64,000 nucleotides of DNA from an uncultured Actinomycetota bacterium (lineage in GTDB: Bacteria > Actinomycetota > Actinomycetes > CAVWCF01), in the NCBI GenBank assembly GCA_963753435.1, contig CAVWCF010000001.1, positions 922,711 through 986,710 on the forward strand. Direction: 5' to 3'. A model generated the notes under the pieces. That model was not told the origin of the DNA. It did no database searches and saw only the letters and a list, made by a program, of their open reading frames with translations. Made by a program: the position numbers and the translations under genes. Of this stretch, positions 1-64,000 are shown in pieces; within the stretch, counting starts at the first letter, position 1; the number at the start of each line of letters is the position of its first letter.

Positions 1-182
1 AGGGCTCGATCCTGCACGCGCGCCGCGTCAGCATCGACGAACCTGAGGCGATCCCGGCGGTGGCCAAGGCGATAGCCACAGCCGCCGACTGGGTGGGGTG
101 CGAGTCGGTACTGATCGGGCGGGTGACACCGCAAGAACACGAGGCCGCGTTGACCGCGGCCGCCGACGTCAGGCGATGCTGA
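1..182 (+). CDS. 3' end of an unidentified CDS (partial, continues upstream of the window)
   Basis: Frame 3 is open from the window edge to TGA at 180-182 (...AIATAADWVGCESVLIGRVTPQEHEAALTAAADVRRC). Composition is protein-like but I cannot assign a family. Confidence 0.3.
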   Translation, partial: GSILHARRVSIDEPEAIPAVAKAIATAADWVGCESVLIGRVTPQEHEAALTAAADVRRC

Positions 183-816
183 CCAGGCCCTGGCGCACCC
201 CGTGTGCCACTGCCCCAGTCCGCGAACGGGTCCCGGTCTTCTCCAGGATCCGGCGGACATGGTTCTTGACGGTGTTCTCGCTGATGAACAGCCGATCGGC
301 GATGTCCCGGTTGCTGGCACCGGCCGCGATCAGGCGCAACACCTCCAACTCGCGTTCCGTCAGAGGTTCGGCGCTCGGGTCGTCGCGCACCAGCGCCTGC
401 AGCAGCTGCTCGGTCAGCGGGGGGCTCACGTGCACGGAACCGTCGGCGACGGCACGCACCCCAGCCGCGATCTCACCGATCGGCGCGTCGCGCAGCAGGT
501 ATCCCGCAGCGCCGGAACGCAACGCCAACGTGACCGACTGGGAGTCCGCCGACTCGGCCAGCAGCACGATGTGGGCCGGCGCCACGGCTTCCTGCCAGTT
601 GCCCCATTGCGCCGACCCGGGCACACACATCCGCGCGGGCAGCAGGACCACGTCCGGGGTCAGACGGCGAACCACGCCGCGGGCGTCATCAAGGTCGGCC
701 GCAACCGCGACGCTGGGCTCACCGAGGACCTCAGCCAGGGCCAACGCAGTGCCACGGCGATCCAGTTCGCGGTCGTCGACGACGAGCACCCAGCCGCTAC
801 GTCGCCTGCGCACCAC
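169..816 (-). CDS. LuxR/NarL-family two-component response regulator (receiver plus HTH)
   Basis: C-terminal LuxR-type HTH signature (ERELEVLRLIAAGASNRDIADRLFISENTVKNHVRRILEK). N-terminal receiver-like segment (VLVVDD... DVVLL...). 215 aa ORF. Confidence 0.75.
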   Translation of the reverse strand: MVRRRRSGWVLVVDDRELDRRGTALALAEVLGEPSVAVAADLDDARGVVRRLTPDVVLLPARMCVPGSAQWGNWQEAVAPAHIVLLAESADSQSVTLALRSGAAGYLLRDAPIGEIAAGVRAVADGSVHVSPPLTEQLLQALVRDDPSAEPLTERELEVLRLIAAGASNRDIADRLFISENTVKNHVRRILEKTGTRSRTGAVAHGVRQGLVSIA

Positions 817-876
817 CGGACCCCACCTCCCGGCGACATCCTGGCACCGTCGTCAGCGGCGCGAGGCCGCTTCAAC

Positions 877-1584
877 TCAGGCGTCGGTCACGTTGAGGTG
901 GATGACCCCGTAGTCGTAGCCGCGGCGCCGGTAGACCACGCTCGGCCGCCCACTTTCCTTGTCGGCGTAGAGGAAGAAGTCATGGCCGACGAGTTCCATC
1001 TCGTACAGCGCCTGGTCCAACGTCATCGGCATGGCGTCGTGCTCCTTCTCCCGCACGACCATGGGCCCGTCCGCTGCGATCGTCGTGGCCGCACCGGGCT
1101 CGGCGACCTCGAAAGCGGTGTCCGGCTGGACCGGCGGGGTCGCCGAAACCAGCGATGCGTCGGCTTCGGCCACGATGCGCCGGGCATCGCGGCGGCGATG
1201 GTCCGCACGCCGATCGGCCCACCGACGCAACCGACCTTCCAGCTTGTCCATGGCCGCGTCCAGAGCAGCGTGCTTCTCCTCGGCGGAGGCTTCGGCGCGA
1301 ATCACCGGGCCGCGACCGCGGCAAGTGAGTTCGACACGGTATGCGCGCTCGGCAAGGCGGGGGTTGGACTCCTTGGAGACCTCTACGTCGACGCGCTGCA
1401 ACTTCGGGTCGTACCGCTCCAACTTGTCGAGTTTCTCGCTTACGACCTCACGGAACTTGTCGGACACCTCCAGGTGCCGACCACTGACAACGACGTCCAT
1501 GTCCGCCTCCTCACCAACGGCCGTGGCAAGCCCGGCCGAAACCAAGCGACCACACGGATCCGTCTCGTCTTGCGAACCGGACAC
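877..1584 (-). CDS. hpf: Ribosome hibernation promoting factor, long form (RaiA/HPF)
   Basis: N-terminus MDVVVSGRHLEVSDKFREVVSEKLDKLERYDPKLQRVDVEV is the classic sigma-54-modulation/HPF fold. C-terminal extension ends GYDYGVIHLNV as in long HPFs. Position next to comF-lpqB-mtrB-mtrA matches Rv3241c. Confidence 0.9.
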   Translation of the reverse strand: MSGSQDETDPCGRLVSAGLATAVGEEADMDVVVSGRHLEVSDKFREVVSEKLDKLERYDPKLQRVDVEVSKESNPRLAERAYRVELTCRGRGPVIRAEASAEEKHAALDAAMDKLEGRLRRWADRRADHRRRDARRIVAEADASLVSATPPVQPDTAFEVAEPGAATTIAADGPMVVREKEHDAMPMTLDQALYEMELVGHDFFLYADKESGRPSVVYRRRGYDYGVIHLNVTDA

Positions 1585-1607
1585 GCGCGGTCGTCACAGT
1601 TGAGACG

Positions 1608-2375
1608 CTAGTCCAGACCGACCCGGCGCGACACCCGACCATGGTCCTGACTGGGTTGCTCCCCTACGGGAATCACCTGCTGCCGGGCAACAGCGTCGCG
1701 CGGATGGGTGATGCTGACGACGGCGTCCACGTTCCAGCCCGCGGCTCTGGCAGCACGGGCCGCTTCCAGCGCCGTGGAACCGGTGGTGACAACGTCATCG
1801 ACTAGGACCGCGCGGCCGGCACCGCTCGGAGCGCGGGCGCGCAGCGCGCCGTGAACATTGCCCCGCCGATCTGCGGCCCGGAGCCGACTCTGATCCGGTC
1901 CGCCGCGTACCCACTGCAGCGCCAGCGACACCTGCACCCGGATACCCGCGGCGCTGAGGAGCGCCGCAGCACCGAGGGCCAGTTGGACCACTGGGTCCTG
2001 GGGCCGGCGCAGTCGATTTCGAGGCCGCTGCGGGATCGGGAGCAGCGTCACCGCATCACCCTGGGCGCGATCACACTGGGCCCGATCACACTGGGCCCGA
2101 TCACACTGGGCCCGATCGGAGAGCAGAACCTGGGCCAGCGGTCTGGCCAACGCAGCAGATAACAGCGGGGTCAGGGCGCGCGCCCCGGACTCCTTGAGCG
2201 CGACGACCATTCGCGAGGCCGGCGGCTCATGTGGCGCAGCCCAGGCGCGCAGCAGCCCGTCGCGGCGTTGCACCTCGACTTCGCAGGCAGCCATCGCCGC
2301 GGCGCAGTCGGCGCATAAGGGTCCGGCCCGCAGTTGGCAGCCCAGACAAGTCGGCTGCAGCAGCGCGTTCCACAC
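1608..2375 (-). CDS. ComF-family phosphoribosyltransferase-domain protein
   Basis: N-terminal Cys-rich zinc finger (CLGCQ...CADC). C-terminal PRTase motif VLVDDVVTTGST. Conserved position between lpqB and hpf (Rv3242c-like). Confidence 0.75.
   Translation of the reverse strand: MWNALLQPTCLGCQLRAGPLCADCAAAMAACEVEVQRRDGLLRAWAAPHEPPASRMVVALKESGARALTPLLSAALARPLAQVLLSDRAQCDRAQCDRAQCDRAQGDAVTLLPIPQRPRNRLRRPQDPVVQLALGAAALLSAAGIRVQVSLALQWVRGGPDQSRLRAADRRGNVHGALRARAPSGAGRAVLVDDVVTTGSTALEAARAARAAGWNVDAVVSITHPRDAVARQQVIPVGEQPSQDHGRVSRRVGLD
2056..2119 (-). repeat. In-frame 15-bp tandem repeat inside the comF-like CDS: three perfect copies of atcacactgggcccg plus one degenerate copy, encoding (DRAQC)x3 then DRAQG
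   Basis: Read directly. Perfect copies at 2071-2085, 2086-2100 and 2101-2115. A degenerate copy atcaccctgggcgcg sits at 2056-2070. The next unit is truncated (atcg). Confidence 0.9.
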
Positions 2376-2475
2376 CCCGAAACGGTCCCCGGCAACTGAG
2401 GGCCGCGCCCGTGGGTTGCGACCCCGGTGGACAGCTCATGGCTGTGATCGGCTGTGTACGGCCCCGATGCGGGCC

Positions 2476-4203
2476 CTAGCCCGGGTAGGCGACCTCGGTC
2501 GCGGATCCCTCCGCACGCCAACCGAAGCCGCGATCCACCCACACCTGCGAGTTGGCGGTTACCGCCAGCAGCGGGCGGGCCGGCGCCGCCGCGAGGCTGC
2601 GTACCTCCGGCAGCGAGCCGGGGGCGGTGACCGCGAAGTTCGGATCGATGAGGAACGGCTCCAGCGTGCCCCGTTCGCTGCGCGCCAACACCGCCAGCCG
2701 CGTGGCATTGGCCCAACTCACCTGCCGGACGTCGACGAGTTCGGACTCCAGGCGGCGCAGGGCCCCGATCCGGATCCCATCAGCTTCCCGCTCAATGCGG
2801 GCAACGAAGAGCAACCCCCGACCATCCTCCTCGAGGATGACCGCGGCCCGAGCGCCGTCCCGGGCCATCCGGAAGTCCAGGACGCGCCGACCCTGCAACT
2901 CATCGGCTTCCACCCGCTCGGGCGAACCGCCTAACTGCACCCGCCACACGGCCGCACCGGAACCAGTCCGGTCCACCACCCACACGGTGTCAAAGGGGTC
3001 CCAGGTTGGCCGGGTCAGGTCGGTACCGGAAAGGACCGGCTCGGCCGTGAAGGTCTCCCACTGCCCCACGAGCAGGTCCGGCCCGTTCAATGTCGCAGCC
3101 GCCGAACCGTCCAGCGACACGGCCACCGATCGCGGCGTCAACGAACCATCACCCAACGGACCGGGAACCGGCTCGGCGGAATCCCCGACGCCGGACACCA
3201 GCGCCCCGTCCACCACCGCGTAAGCAGTCGCGTCGGCGGGCAGGCCGTCGGGATCGAAGGAGGGCCAGGCGTCGCGGCTTTGCACTTCGTCAGCACCGGG
3301 GACAGCAAGGGCGGAATCCCCGGCGCGGATTCGCACACCAGTGACCTCGGGCAACTGGCGCAGGGTCCAAACCAGTTGTGCCGACAACTGCCTGCGCGCT
3401 TCCGGCCCGGCGCTGAGTACGTCCGCGGACAACTGCACGGTGGCAATACCGTCGGCGATCGGGGCGGCCGCCGCGGTCAGTGACGTGCCCGGGGGGAACG
3501 CGGTAGTGACCGCCGGATCCAGCCACGGAGTCGGCCCGGCCAACAGGGCGCGGACCAAGGTCGTCGAAACCCCGGGCAGCGCGGCCGGAACGACCACGTT
3601 GTCAGGCACCAGACGCACGCCAGAGGCGTCGACGAACATCAGGCTGAACGAGCGGAAGGCGCGGGCCACGTCCAGCGTCGAGAGCAGCAGGCCGCTGGGC
3701 AGTCGACTGATGCGCCACTCCCCGTCGACCTGCCGCAGGTCGTAATCGGCCCGGACCTGCGCGCCGGCGCCCGAGGCCGCGTACTCGCCGCGGCCGGAGA
3801 TCTTGGCGACCTCGCCGGCGGTCAAAGCCACGGCGACTTCGGACGACTCGGTCAGGTCCAGGCTGGTCGGGTCATACACGACCGTGCCGATCGATGTGTC
3901 CCACGCCTCCCGGATCTCCGGCGCCAAGTACTGGCGGGCAACCTCATGGTTGGACTCGAAGGCGGCCGAGGCAGCCAGGAAACCCTCCACGATCTGCATC
4001 TGATCCGCCCCCGGCGCCGGCGGCCGCGCCAGGACCCGGATGAAGGCGCCGGCCTCGCGATCACCGCCAACCGCCTCACCCTGCCGGACCGGGCTGCTGG
4101 TGGGAATGGCCGCGCATCCGGTGAGGAGGACCGCCGCCGCGGCCACCAGCGCGACCAACGTCCAAGCCGGTCGGCGAGCCCAGCCGCCGCCGATGGCGTT
4201 CAC
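2476..4203 (-). CDS. lpqB: Lipoprotein LpqB (MtrAB-associated)
   Basis: Signal peptide with lipobox LLTGC. 575 aa. Stop overlaps the mtrB gene by 4 nt. Position downstream of mtrB is conserved across actinobacteria. Confidence 0.85.
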   Translation of the reverse strand: MNAIGGGWARRPAWTLVALVAAAAVLLTGCAAIPTSSPVRQGEAVGGDREAGAFIRVLARPPAPGADQMQIVEGFLAASAAFESNHEVARQYLAPEIREAWDTSIGTVVYDPTSLDLTESSEVAVALTAGEVAKISGRGEYAASGAGAQVRADYDLRQVDGEWRISRLPSGLLLSTLDVARAFRSFSLMFVDASGVRLVPDNVVVPAALPGVSTTLVRALLAGPTPWLDPAVTTAFPPGTSLTAAAAPIADGIATVQLSADVLSAGPEARRQLSAQLVWTLRQLPEVTGVRIRAGDSALAVPGADEVQSRDAWPSFDPDGLPADATAYAVVDGALVSGVGDSAEPVPGPLGDGSLTPRSVAVSLDGSAAATLNGPDLLVGQWETFTAEPVLSGTDLTRPTWDPFDTVWVVDRTGSGAAVWRVQLGGSPERVEADELQGRRVLDFRMARDGARAAVILEEDGRGLLFVARIEREADGIRIGALRRLESELVDVRQVSWANATRLAVLARSERGTLEPFLIDPNFAVTAPGSLPEVRSLAAAPARPLLAVTANSQVWVDRGFGWRAEGSATEVAYPG

Positions 4204-5858
4204 GTTGCGGCCCGTCCCGCGGCTGCCGACGCCGCCGACGCCGACTTGTCGTCTCCTTCGGCGTCCTCCGGCAGCAGCGGCAGCGGTGATGACTGCAGGT
4301 CCACGCCGGCTCGTTGCGGCAGGGTGAGCCGGAAGTGGGCGCCCCGGCCGGGCTCACCCCACGCCTGCAGCCAGCCGCCGTGCAAGCGGGCATCCTCCAG
4401 CGCGATCGCCAACCCCAGTCCGGTGCCACCGGTGTTCCGCGCCCGAGCCGGGTCTGCCCGCCAGAAGCGATTGAAGACCAGCGACGACTCCCCCGGACGC
4501 AGACCCACGCCGTAGTCGCGAACTCCGATCGCGGCAGCACCATCACCGGTTGCCACCGTAACTACGACATCTCGACCCTCGCCGTGCTCGATGGCGTTGA
4601 CGACAAGATTGCGCAGGATTCGGTCAACACGCCTGGAGTCCACTTCGGCCAGACATGGCCGCTCGGGCACCTGCAGGCGCACGGACGTGGAACGCCTGGC
4701 GGCTAGGGGTTCGCAGCCTTCAGCCACCCGTCGCGCCAGCGACCGTAGATCGATCTGCTCCCGCTCCAGGATCACCGCTCCGGCATCGTGCCGACTGATT
4801 TCCAGCAGATCCGAGAGCAGCGCCTCGAAGCGGTCGAGCTGGTCCTGCAGCAACTCCGCCGAGCGGCGAGTCCCGTCATCGAAGGAGTCGCTGGCCTCGT
4901 GCAATACATCCGCGGCCATTCGAACCGTGGTCAGTGGCGTGCGCAGTTCGTGGGAGACGTCGGACACGAATCGCCGTTGCACCCGCGACAGGTCCTCCAG
5001 CTGGCGGATCTGCCGCTCCAGACTGGCGGCCATCTGATTGAACGACGTCGCCAGCCGGGTCAAGTCGTCTTCACCGGATACCACCATGCGCTCCGACAGC
5101 CGACCGGCGGAGAACTCCTCTGCGATGCGCGCCGCCTTTCGCACCGGGTCGGTCACCTGACGTGTCACCAGCCAAGCGATGCCACCGAGAACCAGCAGCA
5201 GGACGACACCAGCAGCGATCAGGGTGCGTTGCACCAGCGCGAGCGTCGATTCCTCCGCCCCCAGCGGGAAGAGGTAGTACAACTCGTAGCCCGGGGTGCC
5301 GGTCACGGCTAGTGGGGCGCCGACAACGATCCCGGCGGCGGCATCGCGGACACCGCCGAACGTGATGGTGGAGTAGGCGTAGCTCTGTACCTGGCTGGCG
5401 CGAACGGCCTCGCGCAACTCCTCCGGGACTGAGTCCGAAAGCACCAGGTTCGACCCACGCTCAGGGGCGCCCGACGACTCCGTCGACAACAGCAGCACTT
5501 CGAACAGCGGCGGCTGTCCGGCCCGGTCGGCCAGATCCGTGGCGATCTGATCGACGAGCAGGTCGAGGCTGGCGGCGTCAGTGCGGTCCGCGGCGTCCAC
5601 CAATGCCTGCGCCTGGGTCAGTCCGGCGCGCGCGGTGTCCAGACTCTGGCGCTCCTTGGCCTGCAGCAAGCCGGTCTGCACCCGGGTCAGCAGCACCTGC
5701 CCGAGGACCAGCACGACCACCACGCTCAGCCCCACGGCAGCGGCCACGACGCGGATAGTGAGCGATCGACGCCACAAGGACGTCACCCGCGCCAGCAGAC
5801 CGGCGGTCCCCGGGGAGATCCATCGTGTCGGGCCGTCCCCCGAGCGAGCCGCCATCAA
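4200..5858 (-). CDS. mtrB: Sensor histidine kinase MtrB
   Basis: Two TM segments, a HAMP region, an H-box (VSHELRTPLTTV), and N and G boxes (LVVNAIEHG, GGTGLGLAI). 4-nt overlap with the mtrA stop. Confidence 0.9.
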   Translation of the reverse strand: MMAARSGDGPTRWISPGTAGLLARVTSLWRRSLTIRVVAAAVGLSVVVVLVLGQVLLTRVQTGLLQAKERQSLDTARAGLTQAQALVDAADRTDAASLDLLVDQIATDLADRAGQPPLFEVLLLSTESSGAPERGSNLVLSDSVPEELREAVRASQVQSYAYSTITFGGVRDAAAGIVVGAPLAVTGTPGYELYYLFPLGAEESTLALVQRTLIAAGVVLLLVLGGIAWLVTRQVTDPVRKAARIAEEFSAGRLSERMVVSGEDDLTRLATSFNQMAASLERQIRQLEDLSRVQRRFVSDVSHELRTPLTTVRMAADVLHEASDSFDDGTRRSAELLQDQLDRFEALLSDLLEISRHDAGAVILEREQIDLRSLARRVAEGCEPLAARRSTSVRLQVPERPCLAEVDSRRVDRILRNLVVNAIEHGEGRDVVVTVATGDGAAAIGVRDYGVGLRPGESSLVFNRFWRADPARARNTGGTGLGLAIALEDARLHGGWLQAWGEPGRGAHFRLTLPQRAGVDLQSSPLPLLPEDAEGDDKSASAASAAAGRAAT

Positions 5859-6565
5859 CTCGAACGCGCCGAGGTCTCCGTCGGCGCTGCTGCCTTGTAG
5901 CCGACCCCGCGCACGGTCAGGACGAGCGCGGGGTGCTCGGGGTCATGCTCGACCTTGGCGCGCAGTCGTTGGACGTGGACATTCACCAGCCGGGTGTCGG
6001 CCGCATGCCGATAACCCCAAACCTGCTCAAGCAGCACTTCGCGGGAGAAGACCTGACCGGGCTTGCGCGCCAGCGCGAGCAGCAGGTCGTACTCCAACGG
6101 GGTCAAGTTGATCGAAACACCTTCCCTGCTGACCTCATGTCCGGCGACATCAATGGACAAGTCGCCGAGCGTGATCAGCTCCGAACCCGTCGGACGGTCG
6201 CTGCGCAACCGCGCCCGCATCCGAGCGACCAGCTCCTTGGGCTTGAACGGCTTGACGATGTAGTCGTCGGCACCGCTTTCCAATCCGAGAACCACGTCCA
6301 CGGTGTCCGTCTTGGCCGTCAGCATCACGATCGGGATGCCGGACTCGGCTCGAATCTGCCGGCACACGTCGATGCCGTCGGTGCCGGGCAGCATCAGGTC
6401 CAACAGCACCAGGTCCGGCTGGGCGTCGCGGAAGGCGGCCAGCGCCTTGTCACCGTCCGCGCAGAAGGAGGGCGCGAAACCTTCCCCCCGCAGCACGATG
6501 CCGAGCATCTCCGCCAGGGCTGGGTCGTCATCCACCACGAGAACTCGTGCCTGCATGGCATTCAT
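5855..6565 (-). CDS. mtrA: OmpR-family response regulator MtrA
   Basis: MNAMQARVLVVDDDPALAEMLGIVLRGEGF closely matches the MtrA N-terminus. Winged-helix C-terminus (RLRAKVEHDPEHPALVLTVRGVGY). Start chosen at the internal ATG giving a typical length of about 236 aa. Confidence 0.9.
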   Translation of the reverse strand: MNAMQARVLVVDDDPALAEMLGIVLRGEGFAPSFCADGDKALAAFRDAQPDLVLLDLMLPGTDGIDVCRQIRAESGIPIVMLTAKTDTVDVVLGLESGADDYIVKPFKPKELVARMRARLRSDRPTGSELITLGDLSIDVAGHEVSREGVSINLTPLEYDLLLALARKPGQVFSREVLLEQVWGYRHAADTRLVNVHVQRLRAKVEHDPEHPALVLTVRGVGYKAAAPTETSARSS

Positions 6566-6639
6566 GTTCCCACCCGATGCAAGCGCCGACGCGCAACCGC
6601 CCCTGCCGCGCCGCCGCGAAGCCGTGTGAGGATCGCCCA

Positions 6640-7596
6640 ATGAGCCAGCCAACTCAGGCCTGGGGGCCTTGGCCGGACGGGGACGCCGGGGGCCAATGGC
6701 CGGCTTCGGACCGACCCGACCACCCCCCGGCCCAGGTCGACGGCGGCCGGCCGGTCGGGGAGATCCTCGAGGGCGCCATCAAGACGGTGCTGAGCGGACC
6801 CCGCGTGCTCGTCGGCGGTGCGTTGCTGGTGGTAGGCGGGGTACAGGCAATCGTGCTGGTGACGGTGTGGTTGCTGGCCGGCAATATCGACTTCACCGAC
6901 GCAAGCGTTACCGCTGCCGAAGTCGCACGACTGAGCGCGGCGGCAGCCGTGGCCGTACTCGGGTCCTGGACCGTGTCGGTTGCCATGACCGGGCTGGGGG
7001 CTGCCGCTGCCGCGGAGTGGACAGCAGGACGTCCGATCACGCTCGCGGCCGTAGCGCCGCGGATTCGACGACGGCTCGGGCGGCTGATCCTGGCGCTGAT
7101 CGTCGCCGTCGGATTGCCGCTGGGCGTGGGGATCACCGTCGCTGCCGCGGCAGTGCTGCTGGCCATCACCGTCGGGGGGATCGCCGGCTCGCTGATCGGC
7201 GTGGTCGGGGTGTCCGTGGGGATCGGGGCTGGTCTGTGGCTGGCCATCCGGCTGGTGCTGTCCCCGGTCGCAGCCGTGCTGGGTTCGGCAGGCGCCGCCG
7301 TGGCGGTGCGCGAGTCGTGGGGCGTGACCCGGAGGCACTTCTGGCGCGTCCTGGGTTTCATCGTGCTCAACGTGCTACTTACGCAGACCGTCACCGCTGT
7401 CGTGGCCGCGCCCCTGGGCGTGATCGTGTCGGAGAACCCCGAGGCGTTCAGCGGCGCAGCGGTGATCGGCGGCGCGGTCACCTCTGCGGTGGCGGTGACG
7501 CTGACCGCCCCGTTCACCGCCTGCGTTACCGCTTTGCTCTTCCTGGACCTGCGGGACCGGAACGGATCGACTCAGCCGCGGCCATCCGTGGGCTAG
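6640..7596 (+). CDS. Gly/Ala-rich polytopic membrane protein, unknown function
   Basis: Several long hydrophobic helices ([19 protein letters not shown]...; [35 protein letters not shown]...). Divergent from mtrA. It occupies the slot where M. tuberculosis has tmk. Confidence 0.5.
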
Positions 7597-9026
7597 TAGC
7601 GGTAGTGCTCCGGCTTGTACGGCCCCTCCACCGGCAACCCGAGGTAGGCGGCCTGCTCCTTGGTCATCTCGGTCAGGCGAACACCCAGCGCCGGTAGGTG
7701 ATACCGAGCAACCCGTTCGTCCAGGGTCTTCGGCAGCGTGTAGACGCCGAGGGGGTACGCGTCCGGACGCGTGAACATCTCGATCTGCGCGATCACCTGG
7801 TTGGTGAACGAGTTGCTCATCACGAAACTCGGGTGGCCGGTCGCGTTGCCCAGGTTCAGCAGACGTCCTTCGCTCAACACGATGACGGCGTGGCCGTCCG
7901 GGAAATGCCAGGCATCCACCTGCGGCTTGATGTTCTCGTGCCGGATCCCCGCCGTGGCAGCAAGGCCGGCCATGTCGATCTCGTTGTCGAAGTGCCCGAT
8001 GTTGCCGACGATCGCCTGATGCTTCATCGCCGCCATGTGGGCAGCCGTGATGACGTCGCGGTTGCCGGTGGCAGTGATGAAGATGTCGGCCTTGTCCACA
8101 ACATCATCGATCGTCAGGACCTCATAGCCATCCATGGCCGCCTGCAAAGCGCAGATGGGGTCGATCTCGGTGACCACGACCTTGGCGCCCTGACCACGAA
8201 GGGCGTCAGCGCACCCCTTGCCCACGTCGCCGTATCCGCAGACGACGGCGGTCTTGCCACCGATGAGTACGTCCGTTGCCCGGTTGATGCCGTCAAGCAA
8301 CGAGTGTCGGCAGCCATAGCGGTTGTCGAACTTGCTCTTGGTGACGGAGTCGTTGACGTTGATGGCCGGGAACAGCAACTGCCCGTCGCGAAGCATCTGG
8401 TACAGCCGGTGCACGCCCGTGGTCGTTTCCTCGGTAACACCCCGCACACCGTCGGCGATCCGACTCCACTTGCCCGGGTCAACGCCCTGGGCTGCCCGGA
8501 GGACGTCAAGCACGACGCGGTACTCCTCGGAGTCATCGCTGGTCGGCTGCGGCACCTGCCCGGCCTTCTCGAACTCCACACCCTTGTGCAGTAGCAGGGT
8601 CGCGTCGCCGCCGTCGTCGAGGATCATGTTGGGCCCGGCGCCGTCCGGCCAGGCGAGGATCTGCTCGGTGCACCACCAGTACTCCGGCAGGGTCTCGCCC
8701 TTCCAGGCAAAGACCGGCACGCCGGCCGGCTGCTCCGGCGTACCGGAGCCCACGACCACCGCGGCGGCCGCCTGATCCTGGGTCGAGAAGATGTTGCAGG
8801 AGGCCCAGCGGACCTCCGCCCCCAACGCCGTCAATGTCTCGATCAGCACCGCGGTCTGCACCGTCATGTGCAGGGATCCCGCGATGCGCGCGCCCGCGAG
8901 CGGCTTGGTGTCGCCCAGTTCGGCTCGCATTGCCATCAGGCCCGGCATCTCGTGCTCGGCCAACCTGATCTCCTTGCGGCCGAACTCGGCCAGAGCCAGA
9001 TCTGCAACCTTGAAATCGAATCCCAC
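7593..9026 (-). CDS. ahcY: Adenosylhomocysteinase (S-adenosyl-L-homocysteine hydrolase)
   Basis: N-terminus [31 protein letters not shown]-binding segment [18 protein letters not shown]-terminus YRY. 477 aa. Confidence 0.95.
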
Positions 9027-9065
9027 CGGGACCTCCGCGTCGATGAACTGCCGAGAGCGTACGCG

Positions 9066-10181
9066 TTAGGGCTGGTCCGAGCTCACGATGAGGACCGTGC
9101 CGGAGCCGGAGACAGCCAGCCGGCCCGTGGCATCCGCATAGCCGGCCTGGCCGCGGGCCAGGCCAACGCCGTCAACTTCTACGTGCCCGTCGACGCAGAG
9201 CACCAGGGTCGCGCCACCGGCAGGCACAGCCAGTCCGGTGTTGGACGGCCGCGCGATGTGTACGCCGAACAATCCCTCATGGGCGGTCAGGGATTCCAGA
9301 CCCGGGGTCTGCGTCCGCGGCCGCTGCACGCTCCATTCGGCGTCGGGCCGCAAGACCTGCAGCAGCGCTGGCACGTCGACGTGCTTGCTGGTGAGGCCGC
9401 CGCGCAGCACGTTGTCGCTGGCACCCATCACCTCCACACCCGATCCGGCCAGATAGGCGTGCAGCACTCCCGGGCGCAGTACCAACGCCGAACCGGAGTC
9501 CAGCCGGACCAAGTTCAGCAGCAGCGCAGCCAGCAGCCCCCGGTCACCCGGGTAGCTCTGGCCGATCCGCGCCAACCAGCCGCACTCCGCCGCCCAAGGG
9601 CTAGTGGCAGCGACTGCCGCGGCGGCGGTCGCAACCTCACCGGGCACCGACGCCGGAGCGAACTCAAGACTCCACCGCAGGGAGTCGGCAAGGACGTCGT
9701 CGGCCGGGCCGGGACCAGTTGCAGACAGCAGTTGCTGCAGAGGAGCCAGGGCCGGCACTTCCAGTTCCCCCAGCAGGTCAACCGTCGCGGCGGGGTTACG
9801 GAACCCGCACAGCGCCTCGACGGGTGTCAGGGCCCAGAGCAGTTCCGGCTTGCCGTGCCGGTCGCGGTAGTTGCGCTCGGCCGCGTCCCGCGGAATGCCC
9901 AAAGCTTCTTCCGCCGCGAAGCCCGCAGTCGCCTGGTCCCGATCCGGGTGCGTCTGGATGGACAACGGTTCCGCCGCCGACAACACCTTGACCAGGAACG
10001 GCAACTCGCCCGCCACCTCGGCGAGCGCGCGGCCGTCCCGAAGCCGCGATGGGTGCGCCGGATGCGTCCCCAGCCACAACTCCGCCCATGGTCGCCCGTC
10101 GGGGTCGCTGCCGAGAAGCCGTGGCAGGAAGTCCGGGCTACCCCACTGGTAGTGGGCGACCTCGCCCGATATCAGATGCAC
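9066..10181 (-). CDS. manA: Mannose-6-phosphate isomerase, class I
   Basis: PMI type I motifs: YQWGSP, ELWLGTHP, and ALSIQTHPD (zinc ligands). Confidence 0.85.
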   Translation of the reverse strand: MHLISGEVAHYQWGSPDFLPRLLGSDPDGRPWAELWLGTHPAHPSRLRDGRALAEVAGELPFLVKVLSAAEPLSIQTHPDRDQATAGFAAEEALGIPRDAAERNYRDRHGKPELLWALTPVEALCGFRNPAATVDLLGELEVPALAPLQQLLSATGPGPADDVLADSLRWSLEFAPASVPGEVATAAAAVAATSPWAAECGWLARIGQSYPGDRGLLAALLLNLVRLDSGSALVLRPGVLHAYLAGSGVEVMGASDNVLRGGLTSKHVDVPALLQVLRPDAEWSVQRPRTQTPGLESLTAHEGLFGVHIARPSNTGLAVPAGGATLVLCVDGHVEVDGVGLARGQAGYADATGRLAVSGSGTVLIVSSDQP

Positions 10182-10213
10182 GGGTGCTCACCAGCCGTGA
10201 CCGCGAGCGCTGC

Positions 10214-10417
10214 TCACTCCGCCGCCACGTCGACTCCGACGCCGTTGGGGCCAGGAGTCGCCTCCTCCAGCAGCATGACGGGGATGCCGTCGCGGATGGG
10301 AAACGTTGTCGCGCACACATCACAGGTGATGACCGCCGCTGCTTCATCGGCAGTCACCGGGGCGTGGCGCTGGCACGGGCAGGCCAGCACTTCCAGGAGG
10401 ACCGGATCCAGTGCCAT
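10214..10417 (-). CDS. Trm112-family small protein (DUF343)
   Basis: 67 aa with the LACP...C...IPVMLL pattern typical of Trm112p-like proteins. Conserved neighbour of manA and pmm (Rv3256c-region). Confidence 0.65.
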   Translation of the reverse strand: MALDPVLLEVLACPCQRHAPVTADEAAAVITCDVCATTFPIRDGIPVMLLEEATPGPNGVGVDVAAE

Positions 10418-10418
10418 G

Positions 10419-11768
10419 TCAGGAATCCTCCCCCACCAAATCGAGCACCCGGTCGCGAATACCGGCCATGGTTGCCTCGTCCACCCCTTCGACGTTCAAG
10501 CGCAGCAGCGGCTCGGTGTTACTCGGGCGCAGGTTGAACCACCAGTCTTCAGCCGTCACCGTAAGACCGTCGAGATCGTCGATCTGCTCGCCGCTGAACT
10601 GCGCTGCCACCGCCTGCTGGGTGCCACCCGCATCTGCGACCCGGCGATTGATCTCGCCGCTGGCCGAGTAGCGCTGGAACTGCGCGAACACCTCAGACGC
10701 GGCGCCGGCTCGGCCCACGGCCGCGATGGCGTGCAGCGCGGCCAGCATGCCGGAGTCGGCGCGCCAGAAGTCACGGAAGTAGAAGTGCCCGGAGTGCTCG
10801 CCACCGAAAACGGCTCCGGTTTCGGCCATCAACGCCTTGATGAACGAATGCCCCACGCGGCTGCGTACCGGCTGGCCCCCGTTCTCGGTGACGATCTCGG
10901 GCACCGCTCGGGACGTGATCAGGTTGTGAATGATGCTGGCCCCAGGGTGTCGCTTCAGTTCGGCTACCGCGATGAGCGCCGTCAGCGTGCTCGGTGACAC
11001 GATCGCGCCGGTCTCGTCGATGACGAAGCAGCGGTCGGCGTCGCCGTCGAAGGCCAGCCCGAGGTCAGCGCCGCCGGCCACCACTGCCTGCCGCAGATCG
11101 ACCAGGTTGGCCGGGTCGATCGGGTTCGCCTCGTGGTTGGGGAAACTGCCGTCCAACTCGAAGTACATGGCTTCGACGTCCAGTTGCGGGACCGAGCCGA
11201 GCACCGCGGGCACCGTGTGCCCAGCCATGCCGTTGCCGGCGTCCACGACCACCCGCAGCGGACGAATGCCGTCAAGGCTGACGAGGCCGAGCAGGTACTT
11301 CGCGTAGTCGCCGAGGACATCCCGGTGGCTGGTGGTGCCGGGCGTCGCGGCAGTCGGCGGCAAGGAACCTGATTCGACCATCCGCCGCAGGTCCGTCAGC
11401 CCCGAGTCCTGCCCGATCGGGGCCGCGCCCTTACGACATAACTTGATCCCGTTGTACTTGGCCGGGTTGTGACTGGCGGTGAACATCGCGCCGGGCAGGT
11501 CCAGGTGGCCGGAGGCGAAGTACAACTGGTCCGTTGCCGCCAGGCCGATGTGCACGACGTTCTTGCCCCGGCTGGCGACTCCAGCAGCAAAAGCTTCAGC
11601 CAACTGTGGAGATGTGGGCCGCATGTCCTGGCCGATGACCACCGCCTCGGCATCCGGAATCAGCGCGGTGAATGCCGCCCCGAGCTGCTCGGCGAGGTCG
11701 GCGTCCCAGTCGTCGGGGACAACGCCCCGCACGTCGTAGGCCTTGATCAGGTGCGACAGGTCGGACAC
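10419..11768 (-). CDS. Phosphomannomutase/phosphoglucomutase (alpha-D-phosphohexomutase)
   Basis: Active-site loop TASHNPAKYNGIK. Metal-binding region DGDADR. Sugar-binding region GGEHSGH. 449 aa. Rv3257c (pmmA)-like position. Confidence 0.9.
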   Translation of the reverse strand: MSDLSHLIKAYDVRGVVPDDWDADLAEQLGAAFTALIPDAEAVVIGQDMRPTSPQLAEAFAAGVASRGKNVVHIGLAATDQLYFASGHLDLPGAMFTASHNPAKYNGIKLCRKGAAPIGQDSGLTDLRRMVESGSLPPTAATPGTTSHRDVLGDYAKYLLGLVSLDGIRPLRVVVDAGNGMAGHTVPAVLGSVPQLDVEAMYFELDGSFPNHEANPIDPANLVDLRQAVVAGGADLGLAFDGDADRCFVIDETGAIVSPSTLTALIAVAELKRHPGASIIHNLITSRAVPEIVTENGGQPVRSRVGHSFIKALMAETGAVFGGEHSGHFYFRDFWRADSGMLAALHAIAAVGRAGAASEVFAQFQRYSASGEINRRVADAGGTQQAVAAQFSGEQIDDLDGLTVTAEDWWFNLRPSNTEPLLRLNVEGVDEATMAGIRDRVLDLVGEDS

Positions 11769-11793
11769 GCGCCGGAGCGTAGTGCCGGTGGTG

Positions 11794-12022
11794 CTACTGC
11801 TTGCGCGTGCGCTGCAGCACCTCTTCGACCTCGAGCTCGCCGTCCGGGCCGACCCAGGCGCGGTGTTCGCACTGGCGGCAGGAGACGAAGGTGACCTCGG
11901 TCCCGTCGGTCAGGGTCATCCCAAGAACGGTCGTTCGCGAACTCCGGCAGGCACCGCAGACAGCGGGTGTGGACGTGACTACGACCGAACCAAGGGGTTC
12001 GTCGCGTTGCTTGGTTGCCATG
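11794..12022 (-). CDS. Small zinc-ribbon protein, function unknown
   Basis: 75 aa from the ATG preceding MATKQRDEP. Two CxxC pairs (CGAC ... CRQC). The upstream part of the 198-aa ORF is low-complexity and probably not coding. Confidence 0.5.
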
Positions 12023-12070
12023 GGCACCTCCGGGGGAAGACGGACGGTACGGGTCGGTTTGCGGACTGAA

Positions 12071-12454
12071 TCAGTCGGATCTTGGTGGGACCACGCGAAG
12101 GTGTCCGCGCCGCCCCGTCGCCGGTGCGAGGGTTGCGGTCTCGGCTTCCTCAGCGGCACCGCCGGCCTCCCGGACGGCGTCGGCCAGCGCGAGCAGGTCA
12201 TCGGTGCTGGGCAGCAACGAGTCCGGGTCGGGGGCCTGTCGCAGCACCTCCCACCCGCGTGGGGCGGTGAGGCGGTCCGAATGCTCCGCGCACAGGTCAT
12301 AGCAGTGCGGTTCGGCATAAACCGCCAGCGGACCCAGCACGGCGGTCGAGTCGGCGTAGACGTACGTGAGCGTCGCAACCGCTGAACCACGGCAACCCGG
12401 TCGCGAACAGCGACGCGCAGAACTCACGGGCGAACCGTATTCCGCATCCGCCAT
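12071..12454 (-). CDS. DUF3499-family protein (Rv3258c-like)
   Basis: Starts MADAEYGSP. Motifs CSRPGC ... HCYDLCAEH match DUF3499. Conserved position between pmm and whiB in actinobacteria. Confidence 0.7.
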   Translation of the reverse strand: MADAEYGSPVSSARRCSRPGCRGSAVATLTYVYADSTAVLGPLAVYAEPHCYDLCAEHSDRLTAPRGWEVLRQAPDPDSLLPSTDDLLALADAVREAGGAAEEAETATLAPATGRRGHLRVVPPRSD

Positions 12455-12487
12455 CAAGCCGGATCGCCACGCCGGGCGACTTAGTGT

Positions 12488-12904
12488 GTGAGCGTGATCC
12501 GGTGGCTGCGACCCCGCCCGGTGGTGCGTCGCCGCGACCGGCGCGGGCGTGGCCTGCGCGGGCCGCTGGCGCCGCCCCAGGTTCCGATCGCGGCGACTCG
12601 GGCCGAGGGGTTCGACGACCTGGTCGGGGACGCGATCGTCGTCGCTAGACAACGGTTGGCGGCAGCCGGAGTGGACCGGCCCCTGCAATCGGTGCGAATC
12701 CGGGTCGACGAGGTACCGCCGGAGGGCACTGGCCTGGCCGCGGCACGGTCCGGCAACCCGGCAGAACTGACCGTCTTCCGGCGCCCGATAGAGGCCCGGT
12801 CCGCGCCTGGGCGCGATCGGGCTCGGCTGGTGCGCGAGGTGGTGCTTGAGCAGGCCGCGACCCTTTACGGCCTGCCGCCGGACGCACTGACGGACGGTGA
12901 TTGA
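12488..12904 (+). CDS. Conserved actinobacterial protein (Rv3259-like, putative metallopeptidase-like family)
   Basis: 138 aa, divergent from the DUF3499 gene. The conserved C-terminal LYGLPPD-type segment resembles the Rv3259 family. Call based on synteny and family memory only. Confidence 0.5.
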   Translation: MSVIRWLRPRPVVRRRDRRGRGLRGPLAPPQVPIAATRAEGFDDLVGDAIVVARQRLAAAGVDRPLQSVRIRVDEVPPEGTGLAAARSGNPAELTVFRRPIEARSAPGRDRARLVREVVLEQAATLYGLPPDALTDGD

Positions 12905-12979
12905 CCAGCAACGACTGACCAGAGGCGACCGGCTACCGGCTGGAGCTGCGCCGACTCGGACTCGCCGCGACCGGATCGG

Positions 12980-14431
12980 CTAGCGCCCAGACCGCCCAGC
13001 GGCCGGGTCGGCCGGTGCCGCGGGCAGCGTTACCGAGTCGGGTCTGCTCGTAAGCGGAACGGCCGCCACAAACACGGAGTCGTTGACCGCGACCGACGAG
13101 AGCCGCGCCACGTGGACCGGTTCGGGCCCAGCGGTGACCAGGATCGAGTAGGCGCCGGCCGGTGGCGCAACGCTCAACGTGGCCGCGCTTCGGGTGGCCA
13201 CCTTCAACTGCGACGTCGTGCGCCGCCCCTCAGCGTCCACAACCGTGACTTCGACAGTTGTCGCGTCCCCGGGTGCGATCACCGACAACCGGGCGGCCAC
13301 GTCGGGCGTGTTCGTCGGGGCCGCGGCTTCGCCGACCAGCGCCGGGGTTGCGGTTGCGTAGGCGAAGTCCTGCGGCGTGCCACCGGCACGCAACCGCACA
13401 CCCGCGAGCACTGGCTCATCGGCCGTAACCAGGAGCCCGACGTCGGCCCGCCCCACCAACTCGGTCAGCGAGGCCGCGACCAGCCCACCGGCCGGGACCT
13501 CTACCGCCTCAAGTCCTACTGGGATGAATGCGCCGTCGGCGGCGACAACTTCGACCTGGACACTCGCGGTTCGCTCGCCCGGCGCGGCGAGCAGCAGCTC
13601 CGACTCGCCGTCCGGCAAAGCGAACACGCCTGGCACTACCAAGGTGGTGGCCGGCACCGCCGCTGGCGGGACCCAGTCGATCCCCTGCGGCTCAGCGCCG
13701 CGGATCGACAGGTCGAACAGACCGGCCGAAACCCGACCGCTGCGAGCGGTGACATGCAGAGCGAGCGCCGGTTGCCCCGGGGCCAGTTGGTCCATCCGCA
13801 CGCTGGCGCGCCCGCCCCCGGGTACCGGCACACCCTGACCTGCCACCGGCTCGGCCAGCCCCGCGGGCGTGAACAGTCGGATGTCGACCGCCGCAGCGGT
13901 CGGGTCCGGGTTGACCAGTTCCAGCACTGTGCGCCGCCCCACGTCGGAACCGCCACCCACGAACCAGAACTCCGTGCTCGCCGCGGGACAGACCAACTCC
14001 GCCAAGCCGACCGCGTCACCAGCACCGGATCGCGAAACCTGCGTCACGGTCAAGCCGGCAGCTCCACCTTCGGTCCCAAGGACGCCGGTCACCTGCGACT
14101 GCGGCACCCAGGCCCGCAACGGCCGATCGGCGTCGGAGCTGGCGGTGGCAGTGAATCCGGCGCCGGACTCGGTGGCCGGCTCCTCGGTCCCGGGCGCTAG
14201 CGCGCCCAGGGAGATCGTTCCGGGGGTCGTTCCGGTCGTCGCCAGGGCCCCGACACCGGACTGGCCGGGGCCGGGGGCGCAGTAGGCGCTGGCCGCTGCC
14301 AGCGGCTCGGTGACGGGCTGGGCCGTCGGCGTGACCGCCGGCACCGTCGCCGCGGCCATGACGAGCAGCAGGAGACCGCCGGCAACCGCGCTTACGCGCA
14401 CCAACGGATCGCGGCTGGCGGGGGCGGTCAT
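12980..14431 (-). CDS. Secreted protein, DUF5719-like
   Basis: Signal peptide (LLLLVMAAATVPAVTPTA). 483 aa Ala/Gly/Thr/Val-rich beta-type sequence. 4-nt overlap with the upstream GT2-membrane gene. Confidence 0.5.
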   Translation of the reverse strand: MTAPASRDPLVRVSAVAGGLLLLVMAAATVPAVTPTAQPVTEPLAAASAYCAPGPGQSGVGALATTGTTPGTISLGALAPGTEEPATESGAGFTATASSDADRPLRAWVPQSQVTGVLGTEGGAAGLTVTQVSRSGAGDAVGLAELVCPAASTEFWFVGGGSDVGRRTVLELVNPDPTAAAVDIRLFTPAGLAEPVAGQGVPVPGGGRASVRMDQLAPGQPALALHVTARSGRVSAGLFDLSIRGAEPQGIDWVPPAAVPATTLVVPGVFALPDGESELLLAAPGERTASVQVEVVAADGAFIPVGLEAVEVPAGGLVAASLTELVGRADVGLLVTADEPVLAGVRLRAGGTPQDFAYATATPALVGEAAAPTNTPDVAARLSVIAPGDATTVEVTVVDAEGRRTTSQLKVATRSAATLSVAPPAGAYSILVTAGPEPVHVARLSSVAVNDSVFVAAVPLTSRPDSVTLPAAPADPAAGRSGR

Positions 14432-17400
14432 GCGACTGCCCCTTGGGCCAGCGCCGGGTCGGCCTCGTCGGCAACCGCGTCGGCGTCAGGGTCGGGCCGC
14501 CGGCCTGGCAGCGCGGTCAGGACTACGCCGGCCAGAACCAAAGCCTGTGCGAGCAGCCACCAGCCGCGATTGTCGGAGTAGTCCACGCGCAGCGAACCGC
14601 CTTCCGCAGGCAACTGGAACGACTGCGCCCAGCCGGCTTCAGCCCGGGCCAGCGGCTCCCCGCTGAGGGTGGCAGACCAGCCGCCAGCTGCCGCTTCGGC
14701 GATTTCCACGCGTCGTTCAGCCGTGCCCGGCGGAACGACGATCGGACCGGCAACGGGGTCACCCACGAGCTGAATCCGAGTGCCATCGGCAGCGACCACC
14801 GTGGCCACCGAGGGCTCCCCATCGAGCCGCCAAACCGCGACTCCGGTGGCGCCGCTGACCCGCGACAGCCCCGCCGTCTGGGCGAGGCGCTGCTCGGCCC
14901 ACGTGGCCACCGGCGCGGCCAGCTGCACGTAGCGGATGCCATGCGCGCGTAGCCGCTCCGCCTCGCCACCGCGAGGCTGACCGCCGAGCAGGTCGGCCAC
15001 CAACCCGGCGAGGTCGGCGGTGGCCGCCTCGGCTACCGGTGTGCTGCGCTCAGCGTCGGAAAGGCGCGCACCGCTGCCCCGCAACAAGGCCCAAGGCGCG
15101 GAAGTGCTGGTTCCGCTGGCGGCGTCCGCCGCGATGAGAAGCGTTCGGGCGCCCGCAGTCTCGGCGGCGTCGGCGGCAACGAAAGCCGGGACGCTTTCGG
15201 CCGGTCCCCGCTGCAACGGGTCGGCAGCGCCGATCCAGATCCAGGCGGTCGCTGCCACCAGCGGGGCAATCAGCCCCAGACCCAGAACCGCCGCAGCGAC
15301 AGGTTGACGCCAACCGAAGCCGACCTCACGCAGACGTCGCTCGGCACCTTCCGCGCCAAGCGCCGTGGCCACGATCAGCCCGGCCCCGGCAACCACCAGA
15401 CCGGGACCGGCCCACCCCAGCACCGCCGCCCCGACCGTCGGCGGCTGCACGGTGACCACTGAGGCCAGCAGCGCCGCGGCCAGGCCGACGAGGGCAACAG
15501 CCCACGCCCAGGCGATCACGACGGCGTGCCGCCAACGGAGCAGTGCGACCAGCGCACCGAGGACAAGAACCGCACCTACGGGCACGGGTGTGGACCCCGG
15601 CCCGCCCGGGTCCAGCAGCAGCACGCGCCACGCGGGGGTCGCCGGCGACAGCGTCGCGGCGGGTGCGCCCAAGTCGAGGAGCGCCCATTCTGGGTGCCGC
15701 AGCAGCCAAAGCGACCACGGCACCAGCGCCACCACCGGGACAGCTGCCAACGACGCCCGCTTTGCCCAAGCGTCGCGATCTCTGCGACCGGAGAGTCCCC
15801 CTGCCAACAGCAGGAGCACGGCGATCGGCCACACGACCGGCACGAATGCGACGACAACCGAAAGCAGGAGTCCGGCGGCCGCTACCCGGCGCCAGGTCCC
15901 GCCGTCGCGCACAACCGGAAGGGCCGCCGCCGCCAACGGGGGCAGCAACACCAGCAGGACCAGGGTGCCGATGCGCCCAGAAGCCTGGGCTCCGGTCGCG
16001 GCCGGCAGCAGCGCATAGGCAGCCGCCCCCCAGACCCGACCGATGCGGCCGACCCCGAACCTGCCCAGGGCGAAGTACGCGGTTAGCGCCGCCAGGGGGA
16101 TCGACAACAAGACCAGCAGGTCGACTGTGACCGCCACCGACCCAAGAGCCAGTCCGGAGGCCGCTGCCAGCACGGCGTAGGCGGGCGGCGCCGGCAGCGC
16201 GGATCCGTCCGCCACCGGATGCCAGGCCTCCAGATACCCGCGCCACAGGTCAGCGGCCCCGGCCGTGGCGGGCAACAGCGCCCCACCGGACAGCCAGCCG
16301 CCGCCAATCAGTCCCCGCCCCGCCAGGAGCGCGGCGACGACGCCGACGACTGCGATCAGCCACCCCGGCCGTGAAGTCGCACGGCGAAGCCGCGAATCAG
16401 GCTCATCGGAGTCCACGTCTGCCTGCAGCGCTCGTTCGGCGAGCGCGCCCGAGGCCGCGTCCCAAGCGTGCCGAAGCCCGACTCCTGGCGGCGGCTTCAG
16501 ATGCCGCAGATCTCGTTCGGACGTCGTGCGCAACTGCCGAGCCGCTGCGCGCGCCCTCCAGACTGATCCGATTTGCCGGTAGAAGCCGACCACGGCCCGG
16601 AACTCCTCGGCGGCCACACCGGGCTCCTTGGCCACGAGATATCCGATGACCCGGAGCAGGGAGGCGACCAGGATGCCGACCAACTGCAGCGGGAATTGCC
16701 ACGCAGGTGCGCGCACCGCGGCGGCGTACAAGGCGGAGCGGCGTTGTGCGGTGTGCCGGGAGGCGTCGGCGTGCCGCCCGGTCGCGGCCGCATCCGGTCG
16801 ACGACGGCCATGCGCCATCGCCTCGGCGTGAAACACCACTGCGCTGGGCACCACCGCGACCCGCGCCCCGGCGAGGTTTGCCCGCCAGCCCAGGTCCAGG
16901 TCCTCCCCGAACAGGCGCAGCTGGGGGTCAAATCCCCCGAGCCGGTCCCAGACCTCGCGGCGGATCAGCAGGCCCGGCGAGCCGACGGCGAGCACGTCCC
17001 GCTGCGCATCGTGTTGGCCCTGGTCCTGCTCATGCCGCTCCAGACCGGTTTCGCGGCGCCCCAGCCAGGTTGCCGTCAGACCCACCTCGAGCAGCCAGTG
17101 TCGGTCGTGCCAGGCGATGACTTTGGGGCCGGCCACTGCGATGGAAGGAGCGTCGGCGATGGCAACCAGCAGTTGCTTCAGGGCATCCGGGGCGGGTGCG
17201 CAGTCGTCGTGGAGGACCCAGATGAACTGGTCGTCGTGGTCGACCGGATCCCGGTCGGCGTGGGACAAGCCCGCCGCAATCGCTTCGCCGAACCCGGTCC
17301 CCCGATCCAAGGTGACCACGGACTCCGCTCCCAGGGCGGCGGCCAGGAGCTCGCCGGTGGAATCGGCGGAACCGGTGTCCACGGCGATTACCCGATCCGG

Positions 17401-17546
17401 GGGGCGGGTCTGTCGCCGTAGGAAGTCCAAGGCCAGCGGGAGCCAGCGCGCACCGTCGTGAGCCACGATGACGGCGGTGACATCCGCCGCCAGCGGTTCG
17501 GCAGGGGCGACGTCGTCGTCGACGGTGAGTAGAAAGTCAGCCATGG
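14428..17546 (-). CDS. GT2-family glycosyltransferase fused to a large polytopic membrane domain
   Basis: N-terminal GT-A motifs (VIVAHDGARWLPLALDFLRRQTRPPDRVIAVDTGSADST; VLHDDCAP). Followed by more than 12 hydrophobic helices. Start placed at MADFLL; the MGPGPGP extension is doubtful. Confidence 0.8.
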
Positions 17547-17636
17547 GCGCGTTGGGGCCGGGCCCCGGGCCCACACCCTATGCGAGGGTTGGCGACGTCC
17601 AGGACGTCAAAGTGCGGCAGATGCGCCAGTCGGCGG

Positions 17637-17897
17637 TCAGACCGCAGCCGCGCGCTTGAGGCGACGGCGCTCACGCTCGGACAACCCGCCCCAGATCCCG
17701 AACCGTTCGTCGTTGGCGAGTGCGTACTCCAAACACTCCGCCTGGACTTCGCATCCGGAGCACACCCGCTTCGCCTCCCGGGTGGATCCCCCCTTCTCCG
17801 GGAAGAAGGACTCCGGGTCGGTCTGTGCGCACAGGGCGCGGTCCTGCCAATCGACCTGGTCTTCTCCTCCGCGAACGAGTGGGAACACCGTGCTCAT
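17637..17897 (-). CDS. whiB: WhiB-family transcription factor (WhiB2/WhmD-like)
   Basis: The four Cys of the Wbl [4Fe-4S] cluster (C...CSGCEVQAEC). G[I/V]WGG turn and basic tail (ERFGIWGGLSERERRRLKR). 86 aa. Confidence 0.9.
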   Translation of the reverse strand: MSTVFPLVRGGEDQVDWQDRALCAQTDPESFFPEKGGSTREAKRVCSGCEVQAECLEYALANDERFGIWGGLSERERRRLKRAAAV

Positions 17898-18081
17898 CGC
17901 GATTCCTCTCGACCCAGCCACCATGGGACGGCGGCGTTAGGGGGTATTACATGCTTGTCATTCACGTGCGGTCAAGAGGAAGAGCCAATCTGCGGTGGAC
18001 TAACGACCCGAAAACGCCTGAATCATGCCTAATCCGGTCAAATCATCTGATCGACGGCGCCGGCCCGCCAGATGAGCCGGA
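17898..18081 (-). promoter_or_regulatory. AT-richer intergenic region upstream of whiB (putative promoter and 5' leader)
   Basis: 184 bp between the fbiC stop and the whiB start. It is noticeably lower in GC than the surroundings (cattcacgtgcggtcaagaggaagagccaatc...aaatcatctgatcg). Confidence 0.4.
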
Positions 18082-20580
18082 TCAGTTCGCCAGACCGGAG
18101 AGCACGTCGCCGTAGCAAGTGGTCCGCTGCCGCGGCCGGCGACCGATTGAGTCGATCAGCGCCGTCAACTGTTGCGGCGTGCGCGCCGAGCCGTGCCCGG
18201 ACCCAGCCATCCGGGAGATCGTCTCCTCCATCAGGGTGCCGCCAAGGTCGTTGACGCCACCCGTCAGGACCGCCCGGCAGCCCTCGTCGCCCAACTTCAC
18301 CCAGGAGCACTGGATGTTGTTGATGCGGCCGTGCAGCAGCAGTCGGGCCACTGCGTGCACGGCCCGGTTGTCGCGCATGGTGGGTCCGGGTCGGGCCACG
18401 CCCGCCAGGTAGAGCGGTGCGGACTGATGCACGAACGGCAGGGGTACGAACTCGGTGAAACCGCCGGTCTCGTCCTGGGTCGCGGCCAGGGTCCGCAGGT
18501 GAGCCACCCAATGGACCGGTGAGTCCACGTGCCCGTACATCATCGTTGAACTGCTGGGCAGGCCAACCTCGTGGGCGGTGCGGATGACGTCCAGCCAGTC
18601 AGCGGCCGGCAGCTTGCCCTTGGTCAGGATCCAGCGAACGTCGTCGTCCAGGATCTCCGCCGCCGTACCCGGGATGGAGTCGACCCCGGCCGCCTTCGCC
18701 TCCAGCAGCCACTCCCGCACGCTGATTCCGAGCCTGGTTGCGCCGTTGGCGACCTCCATCGGGCTGAAGGCGTGCAGATGAATATCCGGCGCGGCTTGCT
18801 TCACTGCGCGGGCCAATTCGAAATAGGCCGAGCCGGGGAGATCCGGGTGGATGCCGCCCTGCATGCAGATCTCCGTGGCACCGACATCGGCCGCCTCGCG
18901 CACCCGCTGCCGGACCTGATCCAGCGACAACGTGAACGCGTCCGGATCGTTGCGGCGCTGCGCGAACGCGCAGAAACGACAGCCGGTGTAGCAGACGTTG
19001 GTGAAGTTGATGTTCCGGTTGAGGACGAACGTGACGTCCTCGCCGACGGAATCCGCCCGCACCTGGTCTGCCAGCCGCGTCAACTCCGCCAACTGCGCGC
19101 CGTCGCAGGTCAGCAGGTCCAGGTACTCCGCGTCGCTGAGCCCGGCGGGATCGATAGCCGCGTGCCGCAGCGCCGCTGCGAAATCCCCCGACACAGCCGC
19201 GGGCACGCTCGCCGGAACCGCCGCGGCCACGCTGGCCCAGTCGCCGAACACGTCGCCGACGTCGGAACGCGACTCAGCCCGACGACCGGCGCGGTCGATG
19301 TCCACGTTCAGATCCACCCGGCCGGCCGCCCCGGTCGGGTAGCCACCATCGGGCTCCTGCCAGGGCCGGCCCACGGGCAACCGGGTGCCCGCCAGCCCGG
19401 ACGGATCGGCCAGGGCCGCCACGTGACCAGCCACCCGCGGGTCGATCCAAGGCTCCCCGGCGAGCACGTACTCCGGGTGCACCGTCAGTCGTTCGACCAG
19501 TTGCATGCCCTGCCCGGCCACCGTCTGGGCGAGTTCGTCCAACTGCGGCCACGGCCGCTCCGGGTTGACGTGGTCCGGGGTGATCGGCGAGATCCCCCCA
19601 AGGTCGTCCACCCCTGCGGCCAGCAGTCGGGGCACGTCCGCGCCCTCCACGAGATTCGGCGGGGCCTGCAGTCGCAGACCCGGGCCAAGCAGCAGCCGGG
19701 CCACGGCCAGGGTGGCCAGGTACTCCTCGACGGCCAGGTCCGGCTCGGCCCGCATCGCGGTATCGGCCTTGGCCCGGAAGTTCTGCACGAGGACTTCCTG
19801 GATGCCGCCGTACTCGCGAGCGACCTTTCGCAGGGTCAAGATCCCGTCGACCCGTTCGGCGGCAGTCTCGCCGATCCCCACCAGCAATCCGGTGGTGAAG
19901 GGGATCGCCAACCGCCCGGCGTCCTGCAAGACGCGTAGCCGGACCGCAGGTTCCTTGTCGGGCGACCCGTAGTGCGGTCCGCCTGGTTGCGACCACAGCC
20001 GGGTCGCGGTCGTCTCCAACATCATCCCCATCGACGGGGCCACCGGCTTGAGTTGGGCAAGTTCCCGCCACGACATGACACCGGGGTTCAGGTGCGGCAG
20101 CAGGCCGGTCTCCTCCAGCACCAGGACCGCCATGGCCCGCACATAGGCGAGCGTGCTGTCGTAGCCGCGGGCGTCCAACCACTCGGCCGCTTGCGGCCAA
20201 CGCTCCTCCGGCCGGTCCCCCAGCGTGAAGAGCGCCTCCTTGCAGCCGACCGCAGCGGCCTTGGCCGCGATTTCCAGTACCTCCTCCGGCGCCAGGAACG
20301 GTGCGGGCACTTGTCCGGGGACGGTGGCGAACGTGCAGTAGTGGCAGCGGTCCCGACATAGCCGGGTAAGCGGGATGAACGCCTTGCGCGAGTACGTGAC
20401 CATCCCGGGGCGCCCGGCGGACACCAGGCCGGCGTCCCGCACCGCGGCGGCGGCACCCATCAACTCCACCAGCGCTTCGCCGCGGGCCGCGAGCAGGTGC
20501 GTCGACTCTTCGGCGTCGAGAGTCTGCGCACGCTCCACGCGCCGCATCGCGCGCAGCAGCAGGCGCTCCGCCTGGGACAT
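18082..20580 (-). CDS. fbiC: FO synthase (7,8-didemethyl-8-hydroxy-5-deazariboflavin synthase), fused CofG/CofH radical-SAM protein
   Basis: 832 aa. Two radical-SAM CxxxCxxC motifs ([10 protein letters not shown] and [10 protein letters not shown]). Confidence 0.9.
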
Positions 20581-20620
20581 GACCGAACCCTACGGGCGGG
20601 GTGCAGGCAGACTGACCGCG

Positions 20621-21558
20621 TGCGTATCACCGTGCTGGCCGGCGGGATCGGCGGAGCCCGCTTTGTCCGCGGTCTGCGGCGGGCCGAACCCGACGCCGAG
20701 ATCACCGTCATCGGCAACACCGGTGACGATCTGTGGTTGCACGGTCTGCGGGTGTGTCCGGACCTCGACACGCTCATGTACACGCTCGGCGGAGGTGTTC
20801 ACAATGAACAGGGCTGGGGCCGTGCCGATGAGACCTTCTCCGTAGCGTCCGAACTTCAGGCCTACGAGGTCGAGGGCACGTGGTTCTCCCTCGGGGATCG
20901 GGACATTGCCACCCACCTGGTCCGCTCCCAGATGTTGCGGGCGGGGTACCCGCTTTCCGACGTGACCGCTGCCCTCTGCCGCCGCTGGCAGCCCGGCGTA
21001 ACGCTGTTGCCCATGTCCGACGACCGGGTGGAGACCCACGTCGTGCTCGACGACGGCGGGGAACGCCGCGCCGTGCACTTTCAGGAGTGGTGGGTGCGCC
21101 TCCGCGCCGAGGTACCGGCGGCCGAATTCGCTTTCGTCGGCATTGAGGATGCCGCGCCGGCGCCCGGCGTCCTTGGCGCGTTGGCGCAAGCGGACGCGAT
21201 CCTGCTGGCCCCCAGCAACCCGGTCGTCAGCCTGGGGCCGATCCTGGCCGTGCCCGGGCTGCGCGCCGCTCTCACCGACGCACCAGCCGCAGTCGTCGGG
21301 GTGTCCCCGATCATCGAGGGTCGCGCAGTGCGCGGCATGGCCGAGGCCTGCTTGACGGCGACCGGCGTCGAGGTGTCCGCAGCCGGCGTCGGTTCCCTGT
21401 GGGCGGACCTGCTGTCCGGCTGGTTGGTGGCCCCGCAGGACGCCGGAACCCAGGTTGAGTCAGTAACGGTCCGCGAAGTGCCGCTACTCATGAGCGACGA
21501 GACCGCCGCGGCGGACCTGGCCGCTGCCGCTGTCGCGCTGTCGCGGGAACTGGCGTGA
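20621..21558 (+). CDS. fbiA: 2-phospho-L-lactate transferase (CofD/FbiA)
   Basis: GTG start giving VRITVLAGGIGGARF, the CofD N-terminal motif. Followed by NTGDD and SNPVVS motifs. The longer upstream ORF extension is not conserved-looking. Confidence 0.85.
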
Positions 21559-22823
21559 GCATCCGCATAGACGCCGTCACCGGCATCGGCGAGATCCGGG
21601 ACGGCGACGACCTGGCTGCCTTGCTGGCCGCGGCAATGCCGGACCTGGCGACGAACGACGTGCTGGTGGTCAGCAGCAAGGCCGTGGCCAAGGCCGAGGG
21701 TCGGGTTGTGCGCATGAACCGGGATCAGGCCGTGGCCGCCGAGACGGTTTCCGTCGTGGCCCGCCGAGCGGGCACGCGAATCGTGCGCACGAGTCACGGG
21801 CTGGTCCTGGCCGCTGCCGGCGTGGATGAGTCGAATACGGCACCGGGCACCGTGGTCCTGCTACCGAAAGACCCCGACGCCAGCGCGATGCGGATCCGCG
21901 CCGGCATCAACGCAGCCCTCGGCGTCGACGTCGCTGTCGTCGTCTCCGATACGGCCGGCCGCCCGTGGCGGCGCGGGCAGACCGACATCGCTATCGGCTG
22001 CGCCGGGCTGGACCCGCTGCTGGATCTACGTGGCCAGACAGATCAGCACGGCCGGGTGCTGACGGTGACGTTGACCGCCGTCGCCGACGAGTTGGCGGCC
22101 GCCGCGGATCTGGCCAAGGGCAAGGCCAGCGGCTGCCCGGCTGCCCGCATCCGCGGCTGGGACGGCGGGGTTCCGGAGAGCGGCACTGCGGCCCGTGAAC
22201 TCATCCGGGGCCGAGACGAAGACCTCTTCGCCTACGGGCCGCACGAGTTACTGCTGGCCCGCCGCACCGTCCGCGAGTTCGACGACCGACCAGTGCCCGC
22301 GGCGGTTCTGGACCGGGCTCTGGCAGCAGCCGGTGTGGCACCGGCCCCGCACCACGCCCGGCCTTGGCGCTTCGTGGTCCTGAGCCGCGAGACCACCACG
22401 CGGCTGCTGGACGAGATGGCCGAGCAGTGGCGTGCGGATCTGCGTGGCGATGGCCTTGACGACGTTGCCGTTGAGCGACGGGTGTCGCGCGGCAACGTCT
22501 TGCGTGACGTCCCTGGCCTGCTCGTTCCCTGCCTGGACACCTCCGCTGCCCACGAGTACCCCGACCCCCGCAGATCGGCGGCTGAGGAACGCATGTTCTG
22601 GCTGGCCGGCGGTGCCGCGATTCAGAACCTGCTGCTGTCACTGACCGCCGATGGCGTGGGCAGCGCCTGGGTGTCGTCGACTTTGTTCGCCCCGGCGGTC
22701 GCGCGCCGGGTGCTGCACCTTGACGGTCACCTTCAGCCAATGGGCGCAGTCGCCTACGGCTACCCGGCGCGAAGCCTCCCCACCCGGGACGACCCCGCCG
22801 CCGATCTGCGCCTGGACCGCTGA
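21555..22823 (+). CDS. fbiB: Coenzyme F420:L-glutamate ligase with C-terminal nitroreductase-like domain (CofE/FbiB)
   Basis: 422 aa. N-terminal CofE fold (VVSSKAVAKAEGR...). C-terminal NADH-oxidase/nitroreductase-like half (RRTVREFDDRPVP...). 4-nt overlap with fbiA. Confidence 0.85.
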   Translation: MSIRIDAVTGIGEIRDGDDLAALLAAAMPDLATNDVLVVSSKAVAKAEGRVVRMNRDQAVAAETVSVVARRAGTRIVRTSHGLVLAAAGVDESNTAPGTVVLLPKDPDASAMRIRAGINAALGVDVAVVVSDTAGRPWRRGQTDIAIGCAGLDPLLDLRGQTDQHGRVLTVTLTAVADELAAAADLAKGKASGCPAARIRGWDGGVPESGTAARELIRGRDEDLFAYGPHELLLARRTVREFDDRPVPAAVLDRALAAAGVAPAPHHARPWRFVVLSRETTTRLLDEMAEQWRADLRGDGLDDVAVERRVSRGNVLRDVPGLLVPCLDTSAAHEYPDPRRSAAEERMFWLAGGAAIQNLLLSLTADGVGSAWVSSTLFAPAVARRVLHLDGHLQPMGAVAYGYPARSLPTRDDPAADLRLDR

Positions 22824-22827
22824 GCGA

Positions 22828-23715
22828 TCACCGATTGCGGTGGTCAAGCGGGGCGTAGCGCGGGCCGCGGCGCGGCGGATGCGGCGCAAACAGCTCCAGC
22901 AATCGCGTCACCCGGTACCGATGTGGGCGAAACTCGGCAAGCAGTTCCAGCATCCGATCGTCATCGGCGGCAGTGTCGGCGGCCAACGCATACGCGACCA
23001 GTTTGGGCAGATGAAAGTCACCGACACTGACTGCATCAGCATCACCACAAGCCCGTTGCCGCACCTCGGCCGAGGTCCAGGCCCCGAGGCCACGGATCGA
23101 GGTCAAGGCGATATCGAGTTGCTTGCTGTCAGTCGCGAAGCGCTGCAGGGAATCGGCCACGGCCGCCGCGCGCCGAAGCGTGTGCATTCGCTCCGGGCCG
23201 ACACCGGCACGGTGGTATTCCCAGTCCGGGATGGCGTGCCACACAGCTGCCGGCGGTGGTGCAGTGAGGCCCTCGGGCGCGGGTCCGGGCGCCTGCTGGC
23301 CATGGCCGACGACGAGCGCCCTCCAACTTCGCCGTGACTCCAGTCCGGTGACCTTCTGCTCCAGGATCGCGGCGGCCAGCGCTTCCCAGACGTGCCCGGT
23401 CGCTCCCACCCGCAGTCCACCGCTGGTTCGCCACGCCTGCGCCACGACGGGATGCTGCGGTTGAAAAGACTCGATCTCGTCGGTTCTGCCCAGGAGCGAA
23501 TCGACCCGGTCGCGAACCCAAGCTGCTCCCGGTCCCCACTCCTTGGAGCTGACCGAGCCATCGGTTTCGGTGAGCAGTTGGGTGGCCGGTCCGGCCGGGG
23601 TCCACGTGGCACGCCAGTAGCCGGCGGCGTCGACCAGGACCGCCGGGTCCCACCGGCCGCGTCGATTGGGCGACAGCACCTGCTGCCAGCGCCCCGGCGC
23701 CTTCGGAGCGGTCAC
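22828..23715 (-). CDS. DNA-3-methyladenine glycosylase II family (AlkA-like, HhH-GPD)
   Basis: HhH-GPD region (ILEQKVTGLESRRSWRALV...; LTSIRGLGAWTSAEV...GD). 295 aa. Confidence 0.7.
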   Translation of the reverse strand: MTAPKAPGRWQQVLSPNRRGRWDPAVLVDAAGYWRATWTPAGPATQLLTETDGSVSSKEWGPGAAWVRDRVDSLLGRTDEIESFQPQHPVVAQAWRTSGGLRVGATGHVWEALAAAILEQKVTGLESRRSWRALVVGHGQQAPGPAPEGLTAPPPAAVWHAIPDWEYHRAGVGPERMHTLRRAAAVADSLQRFATDSKQLDIALTSIRGLGAWTSAEVRQRACGDADAVSVGDFHLPKLVAYALAADTAADDDRMLELLAEFRPHRYRVTRLLELFAPHPPRRGPRYAPLDHRNR

Positions 23716-24647
23716 TGTGCTTGCCGTCGGCGCAACCAGAACAACCCGGCACCGGCGCCGAGCAGATCAGCGCCCGTGTGGACGAGGCGACTGGCCACCA
23801 CAACCAAGGCCACCGCACCTGCTGGCAACAGTGGCGCCAGCAGCGCGGCGAGGACCGCCTCGCGGGCCCCCAGCCCGGCCGGTGCGAAGAAGACGGTGAC
23901 AGCCGCGAATACGAAACCTGCTGTCCAGGCCATGGCGAAGACCCCGGTCATCCGGGCGATCGGGGCGTCCGTAGCGAGCGGATCCACCAGAAACCACAAC
24001 GAGGCGCCGTAGGCCGCCCAGGCGCCGAGCAGCCATGCGACACCACCGAGAAGTCCGGTCCAAGACGGCTGGCTCACCTGATCGGGTCGAAGTCCGCGCC
24101 GCTTCTCCCAAGCGCCAAGCAGGCGGCCAAGCACCCGTGGGTGGAGCAGCACAATCGCCAACGGGACGATCAGCAGGAACCAAGCGAACGAGGCGACCCC
24201 GTCGCCGACGATTGCCAAGAGTCCGACTCCGACGAGCGCACCCGTGCCGGCGTGGACCAGCACAAAGGACCCACTGACCGCGACTGCCTGCGCTGACGGG
24301 ACCCCATACCGAGCTGACAGCGCGACTTGAGCCGCGTACGGCCACACGCTGCCGGGCACGTACTTGCCTGACTGCGCGACGAAGAACACGCTGGCGCTGT
24401 CGCGCCACGACAGCCGGCTGCCCAGGCCAGCAAGCAACTGCCGCCACGAGCCGAGGGTGCACAGCAGCCCCGCGGCCGCGAACACGAACGACGCAACGAA
24501 ACCGCCGACGCCGATTTCGGCTACGGCCTGCCTTGCCGCGTCCTGATCCTGCTGCAGCGCTCGCAGCAGGAACCAGACGACGGCGAGCACATAGGCGACA
24601 CCCGCGATCCGAAGCACCCGCCGCCACACGGGAGCAGCATGTCCCAT
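23712..24647 (-). CDS. Polytopic membrane protein, lysylphosphatidylglycerol-synthase-TM/flippase-like (UPF0104-like)
   Basis: About 8 hydrophobic helices. The conserved SGKYVPGSVWPY-type motif is typical of this family. Start placed at the internal Met after a low-complexity N-terminus. 4-nt overlap with the AlkA-like gene. Confidence 0.55.
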   Translation of the reverse strand: MGHAAPVWRRVLRIAGVAYVLAVVWFLLRALQQDQDAARQAVAEIGVGGFVASFVFAAAGLLCTLGSWRQLLAGLGSRLSWRDSASVFFVAQSGKYVPGSVWPYAAQVALSARYGVPSAQAVAVSGSFVLVHAGTGALVGVGLLAIVGDGVASFAWFLLIVPLAIVLLHPRVLGRLLGAWEKRRGLRPDQVSQPSWTGLLGGVAWLLGAWAAYGASLWFLVDPLATDAPIARMTGVFAMAWTAGFVFAAVTVFFAPAGLGAREAVLAALLAPLLPAGAVALVVVASRLVHTGADLLGAGAGLFWLRRRQAQ

Positions 24648-25445
24648 GGCTACGGCGCTTCGGGCTGGCATGCTGCGGCGATGGCCCAGACCGTCGGCGA
24701 AAACGTTCGGCGCAGGTACGTGACGGCGATGCGGCACTTCCGCGACGCCGCTGAACGGACTGGTGTGCTTGAGCGACTGGACCGCGGCGGGCGCGGGGCA
24801 AAGCACGTTCGCAGCTTGTTCGCCATCCACGACGTGGCAGCAATGGTGGACTTGGACCTGCCCTGGTGGACCTATCGGGCCACCGCATTCGTCGAACGTT
24901 GGCTACAGGGTCGCAACGAGGCTCGGGTCTTCGAGTACGGATCCGGCGCCAGCACCGTCTGGCTGGCGCGACGGGCCCCCACTGTGTACTCGGTCGAGCA
25001 CGATGCCGGGTTCGCGTCCGTGTTGCGGCCACTGCTGCCCGACCCGAGCGTGCTGATCCAGTGCGAGGCGCGCGCCGACCCAACCCCGCAGGTGCCGTCG
25101 CGGAAAGAGCCGAACCGGGAATTCTTCGAGTACGTCCACGCCATCGACGAGGTATCCGGGGACTTCGACTTGGTCGTCGTTGACGGGCGCGCCCGCATCG
25201 CCTGCGTCCAGATGGCGATGGGCCGCCTCAAGCCCGGTGGTCTGATCCTGCTCGACGACTCCTGGCGGCGGGAGTATCGAGAAGGCTTGGCACGACTGCC
25301 GCTGCAGGCACACCACCTGCCGGGCGCGGCACCGTGCCTCCCCTATCCCAGCGTCACGGCACTGCTGACCGCTGACTCAGCGCGGCCGGGAGCGCACGAC
25401 CAGGTCGGCCAGCAGCGCCAAGGACCCGATGATGAGCGCCGATAG
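24639..25445 (+). CDS. Class I SAM-dependent methyltransferase
   Basis: Motif I-like VFEYGSGASTVWLA and post-I acidic residue (VYSVEHD). DLVVVDG ... LKPGGLILLDD. The C-terminal about 20 codons overlap the convergent GT2 gene. Confidence 0.55.
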   Translation: MSHGYGASGWHAAAMAQTVGENVRRRYVTAMRHFRDAAERTGVLERLDRGGRGAKHVRSLFAIHDVAAMVDLDLPWWTYRATAFVERWLQGRNEARVFEYGSGASTVWLARRAPTVYSVEHDAGFASVLRPLLPDPSVLIQCEARADPTPQVPSRKEPNREFFEYVHAIDEVSGDFDLVVVDGRARIACVQMAMGRLKPGGLILLDDSWRREYREGLARLPLQAHHLPGAAPCLPYPSVTALLTADSARPGAHDQVGQQRQGPDDERR

Positions 25446-26270
25446 GAACATCACGACAGTGTTGGCGGGCAGGTAGAACGGCTGATTGAACTGGTCCCAG
25501 ATCCCCTTGAAGGTCGCCACCGCCAGCAGCACCAGCGCGATCGGCATCAGTACCCGTAGCGGGTTGAAGTACATGATCATGCGCAAGACCTGCATGACGT
25601 AGCGATACGCGTCCTGGATCGGATGGAACTTCGAACTCCCACTCCGAGACCCGTAGTCGATCGAGATGTAGTCGATCTGCTGCTGATTTGAGAGGAACGC
25701 CAGGGTCAACGTTGTCACGCACGAGAAACCCGGCGGCAGCAGGTGCAGAAACGGCTCCGCTGTGCGCCGCCGAAAGGCCCGAAGCCCGGAGTTCAAATCG
25801 GGGATGTCCGTGTTGGTCAGGTACTCGGCGAGTCGGCGAACGAACCACTTCGCCGGCACGCGCAGCAGGCGCAACCGCCCTGCCTCCACGTTTCGATGAC
25901 CAACCACCTGAGCCACATCTGGTTCGCCGAGCAGTCGCTCGACGAACTCCGGGATTCGGTCATTCGGATACGTCATGTCGGCGTCAGTCCAGACGACGAT
26001 GTCCGAGCGCGCCTCTTGCGTGCCGATGCGTCGAGCGGTCCCGGAACCGCCATTCCGCGGAAAGGCGATGACTCGCACGGCCGGATGCCGGTCTGCCGCC
26101 TCGCGCAATCGCGCCAAGGTCGAATCGGTGGACTTGTCGTCGATCGCCAGCAACTCATACGAGTACCCACTGGCATCCATCGCCGCACAGATTCGGTCGA
26201 CCTCGGCGACCACGTGGCCTTCTTCGTTGAAGCACGGCAGGACGACTGTCACAAGCGGATCAGTCACGGC
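25377..26270 (-). CDS. GT2 polyprenol-phosphate hexosyltransferase (DPM1/GtrB-like)
   Basis: VTVVLPCFNEE ... LAIDDKSTDST ... DADMTYP (DxD). C-terminal two TM helices (LMPIALVLLAVATF...; VMFLSALIIGSLALLADL). Confidence 0.8.
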   Translation of the reverse strand, partial: AVTDPLVTVVLPCFNEEGHVVAEVDRICAAMDASGYSYELLAIDDKSTDSTLARLREAADRHPAVRVIAFPRNGGSGTARRIGTQEARSDIVVWTDADMTYPNDRIPEFVERLLGEPDVAQVVGHRNVEAGRLRLLRVPAKWFVRRLAEYLTNTDIPDLNSGLRAFRRRTAEPFLHLLPPGFSCVTTLTLAFLSNQQQIDYISIDYGSRSGSSKFHPIQDAYRYVMQVLRMIMYFNPLRVLMPIALVLLAVATFKGIWDQFNQPFYLPANTVVMFLSALIIGSLALLADLVVRSRPR

Positions 26271-26298
26271 TGAATCGGTCCCCTCCAGTTGGCCTACG

Positions 26299-27310
26299 TC
26301 AGATTCGAGACCCAGGTTCGGGCCGCGAATCCGCGGCGACCGTTTCGTCGTCGCCAACAGTGACACGTTCCAGGCTGGCCCCGGCGCCGACGCGCGCGCG
26401 TTGGCCGATCGCACTGTCCAGCACGACAGCTTCGGCGCAGATGTGTGCGCCGTCGCGAAGCACCGAACCGCGGACGACAGCTCCCGATTCCACGACGGCA
26501 TCCGCGCCGATGGTGCTGCCTCCCGTCACCACCGCCCCTGGTTCAACGACTGCGCCGGGTAGCAGGAGCGCGTCCCCCGGCGGCTGGGGCAGCGCGGGCG
26601 TGGGCAGAACTCCGGCTACGACATCCCGACAGCCGCGCACATAGTCCGCTGGGGTGCCCAGATCCAACCAGTCCGCCTCGTCGAGATAGCCCTGCAAGTG
26701 CTGCTCCGCGGCAAGTAAGCCCGGAAACGTCTCGCGCTCCACGGACACCACTCGGCCATGTGGAATCCGGGCGAGGACTGCTGCGGAGAGCACGTAGCAG
26801 CCCGCATTGATCTGGTCAGTAACCGGATCGGGATCCTTCTCGAGGAAGGCCAGCACTCGACCCGCGGCGTCCGTCGGTACGCAGCCGAACGCGCGCGGAT
26901 CCGCGACGCGAACCAGGTGCAGCGTGGCGCTGGCGCCACTGGCACGGTGCACCTCCAACTGCCGAACGAGATCATGACCGGACAGCACATCGCCGTTGAG
27001 CACCACCACGTCATCGGTGCCACTCAGCTCATCTGCAGCATGGCGAATGGCGCCGCCGGTGCCGAGCGGCTCCGACTCGACCGCATAGGACAACTGCAAG
27101 CCGAAAGCGCTGCCATCACCGAGAGTGCGAAAAGTCTCGGCCCGGTAGGAGGTGGCGAGCACGATCCGCCGTACACCGGCGGCGGCCAGCTTGCGAATCT
27201 GGTGTTCGACCAGAGGCACGCCGGCTACCGGGAGCATCGGCTTCGGCGTGTTGTTGGTCAACGGCCGCAGTCTGGTTCCTTGACCGCCAACGAGGATGAT
27301 CGCCTCAGTC
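26299..27310 (-). CDS. manC: Mannose-1-phosphate guanylyltransferase (GDP-mannose pyrophosphorylase)
   Basis: GTG start VTEAIILVGGQGTRLRPLT (G-x-G-T-R nucleotidyltransferase motif). C-terminal left-handed beta-helix hexapeptides. Rv3264c-like position after fbiAB. Confidence 0.85.
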
Positions 27311-27334
27311 ACGCCCGGACCATAGTCTGCGTGG

Positions 27335-28018
27335 ATGCCGACACTGCTGGATGCGCTGGACGATCTCGTCTCGGCCGACGCAGCCAGGCCGCTGTTGACC
27401 TGGTACCGCGACGGGGCCCGGGTGGAACTGTCGGGGGCCACCGTGGCCAACTGGGTCGCCAAGACGGCGGGGCTACTGGAGAACGAGCTACTCATCGGGC
27501 CCGGCTGCACGGTTCGGGTTCTTCCGGGACAGCACTGGCTGTCGCTGGTGGTCCCGCTTGCTGTTTGGCGCGTAGGCGCCGCCCTCGTCGATGCTGGGCC
27601 GGCGGACCTGTTGGTGTCCGAACAAGTGGACGAGGACATCGATGCCGCGGAGTTCCTGATGCTGCCCAGCGACCCGTTCGGTCTGTCCCGCGCCGCGGTA
27701 CCGCCCCCGTGGCAACTCTTCAGCGAGTTGGTTCAGGCCCAACCCGATCGCTACACCGCGCCACTACCCGGCGGTCCGCAGTTGGCGATCGCGTCCGCGC
27801 CCCAGTTGACTCACGAGCAGCTGATCGACCGGGCCCACGCCGACGCGGCGGCCGTTTCGCTGCCGAGCGAAGGCCGGTTGCTGCTGGTCACCACAACCAA
27901 GTCCGCAGACCCCCTGCGGCTCTGGTGCGCAACCATCTCGGTGTCCGGCTCGATGATCCTCGCCGCGGAGTTGACCGAAGGGCTCGCGGCTGAGAAGGCC
28001 GACGTAACGATCAGTTGA
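27335..28018 (+). CDS. Conserved actinobacterial protein (TIGR03089-like)
   Basis: 227 aa, no recognisable catalytic motif. The family assignment is from memory of typical neighbours of this locus. Confidence 0.4.
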   Translation: MPTLLDALDDLVSADAARPLLTWYRDGARVELSGATVANWVAKTAGLLENELLIGPGCTVRVLPGQHWLSLVVPLAVWRVGAALVDAGPADLLVSEQVDEDIDAAEFLMLPSDPFGLSRAAVPPPWQLFSELVQAQPDRYTAPLPGGPQLAIASAPQLTHEQLIDRAHADAAAVSLPSEGRLLLVTTTKSADPLRLWCATISVSGSMILAAELTEGLAAEKADVTIS

Positions 28019-29510
28019 CGTGGGTGGCGGCCTGCCGAGCCACCGCGTCCGGCACGGCAGCGGGACCACCGACGATCGTGATCAGGTCAACGGTCGGAGT
28101 CGCGTCCAACCATGCGCCAACAGCGGCGGAGAGCACGGATGTGCCCGTCAACAGCACCGGCTGACCAAGAGCGCCACCCGGCAGCGCATCCACCACGTTC
28201 GCGGATGCCGCTGAGGCCAGAACCACTTCTTCGGCGTCGTCGCGGAACCGATCCGCCACCGCAACCGACAGGCCCGGCAGGTCTGCGACGTGGATCCGTT
28301 CTCCACCTGGCAGCGACGCGACCACGCCGTCGGTCAGTGGCGAAGCGAAGGAGACCGCAAAAGCCTGCGACACGCCGATCTGGGCCATCGCTTGAGCAGT
28401 GGTGGCCGGGACGTAGTCCGCTCGGGTCAGCAGGATCGGGGCCCTAATTGCCGCTGCCACCCCGCCGACCATCAGCGAAGTCGGGAGTTGGCTGTCCCAG
28501 AAGGGCGTGACGAATGCCTGGGGGGCTCCCCCGTTGATCTGGGCCAGTTCGCGGGCGATCTGCTCGGCGGTGACGAACCGATCCGCGCCGGCCAGTCGGG
28601 TCACGGCGATCCCCTCGCTCACCAGTTGGGCCTCGACGGCGGCGCCAACGGCGGCCGGACCCCCAAGCACGTAGGCCTGGTTGGCGGAGCGCCGTCGTAG
28701 TTCGGTGAGTGTCGCCGCGGGGATGCTGTCACCGCGGACGAGCAGCACGGGTGCGTCCGCCGAGGCCGCCAGCGGCGCTCCTACCAGCCCGTCGACCAAA
28801 TGCCCCTGCTCTCCGGACGCGATGACGACAGTTCGCTGGTTGGGCCTGGTCTCCTTGGCGATCGCAGCCGCAGTCGCGTACCGGTCCGAACCCCAAAGGC
28901 GGCGCACGTTGCAGCCGTCGGCACCGGGCAGGCAGCCACCGCCCGTGAAGAAGCTGGTCTCCCCCCGGGCTCCGGGCCAGGAGAACGAGATGTGGATGTG
29001 ATCGGTGTGTGGGCTCGAACCGGTGTAGGTGCGCCAAGGCTTGGCCGGGTCGGAGTCGTAGGCGCGCCACATGCGACCGTTCCAAATGACATACATGACG
29101 CCCATCCGCCGCGCCATCGCATGTTGGTTTCCGTGTGCGTCTGTGGCCAACAGCCAAGCCAGGAAGTCCTCAGCGACGGCCCGTTGGGCGGAGTTGCCGG
29201 CGTTCAGCATCCAGTCGAGCGCGCGACCCTCTTCATGGCCACTCGTGGTCGCGGAACTGCAGGACCGCAGCGTCCCGTAGCTGGTGTAGGTCGGATACGC
29301 CGTACGCAACAAGCTGATCGTCGCCGTGACGCCAGGCTGCACCGTGCTGGAGCACCCGGTTCCCTCGGTGGAGTCCCAGCCGGAGTACCCCTCAATCCAC
29401 GGACCGAAGTCAGTCGTCACCACCGGTGCTGCCGTAGCCGGCACCGAAGGCAGGAGGAGGCCCGTCGCTGCGAGCGCAACCGCTAGGGCGACGCGGATCA
29501 ACGAGGGCAT
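28011..29510 (-). CDS. Secreted LAS/M15-like zinc peptidase domain fused to three CWB2 cell-wall-binding repeats
   Basis: Signal peptide MPSLIRVALAVALAATGLLLPSVPATAAP. H-x6-D (SGHEEGRALDW) and H-x-H (HTDHIHISF) arrangement as in LAS metallopeptidases. Then three repeats of the CWB2 pattern (GSDRYATAAAIA...VVIASGEQGHLVDGLVGAPLAA...APVLL). Confidence 0.65.
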   Translation of the reverse strand: MPSLIRVALAVALAATGLLLPSVPATAAPVVTTDFGPWIEGYSGWDSTEGTGCSSTVQPGVTATISLLRTAYPTYTSYGTLRSCSSATTSGHEEGRALDWMLNAGNSAQRAVAEDFLAWLLATDAHGNQHAMARRMGVMYVIWNGRMWRAYDSDPAKPWRTYTGSSPHTDHIHISFSWPGARGETSFFTGGGCLPGADGCNVRRLWGSDRYATAAAIAKETRPNQRTVVIASGEQGHLVDGLVGAPLAASADAPVLLVRGDSIPAATLTELRRRSANQAYVLGGPAAVGAAVEAQLVSEGIAVTRLAGADRFVTAEQIARELAQINGGAPQAFVTPFWDSQLPTSLMVGGVAAAIRAPILLTRADYVPATTAQAMAQIGVSQAFAVSFASPLTDGVVASLPGGERIHVADLPGLSVAVADRFRDDAEEVVLASAASANVVDALPGGALGQPVLLTGTSVLSAAVGAWLDATPTVDLITIVGGPAAVPDAVARQAATHVN

Positions 29511-29553
29511 AACGCTGTCAGTCGGCACCGGTCCATGGGCACTTGAGCGCCCA

Positions 29554-31665
29554 TTAGGCGCGCATCGCCGCCAGCAGGGCCGCATCTGAGACGGGAGCCT
29601 TGGCGCCTACGGCCACGACCTCCTGGACTCCCGGCGTCGTCTGCAACCACACCGAGGCCGCCCCCGGCAGACCACCGGGCTGAGTCAGCAGCACCAGTCG
29701 TCCCCACGCCCCCGCGGGAAGGGCGTCCACCAGGTGGGCGTCGACACCGGCAGCCAGCAACACCGGGGTCGTCGGAACAACGGAACGGAACGCGCGGGCC
29801 ACTTCCGAGGCGGTCTCAAACCGGTTCGCGCCGTTGGCCCGCCACGCCTTCGGCAACTGCGCCGCCACTGCAGTTCCGACCTGAGCGGTTCCGCCGACGA
29901 TGGTGGCCGCAACCGGGCGGATCACATCCAAGACCTGACGCGTCGGCGTCGGAACCCCGTCGCGCGTTACCAACAGGATGGGACGACCGGAGCCAGCAGC
30001 CGCGCCGCCGGCCCCCAGCGCATCCGCCAAGGCCGTGCCGTTGACAACAAGTACCGGTCGGCCCTCGGGCACGCCCATCGCCCGAGCCACTGCCGCAGCG
30101 GTCTCGTACCGATCGGCACCGGCCAACCGCACCACCTTGGTGACGCCAGCCGCGGTAAGCCCGGCCACCACGGCATCGCTCAGTGCGCCGGTGCTCCCGA
30201 TGACATAGGCGGTGCGCGCCCCGCGCCGCTTGAGCTCGGACACTGTGACCGACGGCAAACCGCCCGCACGGGCCAGCAGCAGCGGCGCGCCTAGAGATTT
30301 CGCCAATGGCGCCGCGACCATGCCGTCGACCAGGTGCTCGGTCTCCCCGGAGGCGATGACCACCGTGGCTCCGGTGGGTACAGCCGCCTTGGCAACAGCC
30401 ACCGCGGTGGCGTACCGGTCCGCCCCGGCGACCCGGTCGCCCTGGCGCAACACCCACGTGGAGGGCAGCCCCAATGATGTGCGCAGCTTCTCGCCGGTGA
30501 TGCTCGCCGCCTTGCCGCTGGCCGACCATGCGGTCGCCCTCTTGACTCCGCCGCCGACGGTTCGGACGGACAGGTCCAGCCGGACTACATCCGGCAGTCC
30601 GAACGCGGCCGCCATCTTGGCCTGGCTGATTGATCGCGACCAGGCCCGGTATGGGTTGGATGACTCGGTTGCCCCAGGGTCTGCGACGCTGCGCAGGTAG
30701 GGCAACGCCGAGGACCAGACCTCTTCACTGTTCTGGGTGCGGCCGCCGCTGGAGGAGTAGTAGTAGGCGCTCACCGGCTTGCCGCCGTAGGCCACCACCT
30801 TGCCGGTAGTCGACCCCGTTGACGTGGCGTTCACCGCCGCGGTCCAAGCGCTGCCGTACGAGCCCGATTGCTTTGACCACCCGACGTAGACCTGGTCACT
30901 CGTCCCGTCGTAAAGGTGACAAGCGCAGGCCGAGCGGACGCCGGCGTTGTACTTGAGCACTGCGAAGGAACGCGCTGCGATCACCTGAGCCTGCAGAGCT
31001 GCGGCCGGCCAGGAGGAGGGCATCTCACCCAATCCGTACAGGTACTCGTCGCCGAGACGGAGGTTCACGACCACCTCGAGCTTGCCGCCAACCACCTGCG
31101 CGGTGACGAACCCATGGCGATACGTCGTGCCGTTGACGCTAATCAAGCTGGCGATGTCGCCGGTCGAGCCCGGGTAGCGGGTGCCGCCCCAGAGGAAGGT
31201 CACCTTGGCGCCGCTGCGGACCGTGCCGCCGTTGCGCTTGAGGACGACCGAGGAACCGCTAGGAGCGATCGTCCACGTGTCAGCGGCCGCCCCGACCATC
31301 CCCCAGGTGCCATCAACGCCCACGTGGATCTTGCCGCCGCCACTGGCCAGCGGTACCCCCTTGAGGGTCGCGGCCGAGGCCGCATGCAGGACGTTCACCC
31401 GCACAGTCATGTCGTCGCGCGCGGGCGCAGCGACAGCGCCGGTGTAGTAGTGGGCGACGATCTGGTCGGCGGACTTGCCAGCGGCAGCGAACGCCTTTGC
31501 CCCGTACTGCGACATGCCGACGCCGTGGCCGAAACCGGAGCCGTAGAGCGTGAATGTCGAAGGGGCACTGCCCGCTTGTGCGGCGGGAACCAGGAGTCCG
31601 GTGACCGACAGCGCCGTAACCGCCGCCAGCGCCCAGCCGGCCTTGATCGCGCGCGAGCCGATCAT
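29554..31665 (-). CDS. SpoIID/LytB-domain peptidoglycan lytic enzyme fused to three CWB2 repeats
   Basis: Signal peptide. SpoIID signature YGSGFGHGVGMSQYGA plus the second conserved block (YYSSSGGRTQNSEEVW). Three C-terminal CWB2 repeats (GADRYATAVAVA...; GADRYETAAAVA...; GANRFETASEVA...). Confidence 0.8.
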   Translation of the reverse strand: MIGSRAIKAGWALAAVTALSVTGLLVPAAQAGSAPSTFTLYGSGFGHGVGMSQYGAKAFAAAGKSADQIVAHYYTGAVAAPARDDMTVRVNVLHAASAATLKGVPLASGGGKIHVGVDGTWGMVGAAADTWTIAPSGSSVVLKRNGGTVRSGAKVTFLWGGTRYPGSTGDIASLISVNGTTYRHGFVTAQVVGGKLEVVVNLRLGDEYLYGLGEMPSSWPAAALQAQVIAARSFAVLKYNAGVRSACACHLYDGTSDQVYVGWSKQSGSYGSAWTAAVNATSTGSTTGKVVAYGGKPVSAYYYSSSGGRTQNSEEVWSSALPYLRSVADPGATESSNPYRAWSRSISQAKMAAAFGLPDVVRLDLSVRTVGGGVKRATAWSASGKAASITGEKLRTSLGLPSTWVLRQGDRVAGADRYATAVAVAKAAVPTGATVVIASGETEHLVDGMVAAPLAKSLGAPLLLARAGGLPSVTVSELKRRGARTAYVIGSTGALSDAVVAGLTAAGVTKVVRLAGADRYETAAAVARAMGVPEGRPVLVVNGTALADALGAGGAAAGSGRPILLVTRDGVPTPTRQVLDVIRPVAATIVGGTAQVGTAVAAQLPKAWRANGANRFETASEVARAFRSVVPTTPVLLAAGVDAHLVDALPAGAWGRLVLLTQPGGLPGAASVWLQTTPGVQEVVAVGAKAPVSDAALLAAMRA

Positions 31666-34025
31666 CGCGCGCTCCGAGCAGACAGGATCAGCACGCTGTC
31701 GGACACCGCCGCGGGGCCGCCGGCAATCGTGAGACTGCGAGCCCGGTCATCCAGCCATTGCTGCGTAGCCGATGGCAGCGCAGTCGGGGTGACCAGGACG
31801 ACCGATCGCCCCAGTGCCCCGGCGGCCAGCGCGTCAGCCAGGTTGGCCGTCATGCCACTGGCGACAACGGCCAAATCCGGCGCTGTTGCGAAGGAGAAAC
31901 CGTTGGCGACGGCGACCGCGGTTGCATAGCGGTCCGCCCCACCGAGCCGGGCGGCCTTGGGCAACTGGGTTCGCACCGTTTCCGAGATGACGCCAGTGCT
32001 GCCAATGACCGAAGTGGCCGTCGTGCCCAACGCGGTCAGCGCTTGCTTGGTTGCCGCTGGAACCTCGTTCTTGCGGGTCAGCAGGATGGGCCGACCGGAG
32101 GCCGCGGCCGGACCTGCTGCCGACAAGGCGTCGACCAAGGAGGCGTCCTCACCGGATGCAACCACCGCGGCCGTTCCGGTCGGCGCCAGCGCTTCGGCCA
32201 CCAGGCCGGCAGTTGCGAAGCGGTCGGCTCCGGAGATCTGAGTTACCGCGGCGCCAAGCGCGCGGACCTCGTTCAAAACCGTGGCCTGCAACGCGCCTAC
32301 CACGTAGACCTTGGTGGCACCGCGGCTGAGCAGTTCCGAGCGAACTGCTGGCGGGAGCTTGTCGTTGGCCGACAGCAGGACCGGTGCACCCAACTTCTTC
32401 GCGAGTGGGGCGACCACGAGCCCGTCGACGAGATTTCGCTGTTCACCGCTGACGAGGACGACGGTCTTCGCGCTTGGCGCCGCCTCGCGTCCCAGTGCCA
32501 CGGCCGTGGCCCAACGGTCGGACCCCCCGGACCGCGACGCATTCGGGCAGGCCAGGCTTGCCCCGGCACTCTTCAAGACCGTGTAGTAGTACTGCAGCGG
32601 ACGCGACGTGCTGCCGGAGCCGGAAGCTGTCAGCGTCAACCGGAACCGGCCGATGCCTGCGGACGCGCCGCTGTCGGTCTTGCCGTCCCACGGGATCAAC
32701 CACGAACCCGCCCCGGCGTCCCCCGACCAGGTGCGCACTGTGGCTCCCGCGCAGAAGTCCTCCACGCGCAGCTGCCAGGACTGCGGAATCGAGGATGTCG
32801 CGCGGATCCTGGCAACGGCCGACCCCAACACGCCCGAGCCGGAGTCGAAGCTCGGGTTGAACAGGGCGGCCCCGATCAGCGAACGGGCGGCGCTGCGAAT
32901 CGCCGACAGTTGGGAGAAGAGGTAGCGCCCCGGGCAGGCAGTGGAACCCACGTCGCGATGGGCCGCAAGCACCGGGATGGTCGCCTTCTGCCCGGCGGAG
33001 TACTTCGAAGTGCCGCCACCGCTGCTGGTCAAAGTCACCGAGCCAGTGGGGTCGCGGTGGAAAAGGTCCAGTTTCCAAGCAGCCACCCGCGATATCCCCT
33101 GCACCAGACCTGAGGTCGGAGAAGCGGTATCGAGGTTGCCGAGCGCAGCAATCGCGAAGGTGTCCGTGTTGAACCCACCGGTCGCGCCACTCTGCACGGC
33201 CTTGTCGACGCCACCGGCGCGACCCTCGTAGATGCGGCCCGCCTGGTCGACGAGGAAGTTATATGGGATGTCGGAGTAGCCACGGCTGTTAACCGAGTAC
33301 GCGTAGATGGCGCGAATGTCCTTGGCGGCGTCTGCCTGCGTCCAGCCCGACTTCTGCCAGTAGCTGTTCGACGACGCGGTGTGGTGCACGAAGCCGGCCC
33401 GGATCGTCGACATGTACTTGGGGCTGCCAGAGCGAAGCGACTCGTCAGCACCCCACTGGGCCCGGGACACGAATGCCGGGGTCGTTGCGGCTGCTTGCGC
33501 GCTGCTCACCGGAGTGGGAGTTATGGCGCCGTCGGCCGGCGAGGACCCGGGATCGATCAGTTCTACGCGAAGGTCCTTGGGCAACGCCTGCCCGCCGGCG
33601 ACAACACGCACCTGCACTGCGTCGGAGTCCGGAGCGAGCAGTGGCTCGGTGCCGCCTCTGGTGACCTGTTGGCCTTCCTCGCTGTTCGCATCCGGGCTGT
33701 CGTCGGACTGGTGTAGTTCGACCCACTCACCCCATTCGCCGCCGACCCGAGTCCGCACCTCGAACTCACTGCCGACCGGCTCGCGGCCGGACCAGGTGAT
33801 CCCGACGAGCCGGAACGGCTGCTCTGCCTCATGCGTGACCGTAGGCACAGACCCCGAGTCAGCGGCGAGCGAACTGGCTCCGGACGCCGTCAAGGAGACC
33901 TGCTCCACTACCGGGCTGACCGGTCGCGGCTTGGCCACGGCTGGCGTTGCCACTGGCAGGACCAAGACGGACCCGACGATGCCCGCTGCGGTGAGTGTGC
34001 TGAGCCAAATCCGTGGGGACAACAT
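31662..34025 (-). CDS. N-acetylmuramoyl-L-alanine amidase (Amidase_2/PGRP domain) fused to three CWB2 repeats
   Basis: Signal peptide MLSPRIWLSTLTAAGIVGSVLVLPVATPAVA. PGRP/amidase_2 block (FVSRAQWGADE...AGFVHHTAS...YNFLVDQAGRIYEGR). Three C-terminal CWB2 repeats. 4-nt ATGA overlap with the downstream SpoIID gene. Confidence 0.8.
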   Translation of the reverse strand: MLSPRIWLSTLTAAGIVGSVLVLPVATPAVAKPRPVSPVVEQVSLTASGASSLAADSGSVPTVTHEAEQPFRLVGITWSGREPVGSEFEVRTRVGGEWGEWVELHQSDDSPDANSEEGQQVTRGGTEPLLAPDSDAVQVRVVAGGQALPKDLRVELIDPGSSPADGAITPTPVSSAQAAATTPAFVSRAQWGADESLRSGSPKYMSTIRAGFVHHTASSNSYWQKSGWTQADAAKDIRAIYAYSVNSRGYSDIPYNFLVDQAGRIYEGRAGGVDKAVQSGATGGFNTDTFAIAALGNLDTASPTSGLVQGISRVAAWKLDLFHRDPTGSVTLTSSGGGTSKYSAGQKATIPVLAAHRDVGSTACPGRYLFSQLSAIRSAARSLIGAALFNPSFDSGSGVLGSAVARIRATSSIPQSWQLRVEDFCAGATVRTWSGDAGAGSWLIPWDGKTDSGASAGIGRFRLTLTASGSGSTSRPLQYYYTVLKSAGASLACPNASRSGGSDRWATAVALGREAAPSAKTVVLVSGEQRNLVDGLVVAPLAKKLGAPVLLSANDKLPPAVRSELLSRGATKVYVVGALQATVLNEVRALGAAVTQISGADRFATAGLVAEALAPTGTAAVVASGEDASLVDALSAAGPAAASGRPILLTRKNEVPAATKQALTALGTTATSVIGSTGVISETVRTQLPKAARLGGADRYATAVAVANGFSFATAPDLAVVASGMTANLADALAAGALGRSVVLVTPTALPSATQQWLDDRARSLTIAGGPAAVSDSVLILSARSAR

Positions 34026-34044
34026 TCCTCCGTCATTCCTCCGT
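34023..34044 (-). repeat. Perfect 11-bp tandem duplication covering the Shine-Dalgarno sequence and the ATG of the amidase gene (minus strand reads acggaggaatg acggaggaatg)
   Basis: Read directly: cattcctccgt at 34023-34033 and again at 34034-34044. Only the promoter-distal ATG (complement of 34023-34025) is in frame with the amidase ORF. Confidence 0.85.
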
Positions 34045-34168
34045 AGCGTTATCGCAGGCGCCAGCGGAAGCCGCCTCACCCATTTGGAGGTATCGGGCCC
34101 CGCCGCCGCGGACTTGAACACCCTGAGGCCTCCGCGCGCAGACACGCCAGAGGGCGGCCGAAAGGATC

Positions 34169-35401
34169 ATGGACGAGCGCCTACGGTGTTCCCCCGTGAG
34201 CTTCGGACGGACTCGACTTCCCCGGGTGGAGTCCCTCACCGGCCTGCGCTGGTTCGCCGCCTTCGCCGTCTTCGCTCACCACCTGAACAACTTCGCGCCC
34301 CTGCCGATCATCAAGGACATGGCGTTCGGTGTGACCGGCGTCACGTTCTTCTTCGTGCTCTCCGGGTTCGTGCTGACCTGGTCGGCGACCGCCAACGACA
34401 CCGCCGGCCGGTTCTACTGGCGCAGGTTCGCCCGCATCTGGCCGTTGCTGGCGGTGTCGACCCTCCTGGCGATTCCGGTCTTCTACGGCTCATCCGACAG
34501 TTTCCAGAAGCCGTTGGATTCCACGGCGCTGATCGGCATCGTCTTGTGCCTGCTCCTGCTGCAGGCCTGGTCGGACAACCCCGCCATCTTCTTCGCCGGC
34601 AACCCGGCCGCCTGGTCCCTGAGTTGCGAGGCGTTCTTCTACGCGATCTTCCCGCCGACCATCCGCCGAGCGATGCCGCGGGGAGTCCCGGCCATGCTGA
34701 TGGCCGCCGTCGGCCTCGTGATCGTGAGTTGGGCTCTCCTGTTGTGGCTGCGCTATGCACCACCGGACCCGGACTCACCGCTGCGCATCTTCTTCCGAGA
34801 GCCCATGTACCGGGTTCCGGAGTTCCTCTTGGGTGTTGTGCTTGGAGTGGCGGTTCGCGCCGGGTGGCGACCGCGCCTCTCGGTGCCCGCCGCGGTCGGG
34901 CTGGTCTTCCTCGGAATAGCCACCCTCGTCTTGTGGCGGCACAGCCCCGGCCTGACTGAGTCGTTCATGAAGCCAACTAGCGCCATGAATCAACTAATGG
35001 CGCCGCTGTACGGCCTACTGATCGTCGCCGTTGCCGTCCGCGACGTTCGCGGTGGTCAGTCCCGACTGCAAACCGGCTGGTTGGTCGCGCTGGGCAAGTG
35101 GTCCTACGCCTTCTACCTGGTGCACGCCACGGTGATCTACACCTTCCGCCTCGTCCTCGGCGTACAGCCTTCGTCGTGGTCCAACGTCGTATGGATCGGC
35201 CCCATGCTGCTGGCGTCAATCGCGGTTGCGGCCGCGTTGTACATATGGGTGGAGCACCCGACGGAACGGCGCCTGCGGGCCATGCTGCCGCCGCGGCCGG
35301 AAGAGCCCCCGACTGCCGACGACCCCGTTCCCGCTGCCACGACGACGGTTGCCGCTACGCGTGCGGACCCGGTCGACCGCGATGGCGGATCAGCCCGCTG
35401 A
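34169..35401 (+). CDS. Acyltransferase family 3 (OatA/OafA-like membrane O-acyltransferase)
   Basis: 10-11 TM helices. Conserved LRWFAAFAVFAHH start and the interior His/Ser pattern of the acyltransferase_3 family. 410 aa. Confidence 0.8.
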   Translation: MDERLRCSPVSFGRTRLPRVESLTGLRWFAAFAVFAHHLNNFAPLPIIKDMAFGVTGVTFFFVLSGFVLTWSATANDTAGRFYWRRFARIWPLLAVSTLLAIPVFYGSSDSFQKPLDSTALIGIVLCLLLLQAWSDNPAIFFAGNPAAWSLSCEAFFYAIFPPTIRRAMPRGVPAMLMAAVGLVIVSWALLLWLRYAPPDPDSPLRIFFREPMYRVPEFLLGVVLGVAVRAGWRPRLSVPAAVGLVFLGIATLVLWRHSPGLTESFMKPTSAMNQLMAPLYGLLIVAVAVRDVRGGQSRLQTGWLVALGKWSYAFYLVHATVIYTFRLVLGVQPSSWSNVVWIGPMLLASIAVAAALYIWVEHPTERRLRAMLPPRPEEPPTADDPVPAATTTVAATRADPVDRDGGSAR

Positions 35402-38038
35402 CCCCAACCCAAGGAAGGGCGCCAGAACAGCAGCGCTCTTCCTGCCATCGTGGAGTTCAGAGACGAATCTCAGCCCGGACGCCGCGGATGCGCGGACCTG
35501 CTCCGGATCGCTGAGCAGCGCCAGGAGCACCTGCTCGAGCGAGTCCGCATCCGCCTGAACCACTGGTAGCGGCAACGGCAGGCGGTCGCGAACCGACGCG
35601 GTCACGTTGCCGACAACGCACCTGCCCGCGGCCATCGCTTCGCAGGCCAGGACCCCGTAGGAGCCGATCGCGAATTGATCGAGCACGATGTCTGCAGCGG
35701 CCATGGCTGCGGGCATTTCCTCCGGTGGAACACCCTGCAGCCGCCGATAGGTGAGTACCCCGTCCGCCTCCAGGCGCTGAAGCAGCGAATCCACCCGGTC
35801 ACTGCCCTTGAGGGAAGACCGCGATGGGGCATGCAGCACCACCGGCGGCCCGTCGTGCTCCAACGGCGTTGTCGACGTTGCCCACATCTGCATGTCCACC
35901 ACCACCGGCAGCCACGTCGCGGTGGGCACGTCGTCCAGCAGGTCCGGCGTGGAAACAAAGACCGGCCCATCAAAGCTGTCGATGAGCGGCCGCAGCTCGG
36001 CCGTCACCCGGCTGAGCCGGGTGCTCAGTTCGCTGGTGGGGTCGGCGTACGGGGAGTGCAGATGCATACGACGGTGGCGGGCCGGGTCACGCACTTCCGA
36101 ACCGTGGAAGACCGCCGCGACCTCCAGGCCGTTGCTGCGCAGGGCTGCCGCATCGTCAGCGAAGGTGCGGCCATTGAGCAGCCCGGCGATCGGGCGCCCT
36201 GCTTCCAGCAGGACGTGGGTCGCGGTGTCGCAGAGGTGCGCGAAGTACTGCTGCTGCCACTGCAGATCCTTCGCGTAGGTGTCCGGCGAGATCCGCGTGT
36301 CCGCGGGGAAGTCCAAACCGCCCTTCTCCACGGCCAGCACCTCGGTCTGCACTTCGGGGTAGGCCCGGTGCACCGCCTGCGCCCACTGCCAGGCCTGCCC
36401 GGCCATGTTCGCCGGCCCAACGGCCAGGTGAGTCGCACCCGATGCCCGCCGGCCCGCCGCCGGTGTCGATTCCACCAAATCACCCGGATTGAGATCGGGC
36501 ACGCGGCCAAGGTCCGCCCAGTTCGCCTCCGGCAGCAGCCGGCGATACAGCTGCGCCAGTTCGGCTTCCTGCGCCTCCCAGGTGAGTGGCGCAAGCAGCG
36601 CAGCGTCGGTGACACGTTCTCGGTATTCGACGTACCCGGCGCGCACCCGGCCCACGGCGTCAGCCAGCGACCGCGGATCGTCCGCAACGTGCACCTCGCC
36701 GGTTCCAGTCTCGGCGAGGAACTCCGCTTGGGTGCGGCAGTCACTGGCCACGACGGGCAGCCCCGCGTGCAGGTACTCGAAGAGTTTGTTGGTCAGCGCC
36801 ATGTCGTGACTGCCGAAGTGCAGCAAGGGCAGCAGGCCGACATCAGCAGAGGACAGGAACGAAACGACGTCGCCAGGGGCTACCGGGTTGAGGAAGTGGA
36901 CACGATCCGAAACACCAACCGATGCCGCTTGCTCCCGAAGTCGCCGCACCGCATACGTGTCGTTGTGTGGCACACACACAACGGCCAAGTGCGCGTCGGG
37001 GAGTTGCGACAGCGCGTCGATGGCCGTCTGCACTCCCCGGGCCACCGTCACCCCACCGGAGTAGACGAGCAACAGGGTGTCCGCATCCAGACCACATTGC
37101 TCGCGGACGCCTTCCTGACGAGTTCCGCGGCGGCTCTCATCGTGGATCGGCGTGTTCAGGATCAGCGTCGGTTGCTGGCGTAACGAGTGCTCGCGCTGAA
37201 GCCGCGACGCGATCGCCGGGGAAACGGTGATGACTCCGTCGGCGCGGCGGATGAAGTCGGATTCCAGCGCCGCCCAAGCCGATCGCACTCGGGCGGTTCG
37301 TCCCCCGTACAGGCTCAGCCCGCGCACGTACTCATGCGCGTCATAAACCCAGGGTGTCTGCCTGCCGGCCCGTTCCGCCCGGACGGCGGCATTGGCGGCC
37401 ACCAGCAGCAGGTCGGCATCATGGGAATGGATCAGATCCGGCTGCAGCGAATCGATGACGGCCGCGTATGAGGTCTCGTAGTCGTACACCTGCGGTACCA
37501 CCCGACCCCAGACGACCGGCCACGTCAGCCGGGCCATCAACCCGTCGTAGGCACGCCAGGACTTCGTCCAGACCTTGGCGAAGCCGCGCTGCCCGGCTCG
37601 GCGGGCGCGCAACCACTGACCGCGCAACTGCCACCAGCGCCGACGCAGTCGCCGCCGCTCAATGCCGGCCCTGGTGTACTCCAGTCGCGCCCGGGCGCGG
37701 ACGGCCTGCTCCTCGGCGGGTGTTCGGTAGCCGACCAGGTTCGGCGGCCTGCGACGACGCCCGCGCGCGGCATTGCGTGCGTCCCGAGAGCGCCAGGAGA
37801 TGGGTATTCGCAGGACGGTTACTGGCCCCATGTTCCGGGTGCTGCGCCGACCATCCGAGGCGTACGCGATCAGCGTGACACGCGCGCCCAACCTGGCTGC
37901 CGACAGCGCCGTCTTGCGGATTCGGGTGTCCGCGGCGACGTCGTTGCCGGCCAGCATCACCACATGCGGTTGCACGGTCTCGCGGGCCACGTCCGGGTCG
38001 GTCACGTCGGGAAACCTATGCGGCGCCGCCGGGTCCAC
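35390..38038 (-). CDS. Large tandem GT-B glycosyltransferase (N-terminal GT4-like module plus a second GT-B module)
   Basis: 882 aa. Module 1 ends with the GT4 motif (LTNKLFEYLHAGLPVVASD...). Module 2 (from about HLAVGPANMAGQAWQWAQ) has a second GT-B C-lobe (VVLHAPSRSSLKGSD...ACEAMAAGRCVVGNV). Module 2 is paralogous to the C-terminus of the 39829-41694 protein. Confidence 0.65.
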   Translation of the reverse strand: MDPAAPHRFPDVTDPDVARETVQPHVVMLAGNDVAADTRIRKTALSAARLGARVTLIAYASDGRRSTRNMGPVTVLRIPISWRSRDARNAARGRRRRPPNLVGYRTPAEEQAVRARARLEYTRAGIERRRLRRRWWQLRGQWLRARRAGQRGFAKVWTKSWRAYDGLMARLTWPVVWGRVVPQVYDYETSYAAVIDSLQPDLIHSHDADLLLVAANAAVRAERAGRQTPWVYDAHEYVRGLSLYGGRTARVRSAWAALESDFIRRADGVITVSPAIASRLQREHSLRQQPTLILNTPIHDESRRGTRQEGVREQCGLDADTLLLVYSGGVTVARGVQTAIDALSQLPDAHLAVVCVPHNDTYAVRRLREQAASVGVSDRVHFLNPVAPGDVVSFLSSADVGLLPLLHFGSHDMALTNKLFEYLHAGLPVVASDCRTQAEFLAETGTGEVHVADDPRSLADAVGRVRAGYVEYRERVTDAALLAPLTWEAQEAELAQLYRRLLPEANWADLGRVPDLNPGDLVESTPAAGRRASGATHLAVGPANMAGQAWQWAQAVHRAYPEVQTEVLAVEKGGLDFPADTRISPDTYAKDLQWQQQYFAHLCDTATHVLLEAGRPIAGLLNGRTFADDAAALRSNGLEVAAVFHGSEVRDPARHRRMHLHSPYADPTSELSTRLSRVTAELRPLIDSFDGPVFVSTPDLLDDVPTATWLPVVVDMQMWATSTTPLEHDGPPVVLHAPSRSSLKGSDRVDSLLQRLEADGVLTYRRLQGVPPEEMPAAMAAADIVLDQFAIGSYGVLACEAMAAGRCVVGNVTASVRDRLPLPLPVVQADADSLEQVLLALLSDPEQVRASAASGLRFVSELHDGRKSAAVLAPFLGLGSAG

Positions 38039-38531
38039 CCGACAGCGCCTCGCGGTCGAGACCGGAGCGCAGGTCGGCGTTCGGACTCAGTCGGGCCAAG
38101 TGCCAGACCACGGGCCAGGCCGCTGCGGTCGTGGGGATGATCTGCGTCAACGTACCCGGGTCGATGGCGCGCAAGTAGTGCCTGCGGACAACGGCCCAGT
38201 CAAGCTGTGGCAGGACCGCTTCGACCGCCTTCGTGCCACGGAGGCCGGGCCACCAAGGAGCGGTTCGCAGCGGCGACTGCCGACGCACCAGCTTTGCCGC
38301 GACCGAGCGCGGATCTGCGGCCAACGGTGCGATCGGCAGTGTCGAGGGATAGCGGGCGGCGGTGTCGAAGACGCGCACACCTCTGGGCAGGTCCGGCCAG
38401 CCCTGCTTGTCGCGTCGAATCAACAACGCCTCCCCTCCAGCCCGTACTACTCGGCCGAGGTCGTTGACCATCTGCGGGCGTCGGTGGTCCTCGAGAGCGA
38501 CCACGAGAACCCGGGCTCGCGCCGCGTTCAC
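38016..38531 (-). CDS. Hypothetical protein, translationally linked between two glycosyltransferase genes
   Basis: 171-aa ORF whose ends overlap both neighbours by a few nt. No recognisable motif. It could be a degraded GT N-lobe fragment. Confidence 0.35.
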   Translation of the reverse strand: MNAARARVLVVALEDHRRPQMVNDLGRVVRAGGEALLIRRDKQGWPDLPRGVRVFDTAARYPSTLPIAPLAADPRSVAAKLVRRQSPLRTAPWWPGLRGTKAVEAVLPQLDWAVVRRHYLRAIDPGTLTQIIPTTAAAWPVVWHLARLSPNADLRSGLDREALSGGPGGAA

Positions 38532-39832
38532 AAGTCACCTTCGGCGGTTCGAACCAACCACTCCGCATGCGGGGTGACGGTGGCCGACCAGGTGTGGCGG
38601 GCAGCCAGCCGCCGGGTGGCGGCGACCTGCTCGTCAGTGCGCGCGACCGCGAGTCCAGCAAGCCGGGAGAAACCGTCCGCCACCTCGCCGGGAGACAACC
38701 CAGTCACCCCGCAATACAGCGGTGACTCGGCGAAGACCCGGCTCGTGTCATTCTCCGGGCCGTAAGCACCCAGCACCGGAAGGCCGGAGCCGAGGTAGTC
38801 GTACGCCTTGGCGGAAGTCACATATCCGGAAGTAGGCAGCGTCAGCAGGAGCGCGTCGAACCGGGCGTAGGTAGCGGCCAATTGCGGATGCGGAACCGAG
38901 CCCCCGTAACTGACGCCGTCGTCGGCGTAGCTGCTGATGATCGCACCGGCGGGATCACCACCAGAACGCCAGAACCCCAGGTGACCGTGCAAGACCAACG
39001 TGGCCTGCGACCCCGCCGCGGTATTCCGGAAGAGACGCCAACCGGCCAGGACTTCGGCCAACGGCAGGTCCGGACGGATGGTCCCCACGTAGCCGACGGA
39101 CAGGGGGCCGGACGGGGGCGGCCGCAGCGGCGTATTGAGGATCGCGGCGTCGAAGCCGTTCTCCATGACAACGATCCGGTCCGCCGCTTGCGGGTAGCGG
39201 TCGCGGTACCACTGGGCCAGGGCCTCGTTGACGGTGATCGTCCGCGCGGCGCGGCCGATGATCTTGCTTTCCCACGCCCAGGCCCGGTCTTGCGGGGCGA
39301 AGCGATCACGGCCGGTGAACTGGTCCATGGTCCAGGCGTCCCGGTAGTCGACGACCGAGGGGATGCGCAGGGCCCGGGCCACCGAATGCGCAGCGCCCAG
39401 CGACACGTACGGCCCCCCGGTGGCGAGCACGAGGTCTACCGGTCGCCGCCGATGCTCGCGCAGGGCCGACTGCACCAAGATGGGCAGTGCGTGCCCGTAC
39501 CGCTCCGGGAAGGCCGTCCGAGCCGCTCGCTCCCAGAAGGCCGAGTGCAATCGAGGCATGTTCCCCCGAGTCCAGGACATGGCGCGGAAGTCGGTGACCA
39601 AGTGCTGGTGTGGGAACCGGAAGTGCACCACTCGGACCTTGGGGCTGACTTCGGTGGCTGCGTCCCGATCGATGCCGGTCAGGTCGTCGTAGAAGGAATG
39701 GTCCACCGCCAGTGCCGTGACGTCCGCCCCGGCCTCGACCAGAGCGTTGGCCCAGGCCCTGATCCGGTTGACGCCGCTGCCCCGGGCCGGCGGGAAGTGA
39801 AACGGAAGCATGAGGACATGCGGTTGCCTCAT
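38528..39832 (-). CDS. GT4-family glycosyltransferase (paralogue of 46966-48297)
   Basis: N-terminus HVLMLPFHFPPARGSGVNRI. C-lobe with E-x7-E-like region (KAYDYLGSGLPVLGAYG). 434 aa. Confidence 0.7.
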   Translation of the reverse strand: MRQPHVLMLPFHFPPARGSGVNRIRAWANALVEAGADVTALAVDHSFYDDLTGIDRDAATEVSPKVRVVHFRFPHQHLVTDFRAMSWTRGNMPRLHSAFWERAARTAFPERYGHALPILVQSALREHRRRPVDLVLATGGPYVSLGAAHSVARALRIPSVVDYRDAWTMDQFTGRDRFAPQDRAWAWESKIIGRAARTITVNEALAQWYRDRYPQAADRIVVMENGFDAAILNTPLRPPPSGPLSVGYVGTIRPDLPLAEVLAGWRLFRNTAAGSQATLVLHGHLGFWRSGGDPAGAIISSYADDGVSYGGSVPHPQLAATYARFDALLLTLPTSGYVTSAKAYDYLGSGLPVLGAYGPENDTSRVFAESPLYCGVTGLSPGEVADGFSRLAGLAVARTDEQVAATRRLAARHTWSATVTPHAEWLVRTAEGDL

Positions 39833-41694
39833 CGCCCACCTCCGGTCCCCGAAGACAAGAAGCTCGCCAGCGCTTCCGCTGCCGCGTCGCCATTGTGGAA
39901 CCGTGCCACGAAGTCCCGGCCCGCTTCGCCCCGGCTGCGCAATATCTCCGGGTCGGCCAGCAGCGCCTCCATCTGCGCCGCCAACGTCTCCGGGTTGGCT
40001 TCAACGATGGGTACCTCCGCCGGGGAACGCTCCCGCAGGGTGGCCCCGACGTTTCCCACCACACACCTGCCCATAGCCATGGCCTCACAGGCCAAGTGGC
40101 CGTACAAACCCAGCAGCACCTGGTCCACCACCACGTCGGCGTCGGCGATGGTGGCCGCCACCTCTGCCGGTGTGATGCCTTGCAGTCGGCGGTAGCGAAT
40201 GCGGCCCGCCTCGGCCAGGGGCTGCAGCACCGCTTCGATCGCTGCGGTTCCCTTGAGCACGGGGTTCGACGGCGCGTGCACCACCAGCGGTGGTTCGGAG
40301 GTGGTCAGCGGTCGCGTCGTCGGCAGTCGGTTCATATCGACGGTGACCGGCAACCACGTTGCTTTCGGTACGTAGTCCAGAAGGTCGAGCGTGGAGACGA
40401 AGGTAGGACCATCGAACCCATCCAGCAGCGCCAGGAGTTGGTCGCACTTGGCCTGCAGCGTGGCGGTGTAGGGGTCATCGGGATCTGCGAAAGGTGAGAA
40501 GGCGTGGGCGTCGCGGTGCCGACGCGGATCGCGAACCTCCGAACCATGAAAGACGAGCCCGACGTGAATTCCCGCGTCACGCATCTCCTCGACGTCGCCA
40601 CGGAAATCAGATCCGTTCAGCGTCCCGAACAGTGGGCGTCCCGCCTCGACCAGGGCGTGCGTCCAAGTGGACAGACATTCAGTGCGCAAGCGCTCCTGCC
40701 AGGCGCGGTCCCGGGCGAAGACCTCCGCGGTGACGACCTCGTCCGCCGCATACGCGAACGCTCCCGCCTGGATCGCAACCACGCGGGTGTCCAGTCCGAA
40801 CGCCCTGTTCGCAGCGCCCGTCCAGGCAGCAGCCTGGCCGGCGGAGTTCGTTGGCCCCATACCGAACAGCGGTCCCGACACCGAACGAGCCGGCAGCGGC
40901 AATCGCTCCGGTTCGTCCCATGCGGGTCGCTCGGTCGCTTCGGTGAGGTCTGCGCCAAAACGATGGCAAATTTCGAGAACGTGCTCCCCCGCGGCCCTTG
41001 CATCGGTGTCGGCTGCAATGACTCCGTCCACAGCGGCGGCCATTCGGTTCGTCAGCCGCTCGGTCACGTCCGCGCCCAGCCATGAGCGACCAGCCGCGAG
41101 GGGTGCGGAGTCGTACAGAACCCGGAGGCGCCGACCTCGGCTGACAGCACGAGCCTTAGCCCGGGCGGCCGGCACGAGGAACTCCGCACCGGCCTGGACG
41201 AAGTCAGGTTCCAGGGAGTCAATCTCGCTTGCTACCGCTGTCTCAAGATCGAGAGCTTGGGCGATGTCCCTATCGCTACGGGCCCAACCCCATTCGGAGA
41301 ACAGTTGGTTGCTGGGCCATCGCCGGGCAATGCGCAGACGCAGATCCCACCAGGATCTGGCCAACCGGCGGTGCTCCAAACCCGCCCACTGCCGCTTGAG
41401 GCCCATCACCCGAATCGCAGTGCTCTCCCGATGCCCACTCGATTCGGATTCAGACGACCCCGCCGCGGTTGCCCCGCTACCCCAATCACGGAACTTGTGG
41501 CCAAGCGGTACCCGCCGAATGCGCACCGTGCCCAAGCGGGTCTCCCCGCGGTGGCCACCGGGAGTTGTGATCAGGATCGTGACGGCTAGGCCACGCCTTG
41601 CCAAATCCGTGGCAATCCGTCGGACCCGGTCATCGGGCTGGGCATCCCCCAGCGCGAGCAGGACCACGCGCGCGGGGGCGGGTAGCCCGGTCAC
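39829..41694 (-). CDS. GT-B-fold glycosyltransferase-like protein (C-terminal module paralogous to module 2 of 35390-38038)
   Basis: 621 aa. The C-terminal 350 aa align by eye with the 882-aa protein (FGMGPTNSAGQAAAW...VVHAPSNPVLKGT...ACEAMAMGRCVVGNV). The N-terminal 250 aa are Rossmann-like but degenerate. Confidence 0.6.
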   Translation of the reverse strand: MTGLPAPARVVLLALGDAQPDDRVRRIATDLARRGLAVTILITTPGGHRGETRLGTVRIRRVPLGHKFRDWGSGATAAGSSESESSGHRESTAIRVMGLKRQWAGLEHRRLARSWWDLRLRIARRWPSNQLFSEWGWARSDRDIAQALDLETAVASEIDSLEPDFVQAGAEFLVPAARAKARAVSRGRRLRVLYDSAPLAAGRSWLGADVTERLTNRMAAAVDGVIAADTDARAAGEHVLEICHRFGADLTEATERPAWDEPERLPLPARSVSGPLFGMGPTNSAGQAAAWTGAANRAFGLDTRVVAIQAGAFAYAADEVVTAEVFARDRAWQERLRTECLSTWTHALVEAGRPLFGTLNGSDFRGDVEEMRDAGIHVGLVFHGSEVRDPRRHRDAHAFSPFADPDDPYTATLQAKCDQLLALLDGFDGPTFVSTLDLLDYVPKATWLPVTVDMNRLPTTRPLTTSEPPLVVHAPSNPVLKGTAAIEAVLQPLAEAGRIRYRRLQGITPAEVAATIADADVVVDQVLLGLYGHLACEAMAMGRCVVGNVGATLRERSPAEVPIVEANPETLAAQMEALLADPEILRSRGEAGRDFVARFHNGDAAAEALASFLSSGTGGGR

Positions 41695-42983
41695 GCCTCG
41701 CCGATGACGCGCCTCACCACACCCGGGAACCTGCTGGCCTCGGTGACACCGCGACCATCCACCAAGGCCTTCAGGCCGGGTAGGTCCGCGACGGCCAACT
41801 CCCGGTACTCCGGGTGGTCGGCCTGAAGCACCGCGGCGTCCGCCGGCTCGCCCAGGTGGTACGGGGTGAAGCCCAGATCCGCCAACTCCGCATCGGAGTA
41901 CATCGGGTCGTGCACAGCCACGTGCGCGCCACGCTGCGCCAAGGCCGCGACGGTCGGGAAGACCCCGGAGAAGGCCGTCTCCTTCACACCACCCCGGTAG
42001 GAGGCGCCGAGAACCACCACGCGCTGATTCGTGAGGTCGCCCATGGCCTCAACAAGCAACTCCGTCGCGTACGACGGCATGGCCATGTTGGCCTCGCGGG
42101 CGGCACGCACCACCGTGGCGTCTGGGTCGTTGAACAAGTACAGACGCGGGTAGACCGGGATGCAGTGACCGCCGACAGCGATGCCCGGCCGATGAATGTG
42201 GCTGTAGGGCTGGGAGTTGGACGCGTCGATCACCTTGTGCACATCGATCCCGTGCTCGGCGGCGAACCGGGCGAACTGGTTGGCCAGCCCAATGTTCACA
42301 TCGCGGTACGTGGTCTCGGCCAGTTTCGCCATCTCCGCGGCCTCGGCCGAACCCAGGTCCCAGACACCGTTGGGGCTGGCCAGATCCGGACGGTCGTCGA
42401 ACTGCAGGACCGCCTCGTAGAAATCCCGGGCCCGGTCGGCACCGGCTGGCGCCAGCCCGCCGATCAACTTCGGGTACTTGCGCAAGTCGGCGAAGACGCG
42501 GCCGGTCAGCACGCGCTCCGGCGAGAAGACCAGATGGAAATCCGTGCCCTCGACCAGTCCGGAACCTTCTTCGAGCATCGGCTTCCACCGCGTCCGGGTG
42601 GTCCCGACCGGCAGCGTCGTTTCGTAGGAGACCAGCGTTCCTGGGGTCAGGTTCGCCGCGATGCTGCGGGTCGCCGAGTCCATCCAGCCGAAGTCGGGCT
42701 GCCAGGTTTCGTCGTTTACGAAGAGCGGCACGACCACGACCACGGCGTCCGCGCCAGGAACAGCCTGGGCGTAGTCGGTGGTGGCGGTGAGCAATCCGGA
42801 GCCCACTACGTCGGCCAGGTACTCGCCCAGGTGCGCCTCGCCCGGGAAGGGCTCGACGCCACCGGCCACTGCCGCGACCAGGTCCGGGTTGATGTCGACC
42901 CCGACCACCTGATGGCCGGACCGGGCGAACTGAACCGCCAGCGGTAGCCCGATCTTGCCCAGCGCGACAACCGCGATCTTCAC
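41691..42983 (-). CDS. UDP-N-acetyl-D-hexosamine 6-dehydrogenase (WbpA/WecC-type nucleotide-sugar dehydrogenase)
   Basis: GTG start VKIAVVALGKIGLPLAVQFA (NAD-binding GxGxxG). Catalytic Cys region (GGHCIP). UDP-binding C-terminal domain. The long upstream part of the 610-aa ORF is antisense-like low complexity and is excluded. Confidence 0.8.
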   Translation of the reverse strand: MKIAVVALGKIGLPLAVQFARSGHQVVGVDINPDLVAAVAGGVEPFPGEAHLGEYLADVVGSGLLTATTDYAQAVPGADAVVVVVPLFVNDETWQPDFGWMDSATRSIAANLTPGTLVSYETTLPVGTTRTRWKPMLEEGSGLVEGTDFHLVFSPERVLTGRVFADLRKYPKLIGGLAPAGADRARDFYEAVLQFDDRPDLASPNGVWDLGSAEAAEMAKLAETTYRDVNIGLANQFARFAAEHGIDVHKVIDASNSQPYSHIHRPGIAVGGHCIPVYPRLYLFNDPDATVVRAAREANMAMPSYATELLVEAMGDLTNQRVVVLGASYRGGVKETAFSGVFPTVAALAQRGAHVAVHDPMYSDAELADLGFTPYHLGEPADAAVLQADHPEYRELAVADLPGLKALVDGRGVTEASRFPGVVRRVIGEA

Positions 42984-43064
42984 CCGTGGCCCTCTCTTTC
43001 GGTGATGGGAGGTTACCCGGCGCGCTACCCTCCCCCGCACTCTTCGGGACACAGGAGGGCCTTT

Positions 43065-44126
43065 GTGAAGGTCTTGAGCGTCGTGGGCGCCCGACCGCAG
43101 TTCGTCAAACTCGCTCCGGTGGCCGAGGCGGTGACGCGGGCCGGACATCAGCATGTGATCGTCCACACCGGGCAGCACTACGACGCACGCATGAGCGACG
43201 TCTTCTTCGCCGATCTGGCCATCCCGGATCCTGATGTGCACCTCGGCGTCGGGTCCGGCAGCCACGGAGTGCAAACCGGCTCCATGCTCGCCGCAATGGA
43301 CGCCGTCCTCGACGAGCACCGCCCCGATTGGGTCCTTGTCTACGGTGACACGAACTCCACCCTCGCCGGCGCGCTGTCCGCGGTGAAGGTCCACATCCCC
43401 GTGGCGCACCTGGAAGCCGGCTTGCGATCCTTCAACCGCCGCATGCCCGAGGAGCACAACCGGGTCCTGACCGACCATGCCGCCGATCTGCTGCTGGCGC
43501 CGACGCAGGTCGCGATGGGTCACTTGGATGCCGAAGGGCTGGCCGCAAGGTCGGTGCTGGTCGGCGACGTGATGACCGACGTCTGCTACCGCGTCCGGGA
43601 CGCCGTCCTGACCGAGCAGCCCCTACCGCCAGCGGGACTGGCATCGGGCGACTACCTCGTCGCCACCATGCATCGGGCGGAGAACACCGACGACCCGGCT
43701 CGGCTGCGAGCGGTCGTCGACGCCTTGGCGGGCCTACCCGTTCCGGTCCTGCTCCTGGCCCATCCGCGCCTGGTGACCCGCTGTCACGAGTTCGGCATCC
43801 CGCTGGACGGCGGGGCCCTGCGCACCAGCGAGCCACTCAGCTACCCCGACATGGTGGCGGCGGTGCTGCAATCACGTGGCGTCGTGACCGACTCCGGGGG
43901 GCTGCAGAAGGAGGCCTACCTACTGCAGCGGCCCTGCACGACGGTCCGCACCGAAACTGAGTGGGTGGAAACCCTGGACGGCGGGTGGAACGTCCTTACG
44001 CCGGACCCCGCTGACGTGCAGGAGCACGCACTCCGCCCTGCCCCAGCTGCACCTACCGGCCATCCGTACGGCGACGGGCACGCCGGCGGTCGAGTGGTCC
44101 AAGCGCTCAGCGACCGAACTCGCTGA
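43065..44126 (+). CDS. UDP-N-acetylglucosamine (or UDP-GlcNAc3NAcA) 2-epimerase, non-hydrolysing (WecB/WbpI family)
   Basis: GTG start 6 nt after aggaggg. VKVLSVVGARPQFVKLAPV ... HTGQHYD ... VYGDTNSTLAGALSA ... HLEAGLRS, the typical WecB signature series. Confidence 0.85.
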   Translation: MKVLSVVGARPQFVKLAPVAEAVTRAGHQHVIVHTGQHYDARMSDVFFADLAIPDPDVHLGVGSGSHGVQTGSMLAAMDAVLDEHRPDWVLVYGDTNSTLAGALSAVKVHIPVAHLEAGLRSFNRRMPEEHNRVLTDHAADLLLAPTQVAMGHLDAEGLAARSVLVGDVMTDVCYRVRDAVLTEQPLPPAGLASGDYLVATMHRAENTDDPARLRAVVDALAGLPVPVLLLAHPRLVTRCHEFGIPLDGGALRTSEPLSYPDMVAAVLQSRGVVTDSGGLQKEAYLLQRPCTTVRTETEWVETLDGGWNVLTPDPADVQEHALRPAPAAPTGHPYGDGHAGGRVVQALSDRTR

Positions 44127-44197
44127 CTGCAGCCGGCGCCGGCCGGAACCCAGACTTTCGATGTGTCCGGCGTCTGGCGACGGCGGTCGCGGCGGCG

Positions 44198-45199
44198 CTA
44201 GTTCGGCTGTATGACGCTGACGGTGGACCCGGTGTTGGCGGACTCGATGCAGGCCTCGGCTACGGCAACTGTCGCCAGCCCCTGGCGCATGGTCACGATG
44301 TCTGCATCTTTGCCGAGGACCGCGTCCCGGAACGCCTCGTGCTCGGTGCGCAACGGCTCAGCTTTCGCGAATGCGTAACGGATCATGTCGCCCTCGGAAA
44401 CGCCGCGGAACTTGGCGATCGCGTCCCACTCGGTCGCGACCGACCCGTTGGCGAAGAAGGTGAGGTCCGCAGTCAGCGTGTCCGCCACGAAGGTGCCCCG
44501 CTCACCAGTGACCACCGTCACCCGCTCCTTCATCGGCGACAGCCAGTTGACCAGGTGATTGGTGACCGTCCCGTCCGCCAACTGACCGACCACTGCCACC
44601 AGGTCCTCGTGCGAACGGCCCGACTTGTGGGCCACGCGCGCGGCAACCGCGGTGAAGGGCTGCTGGGCAACCCAGGCCGTCAGGTCGATGTCGTGGGTGG
44701 CCAGGTCCTTGACCACCCCGACGTCGGCGATGCGAGCCGGGAAGGGGCCCTGTCGACGGGTGACGATCTGGTAAACGGCGCCGAGGTCACCCTCGGCCAG
44801 GCGACGCCGCAGCTGCTGCAGGGCAGGGTTGTAACGCTCGATGTGCCCCACGGCCCCGACCAGACCCGCGGCGTCGAACGCGTCTGCGACCCGGGCAGCG
44901 GATTCGGTGTCAGGCGCCAGCGGCTTCTCGATCATGGCGTGGACGCCGGCCTCGGCCAGGGCCAAGGCAACTGACTCGTGATACGCCGTGGGTACGGCCA
45001 CCATGCAGTAGTCGATGCCGGTGGCGATCAGGTCTTCCACGCTGGACAGCACCGGCAGCCCGGCGGCCACTCCGTGCACGTCGCCGCCCGGATCGGCAAC
45101 GGCCACAAGCTCGACACCGTCAAGCGCCCGCAACACCCGGCCGTGGTGCCTGCCCATCATGCCCAGGCCGATGAGGCCGGCCCGCAGGTTGCTGCTCAT
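44198..45199 (-). CDS. Gfo/Idh/MocA-family NAD-dependent oxidoreductase (WbpB-like UDP-GlcNAcA 3-dehydrogenase candidate)
   Basis: LRAGLIGLGMMGRHHGRVL N-terminal Rossmann. EKPLA motif. 333 aa. 4-nt overlap with the upstream aminotransferase gene. Confidence 0.75.
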   Translation of the reverse strand: MSSNLRAGLIGLGMMGRHHGRVLRALDGVELVAVADPGGDVHGVAAGLPVLSSVEDLIATGIDYCMVAVPTAYHESVALALAEAGVHAMIEKPLAPDTESAARVADAFDAAGLVGAVGHIERYNPALQQLRRRLAEGDLGAVYQIVTRRQGPFPARIADVGVVKDLATHDIDLTAWVAQQPFTAVAARVAHKSGRSHEDLVAVVGQLADGTVTNHLVNWLSPMKERVTVVTGERGTFVADTLTADLTFFANGSVATEWDAIAKFRGVSEGDMIRYAFAKAEPLRTEHEAFRDAVLGKDADIVTMRQGLATVAVAEACIESANTGSTVSVIQPN

Positions 45200-46287
45200 G
45201 CGCCGGCCTTTGCCAGCGCGTTGACGCCGTTGACGATGCGTTCAAGATCCCCATCCGACAGGGCCGGATGCACCGGCAGGCTCAGCACCTCAGCGGCCGC
45301 GCGCTCCGTCTCCGGCAGATCAAGCGTCAGCCCGAACGACGGCAGGCGGTGGTTGGGGATTGGGTAGTACACCCCGCTGCCGACGCCGTGTTCGCTCGCA
45401 AGTGCCGCCGCGAACGCGTCGCGATCTCCGGGGACGCGGATCGTGTACTGGTGGTAGACGTGCACCGCCCCGTCCGCAACCGCGGGCGTGATCACGCCAT
45501 CGAGGTTCTCGTCCAAGAAGGCGGCGTTGGCCTGGCGACGGGCCGTCCAGCCAGGCAGCTTGCCCAACTGCACCCGGCCGATCGCGGCGTGCACGTCCGT
45601 CATTCGGGCGTTGAAGCCGACGACCTCGTTCTCGTAGCGCCGCTCCATGCCCTGATTGCGCAGCAGCCGGACCATGCGGGCCACGTCCTCCGTGGCACAC
45701 GCGACCATGCCACCTTCACCGGAGGTCATGTTCTTAGTCGGATAGAGGCTGAACATGGCGAACGTGCCGAAGGAGCCGACGGGTTGCCCGGCCAAGGCGG
45801 CGCCGTGTGCCTGGGCCGCGTCCTCGTAGATCTGGATGCCGTGTTTGGCAGCGATGGCGGTCAAGGCGGTCATGTCCGCGGGGTGGCCGTAGAGATGGAC
45901 CGGCATGACACCCACGGTGCGCTCGGTAATGGCGGCCTCGACCGCAGCCGGGGACAGGCAGTAGTGGTCCGGCTCGATGTCGGCGAACACCGGGGTGGCC
46001 CCGGTCAGCGCGACGGAATTGGCAGTCGCGGCGAATGTGAAGGACGGGACGATGACCTCGTCGCCGGGGCCGACGCCGGCTGCCAACAGGCCGAGGTGCT
46101 GGCCCGAGGTGCCCGAGTTGACGGCTACGCAGGTGCGCCCTCCGACCAGGGCGTCGGCGAACTCAGCCTCGAAAGCGGCGACCTCCGGGCCCTGCGCGAT
46201 CATCCCGCTGCGCAGGACGCGGTCAACGGCCGCGCGCTCGTCATCGCCGATCAACGGCTTTGCAGCCGGGATCATCTCCAGCGTCAT
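45196..46287 (-). CDS. DegT/DnrJ/EryC1/StrS-family PLP aminotransferase (WbpE-like)
   Basis: Start MTLEMIPAAKPLIGDDE. PLP-lysine region FSLYPTKNMTSGEGG. ATGA overlap with the acetyltransferase stop (46284-46287). Confidence 0.85.
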   Translation of the reverse strand: MTLEMIPAAKPLIGDDERAAVDRVLRSGMIAQGPEVAAFEAEFADALVGGRTCVAVNSGTSGQHLGLLAAGVGPGDEVIVPSFTFAATANSVALTGATPVFADIEPDHYCLSPAAVEAAITERTVGVMPVHLYGHPADMTALTAIAAKHGIQIYEDAAQAHGAALAGQPVGSFGTFAMFSLYPTKNMTSGEGGMVACATEDVARMVRLLRNQGMERRYENEVVGFNARMTDVHAAIGRVQLGKLPGWTARRQANAAFLDENLDGVITPAVADGAVHVYHQYTIRVPGDRDAFAAALASEHGVGSGVYYPIPNHRLPSFGLTLDLPETERAAAEVLSLPVHPALSDGDLERIVNGVNALAKAGA

Positions 46288-46877
46288 GCGTCCTCCTCGA
46301 GCAGCACGCCATCCTGCTCCCGGTAGTTGCGCCCCGTTCGCGGGCACGTCCAAGTACCTGAACCGGCATCGGTAAGCGGCTCGCCGGCATGCCCAACCCA
46401 GCGAATCCGCTTGGCGGGAACGCCTGCGACCAGCGCGAAGTCCGGCACGTCGCGAGTGACAACCGATCCGGCGGCGACCATCGCCCACCTCCCGATGGTC
46501 ACCGGGGCGACGCAGACCGCGCGGGCCCCGATGGATGCACCCGTACGGATCGTCACCCCGACCGGTTCCCAGTCGTCACCGGACTTGACGGTGCCATCCG
46601 GGTTGACCGACCTGGGGTAGTGGTCGTTGGTCAGAACCACGGCCGGACCGATGAACACGCCGGACTCCAGTTTCGCCGGCTCGTAGACCAGGGCGTAGTT
46701 CTGGATCTTCACGTTGTCGCCCACGTCAACGCCGGTTCCGACGTATGCACCGCGACCAACAACGCAGCCTTCGCCCAGTCGCGCGCCCTCGCGGATCTGG
46801 GCCAGATGCCAAACAGAGGTCCCCTCGCCCATGGCAACGTCATCGGCGACATCCGCAGACGGGTGCACGCGCGCCAT
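46284..46877 (-). CDS. Hexapeptide-repeat sugar N-acetyltransferase (WbpD-like)
   Basis: Left-handed beta-helix hexapeptide repeats (VHPSADVADDVAMGEGTSVWHLAQIREGARLGEGCVVGRGAYVGTGVDVGDNV...). About 197 aa from MARVHPSADV. Confidence 0.8.
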   Translation of the reverse strand: MARVHPSADVADDVAMGEGTSVWHLAQIREGARLGEGCVVGRGAYVGTGVDVGDNVKIQNYALVYEPAKLESGVFIGPAVVLTNDHYPRSVNPDGTVKSGDDWEPVGVTIRTGASIGARAVCVAPVTIGRWAMVAAGSVVTRDVPDFALVAGVPAKRIRWVGHAGEPLTDAGSGTWTCPRTGRNYREQDGVLLEEDA

Positions 46878-46965
46878 GGGACTCCGATCGGCTGGGGGCA
46901 GGCGCATACGCTATACGAGCCGAGGAGCGATTCGGGCCGTCGTAGACGGCCGTAGCGGAGGTTTG

Positions 46966-48297
46966 ATGACGGCGTCTGCACCGCACGTCCTCTACATCGC
47001 ATGGGGTTTCCCGCCTTGCCGCGGCAGCGGTGTCTACCGCGCACTCGCTACGGCCAACGCGTTTGCCGCCAACGGCTGGAAAGTCACGGTGCTCACCGCC
47101 GATCGAGAAATCTGGCTCCGCTACACCGGCGCGGACCTCAGCCTGGAGGAACGCATCGATCCGCGGGTCAACGTGGAGCGGGTTCGGTTCGAGTGGCCGA
47201 CTCTGGACCCTGACATCTCCAGTTGGTCGCGCTTGCGTGTCGCCACCCCGCGGGTGTGGGGCCGGGTACGCCGCCTGCGCGACCAGTTGCCGTTCCCCGA
47301 GGTCGCCTACGGCCCTTGGCTGCCCGTACTCAAGGAAGCGGTGCAGCGCATCCACGAACAGGACCCGGTCGATCTGACCGTGGCAACGGCAAACCCGCAT
47401 GTGACATTCGGCGCAGCACACCACCTGTGGCGGACCGCGGGCGTGGACTACGTCATGGACTACCGCGACGCGTGGACCCTGGACGTGTTCAGCGGCGACC
47501 GGGTGCACTCACCGCGATCGCGCGCCGGTCGACGCGAAGCCGAACTGATCGGCGCCGCCAAAGAGGTCTGGTTCGTAAACGACCGGATCCGCGACTGGCA
47601 CCGCACCCAGTACCCGGGGCAGGCCGATCGCATGCACACAGTCGCCAACGGCTACGACCCGGAGTTCGTCCCACCGGGCATCGGCCGCGCCCCCGATCCG
47701 GATCGGCCGTTGCGCTACGGATACCTGGGCACGATCTCGACCCGGGTTCCGATCGGTGAGTTCGCCGAGGGCTGGCGCCAGGCTCGCCGGGCGGAGCCGC
47801 TTGCGGACGCCACCGCGGTAATCCGTGGGCACCTCGGGCACTACCGCGCCGCGAATGCGAACGTGTCGGCGATGCTGGATTCGGCGCAAGAAATCGGCAT
47901 CACGTACGACGGACCCGTGGCTAAGGCGGACGTTGCGGACTTCTATCACTCCGTGGACGTCCTCCTGCTCATCTTGGGCTCGGGCCGGTATGTGACCTCG
48001 GGCAAGGTGTTCGAGTACGCCGCAACTGGGCTGCCGATCGTGTCCGTTCACGACCCCGACAGCGCCGCGAGCACGGTGCTGGCCGACTACCCATCGTGGT
48101 TCCCCGCCGCCAGCCTCAGCGCGGCGGACATCGCAGCCGCGCTGCTCGCGGCCGGGCGGGCGCGCCGTGCCGAGACGGCCGAAGCGCGCGATGCCGCCGT
48201 CGCGGCGGCCCAGAAGTTCGCGCGGGATGCCCAGCTGCGTCCGCGCGTCGATGCCCTGCGCCCCAAGGCGCCAACCTCGAGTGCACCGACATCGTGA
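46966..48297 (+). CDS. GT4-family glycosyltransferase (paralogue of 38528-39832)
   Basis: Start MTASAPHVLYIAWGFPPCRGSGVYR, parallel to HVLMLPFHFPPARGSGVNR in the paralogue. C-lobe KVFEYAATGLPIVSV. Confidence 0.7.
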   Translation: MTASAPHVLYIAWGFPPCRGSGVYRALATANAFAANGWKVTVLTADREIWLRYTGADLSLEERIDPRVNVERVRFEWPTLDPDISSWSRLRVATPRVWGRVRRLRDQLPFPEVAYGPWLPVLKEAVQRIHEQDPVDLTVATANPHVTFGAAHHLWRTAGVDYVMDYRDAWTLDVFSGDRVHSPRSRAGRREAELIGAAKEVWFVNDRIRDWHRTQYPGQADRMHTVANGYDPEFVPPGIGRAPDPDRPLRYGYLGTISTRVPIGEFAEGWRQARRAEPLADATAVIRGHLGHYRAANANVSAMLDSAQEIGITYDGPVAKADVADFYHSVDVLLLILGSGRYVTSGKVFEYAATGLPIVSVHDPDSAASTVLADYPSWFPAASLSAADIAAALLAAGRARRAETAEARDAAVAAAQKFARDAQLRPRVDALRPKAPTSSAPTS

Positions 48298-48860
48298 GCG
48301 AGCCCCTGCGCGTGGCCGTGCTCTCCGGAGGCCGCCTGCCCGACATCAGCGCCCTGGCTCCAGTCGCCGAACTCCGCAGCCGCGGCGCCGAGGTCGCCCT
48401 CATCTCCCGCCAGCTTCCCAGCTCCGCCCAGCAAGGCCTCTTCGACGCTGCCCACGTGCTCGGTCGCGGGCCGGCAGCAGAACTGACGGCGCTGATGGAA
48501 GCCGCGAACGACGCCACCGAGGCCGACCCGGCCGCACCGATCACGCGGGCACGGCCGCCGCTGCCGCAACTGGTTGTCCGCAAGGCCCAGTTGGAGGCCA
48601 GGCGGGCCCGGCGGGTGGCTCGGCGCTCAGCACTGCGCGCCCGGCGCGGTCTGCAGCGGCGCCTACGCCGAACGGGACCTCGACCGCTGGGACGCGACCT
48701 GCGCGCCGACCCGGTCGCTGGCGCTCTGGTGGACCGTGCGGATCTGGTGGTCGCCCTGGACCGCGCCGGCGTGCGCATCGCCTGGGATCGCGCGCGGCAG
48801 ACTGGGGCGGGAGCCGTCCTGGGCCTGCCTGCGGCGGTCTGGTGGGTGGACCACCGCTGA
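48294..48860 (+). CDS. Hypothetical Arg-rich protein, GTGA-coupled to the preceding GT4 gene
   Basis: GTG at 48294 overlaps the GT4 stop. 188 codons. The central stretch is extremely basic (ARRARRVARRSALRARRGLQRRLRR). Could be a non-coding frame artefact of GC-rich DNA. Confidence 0.3.
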   Translation: MSEPLRVAVLSGGRLPDISALAPVAELRSRGAEVALISRQLPSSAQQGLFDAAHVLGRGPAAELTALMEAANDATEADPAAPITRARPPLPQLVVRKAQLEARRARRVARRSALRARRGLQRRLRRTGPRPLGRDLRADPVAGALVDRADLVVALDRAGVRIAWDRARQTGAGAVLGLPAAVWWVDHR

Positions 48861-48881
48861 GCTGAACGAGCGGCGGGACAG

Positions 48882-49856
48882 TCAGGCAAGGAGTGCGGCG
48901 ACGGCCGCCGCCAGCCGCCGGTACTCCCCCGTGTCCGTTCGCGTGGCCGCCCAATCCCGAGCTCGATCGCGTAGTCCCAGCAACTCTGATGGATCCAGTT
49001 GCCAACGCCGCAGCACTTCGCCGGCCGCAGCCGCATCGACCACGATCCCCGCTCCGGAGTCCACCAGCAGTGACTCCTGCCGGGGCAGTGGCGATGCCAG
49101 CACCGGCAGTCCGGCGGTCAAGTACTCCACGACCTTGGTCGGCAAAGCCTCTACGAACGCCGGCGTCGAGTGCAGCAGACTCAAGCCCACCCACGCGTCA
49201 GCGGCACCCGCCCAGGCCCGCTCGGGGGGTTGGCGGCCCCAGAGCCGGACACGGTCACCAAGTCGCTCCGCTGCGATCTGGGCCCGCAGCTCGTCCGCTT
49301 CGCTCGGGGCGATCGGTCCAACGAGATCCATCGTCCAGTCTGGCGCTTGCGCGATGGCGCGAACCATGTCGAACGCGCCCCGTGTGCGTCGGATATCGCC
49401 TACATACAGAGCGCGAGGCCGGGCAGCGGGATCGGCCGGCTCCGGCAGATAGCCGGACTCCGGCGTGTTGCGGACGACGACGCGGTTGCGCGCGCGCAGT
49501 GGCGGCACCTGGTCGTCAGCCACGATGGTCAGGTCCGCGCGAGCGGTGAGTTCGTTGGCCCAGCGCAGTCCCGAGGTAACGGCCTTGACCTGGGCCGAAG
49601 GCCAATCTCGGTCCAGCACCAACTTCGTGTAGTCCTCGTGTACGTCGACCGCCACGGGCGGACCGCCCAGGCGGCGCCGTGTCATTGCGGGCACGACCAG
49701 GTCCGGGTCCAGCACCAGCAGTACTGAACCCGTGGCCTGCCAGGGCAGTCGCGCCCCGGCCCGCAGGCGCGCACCGAGCCCCGAGCGAGGACGGGTGAAC
49801 ACACGCTCTGCTGATTCCGGGGCCGCGGCTGGATCACCCAGCCCGAGCACCTCCAC
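48882..49856 (-). CDS. Short GT4-like glycosyltransferase
   Basis: 324 aa. C-lobe with VVEYLTAGLPVLASP (E-x7-E region). The N-lobe is reduced. Confidence 0.6.
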   Translation of the reverse strand: MEVLGLGDPAAAPESAERVFTRPRSGLGARLRAGARLPWQATGSVLLVLDPDLVVPAMTRRRLGGPPVAVDVHEDYTKLVLDRDWPSAQVKAVTSGLRWANELTARADLTIVADDQVPPLRARNRVVVRNTPESGYLPEPADPAARPRALYVGDIRRTRGAFDMVRAIAQAPDWTMDLVGPIAPSEADELRAQIAAERLGDRVRLWGRQPPERAWAGAADAWVGLSLLHSTPAFVEALPTKVVEYLTAGLPVLASPLPRQESLLVDSGAGIVVDAAAAGEVLRRWQLDPSELLGLRDRARDWAATRTDTGEYRRLAAAVAALLA

Positions 49857-49957
49857 CGACAGGCCGTGCTCGGTGAGTGCGGCGACGGTTCGGTGCAGCC
49901 GCGCATCGGCGACGTCATGTCCCGTCGTCAGAACGCTGACATCGACTGGCGCGCCGG

Positions 49958-50735
<778 letters not shown>

Positions 50736-50758
<23 letters not shown>

Positions 50759-51617
50759 GCTCCCTGGACAAGAAGGCCCAACTCCCGACCAGCAGGGCGA
50801 TGATCGGCCACACGATCGCGCCCACGATCATGCCCGTGGTGGGAGAGGTAGCCCGAACCATGAGTTCACCCAAGCTCCCCATCAGCCCGAACAATGGGTT
50901 CAGTTGGAGCAAGACGAGCAGGACCGGGTTGTCCTCAAGCCGGTCCAGCACCAGTTCTGGCAACCAGATGATCGGGGATACGTACAACCAAATCCGCAGG
51001 AGGTACGGAAGGAAACTGGTCGTGTCGCGGAAGTACACCTGAAGGGTCGCCATCAGCATCGCCAGGCCAGACGCGAAGACGACCACGAGCCCAAGCAGCG
51101 GGATGGTCCACAACTGGATCCAGCCGAACGGCAGACCGGCGAATACATGGATCACGCCGTACACGGCAAGAGTCGGCAGGAACCGGTAGAACGCTGTCCG
51201 GACTGCGGAAAGCGGCAGCAACACCCGAGGGAACGCCGTGTTGGTGATCATCTTGCCGGCGCTGACGACGCTCGTTGCCCCACCCGACATTGACTGCGCG
51301 ATGAAGTAGAAGGTGAACAGACACAGGAGCAGGTGCGGGAAGAACGCGGCGTCGGAACTTATGTCGCGACCACCGATGATCACGATCAGCAGCCAGTAGA
51401 CGCAGGCCAGCAGCAGCGGATTCAGGATGTTCCAGATCCGCCCCAGCACGGTGAGGCTCTGCTGGGCCCTGGCGGTGGCTCGGGACAACTCCGCCGCGAA
51501 CTCGCGGCGGCGCCAGGCCTCAGACAAATAGGGACCAAGCGGCGGCAACCCAGCCCGATGGGGTGCATAGACGTGGTGATCGCCCAGGAAATCCACGTCA
51601 GGGGCTGCTGAGCGCAC
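50736..51617 (-). CDS. ABC-2-type polysaccharide exporter permease (TagG/Wzm/KpsM-like)
   Basis: Six TM helices. The N-terminal cytoplasmic segment and helix pattern are typical of ABC-2 permeases. 23-nt overlap with the ATPase gene. Confidence 0.8.
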
Positions 51618-51691
51618 TCAGACCTTCTCTCGAATCGGACCGCCACGCGCGAGGGACCGCAGCGGGAGAGTACTAGGAGACAGGCGCGCAC

Positions 51692-52828
51692 CTAGGGCGC
51701 GGCAAGCGCCAAAGCCTGCACGAGCCTGGGCCCATCCACGTCCCAAGACAGTTCGGGTTGGGCCGCGGCAACGGCGGCGCACAGCTCGGCATAGTTGGTC
51801 CGGGCCGCTTCGACCGCCGCAGCCAGCGACTTGTGGTCGCCCGGGCGGTAAAGCGTGCCGATGCCGTATCGGCGGACCACGGCCGCAAGTTCATCCACGT
51901 CAGTTGCCACCACGGGCACACCGGCGTGGATCGCGTGGAAGAGCTTGTTGGGCAGAGCCAGGCGGTGGTTCTCCCACCGATCGGAGTGAGACACCAGCGC
52001 CAAGCCGGCCGCCTGCAGCCGCTTCGTCACCTCATCCACCGGTTCGGCGCCGAGCACGGTCACCTTCCCGGTTCGTAGGCGCGCCAAGAACTGCTCGTCG
52101 GCGGGACCGAGCAGGGTGACCGGCAGGTCCAGCAATTCCGCTGCCTCGATCGCCACCTCGATTTCCCGGTCGGCCGCGATGCGGCCCGCGTAGACGAGTC
52201 CGGTCGGCTCGGGGATTGGTTGCAGCTGCGCATTCAACGGAAACGTGTTGCGGACGACTTCGACGTTGTCCCAGCCGTAGCGGCGCCGGAGGGCGGCTGC
52301 AACTCCCTCCCCGACAGTGATGACTACGCGTGCTTGACCACCTAGTACCCGTTCCTGCGCGATCTCTCTGCGGTTTGCCAGCGGCGTTGGGCGGCCTTGA
52401 CGCGGTCGCCCAGGCCAGTACTCGTGCGTGTCGTACACGTACGGCACGGCGCTGGCCCGGGCCAGTTCCGCGCCGACGGCCAACGCGGTGAAGTCGTGAG
52501 CATGGACAACGTCGAATTCGCGCCCTTGCGCGTCCGCGTGCGCGGCTTCGGCCCAGGCCCCGAAAACCGCGGCTCGATGCCGCGGCAGCAGAAGCCACCT
52601 GGCCACCCGGTACAGCAGGGTCGTGCGCCGAACGCGGGCCGCAGTCGCTGGCAGCGTCGGCTGATCCCCCACGCTCGACACGGTGACGCCGGCCGGGGGA
52701 ACGAAGTCGCCTGGAACCGCCCGACCGATCACGTGCACGGCGTGGCCGGCTTCGGCGAGGGTCTGTGCCTCACGAAGCACTCGGGTATCAGTGGCGACGG
52801 ACGTCGCCACAAGCATGAGGATCTTCAC
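51692..52828 (-). CDS. GT4-family glycosyltransferase
   Basis: GTG start VKILMLVATSV, GTGA-overlapping the upstream GT2 stop. C-lobe NKLFHAIHAGVPVVATD (E-x7-E region). Confidence 0.75.
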   Translation of the reverse strand: MKILMLVATSVATDTRVLREAQTLAEAGHAVHVIGRAVPGDFVPPAGVTVSSVGDQPTLPATAARVRRTTLLYRVARWLLLPRHRAAVFGAWAEAAHADAQGREFDVVHAHDFTALAVGAELARASAVPYVYDTHEYWPGRPRQGRPTPLANRREIAQERVLGGQARVVITVGEGVAAALRRRYGWDNVEVVRNTFPLNAQLQPIPEPTGLVYAGRIAADREIEVAIEAAELLDLPVTLLGPADEQFLARLRTGKVTVLGAEPVDEVTKRLQAAGLALVSHSDRWENHRLALPNKLFHAIHAGVPVVATDVDELAAVVRRYGIGTLYRPGDHKSLAAAVEAARTNYAELCAAVAAAQPELSWDVDGPRLVQALALAAP

Positions 52829-53796
52829 CGGCGCGCCAGCCTTGCCGGACTGGACAGGAAGCCCCATCCCCAGGCCAGGTGCATCACCGGCAATACGACC
52901 GGGAGACGAACCGCGCTGCGCCAGGCAAGCCGACTGCCGATGACCGCGCTGCCGCCGAGCACGACGAGGGCGTATCCGCCCGGCAACAACCACCCGACAC
53001 GAAGGCCCAGCAGCCCGGCGGCAGTGCCGGCGACGACACCGACCAGCGCCATGGGCGGAGCCAGGTACCGGAAGGTGACGGTGCCGCGATGCTGCCGGGC
53101 AACGACCCGCCGCCACCTCCCATAGTCGCGATATTGGCGCGCCAGCGCCCGGACGGTGGATCGGGGTCGGTACGTCACCCGCAGCCGCGGCGTGAACCAG
53201 ACGGTGCCACCGGTCTGCCGGATCCGATGGTTCATCTCCCAGTCCTGCGCCCTGGCGAAGCCCTCGTCGTACCCGCCGACTCGTTGCAGGGCCGCACGGC
53301 GGAAGGCGCCCAGGTAGACGGTGTCGGCGGGGCCCTCCGCGCCGCCGGTATGGAAGCGGGCCGCCCCCACCCCCAGCGGACTGGTCATGGCCGCCGCCAC
53401 CGCCGCTTCAAATGGGGTCGTGCCCTCAGCCGCCATCACGCCACCCACATTGTCCGCACCCGTGGACTGCAGCACCTCCACCGCGACGCGCAGGTAGTCG
53501 GGCGGGAAGAGCGCGTGTCCGTCCACGCGAACCACCAAATCGTGCTCGGCGGCCCCGATGGCGGCATTCAGCCCGGCCGGGGTTGCTCCAGTGGGATTCG
53601 GGACCAGTCTGATCCGTGGGTCCGTTGCGCTCAGGTCCCGGGCGATCACGTCCGTGCCATCGGTCGACGGCCCCAGGGCCAGGATCAACTCCCACGGGCC
53701 GGGGTAATCCTGCCGTTGGATCTGGGTAACGGACTCGGCCAGGTGCCGCTCCTCATTGAGAACCGGCATCACCACTGAGACGGGCGGCCAGGACAC
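52825..53796 (-). CDS. GT2-family glycosyltransferase with C-terminal membrane helices
   Basis: VSVVMPVLNEERHL ... DxD-type region VVRVDGHA ... C-terminal hydrophobic helices (LAPPMALVGVVAGTAAGLLGL...). Confidence 0.8.
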   Translation of the reverse strand: MSWPPVSVVMPVLNEERHLAESVTQIQRQDYPGPWELILALGPSTDGTDVIARDLSATDPRIRLVPNPTGATPAGLNAAIGAAEHDLVVRVDGHALFPPDYLRVAVEVLQSTGADNVGGVMAAEGTTPFEAAVAAAMTSPLGVGAARFHTGGAEGPADTVYLGAFRRAALQRVGGYDEGFARAQDWEMNHRIRQTGGTVWFTPRLRVTYRPRSTVRALARQYRDYGRWRRVVARQHRGTVTFRYLAPPMALVGVVAGTAAGLLGLRVGWLLPGGYALVVLGGSAVIGSRLAWRSAVRLPVVLPVMHLAWGWGFLSSPARLARR

Positions 53797-53834
53797 GGCC
53801 GAACCGTATCCGGGCAGCGCGTCGCGCAGATGAA

Positions 53835-53856
53835 TGTCACGTTCTTGTCACGTACG
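53835..53856. promoter_or_regulatory. 11-bp-phased direct repeat tgtcacgttct/tgtcacgtacg (OmpR-family, MtrA-box-like candidate operator) in the divergent GT2-LCP promoter region
   Basis: Read directly at 53835-53845 and 53846-53856. The repeat lies in a locally AT-richer 148-bp divergent intergenic region, about 90 bp upstream of the LCP start. Confidence 0.4.
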
Positions 53857-53944
53857 CTGTGCCTGGCCAGGTTTGGCGGGAACCGTCCGGGGGCATCATG
53901 CGCCCAAGTAGTGCAGACATGGCACGACCCCGCCTGCAGGAGCC

Positions 53945-55516
53945 GTGACCGACGTCCCACAGCCGGCCGCTGGCGAGTACGGCGCGGCAGATCAAGGAGA
54001 GCGCGTGAGCAGTGGAGTGGGTGCCGCGCCGTCGGCTGCTCCAGCGCTTCCCCCGGAGTTGGACCCACGGCAGCCACCGCGCCGCAACTGGGTGCTTCGG
54101 GGTCTAGCCGGTGGCGTCAGCGCTGCGATCGTGGCGGCGAGCCTGTTCGGGTACATCACCTTGAACTACTACGACGACAAGATCACCCGGATCGACAACG
54201 TCTTCGCCGGTCGCGATTCGGATCGGCCGGTCAAGGTCGCGACCGAGTCGATCAACATTCTGCTGGTCGGGTCCGACAGCCGGGAAGGACTCACCCGCGA
54301 AGAGATCTCCCAACTCAAGGTGGGCATCGAGGGCGGACCCGACGGCAGCGGTCGCCGTGCCGACACCGCGATCCTGATGCACCTGGACTCCGACTGGTCC
54401 CGGGCGACCTTGGTGAGCTTCCCCCGTGACTCCTTGGTCGACATCCCCGAGTTCACCGACTCGGACGGGAGCACCACCCGAGCTCAGCAGAACAAGCTGA
54501 ACGCCGCTTATGCCATCGGCGGCCCGCAGTTGCTTGTGTCGACGATCGAGCAGAACACGGACCTGCGCATCGACCACTACGTCGAAGTGGGGTTCGACGG
54601 CTTCGTGAAGGCCGTGGACGCCGTCGGCGGAGTCGATGTGTGCACCGAGGAAGCGATCAGCGACCGGCGCTCCGGTCTCGAACTGGCTGCCGGCGAGAGT
54701 CGACTGGACGGCGCCCAAGCGCTGGCATTCGCACGCGCCCGCTACTTCGACCCGACCGCGGATATCGGCCGCATGCAGCGGCAGCAGCAGTTGCTGGCCT
54801 CGCTGTTCAACGAAGCGACGTCGACCGGGGTGCTGTTGAACCCCCTGCGACTGAACGGCCTGCTCGACGCCACGCTGTCCTCGATCTCCACCGACCCCGG
54901 GTTCGACCGTCAACTCATGCTCAACCTCGCTACCAAGATGCGTGATGTCGCCGGCGGCGAAGTCGTCTTCACCACCGTGCCGATCGGTGACGCCAACAAC
55001 CGGATCGAGGGCATCGGATCCACCGTGGAGTGGGACGAGCAGGCCGCTGAGGAGTTGTTCCGCGCCATCCGCGAGGACCAGCCCATCGGGTCGCAGTCAG
55101 AGGAGGCGGCCGCGGCGGCCCCAAGCACCACGCCGGTCGTCTCAGTCCCACCGGGGTCAATCTCCATGAAGGTCCTGAACGGTGTGGGCACAGCGGGACT
55201 GGCCCGGCAGTCGGCCGACCAGCTGGCGGCCCTCGGGTTCTCGGTAACCGGCGTCGGCGACGGAGAACGCGTCACGGCCACGGAGATCCGGTACGACCCG
55301 CTGTGGGACGAATCGGTCAAGACCGTTGCCGCGGCACTGCCGGGCGCCCGGCTGGTGCCGGTGCCGGGCCAAGGCGGCACCTTTGTTGTCGTGATCGGCG
55401 ACGCGAACCAAGCGTTCCAGCCGGTAACGGTCCAGGCGGCCGCCGACGAGCCGGCCCCAACAGCTTCAGAGTCGGCAGCACCGGTCCGGTCCGCCGCCGA
55501 CCCGCTCTGCGGCTGA
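53945..55516 (+). CDS. LytR-CpsA-Psr (LCP) family glycopolymer-peptidoglycan ligase with C-terminal LytR_C domain
   Basis: N-terminal TM anchor. LCP core (INILLVGSDSREG...RADTAILMHLD...SFPRDS...LNAAYAIGGPQL...FARAR). C-terminal LytR_C-like domain (KVLNGVGTAGLARQSADQLAALGF). Confidence 0.85.
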   Translation: MTDVPQPAAGEYGAADQGERVSSGVGAAPSAAPALPPELDPRQPPRRNWVLRGLAGGVSAAIVAASLFGYITLNYYDDKITRIDNVFAGRDSDRPVKVATESINILLVGSDSREGLTREEISQLKVGIEGGPDGSGRRADTAILMHLDSDWSRATLVSFPRDSLVDIPEFTDSDGSTTRAQQNKLNAAYAIGGPQLLVSTIEQNTDLRIDHYVEVGFDGFVKAVDAVGGVDVCTEEAISDRRSGLELAAGESRLDGAQALAFARARYFDPTADIGRMQRQQQLLASLFNEATSTGVLLNPLRLNGLLDATLSSISTDPGFDRQLMLNLATKMRDVAGGEVVFTTVPIGDANNRIEGIGSTVEWDEQAAEELFRAIREDQPIGSQSEEAAAAAPSTTPVVSVPPGSISMKVLNGVGTAGLARQSADQLAALGFSVTGVGDGERVTATEIRYDPLWDESVKTVAAALPGARLVPVPGQGGTFVVVIGDANQAFQPVTVQAAADEPAPTASESAAPVRSAADPLCG

Positions 55517-55519
55517 GCG

Positions 55520-56038
55520 CTACGGCTGAGCGGGGCTGTCCTCGCGGGAACGAACGATCGCCGCGCGCCGCGCGAGCCGGTGCTCACGGCGGATCTCGGC
55601 TTCGCGCCAGCGCCGCGAGTCCTCGGTGGTCTCGATAAGCAATTGCGGCACCGATCGCGGCTGCCCCGCCGCGTCGATGGCGACGAACACGAGATACGCG
55701 GTCGCCACTCGCACCAACGGTGCGTCAGCATCGTCCCAGCGCTCGGCGGTCACGCGCACGCCGACTTCCAGGGAGGTGCGCCCGGTCCAGTTGACCTGCG
55801 CGTCGGCGTGCAGCAGATCACCCACCCGCACGGGTTCGACGAAGATCATCTCGTCCATGGCCGCGGTGACTGCCGCGCCGCCGCTGTGCCGGGCGGCAAC
55901 CGCCCCGGCGCAGTCGTCTACGAACTTCATCACGACTCCGCCATGCACGGTGCCCAGCAGGTTGGTGTCGTTCGGCGACATGATCTGGCTCAGTCGCGTA
56001 CGAGAAGCCGACGAAGGGCGCTCCGCGACCGTTGTCAT
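55520..56038 (-). CDS. Acyl-CoA thioesterase (hotdog fold)
   Basis: SPNDTNLLGTVHGGVVMKFVDDCAG, the hotdog thioesterase signature. 172 aa. Confidence 0.75.
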   Translation of the reverse strand: MTTVAERPSSASRTRLSQIMSPNDTNLLGTVHGGVVMKFVDDCAGAVAARHSGGAAVTAAMDEMIFVEPVRVGDLLHADAQVNWTGRTSLEVGVRVTAERWDDADAPLVRVATAYLVFVAIDAAGQPRSVPQLLIETTEDSRRWREAEIRREHRLARRAAIVRSREDSPAQP

Positions 56039-56113
56039 GGTGTGGAACCCTAACGTTCAGGTCACGAGTGTCCGATGGACATTGCGGGCGATTCGCGGCG
56101 CGAGGAGTTGGTA

Positions 56114-58186
56114 ATGGACCACCTCTCTCGGCGCCTGCTGCGCGGAGCCGGTGCGGCCATCACCGGCGCTGCGCTGCTGATCTCGGTCACGCCAGTGACG
56201 GCAACTGCCACAGCCGCCCCACTCGTACGGGACACAAGCGCAGCTGCCACGCCGAGGCCAACCCCAGCCATCCCCTTGATCGATGCCGACCCCGCCGCGG
56301 CGTTGCCGACAACGGCTGTGGGCGGCACCGCGGCCCTGCCCGAATCGCTGACCCAGCGCGCGGTGCGCGTCAGTGGTGCCGATCCGACGCGGGTGTCCGG
56401 TGCCGATAGGTACGAGACCGCAGTAGCGCTCAGCGAGCGGTACTTCCCGTCCGGAGCCGGAACCGTTGTCCTGGCGACGGGCACCGGGTTCGCCGACGCG
56501 CTGGCGGGAGCGCCGCTCGCCGCGTCCCTCGACGCACCCCTGCTGTTGACCCGACCGACCGGAGCGCCGGAGTCGGTCCGAGTCGAGATCGCCCGGCTCC
56601 AGCCAGCCAGGCTCGTCGCGGTTGGCGGGACCGCGGCGGTCAGCCAGGCCGATCTGACGTCCCTGGCGGCGCTTGCCGGCGGGGCGCAGACCGAGCGCGT
56701 GGCCGGCGCGGATCGGTACGGCACTGCGGCCGCAGTGGCCGCCGCCCTGGCCCCGGTGCAGTTCGCGGTGGTCGCCTCCGGGCTCAACTTCGCCGACGCA
56801 CTGTCCGCTGGGCCGCTGGCGGCCCGGCGGCAAGGCGCCGTGCTGCTTACCCCTCCCGACCGTTTGGGCGCGGCGGCGGCGGCCGCGATAGCCGGGTTGC
56901 CGGCGTCTTCGGTGCTGATCGCCGGCGGCACTGGCGCAGTGTCGACCGCCGTCGAATCCGACCTCGCCGCCCTCCTCGGCGGCCCGGCCAGCCGAATCGG
57001 GGGTATCGACCGCTACGACACATCTGCCCGCTTCGCGACGGAGGTCGCCAAGGACGGCGGTCGCGGCGGGTCGCTGTTGACGACCGGCGCGGACTACCCC
57101 GACGCGATGGTCGCCGCGGCCCACGGTTCACGCCTCGGGCAACCGGTCCTGCTCATGGGAGGCCCTTACCGCTTCGGCCACGACGCTGCCCTGGCCCGTA
57201 CCCGCGGGGTCGGTCCCTGGCTGCAGTTGACTTTGGATGCCCTCGCGGCAACCGACCGCGGCCTGCCGCTGAGACACACCGCTTACACCCAGGCCTATCG
57301 CGCCGACACGATTGGTCGCGCCTACGGCTGGGATCACGCCGAGGCCACCGATTCTCTGCAGCAGGTGCGGGCGACGGTCAAGCCGGACGGCGGCTATGGG
57401 CTCGACAACGGGTGGGACGCCTTCAGCGACGGGACCAAGAACCCCGCTGAGACGTCCTACCTGATCACGATCACCGATCACGTTGGCCGCGCCCTGCTTG
57501 ACGGCTTCCAGGCCGGCGCCGTCCCAGCCGAGGAAGTGGCAGCCCTGGTCGAACTCGTGCGCGACTGGCCAACGGTCACGGACCAGCCTGGATGCCTGGC
57601 GTACTCCAACAGCGAGTACGACCGGACTTCGTGCGTGCACAACGTCAACTCAAGCGCCATCTGGTTCATCGACGCGGCCGAGCGTGCAGGTGCCTGGAGC
57701 GGCCCGCCGGCGGATCTTTCCGACCTCCTGGCCGAAGAAACCGGCGCCTACCTGGGTAACGGGTGGTGGCCGTACCGGGACGACCAGACCAGCCGCCAGG
57801 ACGTGAACCACAACGCGGCTCAGATCGAGCACTTGCAGTTCACCGCGCCAGGCCTGGCCGCTGACGCGCTGGCGCTCATGCTCGACGACCCAGCAGTCCC
57901 CTACCACCCCGAAGTGACGATGCGCTCCGCCTACGACCCCTTGGGCTTCCTGCGCCTAGGTGAGCAGTCCTGTGCCGCGGCGAACTCCGCGTACGCGGAA
58001 TCGGCGACGTTGACGGAGACCGCCCCGTACGCGGTGGTCACCGCGCAACTGGCCCTGTGGGCCGCGCGGGTGGCCGAATGTCCTGCGCCGACCGCGACTG
58101 CGGCACTGCAGTCAGTGACACCTACCGGGCCATTGCCGCTGCCGCCGGTCGCCGGACCAGAGGCGCGCCCGGTTCCAACCCCCTGA
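56114..58186 (+). CDS. Secreted protein with three N-terminal CWB2 wall-binding repeats and an uncharacterised about 450-aa C-terminal domain
   Basis: Signal peptide. CWB2 repeats (GADRYETAVALS...GFADALAGAPLAASLDAPLLL; GADRYGTAAAVA...; GIDRYDTSARFA...). The C-terminal domain is rich in W/Y/D (GWDAFSDG...GNGWWPYRDD) with no family I can name. Confidence 0.7.
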   Translation: MDHLSRRLLRGAGAAITGAALLISVTPVTATATAAPLVRDTSAAATPRPTPAIPLIDADPAAALPTTAVGGTAALPESLTQRAVRVSGADPTRVSGADRYETAVALSERYFPSGAGTVVLATGTGFADALAGAPLAASLDAPLLLTRPTGAPESVRVEIARLQPARLVAVGGTAAVSQADLTSLAALAGGAQTERVAGADRYGTAAAVAAALAPVQFAVVASGLNFADALSAGPLAARRQGAVLLTPPDRLGAAAAAAIAGLPASSVLIAGGTGAVSTAVESDLAALLGGPASRIGGIDRYDTSARFATEVAKDGGRGGSLLTTGADYPDAMVAAAHGSRLGQPVLLMGGPYRFGHDAALARTRGVGPWLQLTLDALAATDRGLPLRHTAYTQAYRADTIGRAYGWDHAEATDSLQQVRATVKPDGGYGLDNGWDAFSDGTKNPAETSYLITITDHVGRALLDGFQAGAVPAEEVAALVELVRDWPTVTDQPGCLAYSNSEYDRTSCVHNVNSSAIWFIDAAERAGAWSGPPADLSDLLAEETGAYLGNGWWPYRDDQTSRQDVNHNAAQIEHLQFTAPGLAADALALMLDDPAVPYHPEVTMRSAYDPLGFLRLGEQSCAAANSAYAESATLTETAPYAVVTAQLALWAARVAECPAPTATAALQSVTPTGPLPLPPVAGPEARPVPTP

Positions 58187-58210
58187 AAGCACCTGGCGCG
58201 CGAGTGCTGA

Positions 58211-59371
58211 CTAGCGGTTCAGGAGTTGCCGCGCCATCACGATGCGCTGAACTTGATTGGTGCCCTCGTAGATCTGCGTGATCTTGGCGTCCCGCATGAA
58301 GCGCTCCACCGGGTAGTCCTTGACGTACCCGTAACCGCCGAGCAGTTGCACCGCGTCCGTGGTGATCTCCATCGCCACGTCGGAGGCGAAGCATTTGGCT
58401 GCGGCGCCGAAGTAGGTCAAATCGGCGTCCCCGCGCTCGGACTTGGCGGCGGCCGCGTAGGTGAGTTGCCGGGCCGCCTCCAACTTCATGCCCATGTCCG
58501 CGAGCATGAACTGCAGCCCCTGGAACTCCGCGATCGCCTTGCCGAACTGCTTGCGCTCCTTGACGTAACCGAGGGCGTAGTCCAGGGCACCCTGCGCGAT
58601 GCCCAGCGCTTGGGCGGCGATGGTGATTCGGGTGTGGTCCAGGGTTCGCATCGCGGTGGTGAATCCGGTGCCGACTTCACCGATGATCCGGTCGCCGGGC
58701 AGCCGCACGTCGTCGAAGAACAGTTCGCGGGTGGGAGAGCCCTTGATCCCCAACTTCTTCTCCGGCGCACCGAAGGTGAAGCCGGCGTCGCCCTTCTCGA
58801 CAACGAAGGCGGAGATCCCACCGCGGGTGCCCTTGTCGACATCGGTCACGGCCAGAACCGTGTAGTACTCCGAGACACCGGCGTTGGTGATCCAGCGCTT
58901 GACCCCGTTGAGAATCCAGCCGTCGCCATCGGCCACCGCCCGCGTCCGCATCCCACCGGCGTCGCTGCCGGCCTCCGGCTCGCTCAACGCGTACGAGAAC
59001 ATGCCTTCACCGCGCGCCACCGGCGGCAGGTAGCGCTGCTGCAACTCCTCTGAACCGGCCAACAGCACCGGCAGGCTGCCCAACTTGTTCACCGCCGGGA
59101 TCAGCGAGACCGCAGCCGAGGCCCGCGCCAGTTCCTCGATCACCAGAACGGCCGCCAAGGCGTCGCCGCCCATTCCCTCGAACCGCTCCGGCACATGAAT
59201 GGCATGCAGATCTGCGGCCACCAGCGCGTCGTAAACGTCAGCGGGGAACTCGTCGGTTTCGTCGATCTCGGCGGCCCGCGGCTGGATCTTGTCCTCGACC
59301 AGTGCGCGCACGGTGTCACGCAGCATCTGGTGCTCTTCGGTGAGGGTGAAGTGTTCGAATGTCACGGCCAA
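58211..59371 (-). CDS. Acyl-CoA dehydrogenase
   Basis: ACAD motifs (YALSEPEAGSD; GGYGYVKDYPVERFMRDAKITQIYEGTNQVQR). 386 aa. FadE25-like position next to purE. Confidence 0.9.
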   Translation of the reverse strand: MAVTFEHFTLTEEHQMLRDTVRALVEDKIQPRAAEIDETDEFPADVYDALVAADLHAIHVPERFEGMGGDALAAVLVIEELARASAAVSLIPAVNKLGSLPVLLAGSEELQQRYLPPVARGEGMFSYALSEPEAGSDAGGMRTRAVADGDGWILNGVKRWITNAGVSEYYTVLAVTDVDKGTRGGISAFVVEKGDAGFTFGAPEKKLGIKGSPTRELFFDDVRLPGDRIIGEVGTGFTTAMRTLDHTRITIAAQALGIAQGALDYALGYVKERKQFGKAIAEFQGLQFMLADMGMKLEAARQLTYAAAAKSERGDADLTYFGAAAKCFASDVAMEITTDAVQLLGGYGYVKDYPVERFMRDAKITQIYEGTNQVQRIVMARQLLNR

Positions 59372-59426
59372 GAGGCTACCTGCGGCCTGCGAAGCAGCCG
59401 CATTCGCGTGTCCTACGATCCGGCGG

Positions 59427-60737
59427 GTGCGGATATCGGTGCTGGGAACGGGCTACCTCGGCGCGACCCACGCCGCTGGCATGGCGGAACTGGGCCATGA
59501 CGTCCTCGGCGTCGACGTCGACGCGGCGAAGATCGCTGCGCTGTCCGAAGGGCGCGCCCCGTTCCACGAGCCCGGTCTGAACGAACTCCTCGCCACCCAT
59601 GTGGCCAGTGGCCGGCTCCGGTTTTCCACCTCGCTGGCCGAAGCCGCAGAGTTCGCCGACCTGCACTTCCTTTGCGTGGGCACCCCGCAACGGGCCGACT
59701 CCGAGGCCGCCGACCTGACCGCTGTTGATCAGGTGGTCGCCTCGCTGGCTGAACATCTGCAACGACCTACGTTCGTCATCGGCAAGTCCACTGTGCCCGT
59801 CGGCACCGCCGACCACCTGGCGTCCGTCCTCGCCAGCGCGACGGCCGGCGTCGAAGTCGCGTGGAATCCGGAGTTCCTCCGCGAAGGGTTCGCCGTCCAG
59901 GACACGCTGAAGCCGGACCGGCTCGTGTTCGGAGTGGAGTCGGCGGCGGCCGAGTCCGCTCTCCGCGAGGTCTACGCGCCACTGCTGGCTGCCGGGGTTC
60001 CGCTGGTCGTCGCCGACCGACGCACCGCCGAACTGGTGAAGGTGGCTGCGAACGCGTTCCTGGCGACCAAGATCTCGTTCATCAACGCGATGGCGGAGGT
60101 GTGCGAGAGCGCGGGGGCTGACGTCACCGTTCTCGCCGAGGCGCTGTCCCACGATGCCCGCATCGGGGGCCGGTTCCTGCGCCCGGGTCTGGGCTTCGGC
60201 GGCGGCTGCCTACCCAAGGACATCCGCGCCTTCCGGGCCCGTGCCGCTGAGCTTGGGGTCGCCGAGGCCGTGGGCTTCCTCGGCGAAGTCGATGGCATCA
60301 ACCAGCGACGACGGCAGCGCATGGTGGATCTGGCGGTGGAGGCGCTGGACGGCCACGTTGCCGGTAGACGAATCGGCGTCCTGGGGGCGGCCTTCAAACC
60401 GAACTCAGACGACATCAGGGACTCACCGGCCCTCGATGTGGCCACCCGGCTCACGGATATGGGGGCGGCGGTATCCGTTTACGACCCGGCCGCCATCCCA
60501 AACGCGCGGCTGAAGTACCCGCACCTGACCTACGCCGAGTCGCTCTCGGCCGCCGTGGCTGAAGCCGATCTGGTGCTGCTGCTAACGGAGTGGGCGGAGT
60601 TCACCGAGATGGACCCGACCAAGGTTGCCGGGCTGGTGCATCAGCCCCACATTCTCGACGGACGCAACGCGCTGGACCCCGAGCAATGGCGGGCCGCCGG
60701 GTGGACGTACCGCGCCCTGGGGCGCCCGCACCAGTAG
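59427..60737 (+). CDS. ugd: UDP-glucose 6-dehydrogenase
   Basis: GTG start VRISVLGTGYLG (GxGYxG). Catalytic GFGGGCLPKD. C-terminal UDP-binding domain. Confidence 0.85.
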   Translation: MRISVLGTGYLGATHAAGMAELGHDVLGVDVDAAKIAALSEGRAPFHEPGLNELLATHVASGRLRFSTSLAEAAEFADLHFLCVGTPQRADSEAADLTAVDQVVASLAEHLQRPTFVIGKSTVPVGTADHLASVLASATAGVEVAWNPEFLREGFAVQDTLKPDRLVFGVESAAAESALREVYAPLLAAGVPLVVADRRTAELVKVAANAFLATKISFINAMAEVCESAGADVTVLAEALSHDARIGGRFLRPGLGFGGGCLPKDIRAFRARAAELGVAEAVGFLGEVDGINQRRRQRMVDLAVEALDGHVAGRRIGVLGAAFKPNSDDIRDSPALDVATRLTDMGAAVSVYDPAAIPNARLKYPHLTYAESLSAAVAEADLVLLLTEWAEFTEMDPTKVAGLVHQPHILDGRNALDPEQWRAAGWTYRALGRPHQ

Positions 60738-60788
60738 CAGCCGCCGCGCCAATCCCGGGCCGCTGCCAGCCCGGGCCGTGCCTGCGGG

Positions 60789-61307
60789 CTAGGCGCCGAA
60801 TCCGGTGGGACCGCGACGGGAGGCCCGCAGCGACTCCCCCTTTGCCTCCGCCGTTGCCTGCAACTCCCCTTGGAAGGCATCCAGCCGCCCCCGGAGAGCG
60901 TCGTCGGTCACCCCGAGGATTCGCGCCGCCAACAACCCCCCGTTGCGGGCGTTTCCGACGCCGACGGTGGCCACCGGGACGCCGGCCGGCATCTGCACGA
61001 TCGACAGGAGCGAGTCCATGCCGTCGAGGTACTGCAGCGGCACGGGAACCCCAACTACCGGCAATGAAGTGACGCTGGCCAGCATCCCCGGCAGATGCGC
61101 TGCGCCACCGGCCCCGGCAACGATCACGCGCAGGCCCCGGCCAGCCGCCTCCTGCCCGTAGCGCAACATGGCCTGGGGCATGCGGTGCGCGGAAACGACG
61201 TCCACCTCGTGGGCCACGCCGAGCTCAGCCAGCACCTCGGCGGCCGCGGACATGACCGGCCAGTCGGAGTCGGAACCCATCACGATTCCGACCAACGGTT
61301 CACTCAT
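60789..61307 (-). CDS. purE: 5-(carboxyamino)imidazole ribonucleotide mutase
   Basis: [14 protein letters not shown] ... [10 protein letters not shown], the PurE signature. Overlaps purK by 8 nt. Confidence 0.9.
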
Positions 61308-62430
61308 CAGCTTCTCCTGCCAGTCGCTGCGCCGCGTGCCTGGCGCGAGCCAGGCACTCGCGCTCATCGTGCCCGACAACCGTGACGTGTCCCACCTTGC
61401 GCCCCGGCCGCACCTCCTTGCCGTACCAGTGCACCTTGACGCCAGGGTCGTGCGCGAACAGGTGCGGGTATTGACCGAACACGTCGCCGGCGCCCCCGAG
61501 TACGTTCACCATCACCGCGACCGGCGAGCGCGCGCTGGGTGCCCCCAGCGGCCAATCGAGGACGGCGCGCAGATGCTGTTCGAACTGGCTGGTGACCGCC
61601 CCGTCGATGCTCCAATGTCCGGAGTTGTGCGGACGCATCGCCAACTCGTTGACCAAGACCCCGTCATCGGTCTCGAACATCTCGACCGCCAGTACGCCGA
61701 TCACTCCCAGGGATTCAGCGACGTTGAGCGCGACTCGCTGCGCGGCGACCGCATGCCCCGGAGCGATGTTCGCGGGAGCAACAACCTCGGTGCAGATGCC
61801 GTTGGTCTGCACCGTCTCGACAACCGGGTAGGCGACGGCCTGCCCGGACGGAGTGCGCGCCACCATCGCGGCAAGCTCGCGGCGAAATGGCACCCGCTCC
61901 TCGACCAACAGTGGTCCGGTCCAGCCCGCGAGGCACTCAGCCGCATCTTCCTCGCCTTCGACGACCCGCACCCCCTTGCCGTCGTAACCACCTCGCGGCG
62001 TCTTGAGCACCACCGGCCAGCGGTTGTCGGCGAAGTCGGCAACGTCCGCCACCGAATCGACCTGGGCCCAATCGGGCACCGGAATGCCGGCCGCGGATAG
62101 GGCCCGACGCATCAACAGTTTGTCCTGGGCGTGCTCCAGCGCGTCGGGTCCGGGCCGCACCTGCACCCCCTCGGCAACCAGAGCCCGTAGGTGCGTGGTC
62201 GGCACGTGCTCATGATCGAACGTGATCACGTCACAGCCGCGGGCGAAGTCCCGCAGCACGTCCAGGTCATGGTGCGTGCCGACGACGGTGTCGGGGATGG
62301 CTGCGGCGGCGCAGTCCGACGGCGATTCGGCGAGCAGTCGCAGCCGGACACCGAGGGCGATCGCGGCCGGCTGCATCATCCGCGCCAATTGGCCGCCGCC
62401 GATCACGCCGACGACCGGTGCCTGACTCAC
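61300..62430 (-). CDS. purK: 5-(carboxyamino)imidazole ribonucleotide synthase (N5-CAIR synthetase)
   Basis: ATP-grasp. [13 protein letters not shown] start. [12 protein letters not shown]. 376 aa. Confidence 0.9.
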
Positions 62431-62450
62431 GCGCGGAGGCTACCGGCCGC

Positions 62451-63599
62451 CTACAGGCCGAGTTCGCGGGCGATCAGCAGCCGCTGCACCTCGTTGGTTC
62501 CCTCGCCGATCTCCAGGATCTTGGCGTCGCGGTAGAACCGCCCGACCACCGACTCGTTGGTGAAGCCGTAGCCCCCGTGGACTTGCGTGGCGGCCCGCGC
62601 GTTGAGCATCGCGGCATCGGACGAATGCAGTTTGGCGATGGCCGCGGCCGTCTTGAAGTCCAGTCCCGCCGCCTGTCGTGCCGCCGCCTCCCGCCACGCC
62701 AGGCGTGAGGTGTGCGCTCGCGCAGCCATGTCCGCGATGGCGAACGACACGGCTTGGTACTGGCTGATCGGTGAGCCGAACGCCTGGCGTTGCTTCGCGT
62801 AGGACACCGACTGATCCACGCAGCCCTGAGCCAGACCCGTCGCCAACGCAGCGATCGCTATGCGGCCCTCGTCGAGGATCTCCAGGAACTGCGCATACCC
62901 GCGCCCGCGCTGACCGATGAGGTTGTCTGCAGGCACTCGGACGTCGTCCAGGTACACCGGGTGCGTGTCCGATGCCGCCCAGCCGACCTTGGAGTACGAC
63001 GGGCCGATCTGCAGACCCGGTGTCCCGGTCGGCACCAGAATCGTCGACAACTCCGGCCGCGACGAGGCCGACTGTCCCGTGACGGCCATCACCGTGACGA
63101 AGCGCGTCAGGTCTGTTCCGGAGTTGGTGATGAAGGCTTTGCTGCCGTTGATCTCCCAGGTGTCGCCGTCCAGCCGCGCCCGGGTGCGGATTGCGGCTGC
63201 GTCCGATCCCGCATCCGGCTCGGTCAGCCCGAAGGCGGCCAGCCCACGACCGGCCGCCAACTCGGGCAGCCAGCGCTCCTTCTGCTCGGTGGTCCCGAAC
63301 CGGATGATCGGGCCGCAACCCAGCGACACGGCAGCTTCCACCGTGATTGCCAACGACGAATCTGCGCGGGCAAGTTCTTCCAGGACCAGGCACACGGCCA
63401 TCAGGTCGCTGCCGGATCCGCCGTATTCCTGCGGCACTGTCAGCCCGAACGCCCCGATCTCCCCGAGTCGCTGGACCAGCGGGTAGGGAAACTCGGCCCG
63501 CTCGTAGTACCCACCGATCATCGGTTCGACCTCGTCGCGCACGAACGACCGGACCACGTCGACCAACGCCTGCTGCTCCGGAGCCAGTTCCGGCTGCAT
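62451..63599 (-). CDS. Acyl-CoA dehydrogenase
   Basis: ACAD motifs (GLTEPDAGSD; GGYGFTNESVVGRFYRDAKILEIGEGTNEVQR). 382 aa. Confidence 0.9.
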   Translation of the reverse strand: MQPELAPEQQALVDVVRSFVRDEVEPMIGGYYERAEFPYPLVQRLGEIGAFGLTVPQEYGGSGSDLMAVCLVLEELARADSSLAITVEAAVSLGCGPIIRFGTTEQKERWLPELAAGRGLAAFGLTEPDAGSDAAAIRTRARLDGDTWEINGSKAFITNSGTDLTRFVTVMAVTGQSASSRPELSTILVPTGTPGLQIGPSYSKVGWAASDTHPVYLDDVRVPADNLIGQRGRGYAQFLEILDEGRIAIAALATGLAQGCVDQSVSYAKQRQAFGSPISQYQAVSFAIADMAARAHTSRLAWREAAARQAAGLDFKTAAAIAKLHSSDAAMLNARAATQVHGGYGFTNESVVGRFYRDAKILEIGEGTNEVQRLLIARELGL

Positions 63600-63653
63600 G
63601 GGCCACCTCCAAACAGGGGCAGGACCGCGCCGTACAACGACTACCGTAGGCGG

Positions 63654-64000
63654 ATGAGCGCGTCCCGTCCGGCCGTCGAATCGGACTCCGCGACGTCGCG
63701 GAACCGGCTCGTTGAGCGGCTAGCCGGCCTGTTCCACGAAGTTGCCAAGTTCGGCGCGGTCGGACTGATGGCGATGGTGGTCGACATCGGCCTCTTCAAC
63801 TTGCTCCGCTTCGGAGCCTGGGCCCCACTCGCCGACAAGCCCCTGACCGCCAAGGTGATCTCGGTCGTCGCGGCGACGTTGGTCGCCTACCTGGGCAACC
63901 GCTACTGGACCTACCGGGACCGACCCCGCCGCGGATTCGCCCGCGAGTACACGCTGTTCATCGTCCTGAACGCGATCGGGCTGGGGATCGCGCTTTCGTG
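63654..64000 (+). CDS. GtrA-family membrane protein (partial, runs off the window end)
   Basis: ATG at 63654. LFHEVAKFGAVGLMAMVVDIGLFNLL ... YLGNRYWTY is the GtrA-like pattern. No stop before 64000. Confidence 0.6.
   Translation, partial: MSASRPAVESDSATSRNRLVERLAGLFHEVAKFGAVGLMAMVVDIGLFNLLRFGAWAPLADKPLTAKVISVVAATLVAYLGNRYWTYRDRPRRGFAREYTLFIVLNAIGLGIALS

Follow-up and report, generated by a model that had tools for sequence, protein, structure and literature searches.

The stretch of DNA analysed here (the window) comprises 64,000 nucleotides from an uncultured Actinomycetota bacterium. On its minus strand we found three consecutive, co-directional genes, which encode an amidase, a SpoIID/LytB-type protein and a VldE-type peptidase (genes 1, 2 and 3; Table 1). 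A sequence-only reading had described them as an operon of three different peptidoglycan hydrolases, each with a signal peptide and three CWB2 repeats. The open reading frames indeed lie where that reading had placed them, and the same boundaries (787, 703 and 499 aa) were called independently on a metagenomic contig that encodes identical proteins. The amidase stop codon and the SpoIID start codon share the sequence cgATGAtc at 31662-31665, resulting in the 4-bp ATGA overlap that had been noticed, and the SpoIID stop (29554) is followed by a gap of 43 nt before the start of gene 3 (29510). No clear Shine-Dalgarno sequence was found before gene 3 in this gap, and a duplicated GGAGGAATG is located immediately 5′ of the amidase ATG. 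A promoter scan gave no match to the sigma-70 consensus, and promoter and terminator signals were not above chance. As the genome has a G+C content of 69%, the negative sigma-70 scan is little informative. Judged by eye, all three N-termini look like Sec-type signal peptides as claimed, with a basic residue and a hydrophobic stretch, followed by AVA/K, AQA/G and ATA/A, respectively.

Table 1. Features of the three hydrolase genes and of their surroundings, in window coordinates.
Feature	Coordinates	Strand	Basis
Divergent 143-bp spacer separating the amidase and Acyl_transf_3 genes	34026-34168		Likely operon promoter region
Gene 1: secreted N-acetylmuramoyl-L-alanine amidase with C-terminal triple CWB2, 787 aa	31662-34025	-	ORF, gene call, Pfam
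Amidase N-terminal domain, ~aa 31-195, Rv3811_N-like (boundaries approximate)	33441-33935	-	Precomputed PF27503 match on the exact protein
Amidase_2/PGRP catalytic domain, aa 207-366	32928-33407	-	PF01510, PGRP structures, H356-x7-C364
Triple CWB2 of the amidase, ~aa 500-787	31665-32528	-	PF04122 128 bits; GADRFAT/GADRYAT at aa 599/696, PVLL/PILL at aa 547/645
Gene 2: secreted SpoIID/LytB-domain protein with C-terminal triple CWB2, 703 aa	29554-31665	-	ORF, profiles, gene call
GFGHGVGMSQYGA segment, aa 42-78	31432-31542	-	Aligns to B. anthracis SpoIID C-terminal residues 280-316
Rest of SpoIID/LytB domain, aa 79-405, with Glu214 (GEMP) and C247-x-C249-H	30451-31431	-	TIGR02669; aligns to 4RWR 69-276
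Triple CWB2 of the SpoIID/LytB protein, aa 411-703	29557-30435	-	PF04122 127.1 bits; aligns to 5J72, 5J6Q
Gene 3: secreted VldE/MT3-type LAS metallopeptidase with C-terminal triple CWB2, 499 aa	28011-29510	-	ORF, gene call
VldE-like catalytic domain, aa 27-200, H92-x6-D99, H168-x-D170-H171-x-H173	28911-29432	-	PF26571, invariant residues, structure match
Triple CWB2 of the VldE-like protein, ~aa 204-499	28014-28901	-	PF04122 107.3 bits; PVLL, PILL, PVLL at aa 253, 357, 450
Wall-glycopolymer locus, roughly 22 kb, candidate source of the CWB2 ligand	34169-55516		Pfam and NCBIfam scans
The window's fourth CWB2 protein (703 aa), gene adjoining the LCP ligase gene	56075-58186	+	tblastn; PF04122 155 bits, 3 stretches

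Each of the three proteins carries three tandem, non-identical CWB2 repeats at its C-terminal end, which pass the threshold of the CW_binding_2 profile PF04122 by a wide margin (107-128 bits compared to a gathering cutoff of 24.9 bits). The three modules are 41-44% identical in pairwise comparisons, with E-values of 1e-39 to 1e-47, and are therefore no chance matches. The structures to which the module of the SpoIID/LytB protein aligns are those of C. difficile Cwp6 and Cwp8. In C. difficile, anchoring requires all three repeats, the triplets bind the polymer PSII, and within the PILL motif the ILL part is essential while the proline is dispensable (PMC4973711). Here the motif (PVLL, PILL or PLLL) is present at the expected position in seven of the nine repeats, and we counted it as conserved in these modules. 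In the amidase and the SpoIID protein, the third repeat retains the hydrophobic triplet only (SVVL and LVLL, respectively). In the fourth CWB2 protein of the window the triplet is N-terminal and is followed by a C-terminal part of ~330 aa, for which no family match was found; the NCBIfam scan of this protein returned CWB2 only.

The catalytic domains of the three proteins differ, as had been proposed. That of gene 1 scores 38.3-38.5 bits with PF01510 (Amidase_2; cutoff 26), and its closest solved relatives are PGRP domains, with HRDVGSTACPG aligned to a PGRP structure. In this family zinc is bound by His...His-x7-Cys, and the cysteine distinguishes catalytic from non-catalytic PGRPs. The predicted zinc ligands, i.e. 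the histidines of FVHHTAS together with H356 and C364 of H356-RDVGSTA-C364, are kept in the amidase as in catalytic PGRPs. The region N-terminal of the catalytic domain is 40-44% identical in three related loci (L002, L081 and L084).

The gene 2 protein was assigned to the SpoIID/LytB family by TIGR02669 (SpoIID_LytB; 162 bits, cutoff 83.3) and PF08486 (SpoIID; 46.4 bits, cutoff 23), and phmmer matched it to B. anthracis SpoIID (4RWR) with an E-value of 7.6e-28. The motif GFGHGVGMSQYGA, which the sequence-only reading had pointed out, is located at aa 44-56. The phmmer match consists of two stretches in swapped order: aa 42-78, close to the N-terminus, match residues 280-316 at the C-terminal end of the B. 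anthracis protein, and the remainder matches residues 69-276. The domain is thus circularly permuted. The canonical order was observed in a Bacillus locus (L072), and the permuted order in all actinobacterial loci including this one. The gene 2 protein is a member of a permuted subfamily, and the order of its segments is no ground for excluding it from the family. In the structural model the GFGHGVGMSQYGA segment has a pLDDT of 90-98; a Foldseek search with this model did not retrieve the solved SpoIID structures. The catalytic glutamate of SpoIID lies in the motif GVVxxEMP/S (PMC6934232), and the glutamate of LYGLGEMPSS in the gene 2 protein aligns to the SEM of 4RWR. This glutamate, the GHGVGMSQ segment and both cysteines of the C-x-C pair are invariant among 42 actinobacterial homologues, which argues for selection on the active site. 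An assignment to SpoIID proper, the sporulation protein, is not supported: the score of the spore_II_D equivalog TIGR02870 is below the cutoff (147.9 bits, cutoff 234.75), and the window holds no sporulation gene context.

The N-terminal domain of the gene 3 protein had been described as LAS/M15-like, with the sequence-only reading depending on its being a peptidase. A precomputed match to PF26571 ('VldE') exists for the exact 499-aa protein and for 61 of the 62 listed homologues, and the domain therefore belongs to a peptidase family. Our Pfam scan set did not contain the PF26571 model, and four homologues labelled PF26571 served as a control; with this set, the N-terminal 207 aa matched no Pfam family at E<=10, M15 included. 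All six residues of HEEGRALD (H92, D99) and HTDHIH (H168, D170, H171 and H173) are invariant in 58 homologues, and mutation of any one of their counterparts in VldE (H301, D308, H370, D372, H373 and H375) abolishes activity (PMC11667670). Among them, H92, D99 and H173 match the zinc ligands of the family (H-x6-D and the final His of H-x-H), and H168, D170 and H171 its MT3 residues (H-x-D-H). The alignment also contains two nearly invariant cysteines (alignment positions C30 and C61), and full-length homologues align over residues 6-496. The AlphaFold model of the domain (pLDDT 90.6) gave significant PDB matches to VldE only, and the top five were all structures of the VldE C-terminal domain, including 9FLN, 9FLH and 9FLM (E-values 3.7e-7 to 1.4e-5, probability 1.0, TM (target) 0.72-0.81). 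Among viral structures, the matches at E<=0.001 (to rank 9) were phage proteins annotated as ARB-07466-like, as peptidoglycan-binding or unnamed; named tape-measure proteins matched more weakly (E 3e-3 to 1e-2). Structure matches to M15A, M15B, MepA and hedgehog were not significant. Hence the LAS likeness stands, whereas membership of M15 is not supported; following the VldE paper, the domain is related to M15 at the level of clan and fold only (LAS fold, clan MD).

The sole characterised member of PF26571 is pneumococcal VldE, an L,D-endopeptidase that cuts the L-Ala-D-iGlu bond of the acceptor stem in cross-linked stems, and not the cross-bridge (PMC11667670). By analogy, the gene 3 protein would be a stem-peptide cutter; the cross-link that the sequence-only reading had named as the target is not supported by this precedent. 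The L-Ala-D-iGlu specificity is extrapolated from this one enzyme, with which the gene 3 domain shares 22% structure-based identity. Moreover, Glu368 of the zinc-zipper loop of VldE is replaced by Ser here, and the four-zinc state may therefore not exist in the gene 3 enzyme.

On the other side of the divergent intergenic region lies the wall-glycopolymer locus. It encodes an O-acyltransferase, GT4 and GT2 glycosyltransferases, UDP-ManNAc dehydrogenase, UDP-GlcNAc 2-epimerase and a 3-dehydrogenase with a DegT aminotransferase, as well as a Wzm/Wzt (TagGH-like) ABC exporter and an LCP ligase, with the fourth CWB2 protein at its end. In L002, L003, L005 and L081, too, the hydrolase genes have the UDP-ManNAc dehydrogenase gene as a neighbour; the first three of these loci also have the 2-epimerase gene there, and L005 and L081 a gene for an LCP ligase. 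In C. difficile, the PSII locus (manC, glycosyltransferases and LCP) adjoins the CWB2 gene cluster (PMC4973711; PMC5065235). This precedent, together with the conserved presence of ManNAc-uronic acid and LCP genes next door, suggests that the CWB2 modules may target the hydrolases to the polymer of the neighbouring locus.

When other loci were compared, the trio was found in identical order in four further divergent metagenomic loci (L002, L080, L081 and L084), with 43-68% identity between the catalytic domains across the five loci including this one. In each of the four, the SpoIID gene starts where the amidase gene stops. The SpoIID and VldE genes overlap by 4 bp in L081; in the other loci they are 43-83 nt apart, or the start is not settled. 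Genes 1 and 2 only are present in L003. Homologues of gene 3 also occur without the other two, both at the same chromosomal position and elsewhere (L046 and L065), so that the trio is not obligatory. Genes 1 and 2 form an adjacent, co-directional pair of CWB2-anchored amidase and SpoIID/LytB genes of the lytB-lytC type, and pairs with a different amidase family are found in Coriobacteriia (L011) and Bacillus (L072).

From these data we infer that the genes are probably co-expressed and that their products may cooperate; the conserved order of the trio supports a co-expressed set. As a whole, we consider it fairly probable that the locus is a conserved chromosomal operon for three exported, wall-anchored hydrolases that divide their labour while docked on a polymer. 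One transcript starting in the divergent region would cover all three genes, and the proteins would be exported by the Sec pathway. Their CWB2 triplets would then attach non-covalently to a secondary wall polymer, most plausibly of the ManNAc-uronic-acid type, that the neighbouring locus would make, export (Wzm/Wzt) and ligate to peptidoglycan (LCP). The docked enzymes might divide their tasks in the manner of SpoIIP and SpoIID during engulfment: the PGRP-type amidase would free MurNAc of its stem peptides, the VldE-type zinc peptidase would cut the stem peptides of cross-linked muropeptides (at L-Ala-D-iGlu, by analogy to VldE), and the SpoIID/LytB-type enzyme would then cleave the denuded glycan as a lytic transglycosylase, stimulate the amidase, or both. 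Physiologically, the set probably serves wall turnover or the separation of daughter cells, and the sequence does not discriminate between the two.

The three proteins could also be independent autolysins that act neither in order nor cooperatively, and that lie together only by the clustering of CWB2 genes near the polymer locus. Such clustering is seen in C. difficile, in which roughly 29 cwp genes are found near the polymer locus. It would also be in line with the CWB2 proteins whose other domains are unrelated (subtilase, trypsin and ThuA-like) and that are encoded beside SpoIID-CWB2 genes in L010, L011, L005 and L072, with the loci in which VldE-CWB2 occurs alone, and with the CWB2 modules, which are not cleanly sorted by gene across loci. 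We nevertheless regard independent action as unlikely, because the same gene content and order is retained in five loci despite the low identity of their proteins, stop-to-start coupling links the amidase gene to the SpoIID gene in all five, and two unrelated amidase families have come to be paired with a SpoIID/LytB protein. There is also a biochemical precedent for dependence on an amidase, as SpoIID acts on denuded glycan and is inactive without SpoIIP (PMC6934232). As to its chemistry, the gene 2 protein could be a wall-bound amidase activator like B. subtilis LytB (CwbA) and no glycan cutter; the set would then address two bond types instead of three. LytB alone does not hydrolyse peptidoglycan but stimulates lytic amidases (PMC10653849), and for this reason lytic transglycosylase activity should not be assumed here: the protein might be a LytB-like amidase enhancer instead of, or besides, a lytic transglycosylase. 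Even catalytically dead SpoIID stimulates SpoIIP in B. subtilis (PMC6934232), and the equivalog score below the cutoff as well as the translational coupling of gene 2 to the amidase gene are consistent with an activator. An activator without glycan cleavage is rather unlikely, given the invariant active-site residues of the 42 homologues.

It is highly improbable that the three proteins are aimed at other cells and not at the producer's own wall, be it as exported weapons or as a lysis cassette derived from a phage or a mobile element. Amidase_2 domains are common in endolysins, and the VldE-like domain has structural relatives in phage proteins, even if those named as tape-measure proteins match at E 3e-3 and above. 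However, no phage or mobility genes were found in the flanks, which instead contain housekeeping genes (TIGR03089, GDP-mannose pyrophosphorylase, F420 genes and the glycopolymer genes) in a synteny conserved across lineages. The G+C content is unremarkable, the proteins have Sec signal peptides by eye and no holin was seen at the locus. In addition, known CWB2 anchors hold proteins on the wall of the producer itself (PMC4973711).

The polymer-docked hydrolase set that we favour is a variant of a known arrangement and not a new kind of system. It shares with the B. subtilis lytB-lytC genes (lytABC; LytC/CwlB and LytB/CwbA) the adjacent genes for a wall-bound amidase and a SpoIID/LytB protein. 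B. subtilis LytB and LytC each have three CWB2 repeats, which are N-terminal there and C-terminal here, and the lytABC operon sits among the wall-polymer genes tag, tua and mnaA. At the present locus, the amidase belongs to Amidase_2/PGRP and not to Amidase_3, its gene comes first, the SpoIID domain is permuted, the VldE-type peptidase gene is added as a third gene, and no gene for a LytA-like lipoprotein was seen. The B. subtilis genes lytB (SpoIID family) and lytC are neighbours that belong to one regulon, with LytB acting as a stimulator of the amidase (PMC10653849). In the Bacillus locus L072, the Amidase_3-CWB2 and SpoIID-CWB2 genes adjoin a glycosyltransferase gene. The Cwp family of C. 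difficile (e.g. the Cwp6 amidase) is similar in carrying triple CWB2 on various enzymes, including peptidoglycan hydrolases, next to a polymer locus. In contrast to C. difficile, which has MviN with a polymerase, the locus of this actinobacterium, a member of another phylum (Actinomycetota), has an ABC exporter with ManNAc-uronic or diamino-sugar genes; no S-layer protein was identified here, and for the cwp cluster no conserved amidase-SpoIID-VldE triplet is known to have been described.

In the SpoIID-SpoIIP(-SpoIIM) engulfment machine, amidase and endopeptidase activities clear and unlink the stems, after which the SpoIID-family transglycosylase cuts the denuded glycan (PMC6934232), and by analogy we propose the same division of three chemistries for the present set. 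Neither SpoIIP (PF07454) nor SpoIIM was detected here. The amidase and the endopeptidase are instead two separate proteins of unrelated families, and the enzymes would be soluble and polymer-anchored rather than membrane-anchored, outside any sporulation context. Finally, the Streptococcus pneumoniae protein VldE (Spr1875) and the MT3 motif in the tape-measure protein of mycobacteriophage TM4 share PF26571, the H-x6-D/H-x-D-H-x-H residues and the LAS fold with the gene 3 protein. VldE and the gene 3 protein are both modular, combining a wall-binding module with an MT3 domain; this module is a C-terminal CWB2 triplet here and an N-terminal LysM in VldE.

The three hydrolase genes of the window are tightly linked and co-inherited, and their exported products all have an intact catalytic signature and share one type of anchor. 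They are arranged head-to-tail in the window, which has a G+C content of ~0.69. The gene boundaries of the sequence-only reading were recovered in an independent gene call on a metagenomic contig with identical proteins (787, 703 and 499 aa for genes 1, 2 and 3, respectively). The longer starts at 34145 and 29585 were discarded, since the shorter starts yield signal peptides and agree with independent gene calls and homologue alignments; for the gene 3 product, the alignment of full-length homologues begins at residue 6. As had been proposed, the N-termini of all three proteins read, by eye, as signal peptides, in which a basic residue and a hydrophobic core are followed by an A-x-A site (AVA↓K, AQA↓G and ATA↓A). 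The stop codon of gene 1 and the start codon of gene 2 share the expected ATGA overlap at 31662-31665, and the start of gene 3 follows gene 2 after a 43-nt gap. A scan for promoters and terminators gave no signal above chance. Directly upstream of the amidase start codon, and spanning it, we found a tandem duplicate, GGAGGAATG-AC-GGAGGAATG, of which the first ATG is out of frame. The duplicate could provide a ribosome-binding site that is strong or of an unusual kind.

Features of the hydrolase genes and their surroundings (positions in the window)
Feature	Position	Strand	Basis or remark
DUF5719/GT2 gene pair	12980-17574	-	
TIGR03089-family gene	27335-28018	+	148 bits vs cutoff 85
Gene 3 ORF (VldE-like-CWB2)	29585/29510-28011	-	ORF call
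Gene 2 ORF (SpoIID/LytB-CWB2)	31665-29554	-	ORF call
Gene 2 C-x-C-His (aa 247-249)	30919-30927	-	
Gene 2 N-terminal segment (aa 42-78)	31432-31542	-	
Gene 1 ORF (amidase-CWB2)	34145/34025-31662	-	ORF call
Tandem duplicate at amidase start	34026-34045	-	
Wall-glycopolymer locus	34169-55516		ABC-exporter route and LCP ligase
UDP-ManNAc dehydrogenase	41691-43523	-	
UDP-GlcNAc 2-epimerase	43002-44126		
3-dehydrogenase-like	44198-45199		
DegT aminotransferase	45196-46488		
Wzm/Wzt (TagGH-like) exporter	49958-51617		
LCP ligase	53945-55516		
Fourth CWB2 protein gene	56075-58186	+	

Each protein carries the triple CWB2 module that had been read from the sequence. Three CW_binding_2 stretches were matched per protein, and the scores were 128, 127 and 107 bits for genes 1, 2 and 3, respectively (gathering score 24.9). 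The modules align to the CWB2 regions of the crystal structures of Cwp6 and Cwp8 of C. difficile. Anchoring in C. difficile requires the sequence P[ILV][ILV][LV] (PMC4973711). This sequence was found in seven of the nine repeats; none of the nine has lost the hydrophobic triplet. Pairwise identity among the three modules is 41-44%. As a test of orthology, CWB2 modules were grouped by gene across the homologous loci of other genomes; the grouping was mixed, and reciprocal pairs were found only between the window and L002 and between L080 and L084.

The gene 1 product was confirmed as an Amidase_2 protein in the Pfam scan (38 bits, cutoff 26), and the nearest relatives of this domain are PGRP domains. 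It retains HRDVGSTACPG, the His-x7-Cys that forms the zinc site of catalytic PGRPs. The Amidase_2 domain is preceded by an Rv3811_N-like domain (PF27503, precomputed annotation) and followed by a weak, sub-threshold FlgD_ig-like stretch.

The assignment of gene 2 to the SpoIID/LytB family also held, with 162 bits for TIGR02669 (cutoff 83.3) and 46 for PF08486 (cutoff 23), while its score for the spore_II_D equivalog is below the cutoff (148 vs 235). The catalytic motif of SpoIID is GVVxxEMP/S, which includes the catalytic Glu (PMC6934232). In gene 2 this Glu is present as GEMP, and it is invariant across 42 actinobacterial homologues. The segment containing GHGVGMSQYGA and a strand is N-terminal in gene 2, whereas it is C-terminal in SpoIID of B. 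anthracis (residues 280-316); in its sequence order, the gene 2 domain is thus a circular permutation of the SpoIID domain in the solved structures. A database search with gene 2 matched more than 5000 proteins at E<=1e-10. The best 120 of these cover 85-99% of the query and therefore share the permuted order; where named, nearly all are actinobacterial. The SpoIID domain of a Bacillus locus (L072) has the canonical segment order. When a high-confidence model of the SpoIID domain was searched with Foldseek, only spurious galectin matches were obtained, which did not confirm the fold. In addition, gene 2 contains SACACH, an invariant C-x-C followed by His (consensus CxCH in the 42 actinobacterial homologues), at the position of the clostridial SpoIID zinc site yCxdxxHCQ. 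SpoIID proteins of Bacilli do not have this clostridial site. In the actinobacterial SpoIID subfamily, the C-x-C-His may bind zinc.

For the N-terminal domain of gene 3, the Pfam scan returned no family at E<=10, and the peptidase assignment seemed at first to have failed. This reading was dropped after a control showed that the scanned Pfam-A copy has no PF26571 (VldE) model. PF27503 (Rv3811_N) is likewise missing from that copy, and both models are present in precomputed annotations; a blank result for such domains is therefore no evidence of novelty. The precomputed annotation of the exact gene 3 protein reads 'PF26571:VldE, PF04122', and 61 of the 62 listed homologues carry PF26571. A phmmer search of PDB sequences gave only a marginal match to 9FLH (E 0.01), and the match to the VldE structure became convincing only with the predicted structure and Foldseek. 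At significance, the AlphaFold model (pLDDT 90.6) matched nothing but VldE, through crystal structures of its C-terminal domain (E 3.7e-7 to 1.4e-5, probability 1.0, target TM 0.72-0.81). In a viral library, the model matched phage proteins at E<=0.001 that are either unnamed or annotated as ARB-07466-like or peptidoglycan-binding, and, at E 3e-3 to 1e-2, named tape-measure proteins.

The pneumococcal protein VldE (Spr1875), a zinc L,D-endopeptidase of clan MD with an LAS fold, cleaves L-Ala-D-Glu in the acceptor stem of cross-linked peptides and needs each of the residues H301, D308, H370, D372, H373 and H375 (PMC11667670). The invariant residues of a 58-sequence alignment of the gene 3 family (H69, G72, R73, D76, R112, H145, H148 and H150) map to H92-x6-D99 and H168-x-D170-H171-x-H173 of gene 3. 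Of the earlier label for this protein, the LAS assignment with H-x6-D...H-x-H thus stands at the fold level through the match to the VldE structure, whereas 'M15' and cleavage of the 'peptide cross-link' were not established.

On the gene 3 side, the TIGR03089-family gene is convergent with gene 3 and overlaps its 3' end by 8 bp, and a GDP-mannose pyrophosphorylase gene, a GT2 gene and F420 genes are also found. What looks like another conserved pair of envelope genes is found upstream of these F420 genes, where the gene for a 483-aa DUF5719 protein is coupled to that for a GT2-family protein of 1048 aa. The opposite side is occupied by a divergently transcribed locus of ~22 kb, which includes an O-acyltransferase and several GT4 and GT2 transferases, and whose sugar genes (UDP-ManNAc dehydrogenase, 2-epimerase, 3-dehydrogenase-like and DegT aminotransferase) point to a ManNAc-uronic or 2,3-diamino-uronic sugar; the exporter and LCP ligase genes belong to it as well. 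In the ORF of the UDP-ManNAc dehydrogenase, ~180 aa precede the NAD-binding domain, which begins at aa 182, and the ORF overlaps the divergent epimerase ORF; in L002, its two parts match in different frames. The ORF probably has an over-called start or includes a small separate gene. Two large GT4-like proteins of this locus (882 and 621 aa) have a common C-terminal region without a family assignment.

CWB2 triplets bind PSII, a secondary wall polymer, and the PSII locus lies directly beside the CWB2 gene cluster of C. difficile (PMC4973711). In the window, a fourth CWB2 protein (703 aa) is encoded directly after the LCP ligase gene, with an N-terminal triple CWB2 of 155 bits and a C-terminal region of ~330 aa that gave no Pfam or NCBIfam match. 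As this gene lies at the far end of the glycopolymer locus, CWB2 genes bracket the locus.

We then scanned species-representative genomes for related loci. The closest ones reach at most 50-53% identity to the gene 2 protein, and all are from MAGs labelled Actinomycetes, Acidimicrobiales or Actinomycetota. L002 has the complete trio with the order and architectures of the window, and L003 has only the amidase and SpoIID genes. A representative-library search for the VldE-CWB2 fusion as a whole protein gave about a dozen 50%-identity clusters, and looking up some of these yielded three further copies of the trio. It is complete in L081, with overlaps at both gene junctions, and is cut at the amidase gene by the contig end in L080 and L084. 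Between the window and these trio loci, the catalytic domains share 43-68% identity, so the arrangement was kept over considerable divergence. In L002, L003 and L081 the hydrolase genes also keep their position, with UDP-ManNAc dehydrogenase/epimerase on one side and TIGR03089, ManC, FbiB and CofD on the other. In L081, only the end of the dehydrogenase gene is inside the locus and the epimerase was not detected. The succession of TIGR03089 and GDP-mannose pyrophosphorylase is kept in these three loci and in one further contig. In L005, the neighbours of SpoIID-CWB2 are the same sugar genes and an LCP ligase. Gene context and synteny led us to reject an origin of the trio from a prophage or mobile element.

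One locus has VldE-CWB2 at the same chromosomal position with no SpoIID gene directly upstream, and its contig ends ~700 bp before the gene. VldE-CWB2 genes also occur elsewhere, in Ornithinimicrobium (L046) and L065, and CWB2 proteins are encoded in Kineococcus (L030, L058). Furthermore, an Amidase_3-CWB2 gene lies directly upstream of SpoIID-CWB2 in a Coriobacteriia MAG (L011), and upstream of it with a 236-aa ORF between in Bacillus sp. ISL-55 (L072), in both cases beside glycosyltransferase genes. The pairing of an amidase with SpoIID/LytB therefore predates this clade and extends beyond it, and two unrelated amidase families have been used for it. Both loci (L011, 4324-11268; L072, 2619-12563) share a run of subtilase-CWB2, Amidase_3-CWB2, SpoIID-CWB2 and a GT4 glycosyltransferase, as might be expected of a CWB2 gene cassette that is ancient or has been shared by horizontal transfer.

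In sporulation, SpoIIP removes and unlinks stem peptides before SpoIID cleaves the denuded glycan, and SpoIID alone is inactive (PMC6934232). LytB, a SpoIID-family protein encoded beside LytC, stimulates that amidase without hydrolysing peptidoglycan itself (PMC10653849). We consider it fairly probable that the trio genes are transcribed together, and that their products would dock on the polymer of the neighbouring locus and divide the work between an amidase, a stem-peptide endopeptidase and, for gene 2, a glycan cleaver or an amidase enhancer. A further-reaching reading, which we regard as unlikely, is that in Actinomycetota that do not sporulate the trio would do, in vegetative cells and docked on a polymer, what the SpoIIP/SpoIID machine does in sporulation, with three separately anchored enzymes acting one after another, always in the same order, at a shared site of the wall. 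Their placement would follow the deposition of the ManNAc-uronic-type polymer by the neighbouring locus, so that the polymer pattern, and not a divisome protein, would specify where the wall opens for daughter-cell separation; the permuted SpoIID, in which C-x-C-H is invariant, would represent the ancestral form of this enzyme or its actinobacterial one.

If the polymer-docked division of labour holds, the operon would offer a small natural system in which to test two ideas for which only Firmicutes have so far provided documented cases: that a SpoIID/LytB-family protein acts downstream of, or together with, an enzyme that removes stem peptides, and that CWB2 triplets read the secondary wall polymer encoded next door. 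The recently defined VldE/MT3 family would gain a conserved set of genomic partners in Actinomycetota, where it is large, and a single co-inherited unit would hold all three bond-cleaving activities for dismantling peptidoglycan. The practical value is modest, since current profile libraries already recognise every domain of the trio and the organisms are uncultured.

Databases already contain annotated proteins with the amidase-CWB2 and SpoIID-CWB2 architectures, and Firmicutes provide documented cases of a lytB-lytC-like gene pair and of CWB2 genes linked to a polymer locus. Compared to these precedents, the window adds a conserved VldE-type peptidase with CWB2, its amidase is of the PGRP type, the anchors of the trio are C-terminal, and the SpoIID domain is permuted and belongs to an uncultured actinobacterial clade.

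Follow-up and report, generated by a model that had tools for sequence, protein, structure and literature searches.

Five adjacent genes in the window, i.e., in the whole stretch of 64,000 nucleotides that was analysed, which is from a high-GC Gram-positive bacterium, very probably make the activated sugar UDP-ManNAc3NAcA for a cell-wall polymer. All five open reading frames were confirmed within 41691-46877, and their family matches are far beyond chance:

41691-42983, minus strand: putative NAD-dependent UDP-N-acetylhexosamine 6-dehydrogenase, 430 aa (three UDPG_MGDP_dh matches, TIGR03026)
43065-44126, plus strand: UDP-GlcNAc3NAcA 2-epimerase, WbpI/WlbD type, 353 aa (Epimerase_2, E = 1.6e-88)
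44198-45199, minus strand: putative Gfo/Idh/MocA NAD-dependent sugar-nucleotide 3-dehydrogenase, 333 aa (Pfam GFO_IDH_MocA N- and C-terminal domains)
45196-46287, minus strand: PLP-dependent DegT-family sugar-nucleotide 3-aminotransferase, 363 aa (DegT_DnrJ_EryC1, E = 7.7e-118)
46284-46877, minus strand: left-handed beta-helix (hexapeptide) N-acetyltransferase, WlbB/WbpD type, 197 aa (WlbB match)

The oxidoreductase, aminotransferase and acetyltransferase genes are joined by two ATGA overlaps, read straight from the sequence, one at either end of the aminotransferase gene. The reading frames (with their coordinates), families and ATGA-coupled trio of the original prediction are borne out by the ORFs, Pfam domains and overlaps, and so is its claim that the activities leading from UDP-GlcNAc to UDP-ManNAc3NAcA are clustered, all five being encoded side by side. 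That UDP-ManNAc3NAcA is the net product of the module is well supported.

Judged by its sequence, the 2-epimerase is clearly of the type acting on UDP-GlcNAc3NAcA. It matches the T. thermophilus UDP-GlcNAc3NAcA 2-epimerase (8SXV) with 360 bits and 52% identity, compared with about 114 bits for E. coli WecB, and it also passes the broad TIGR00236 wecB cut-off. The published specificity determinants of the biochemically and structurally defined Thermus enzyme, Trp307 and Tyr96, correspond to Trp300 and Tyr93 here, and actinobacterial orthologues keep the Trp in 57/57 and the Tyr in 55/57 cases. Trp, Tyr and Gln occupy sites at which WecB has Arg, His and Glu, the WecB-type Arg being the residue that binds the 3-OH. 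The gene, which is divergent from that of the dehydrogenase and has a GTG start with AGGAGGG just 5', is intact and keeps the full set of catalytic residues. The Thermus enzyme requires Ala18 so that Tyr96 can swing away from C-6'; here the position is taken by Leu16, as it is by Leu in 56 of the 57 orthologues, and therefore recognition around C-6 may differ from that of the Thermus enzyme.

The acetyltransferase aligns over its full length with Bordetella petrii WlbB (3MQG/3MQH; 150.5 bits, 42.5% identity), the second-best PDB match reaching only 83 bits, and is assigned to the WlbB/WbpD type. The aminotransferase, whose PLP lysine lies within the motif SLYPTKNMTSGEGG, matches 7B0D (275 bits), DesV (253), P. 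aeruginosa WbpE (237) and QdtB (227) in the PDB; it groups with the sugar C-3 aminotransferases and is the predicted counterpart of WbpE.

The two oxidising enzymes are less closely tied to the known pathway. The 6-dehydrogenase has a GTG start with GAAAGAGAGGG just 5', carries its catalytic Cys within VGGHCIPVYP, and scores 296.8 bits against TIGR03026 (cut-off 189.8). Its best PDB matches are 4R16 (226 bits) and Cap5O (177 bits), and its top scores among models of UDP-ManNAc dehydrogenases are 259 bits for NF040825 (cut-off 750) and 186 for WecC (cut-off 459). It belongs to a separate actinobacterial clade that lies at the same distance (about 30-36% identity) from dehydrogenases of Wbp context and from WecC/Cap5O (WecC 32%), and its sequence does not allow a choice between WbpA type and WecC type; we predict a functional counterpart of WbpA. 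The 3-oxidoreductase matches NF040723, the model of the archaeal UDP-GlcNAc 3-dehydrogenase, over its full length with 195.7 bits (cut-off 450). Its best PDB match is GnnA (7BVJ; 87-94 bits), with 34% identity across 206 N-terminal residues, a level at which the substrate of GnnA cannot be transferred. Its closest relatives with a characterised function are UDP-GlcNAc 3-dehydrogenases (GnnA and the archaeal type), which act on UDP-GlcNAc and not on a uronate. None of the 60 PDB matches listed carries the name WbpB or WlbA or belongs to 3oa2 or 3o9z, and two entries scoring 52-67 bits are ones that we take to be WlbA. The protein collection contains thousands of homologues, and the 120 best of these all reach 78% identity or more. 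The oxidoreductases of Wbp-type clusters are only 20-24% identical to it, and it is not a WbpB/WlbA orthologue. It is predicted to be a functional counterpart of WbpB in another Gfo/Idh/MocA clade. The expectation that this step needs alpha-ketoglutarate recycling is not supported: the requirement is not general even within WbpB/WlbA enzymes (PMC10622841), and therefore cannot be inferred for the clade found here.

In its five reactions and its product the pathway matches the Wbp/Wlb systems of P. aeruginosa O5, Bordetella pertussis and Thermus thermophilus HB27 (WbpA, WbpB/WlbA, WbpE/WlbC, WbpD/WlbB and WbpI/WlbD), to which the epimerase here is 41-52%, the acetyltransferase 32-48%, the aminotransferase 27-49% and the 6-dehydrogenase 26-35% identical. 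The original prediction of "exactly this five-enzyme set" stands for the types of the epimerase and the acetyltransferase, but overstates orthology for the 3-oxidoreductase and for the 6-dehydrogenase with its own clade. The gene order also differs from the reference wbpA-B-D-E-I or from that with fused B-D genes (loci L108, L113), and the acceptor would be a Gram-positive wall polymer rather than LPS.

The module is conserved across Actinomycetota. No fewer than 564 species-level genomes encode a relative of the oxidoreductase. The 80 best loci, from Knoellia, Kribbella, Jiangella, Cellulomonas and others, show 72-83% identity; cultured carriers include Cellulomonas gelida as well as Knoellia, Kribbella and Jiangella. 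In the 52 of these 80 loci with full flanks, the aminotransferase gene is a neighbour in 52, the acetyltransferase gene in 51, the dehydrogenase gene in 50 and the epimerase gene, sought within 10 kb, in 42; in the ten loci without it the dehydrogenase still lies beside the trio in eight. Module enzymes are 70-77% identical across the 52 loci (dehydrogenase mean 74%), compared with 36-55% for the glycosyltransferases, and the order acetyltransferase-aminotransferase-oxidoreductase is kept in Carbonactinospora and Knoellia. These counts, and the published chemistry and genetics of Streptomyces and Cutibacterium, contradict the view of it as a rare sugar in this phylum: chemical work has documented ManNAc3NAcA in both Streptomyces griseus and Cutibacterium acnes.

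The genes around the module are those expected if, as predicted, the sugar is a building block of a wall polymer, with glycosyltransferases, an ABC-2 exporter and a LytR-CpsA-Psr (LCP) ligase:

34169-35401, plus strand: Acyltransferase_3 membrane protein (PF01757, E = 8.4e-32)
35390-38038, minus strand: double GT4, 882 aa (Pfam)
38016-38531, minus strand: hypothetical protein, 171 aa (ORF in the overlapping run)
38528-39832, minus strand: GT4, 434 aa (Pfam)
39829-41694, minus strand: GT-like protein, 621 aa (Pfam), overlapping the dehydrogenase gene
46714-48297, plus strand: GT-like protein (weak GT4/GT1 Pfam match)
48882-49856, minus strand: GT1 (weak GT4/GT1 Pfam match)
49958-50758, minus strand: ABC-2 exporter ATPase (ABC_tran, E = 6e-21)
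50736-51617, minus strand: ABC-2 exporter permease (weak ABC2_membrane match: 21.2 bits, cut-off 26.9)
51692 to about 53116, minus strand: GT4 (Pfam domain), with a start made uncertain by overlap of the ORF with the neighbouring gene
52825-53796, minus strand: GT2 (Pfam domain)
53945-55516, plus strand: LCP ligase (LytR_cpsA_psr, E = 1e-48, plus LytR_C)

The dehydrogenase gene is the first of an overlapping five-gene run leading into glycosyltransferase genes, its stop codon sharing the sequence GTGA with the GTG start of the gene that follows; the later junctions are ATGA, GTGA and, as the ORFs were called, a 23-nt overlap. The four serially overlapping genes downstream of it (35390-41694, minus strand, with Pfam GT4/GT1 domains) had not figured in the original prediction. 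They probably encode polymer-assembling enzymes and have homologues with 36-43% identity in 22-34 of the 52 loci. Among the glycosyltransferases of the locus, conservation is highest for the GT-like protein at 46714-48297 (55% identity, 34/52 loci), the true start of which is probably downstream, near the motif MTASAPHV. The ABC-2 exporter is kept in 39-41 of the 52 loci and is seen in the Carbonactinospora and Knoellia loci. The Acyltransferase_3 protein, a candidate O-acetyltransferase of the polymer, is present in 19 of the 52, i.e., in the Kribbella loci and one MAG. The LCP ligase is a candidate for attaching the polymer to peptidoglycan. Pfam scans of the locus found CWB2 proteins in its wall context, no match to a polyol-phosphate (TagF-type) domain, and no amidotransferase or ATP-grasp gene.

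The closest described system is the utr teichuronic-acid cluster of S. griseus and S. antibioticus, whose enzyme set was assigned in 2025: UtrA aminotransferase, UtrB oxidoreductase, UtrD dehydrogenase, UtrH 2-epimerase and UtrJ N-acetyltransferase (Cell 2025, PMC13274773). The S. griseus wall polymer contains ManNAc3NAcA and GlcNAc3NAcA by NMR, and S. antibioticus, which lacks the 2-epimerase, makes poly-GlcNAc3NAcA (PMC13274773). The two systems share phylum and all five enzyme types, with similar sizes of 339, 428, 367 and 200 aa against 333, 430, 353 and 197 aa here, and three enzymes have the closest solved structure in common (UtrB and GnnA 7BVJ, UtrD and Cap5O, UtrJ and WlbB 3MQH). Accepting that the likeness to utr (SGR_4941-4950) is drawn from size, enzyme type and closest structure, with a sequence link only via a Yinghuangia (Streptomycetaceae) genome that holds all five genes at 63-74% identity, we regard UtrA, UtrB, UtrD and UtrJ as the likely counterparts of the respective enzymes. 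In Streptomyces, however, TarS/TarM-like glycosyltransferases graft the polymer onto a teichoic acid of ribitol phosphate, and the locus varies among species, whereas the module here lies in a conserved core region with the exporter, the LCP ligase and CWB2 proteins.

For the substrates of the dehydrogenase and the oxidoreductase, the order in which C-6 and C-3 are modified, and the fate of the sugar, we infer a pathway that we consider likely, in which UDP-GlcNAc is converted via UDP-2,3-diacetamido-2,3-dideoxy-D-glucuronic acid to UDP-ManNAc3NAcA for a teichuronic-acid-like wall polysaccharide. Specifically, the 430-aa dehydrogenase would oxidise C-6, the Gfo/Idh/MocA enzyme would oxidise C-3, the DegT enzyme would transaminate C-3, the WlbB-type acetyltransferase would N-acetylate, and the WbpI-type epimerase would invert C-2. 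Epimerisation is set last because related Streptomyces without an epimerase gene make GlcNAc3NAcA polymers. Co-transcribed and neighbouring glycosyltransferases would build the polysaccharide, which would leave via the ABC-2 transporter and be placed on peptidoglycan by the adjacent LCP ligase.

The same end product would result from an archaeal-type order, possible but rather unlikely, in which UDP-GlcNAc is first oxidised by the GnnA/MMP0352-like oxidoreductase and then transaminated and N-acetylated to UDP-GlcNAc3NAc, and only afterwards the 6-dehydrogenase makes UDP-GlcNAc3NAcA before a final epimerisation, using free NAD+ without alpha-ketoglutarate-dependent recycling. The oxidoreductase's best family model and best solved relative point this way, as do the IMG label "UDP-N-acetylglucosamine 3-dehydrogenase" on several of its homologues, the position of the dehydrogenase outside the Wbp-cluster clade and the conserved epimerase Leu. 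However, the characterised relatives WlbB and the Thermus epimerase use uronate forms, IMG names some dehydrogenase homologues "UDP-N-acetyl-D-glucosamine dehydrogenase", and neither the oxidoreductase's score, well under the equivalog cut-off (196 of 450), nor its 34% identity to GnnA transfers a substrate. In Methanococcus maripaludis, mmp0350-mmp0353 and mmp0357 reportedly supply GlcNAc3NAcA and a ManNAc3NAcA derivative for the archaellin N-glycan. For the oxidoreductase (NF040723) as well as the dehydrogenase (NF040825), the top NCBIfam model is archaeal, but at scores far under the equivalog cut-offs, and the archaeal pathway supplies protein N-glycans, not a wall polymer. The 3-dehydrogenase behind NF040723, named for UDP-GlcNAc, presumably serves a GlcNAc3NAcA pathway. 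NF040825 models the UDP-ManNAc dehydrogenase and presumably not the archaeal counterpart of WbpA.

It is very improbable that the locus holds two independent pathways, with a divergent WecB/WecC-like pair making UDP-ManNAcA and the trio a non-uronic UDP-GlcNAc3NAc. The WecB/WecC (MnaA/Cap5O) pathway, known from enterobacterial common antigen, the capsule of S. aureus and Micrococcus teichuronic acid, also has a divergent or adjacent pair of a 2-epimerase and a 6-dehydrogenase from the same two superfamilies. In favour of two pathways, references for UDP-ManNAc dehydrogenases (NF040825, the WecC model, 4R16, Cap5O) give the dehydrogenase its best scores, the epimerase clears the wecB cut-off, and the oxidoreductase is closest to enzymes using UDP-GlcNAc. 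Against this, the epimerase has Trp in place of the 3-OH-binding Arg and scores far higher against the UDP-GlcNAc3NAcA epimerase than against WecB, the dehydrogenase misses both equivalog cut-offs widely and stays by the C-3 amination trio in eight of the ten loci with no epimerase within 10 kb, and the sugars reported from Streptomyces that have these enzyme types are GlcNAc3NAcA or ManNAc3NAcA, with no ManNAcA among them. We also doubt, somewhat less strongly, that the polymer unit is a further-modified or other 3-N-acyl derivative (O-acetylated, amidated or a 3-acetamidino uronate) or the gluco epimer alone: the epimerase is intact with its catalytic residues complete, and the Pfam scans showed neither an amidotransferase nor an ATP-grasp gene within the locus, even if an Acyltransferase_3 gene is present, S. 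griseus chains terminate in 4-O-acetyl-ManNAc3NAcA, archaeal and Pseudomonas relatives bear amidino or amide variants, and ten related loci have no epimerase within 10 kb.

The UDP-ManNAc3NAcA module is thus a real but largely ordinary finding, because it is widespread in Actinomycetota and already described in Streptomyces.

The five genes of the precursor module lie exactly where the original prediction had placed them, as ORF listing and translation confirm, and both ATGA overlaps that it described inside the trio of oxidoreductase, aminotransferase and acetyltransferase genes can be read from the sequence. All five fall inside 5.2 kb, in a window whose G+C content is 66-74% all along, and their enzyme families are assigned with E-values from 1e-19 to 1e-118.

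Genes of the module, from ORF calls with Pfam and NCBIfam
41691-42983, minus strand, dehydrogenase
43065-44126, plus strand, 2-epimerase
44198-45199, minus strand, oxidoreductase
45196-46287, minus strand, aminotransferase
46284-46877, minus strand, acetyltransferase

The dehydrogenase and epimerase genes form a divergent pair with GTG starts, each preceded by a plausible ribosome-binding site in our reading of the junctions. At a GTGA junction the end of the dehydrogenase gene runs into the start of its neighbour, and further overlaps link the genes that follow, which encode a 621-aa glycosyltransferase (GT)-like protein, a GT4 of 434 aa, a protein of 171 aa and a double GT4 of 882 aa. The dehydrogenase gene is thus the first of an overlapping run with several GT-like genes. 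Scanning 41-48 kb for promoters and terminators yielded nothing above chance.

The epimerase is the clearest case of the five: to judge by its sequence, it is a WbpI/WlbD-type UDP-GlcNAc3NAcA 2-epimerase. Against the enzyme of T. thermophilus HB27 (PDB 8SXV and its related entries) it scores 360 bits with 52% identity, and against canonical UDP-GlcNAc 2-epimerases only about 114 bits. The Thermus epimerase is specific for UDP-GlcNAc3NAcA, and Thoden et al. (2023) describe three substitutions that fit it to the bulkier substrate: Trp307 in place of the Arg that binds the 3-OH, Tyr96 in place of His or Gln, and Ala18 in place of Leu or Met, the last proposed to give Tyr96 room to swing off the C-6' carboxylate (PMC10622841). 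The window enzyme has the catalytic Asp, Glu and His, and its Trp300 and Tyr93 match the first two determinants; it does not share the third, with Leu16 (codon at 43110-43112) at the position of Ala18. Among 57 actinobacterial orthologues, Trp is found in 57, Tyr in 55 and Leu at the Ala18 position in 56; the 79 metagenome WbpI-type enzymes mostly have Ala there, with Leu in 8. This leucine hints that the actinobacterial epimerases may handle C-6 differently.

The acetyltransferase aligns over its full length with WlbB of Bordetella petrii (3MQG; 150.5 bits, 42.5% identity), its second-best PDB match scoring 83 bits, and on this alignment it is classed as a WbpD/WlbB-type left-handed beta-helix N-acetyltransferase. 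For the aminotransferase the best PDB matches are 7B0D (275 bits), DesV (253), P. aeruginosa WbpE (237) and QdtB (227). The last three are C-3 aminotransferases and the PLP lysine motif is present; such scores, with 7B0D and DesV ahead of WbpE, leave regiospecificity undecided. A trio devoted to a 4-amino sugar such as bacillosamine, perosamine or QuiNAc4NAc is rejected on gene content: a 4,6-dehydratase is absent nearby, a 3-dehydrogenase is present instead, and the acetyltransferase is of WlbB rather than PglD/PerB type.

The two redox enzymes are a different matter. The best family model for the oxidoreductase is that of the archaeal UDP-GlcNAc 3-dehydrogenase (NF040723), matched over the full length with 196 bits, under the cut-off of 450, and the closest solved structure is 7BVJ, the UDP-GlcNAc 3-dehydrogenase GnnA, with 34% identity confined to the N-terminal 206 residues. 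Among the 60 PDB matches listed for the family profile there is no chain named WbpB or WlbA and neither 3OA2 nor 3O9Z; we take these two codes, with 3Q2K and 3Q2I, to be of WbpB/WlbA type, the search output calling its chains simply 'oxidoreductase' or 'dehydrogenase'. 3Q2K and 3Q2I score 67 and 52 bits, no higher than inositol dehydrogenases. With 20-24% identity to the oxidoreductases of Wbp-type clusters as well, the window enzyme does not fit in the WbpB/WlbA clade of 3-dehydrogenases acting on UDP-GlcNAcA. An AlphaFold model from a shallow alignment of 15 sequences reached a pLDDT of 54.5, too low for a fold search.

As Wbp-type references we used metagenome loci found with the Thermus epimerase and defined by adjacent Wbp-type genes. 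That scan gave 80 loci with a WbpI-type epimerase, and no Thermus contig when the Thermus wbpA-I cluster was sought in it. In L108 and L110, for example, genes for dehydrogenase, oxidoreductase, acetyltransferase, aminotransferase and epimerase are adjacent; in L113, L118, L152 and more, the oxidoreductase and acetyltransferase are fused. Such an ORF of about 530-580 aa, joining a 3-dehydrogenase to a WlbB-type acetyltransferase, is seen in L095, L113, L118, L126, L150, L152 and L165, and the fused oxidoreductases form a clade apart from the stand-alone ones of L105, L108 and L110.

Identity of the window proteins to the Wbp-type reference clusters
epimerase, 37-50%
acetyltransferase, 32-48%
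aminotransferase, 27-49%
dehydrogenase, 26-35%
oxidoreductase, 20-30%

A neighbour-joining tree sets the actinobacterial dehydrogenases in a deep clade of their own, apart from the Wbp-cluster dehydrogenases (28-34% identical) and from E. coli WecC, S. aureus Cap5O and P. horikoshii 4R16 (32-36%). The window enzyme misses the equivalog cut-offs for WecC and for the archaeal UDP-ManNAc dehydrogenase by far, the WecC model NF008286 giving 185.8 bits against a cut-off of 459. Some of its homologues in IMG are named UDP-N-acetyl-D-glucosamine dehydrogenase, and tblastn against plasmids returned only generically annotated matches below 42% identity.

Two known pathways with similar enzymes have to be weighed. 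The dehydrogenase could be a WecC acting only on UDP-ManNAc, a possibility raised with the original prediction, in which case it and the epimerase would form an independent WecB/WecC pair for UDP-ManNAcA. The dehydrogenase sequence neither bears this out nor excludes it; because it is about 28-36% identical to Wbp-cluster dehydrogenases and to WecC, Cap5O and 4R16 alike, its type is read from gene context. The gene stands next to the trio in 50 of 52 related loci, among them 8 of the 10 in which no epimerase occurs within 10 kb. The Trp that replaces the 3-OH-binding Arg in all 57 epimerase orthologues, together with the missed WecC score, makes the WecB/WecC reading unlikely. The oxidoreductase for its part recalls the GnnA/GnnB route to UDP-GlcNAc3N for lipid A, and the resemblance to GnnA ends with the N-terminal 206 residues. 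In the GnnA/GnnB route an aminotransferase is the sole partner, whereas here an acetyltransferase accompanies the oxidoreductase in 51 and a 6-dehydrogenase in 50 of 52 related loci, and the genome is Gram-positive, with WhiB, MtrAB-LpqB and LCP (LytR-CpsA-Psr) proteins; we reject a lipid A function. A Wbp/Wlb-type set as originally proposed stands for the epimerase and acetyltransferase types and for the clustering of the genes, and fails for the oxidoreductase, which lies outside the WbpB/WlbA clade.

A closer counterpart is the Utr system of Streptomyces. UtrD, UtrB, UtrA, UtrJ and UtrH are assigned to a Pseudomonas-like UDP-ManNAc3NAcA pathway, and a supplementary table gives the closest structures as GnnA (7BVJ) for UtrB, Cap5O for UtrD and WlbB (3MQH) for UtrJ (PMC13274773). 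The oxidoreductase, dehydrogenase and acetyltransferase of the window have the same closest solved structures, and the module thus holds a Utr-type set of five enzymes, its oxidoreductase GnnA-like, its dehydrogenase Cap5O-like and its acetyltransferase WlbB-like. By NMR the teichuronic-acid-like polymer of S. griseus is ->3)GalNAc-alpha(1->4)-ManNAc3NAcA-beta(1->, with GlcNAc3NAcA as its reducing-end residue and 4-O-acetyl-ManNAc3NAcA at its chain ends (PMC13274773, Cell 2025). S. antibioticus, which is without the 2-epimerase, makes poly-GlcNAc3NAcA (PMC13274773); this places epimerisation last and means that the dehydrogenase takes a gluco-configured substrate. The Utr polymer sits on wall teichoic acid through TarS/TarM-like GTs, whereas Pfam finds in the window locus GT domains of the GT4, GT2 and GT1 families only and no polyol-phosphate transferase domain. 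ManNAc3NAcA also occurs in the wall and matrix polysaccharide of Cutibacterium acnes (PMC6598116), and in Kribbella teichuronic acids serve as a chemotaxonomic marker (PMC6113628).

The oxidoreductase step had been expected to need an alpha-ketoglutarate recycling partner. The P. aeruginosa 3-dehydrogenase does use alpha-ketoglutarate, by a ping-pong mechanism, but the requirement is not general even within the family, since the B. pertussis and C. violaceum enzymes have sequential mechanisms (PMC10622841).

The sugar had further been called rare in Actinomycetota, and genome counts overturn this. Oxidoreductase homologues number in the thousands; in the best 120 identity never drops below 78%, with Motilibacteraceae, Knoellia, Nanopelagicales, Angustibacter and Carbonactinospora among the named hosts. 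A scan with one genome per species gave at least 564 genomes with a relative of the oxidoreductase. The best 80 of these are 72-83% identical, none closer than 83%, and come from Knoellia, Janibacter, Cellulomonas, Kribbella, Jiangella, Phycicoccus, Intrasporangium, Terrabacter, Microlunatus, Nocardioides, Kineosporiaceae, Frankiaceae and Yinghuangia, among others. Neighbours were counted in the 52 loci among the best 80 that have full 10-kb flanks, and the module enzymes co-occur with the oxidoreductase in 42-52 of them.

Genes near the oxidoreductase gene in the 52 related loci
aminotransferase, 52/52
acetyltransferase, 51/52
dehydrogenase, 50/52
epimerase, 42/52
ABC ATPase, 41/52

Mean identity across the loci is 70-77% for the precursor enzymes and only 36-55% for the GTs. 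Carbonactinospora and Knoellia keep the gene order along with the GT4 and ABC-2 neighbours, and in Yinghuangia (Streptomycetaceae, L075) the full set of five is present at 63-74% identity. Ten of the 52 loci have no epimerase within 10 kb (L018, L020, L026, L029, L031, L049, L068, L074, L079 and L001); the aminotransferase and oxidoreductase are present in all ten, the acetyltransferase in all but one, and the dehydrogenase stands beside the trio in 8. By analogy with S. antibioticus these loci may direct GlcNAc3NAcA-only polymers. Alternatively, their epimerase may be sited further off, as in Carbonactinospora strain L002, where it lies 4 kb away behind inserted genes.

Around the module, the locus holds an Acyltransferase_3 gene, several GT4, GT2 and GT1 genes, an ABC-2 exporter and an LCP ligase. 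The Acyltransferase_3 membrane protein (34169-35401, plus strand) is transcribed against the GT genes, is common mainly to Kribbella loci (43-48% identity) and is a candidate polymer O-acetylase. As called, one GT4 ORF (51692-53116, minus strand) shares about 290 nt with the GT2 ORF upstream of it (52825-53796); the GT4 probably starts further downstream, since Pfam matches it only from residue 111 on. Four proteins with triple CWB2 domains (PF04122), one with a SpoIID and one with an Amidase_2 domain, flank the locus at 28011-34145 (minus strand) and 56075-58186 (plus strand). In 18 of 50 related loci, homologues of the four lie no more than 10 kb from the module; whole proteins were used in this search, so that some matches are possibly to the amidase or SpoIID domains. 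For the CWB2 domains, the polymer is a possible wall ligand. A second nucleotide-sugar 6-dehydrogenase (59235-60737, plus strand), of the UDP-glucose dehydrogenase type and 26% identical to that of the module, points to the possible synthesis of another uronic acid, for instance GlcA.

The polymer cluster, about 27 kb long, lies between a ManC/GT2 pair and the LCP ligase. Window positions 2476-27639 hold lpqB-mtrB-mtrA, sahH, manA, a Trm112-like gene, pmm, DUF3499, DUF5719 and a 1048-aa GT2, and onward WhiB (17637-17936), fbiC/fbiA/fbiB and the ManC-like and GT2 genes; acyl-CoA dehydrogenases and purE/purK follow at 58211-63719. We take this order to match the Rv3244c-Rv3276c core region of M. 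tuberculosis, where wbbL1, rmlD and the LCP ligase Rv3267 act on the arabinogalactan linker. We infer that the cluster sits at the conserved site for the main LCP-attached wall glycopolymer.

Taken together, the module quite probably makes UDP-GlcNAc3NAcA and, by epimerising it, UDP-ManNAc3NAcA. These would supply a wall polymer that leaves through the exporter and is attached by the LCP ligase. A far broader reading is doubtful as a whole: that Actinomycetota have their own ancient variant of the ManNAc3NAcA pathway, with redox enzymes non-orthologous to WbpA and WbpB, in which a GnnA/archaeal-type 3-dehydrogenase would act first on UDP-GlcNAc without alpha-ketoglutarate and a 6-dehydrogenase of a separate clade would act late, and that the polymer, encoded at a conserved mtrAB-whiB-fbiAB-lcp core locus, would serve many orders both as their principal LCP-attached wall glycopolymer and as a ligand for their CWB2-domain wall hydrolases. 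The kind of pathway is already known, and the interest that remains is modest: redox enzymes that are not orthologues of WbpA and WbpB, strong conservation from order to order, and the CWB2 link.

In annotation, entries of the module that now read 'Gfo/Idh/MocA family oxidoreductase' or 'nucleotide sugar dehydrogenase' could be tied to a pathway, and biochemists are alerted that both redox enzymes depart from the Pseudomonas paradigm. The precursor module is widely conserved and strongly constrained in many actinobacterial orders, not a rarity. For the uncultured actinobacterium of the window, a relative of Motilibacteraceae, it indicates what its main anionic wall polymer is probably composed of. 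Such polymers are toxin receptors in Streptomyces, and may also matter in phage and lectin recognition.

Follow-up and report, generated by a model that had tools for sequence, protein, structure and literature searches.

A lineage-conserved GTCAC direct repeat upstream of a wall-glycopolymer operon: a candidate OmpR/PhoB-family operator, possibly read by MtrA

Does a short direct repeat between two divergently oriented cell-wall genes act as the binding site of a regulator, and can its sequence tell which regulator would bind there? The question is raised by a 22-bp element in the window analysed here (the whole stretch of DNA, 64,000 nucleotides long), which a sequence-only reading had proposed as an MtrA-type operator in front of an LCP ligase gene. 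The repeat sequence, its coordinates (53835-53856) and the 11-bp distance between the starts of its two units had been given exactly in that reading. The two units are as follows:

53835..53845, plus strand: direct-repeat unit 1, TGTCACGTTCT; half-site proximal to the GT2 promoter, with its GTCAC core at 53836-53840, at -40 to -44 relative to the start of GT2
53846..53856, plus strand: direct-repeat unit 2, TGTCACGTACG; distal half-site, with its GTCAC core at 53847-53851, i.e. -51 to -55; relatives have T or G as its first base

The units are identical at 8 of 11 positions, and the local sequence reads CAGATGAA, TGTCACGTTCT, TGTCACGTACG and CTGTGCC in succession. The octamer TGTCACGT occurs at two sites in the 64-kb window, which are the two repeat units themselves. 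The half-sites are direct, not inverted, and a 20-nt stretch of the site, compared by eye with its reverse complement, shows little symmetry. With direct half-sites of 6-7 bp, a spacer of 4-5 bp and a period of about one helical turn, the element has the architecture of an OmpR/PhoB-family operator. The surrounding region had also been described as AT-richer, which is true of its core, since the GC content of 53826-53860 is 48.6% (below the 1st percentile of 35-bp segments; 68.9% for the window), and barely so of the spacer as a whole (65.5-67.3%).

Is the repetition in itself significant? Exact repeats of at least 8 bases at 11-bp spacing are found three times in the window, and from the base composition one would expect about 2.9. 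A perfect GTNAC-N6-GTNAC is present once in the 64 kb (53836-53851) versus 0.76 expected per shuffled window, and with one mismatch allowed we counted 15 matches versus 21 expected. We further built a position weight matrix (PWM) from the published table of S. coelicolor MtrA sites and scored the 17-mers of the window. The repeat is the top-scoring 17-mer at 15.3 bits, next to a median of 15.2 bits for the table's own sites, and this score was equalled in 25% of shuffled windows. Taken without its conservation or location, the bare repeat is no more than chance; what makes it significant is its intergenic position and its conservation, not the repetition itself.

By Pfam, the repeat is flanked, as described before, by a GT2 gene on the minus strand and a divergent LCP gene on the plus strand:

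52825..53796, minus strand: GT2 (ExoA-like) glycosyltransferase, first gene of the operon; PF00535, GTG start at 53796
51692..52867, minus strand: GT4 glycosyltransferase, downstream operon gene
50736..51617, minus strand: ABC-2 permease, downstream operon gene
49958..50758, minus strand: Wzt/TagH-like ATPase, downstream operon gene
54005..55516, plus strand: gene of an LCP family glycopolymer-peptidoglycan transferase; PF03816 (LytR_cpsA_psr), PF13399 (LytR_C) and TIGR00350
53994..54007, plus strand: ribosome-binding site AAGGAG (53994-53999) and GTG start (54005-54007) of the LCP gene; AGGAGAG.GCGTGAGCAG is invariant in all relatives

The GT2, GT4, permease and ATPase genes lie on one strand and are overlapping or closely spaced (49958..53796). 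Together they are an operon for the synthesis and, through a Wzm/Wzt-type ABC exporter, the export of a wall glycopolymer. LCP proteins attach such wall glycopolymers to peptidoglycan.

For the comparison with close relatives, contigs were collected from a search with the GT2 protein and from the 90% cluster of the LCP protein, and five distinct versions of the spacer were aligned, across which the GT2 identity is 83-100%. The contigs, named by our locus numbers, are:

L081: GT2 identical to that of the window
L082: GT2 92% identical to that of the window
L083: GT2 87% identical to that of the window
L084: GT2 83% identical to that of the window
L085 and L086: LCP protein in the 90% cluster of the window's, both contigs sharing one spacer

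A further contig, L087, ends short of the repeat.

The alignment allowed us to place both start codons. Downstream of the GTG at 53796, the five relatives carry only synonymous changes in the GT2 gene and all encode the peptide (M)SWPPVSVVMPVLNEE. Upstream of this codon, the GT2 frame shows non-synonymous noise and is interrupted by an in-frame TGA at 53848-53850, inside unit 2. Taken together, the synonymous-only changes and the stop codon fix the GT2 start at 53796. On the other side, the intergenic length of 148 bp that had been reported holds only if the LCP reading frame is opened at its first GTG, 53945. The stretch 53945-54004 is rich in substitutions and indels among the relatives, AAGGAG and the codons following the start are invariant, and the LCP gene calls on the relatives' contigs give a protein of 503 aa. 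Based on these three observations we set the LCP start at 54005, and the spacer is thus corrected to 208 bp.

How does the repeat behave within this spacer? Three conserved non-coding segments are relevant here:

53832..53854, no strand assigned: footprint GAATGTCACGTTCT[T/G]GTCACGTA, 22 of 23 columns invariant; no other conserved non-coding block in the spacer is as long
53870..53907, no strand assigned: block A, GGTTTG.C.GGAACCG..C.GGGGCA...TGCGCCCAA, the second conserved block, at a fixed distance from the repeat
53799..53810: invariant block containing ACCGTA, the reverse complement of TACGGT

The 22 of 23 invariant columns of the footprint compare with 49.5% invariant columns over the 208-column spacer (column-shuffle p ~1e-4), and the 14 nt directly to the right of the footprint are scrambled in every relative. 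The half-sites thus appear to be under purifying selection relative to the flanking non-coding DNA, as would be expected of an OmpR/PhoB-family operator. The lone variable base of the footprint, a T-to-G change, precedes the second GTCAC and falls outside the GTnAC core. This variant raises the MtrA PWM score from 15.3 to 17.8 bits, the S. coelicolor MtrA model preferring G at this position. The GTTCT spacer between the half-sites is invariant as well. Between the repeat and the GT2 start, none of the relatives has an indel; between the repeat and the LCP start, lengths differ by up to ~20 nt. Conservation is fairly high all the way from the repeat to the start of GT2, and part of the signal could come from core-promoter constraint. 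Block A may be the LCP promoter or the binding site of another protein. The repeat gains its credibility as an element from having been conserved while half of the spacer diverged, and on this evidence it is very probably a functional cis-element.

The position of the repeat relative to the GT2 start suggests what this function could be. Two promoter positions are to be considered:

53803..53808, minus strand: putative -10 element of the promoter of the GT2 operon, TACGGT, inside the invariant block 53799-53810 and separated from the GTG by 6 nt
53826..53831, minus strand: expected -35 position of the GT2 promoter, ATCTGC, variable among relatives and with no conserved hexamer

Actinobacterial -10 elements follow the rule TANNNT, and leaderless transcripts are known from mycobacterial and streptomycete promoters. 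No Shine-Dalgarno sequence precedes the GT2 GTG and TACGGT lies 6 nt before it, so the GT2 transcript is apparently leaderless and would start at ~53796. A scan for promoter and terminator consensus sequences returned neither a sigma-70 type -35/-10 pair nor a terminator. From the combination of a conserved -10 with no conserved -35, we infer a promoter layout of the activator-dependent type. With a putative +1 at 53796, the GTCAC cores fall at -40 to -44 and -51 to -55, behind the variable -35 position. In E. coli, the OmpR sites F3 and C3 of ompF and ompC occupy about -40 to -60. The likeness to these sites would lie in a tandem dimer site at ~-40 to -60, a poor -35 and recruitment of RNA polymerase; the half-site sequence differs, and an array of three sites in E. 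coli compares with a single dimer site here. Control had been proposed before for both the LCP gene and the GT2 operon; the geometry points first to the promoter of the GT2 operon and not to the LCP gene. A tandem site directly beside an absent -35 is the classical arrangement for activation of the OmpR/PhoB type. Among actinobacterial OmpR/PhoB regulators, activation from tandem sites that occupy or adjoin the -35 is known, and cryo-EM of M. tuberculosis PhoP showed tandem dimers in this position touching both the beta flap and region 4 of sigma (PMC11825685).

We therefore favour, at a probability of roughly 0.55, the reading that the repeat is a lineage-specific operator of a winged-helix response regulator of the OmpR/PhoB family. 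Under this reading, a head-to-tail dimer of the regulator would sit on the two GTCAC cores, one helical turn apart. When phosphorylated and bound just upstream of the -35 position, it would recruit RNA polymerase and switch the GT2 operon on. Activation, rather than repression, is the mode we infer as the more likely. The LCP ligase gene, ~150 bp from the site on the divergent side, might be co-regulated.

Is the response regulator MtrA? The genes mtrA, mtrB and lpqB are encoded in the same window, as had been noted before:

5855..6556, minus strand: mtrA, NCBIfam MtrAB_MtrA equivalog, also assigned by Pfam; leading candidate regulator
4200..5858: mtrB, following mtrA
2476..4203: lpqB, following mtrB

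That this linkage hints at MtrA control is a point we do not retain. The genes of the window run in the order hpf, lpqB, mtrB, mtrA, sahH, manA, pmm, DUF5719, a large GT2, whiB and fbiC/A/B, followed by sugar-nucleotide genes, CWB2 wall hydrolases, the exporter, GT4, GT2 and LCP, which is the conserved actinobacterial order, as in M. tuberculosis Rv3244c-Rv3267. As this synteny is ancient and conserved, mtrAB-lpqB at a distance of 47 kb from the repeat provides no regulatory clue.

The case for MtrA is better made from the site and the protein. The MtrA box of S. coelicolor was described as GtnAcC-n5-GTnAcn (PMC5650626, PMC13189361), and that of M. tuberculosis as a direct repeat GTCACAgcg, or as c-G-T/A-n-A-C/T-c with an 11-bp period (PMC6265350). 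The GTCAC-N6-GTCAC of the window displays the two direct GTnAC-type half-sites at 11 bp centre to centre. The window's MtrA scores 382.6 bits in the NCBIfam MtrAB_MtrA equivalog model (cutoff 300), and its recognition helix ADTRLVNVHVQRLRAKVE and wing LTVRGVGYKA are identical to those of M. tuberculosis MtrA (PDB 2GWR), so the published consensus sequences should apply here. The site shares with the MtrA boxes of M. tuberculosis and S. coelicolor/venezuelae its two direct GTnAC half-sites, the 11-bp centre spacing and the vicinity of envelope-related genes. It differs in being unusually perfect (8 of 8 core positions) and in having an invariant spacer. The loci differ as well, since the orthologous M. 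tuberculosis genes are not listed by ChIP and the Streptomyces loci lack the motif. Indeed, Table S3 of the M. tuberculosis MtrA ChIP-seq contains whiB2/fbiA and does not contain the orthologous Rv3265c-Rv3267, and the literature searched holds no report of LCP genes controlled by MtrA.

A search for the repeat upstream of other MtrA targets, which the sequence-only reading had suggested for the whole genome, covered the 64 kb of the window, where the mtrA, whiB and CWB2 promoters hold no conserved copy. At the mtrA and whiB promoters there is no motif with 0-1 mismatch, and a match at 6859 falls within a coding region. A second operator at 56050-56065 (CTAACGTTCAGGTCAC, one mismatch), in front of a CWB2 gene, was considered and dismissed as chance, its GTCAC half not being conserved in L083 while the flanks are. 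Across the 64-kb window, no candidate MtrA target promoter carries a second conserved copy.

Is the repeat a common motif of such loci? The divergent GT2-LCP arrangement is widespread and found in Streptomyces, Yinghuangia, Motilibacteraceae, acI Nanopelagicales and many MAGs. GTNAC-N6-GTNAC with at most one mismatch occurs in 0 of 62 distant divergent GT2-LCP spacers (Streptomyces, Yinghuangia, acI Nanopelagicales and others), and in none of three relatives at ~70% GT2 identity (L088-L090) with up to two mismatches. In these three, GGATA(G/C)CGT is kept 9 nt ahead of the start codon of GT2; it matches GGATACGGT, which in the window stands 6 nt ahead of the GTG. A metagenome scan for GTCACGT-N4-GTCACGT returned at least 120 contigs, essentially random, with none of this lineage among the matches listed, and was uninformative on further members of the regulon. 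The motif at orthologous promoters, by which the MtrA proposal was to be judged, is confined to the five close versions and does not reach any of the 65 more distant divergent GT2-LCP loci. From its absence in all 65 loci we conclude that the element is specific to a narrow lineage, with identities of at least 83% for GT2 and at least 90% for LCP.

Does the motif by itself single out MtrA from related regulators? It does not separate them, because GTnAC-n6-GTnAC has been published for GlnR and AfsQ1 as well and PHO boxes come close. After MtrA we rank PhoP/RegX3-type regulators, followed by GlnR- or AfsQ1-like proteins. At a PHO-box-type site, a phosphate-starvation regulator of the PhoP (Streptomyces) or RegX3 (mycobacteria) type would turn on a pathway for a phosphate-free wall glycopolymer when phosphate is limiting. 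The core of the E. coli pho box, TGTCA at an 11-bp period, is identical to that found here. PHO boxes are built from at least two direct-repeat units of 11 nt, G(G/T)TCAYYYR(G/C)G, and in two-unit boxes G1 and T/G2 are essential and GTTCAY is the rule (PMC2275107). Unit 2 fits 9-10 of these 11 positions (GGTCACGTA in L082/L085, TGTCACGTACG in the window). Unit 1 departs from the strict Streptomyces box at positions 1, 7, 9 and 11, and its position 1 is an invariant T, not the essential G. S. coelicolor PhoP offers a precedent: acting at divergent promoter regions, it activates two gene clusters whose wall polymers are free of phosphate (PMC3479208). The window itself encodes a UDP-sugar dehydrogenase and a 2-epimerase, typical of uronic-acid polymers, but no phosphate-regulon genes lie near the repeat. 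Compared with the PHO boxes of Streptomyces PhoP and of E. coli PhoB (CTGTCAT-N4-CTGTCAY), the site shares 11-nt units, a (G/T)GTCA(C/T) core and a two-unit operator by the putative -35 position; relative to PHO boxes overlapping the -35, the site here is shifted upstream by about one turn, and unit 1 has the T in place of G. Overall we consider a PHO box unlikely. Another GTnAC-reading regulator of the OmpR family in place of MtrA, be it GlnR, an AfsQ1-like protein or an uncharacterised lineage-specific one, appears distinctly improbable. The consensus GTnAC-n6-GTnAC was derived for GlnR by ChIP in S. venezuelae (PMC3087709) and for AfsQ1 by footprinting (PMC6988585), so that core and spacing of these Streptomyces boxes are identical to those of the repeat; the afsQ1/sigQ site TGTCACAGAGCTGTCAC even has the form TGTCAC-N5-TGTCAC, and a site restricted to one lineage would suit a regulator other than MtrA. 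However, the GlnR and AfsQ1 regulons comprise nitrogen assimilation, secondary metabolism with its antibiotic genes, and developmental genes, not the wall-glycopolymer genes found here, and MtrA occurs universally across the phylum and has an envelope-related role. What stands of the MtrA-type operator proposed earlier is thus its form, its core match to the MtrA consensus and its conservation; its specificity for MtrA does not. We regard MtrA as a plausible regulator and rank it first among the candidates, at well below even odds. The fuller proposal, that in this uncultured lineage MtrAB-LpqB, the essential system that senses the envelope, directly activates the GT2-GT4-Wzm/Wzt operon and possibly the LCP ligase gene through a near-perfect MtrA box recently gained at a leaderless promoter that lacks a -35, is more tentative still and, on balance, doubtful.

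The conservation of the repeat might also have a cause other than a response regulator. The repeat could belong to the core promoter, for instance as an UP-like element or within an ECF-sigma promoter AGAAC-N16-CGAC read on the GT2 strand; or a factor from another family could bind it. The invariant elements AGAAC and CGAC are separated by 16 nt and the 7 nt in front of CGAC are variable, the invariance of GTTCT is not required by a pure half-site model, and the segment up to the GT2 start is well conserved throughout. Such a promoter would leave the invariant distal half-site unexplained, and a TANNNT at leaderless distance is kept over a wider phylogenetic range, for which the -10 of a housekeeping sigma factor is the simpler account; we judge this reading rather improbable. 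A functionless repeat, arisen by chance or as the remnant of an 11-bp tandem duplication, would agree with the 8-mer repeat count at 11-bp spacing equalling expectation, with a PWM score reached in 25% of shuffles and with the absence of the motif in distant relatives. It can hardly account for 22 of 23 invariant positions where the neighbouring non-coding bases are scrambled and the proteins differ by up to 17%, and is very improbable. Other candidates were discarded. The ECF41-type promoter pattern is TGTCACA-N16-CGTC; no CGTC is found 16 nt downstream of either unit, and the region is hypervariable in relatives. The CRP/GlxR palindrome, TGTGA-N6-TCACA, and a DnaA box (TTGTCCACA) both fitted poorly when these patterns were compared by eye. 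An RNA element received a weak chance match in Rfam and folding z-scores of +0.8 and +0.4.

In summary, the operator of an OmpR/PhoB-family response regulator is the reading we prefer for a direct repeat that is one more instance of a well-known and ordinary kind of element, and the site would become of more than modest interest if MtrA were confirmed to control the assembly of the wall glycopolymer. The locus also carries a caution, as GTnAC-N6-GTnAC is unusable for assigning a site to MtrA, given that nearly identical sequences are recognised by GlnR, AfsQ1 and PhoP-type proteins. Should MtrAB-LpqB indeed control the wall glycopolymer, this would be a regulatory connection so far unreported in M. 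tuberculosis, C. glutamicum and Streptomyces. If a response regulator binds here, the site would illustrate the turnover of regulons, with a near-perfect operator where the orthologous loci of Streptomyces, acI and mycobacteria have none, and it would offer a testable handle on how the synthesis, export and ligation of a wall glycopolymer are coupled to an environmental or envelope signal in an uncultured actinomycete.

A second conserved non-coding block lies beside the repeat, on the side of the LCP ligase gene:

53870-53907, second conserved non-coding block, GGTTTG.C.GGAACCG..C.GGGGCA...TGCGCCCAA

In the spacer alignment, this block keeps a constant distance of 14-15 nt to the repeat in all relatives, and the stretch between it and the LCP ribosome-binding site varies in length among them. 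The block could be the LCP promoter, with a GGAAC-type -35 or a CANNNT -10 element, or a place where another protein binds.

The GT2 glycosyltransferase gene looks leaderless (53796-53810, minus strand): an invariant TACGGT stands 6 nt ahead of its GTG start codon, no Shine-Dalgarno sequence precedes this GTG, and past it all changes in the relatives compared are synonymous. Relatives with about 70% GT2 identity (L088-L090) retain TAnnGT at a similar distance to the GT2 start. The three loci share a conserved element of their own, CCGGTGCCACGCCGTACGG, which lies about 27-45 nt ahead of the GT2 -10 and in which GTGCC and GTACG are spaced by 10 bp. This element differs from the window's operator, whose position it occupies, and could be a diverged counterpart of it or, alternatively, a site for a different factor.

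Are operator-like sequences present elsewhere in the window? Between a 4HBT thioesterase gene and a CWB2 gene, we found CTAACGTTCAGGTCAC (56050-56065; reverse complement GTGACCTGAACGTTAG), which resembles the operator, including its spacer. The GTCAC half of this site is not kept in the close-relative locus L083; the adjoining GTGTGGAACCCTAACGT is conserved. Upstream of whiB (17925-18081), TTGTCATTCACGTGCGGTCAAG contains the half-site-like pentamers TTCAC and GTCAA at a spacing of 10 bp, not 11 bp, and is at best a weak operator match. In M. tuberculosis, whiB2 is a ChIP target of MtrA.

The window (1-64000) is ordered hpf-lpqB-mtrB-mtrA-sahH-manA-pmm-...-whiB-fbiC/A/B-...-GT2-LCP, mirroring that of M. 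tuberculosis Rv3244c-Rv3267, with a large insert that comprises glycopolymer genes and genes for wall proteins with CWB2 domains (SpoIID, amidase, S-layer-like). The amidase-CWB2 gene carries at its 5' end the 11-mer CATTCCTCCGT twice in exact tandem (34023-34044); read on the minus strand, this is two copies of ACGGAGGAATG, a duplicated Shine-Dalgarno sequence plus ATG, the second ATG of which begins the signal peptide MLSPRIWLSTLTAAG...

Among the matches listed from the scan for GTCACGT-N4-GTCACGT, several unrelated mid-GC metagenome contigs carry a near-identical tTGTCACGTTTTTGTCACGTt (L113, L114, L127, L134, L163 and L178). In other phyla, the same 11-bp-phased repeat may serve as an operator.
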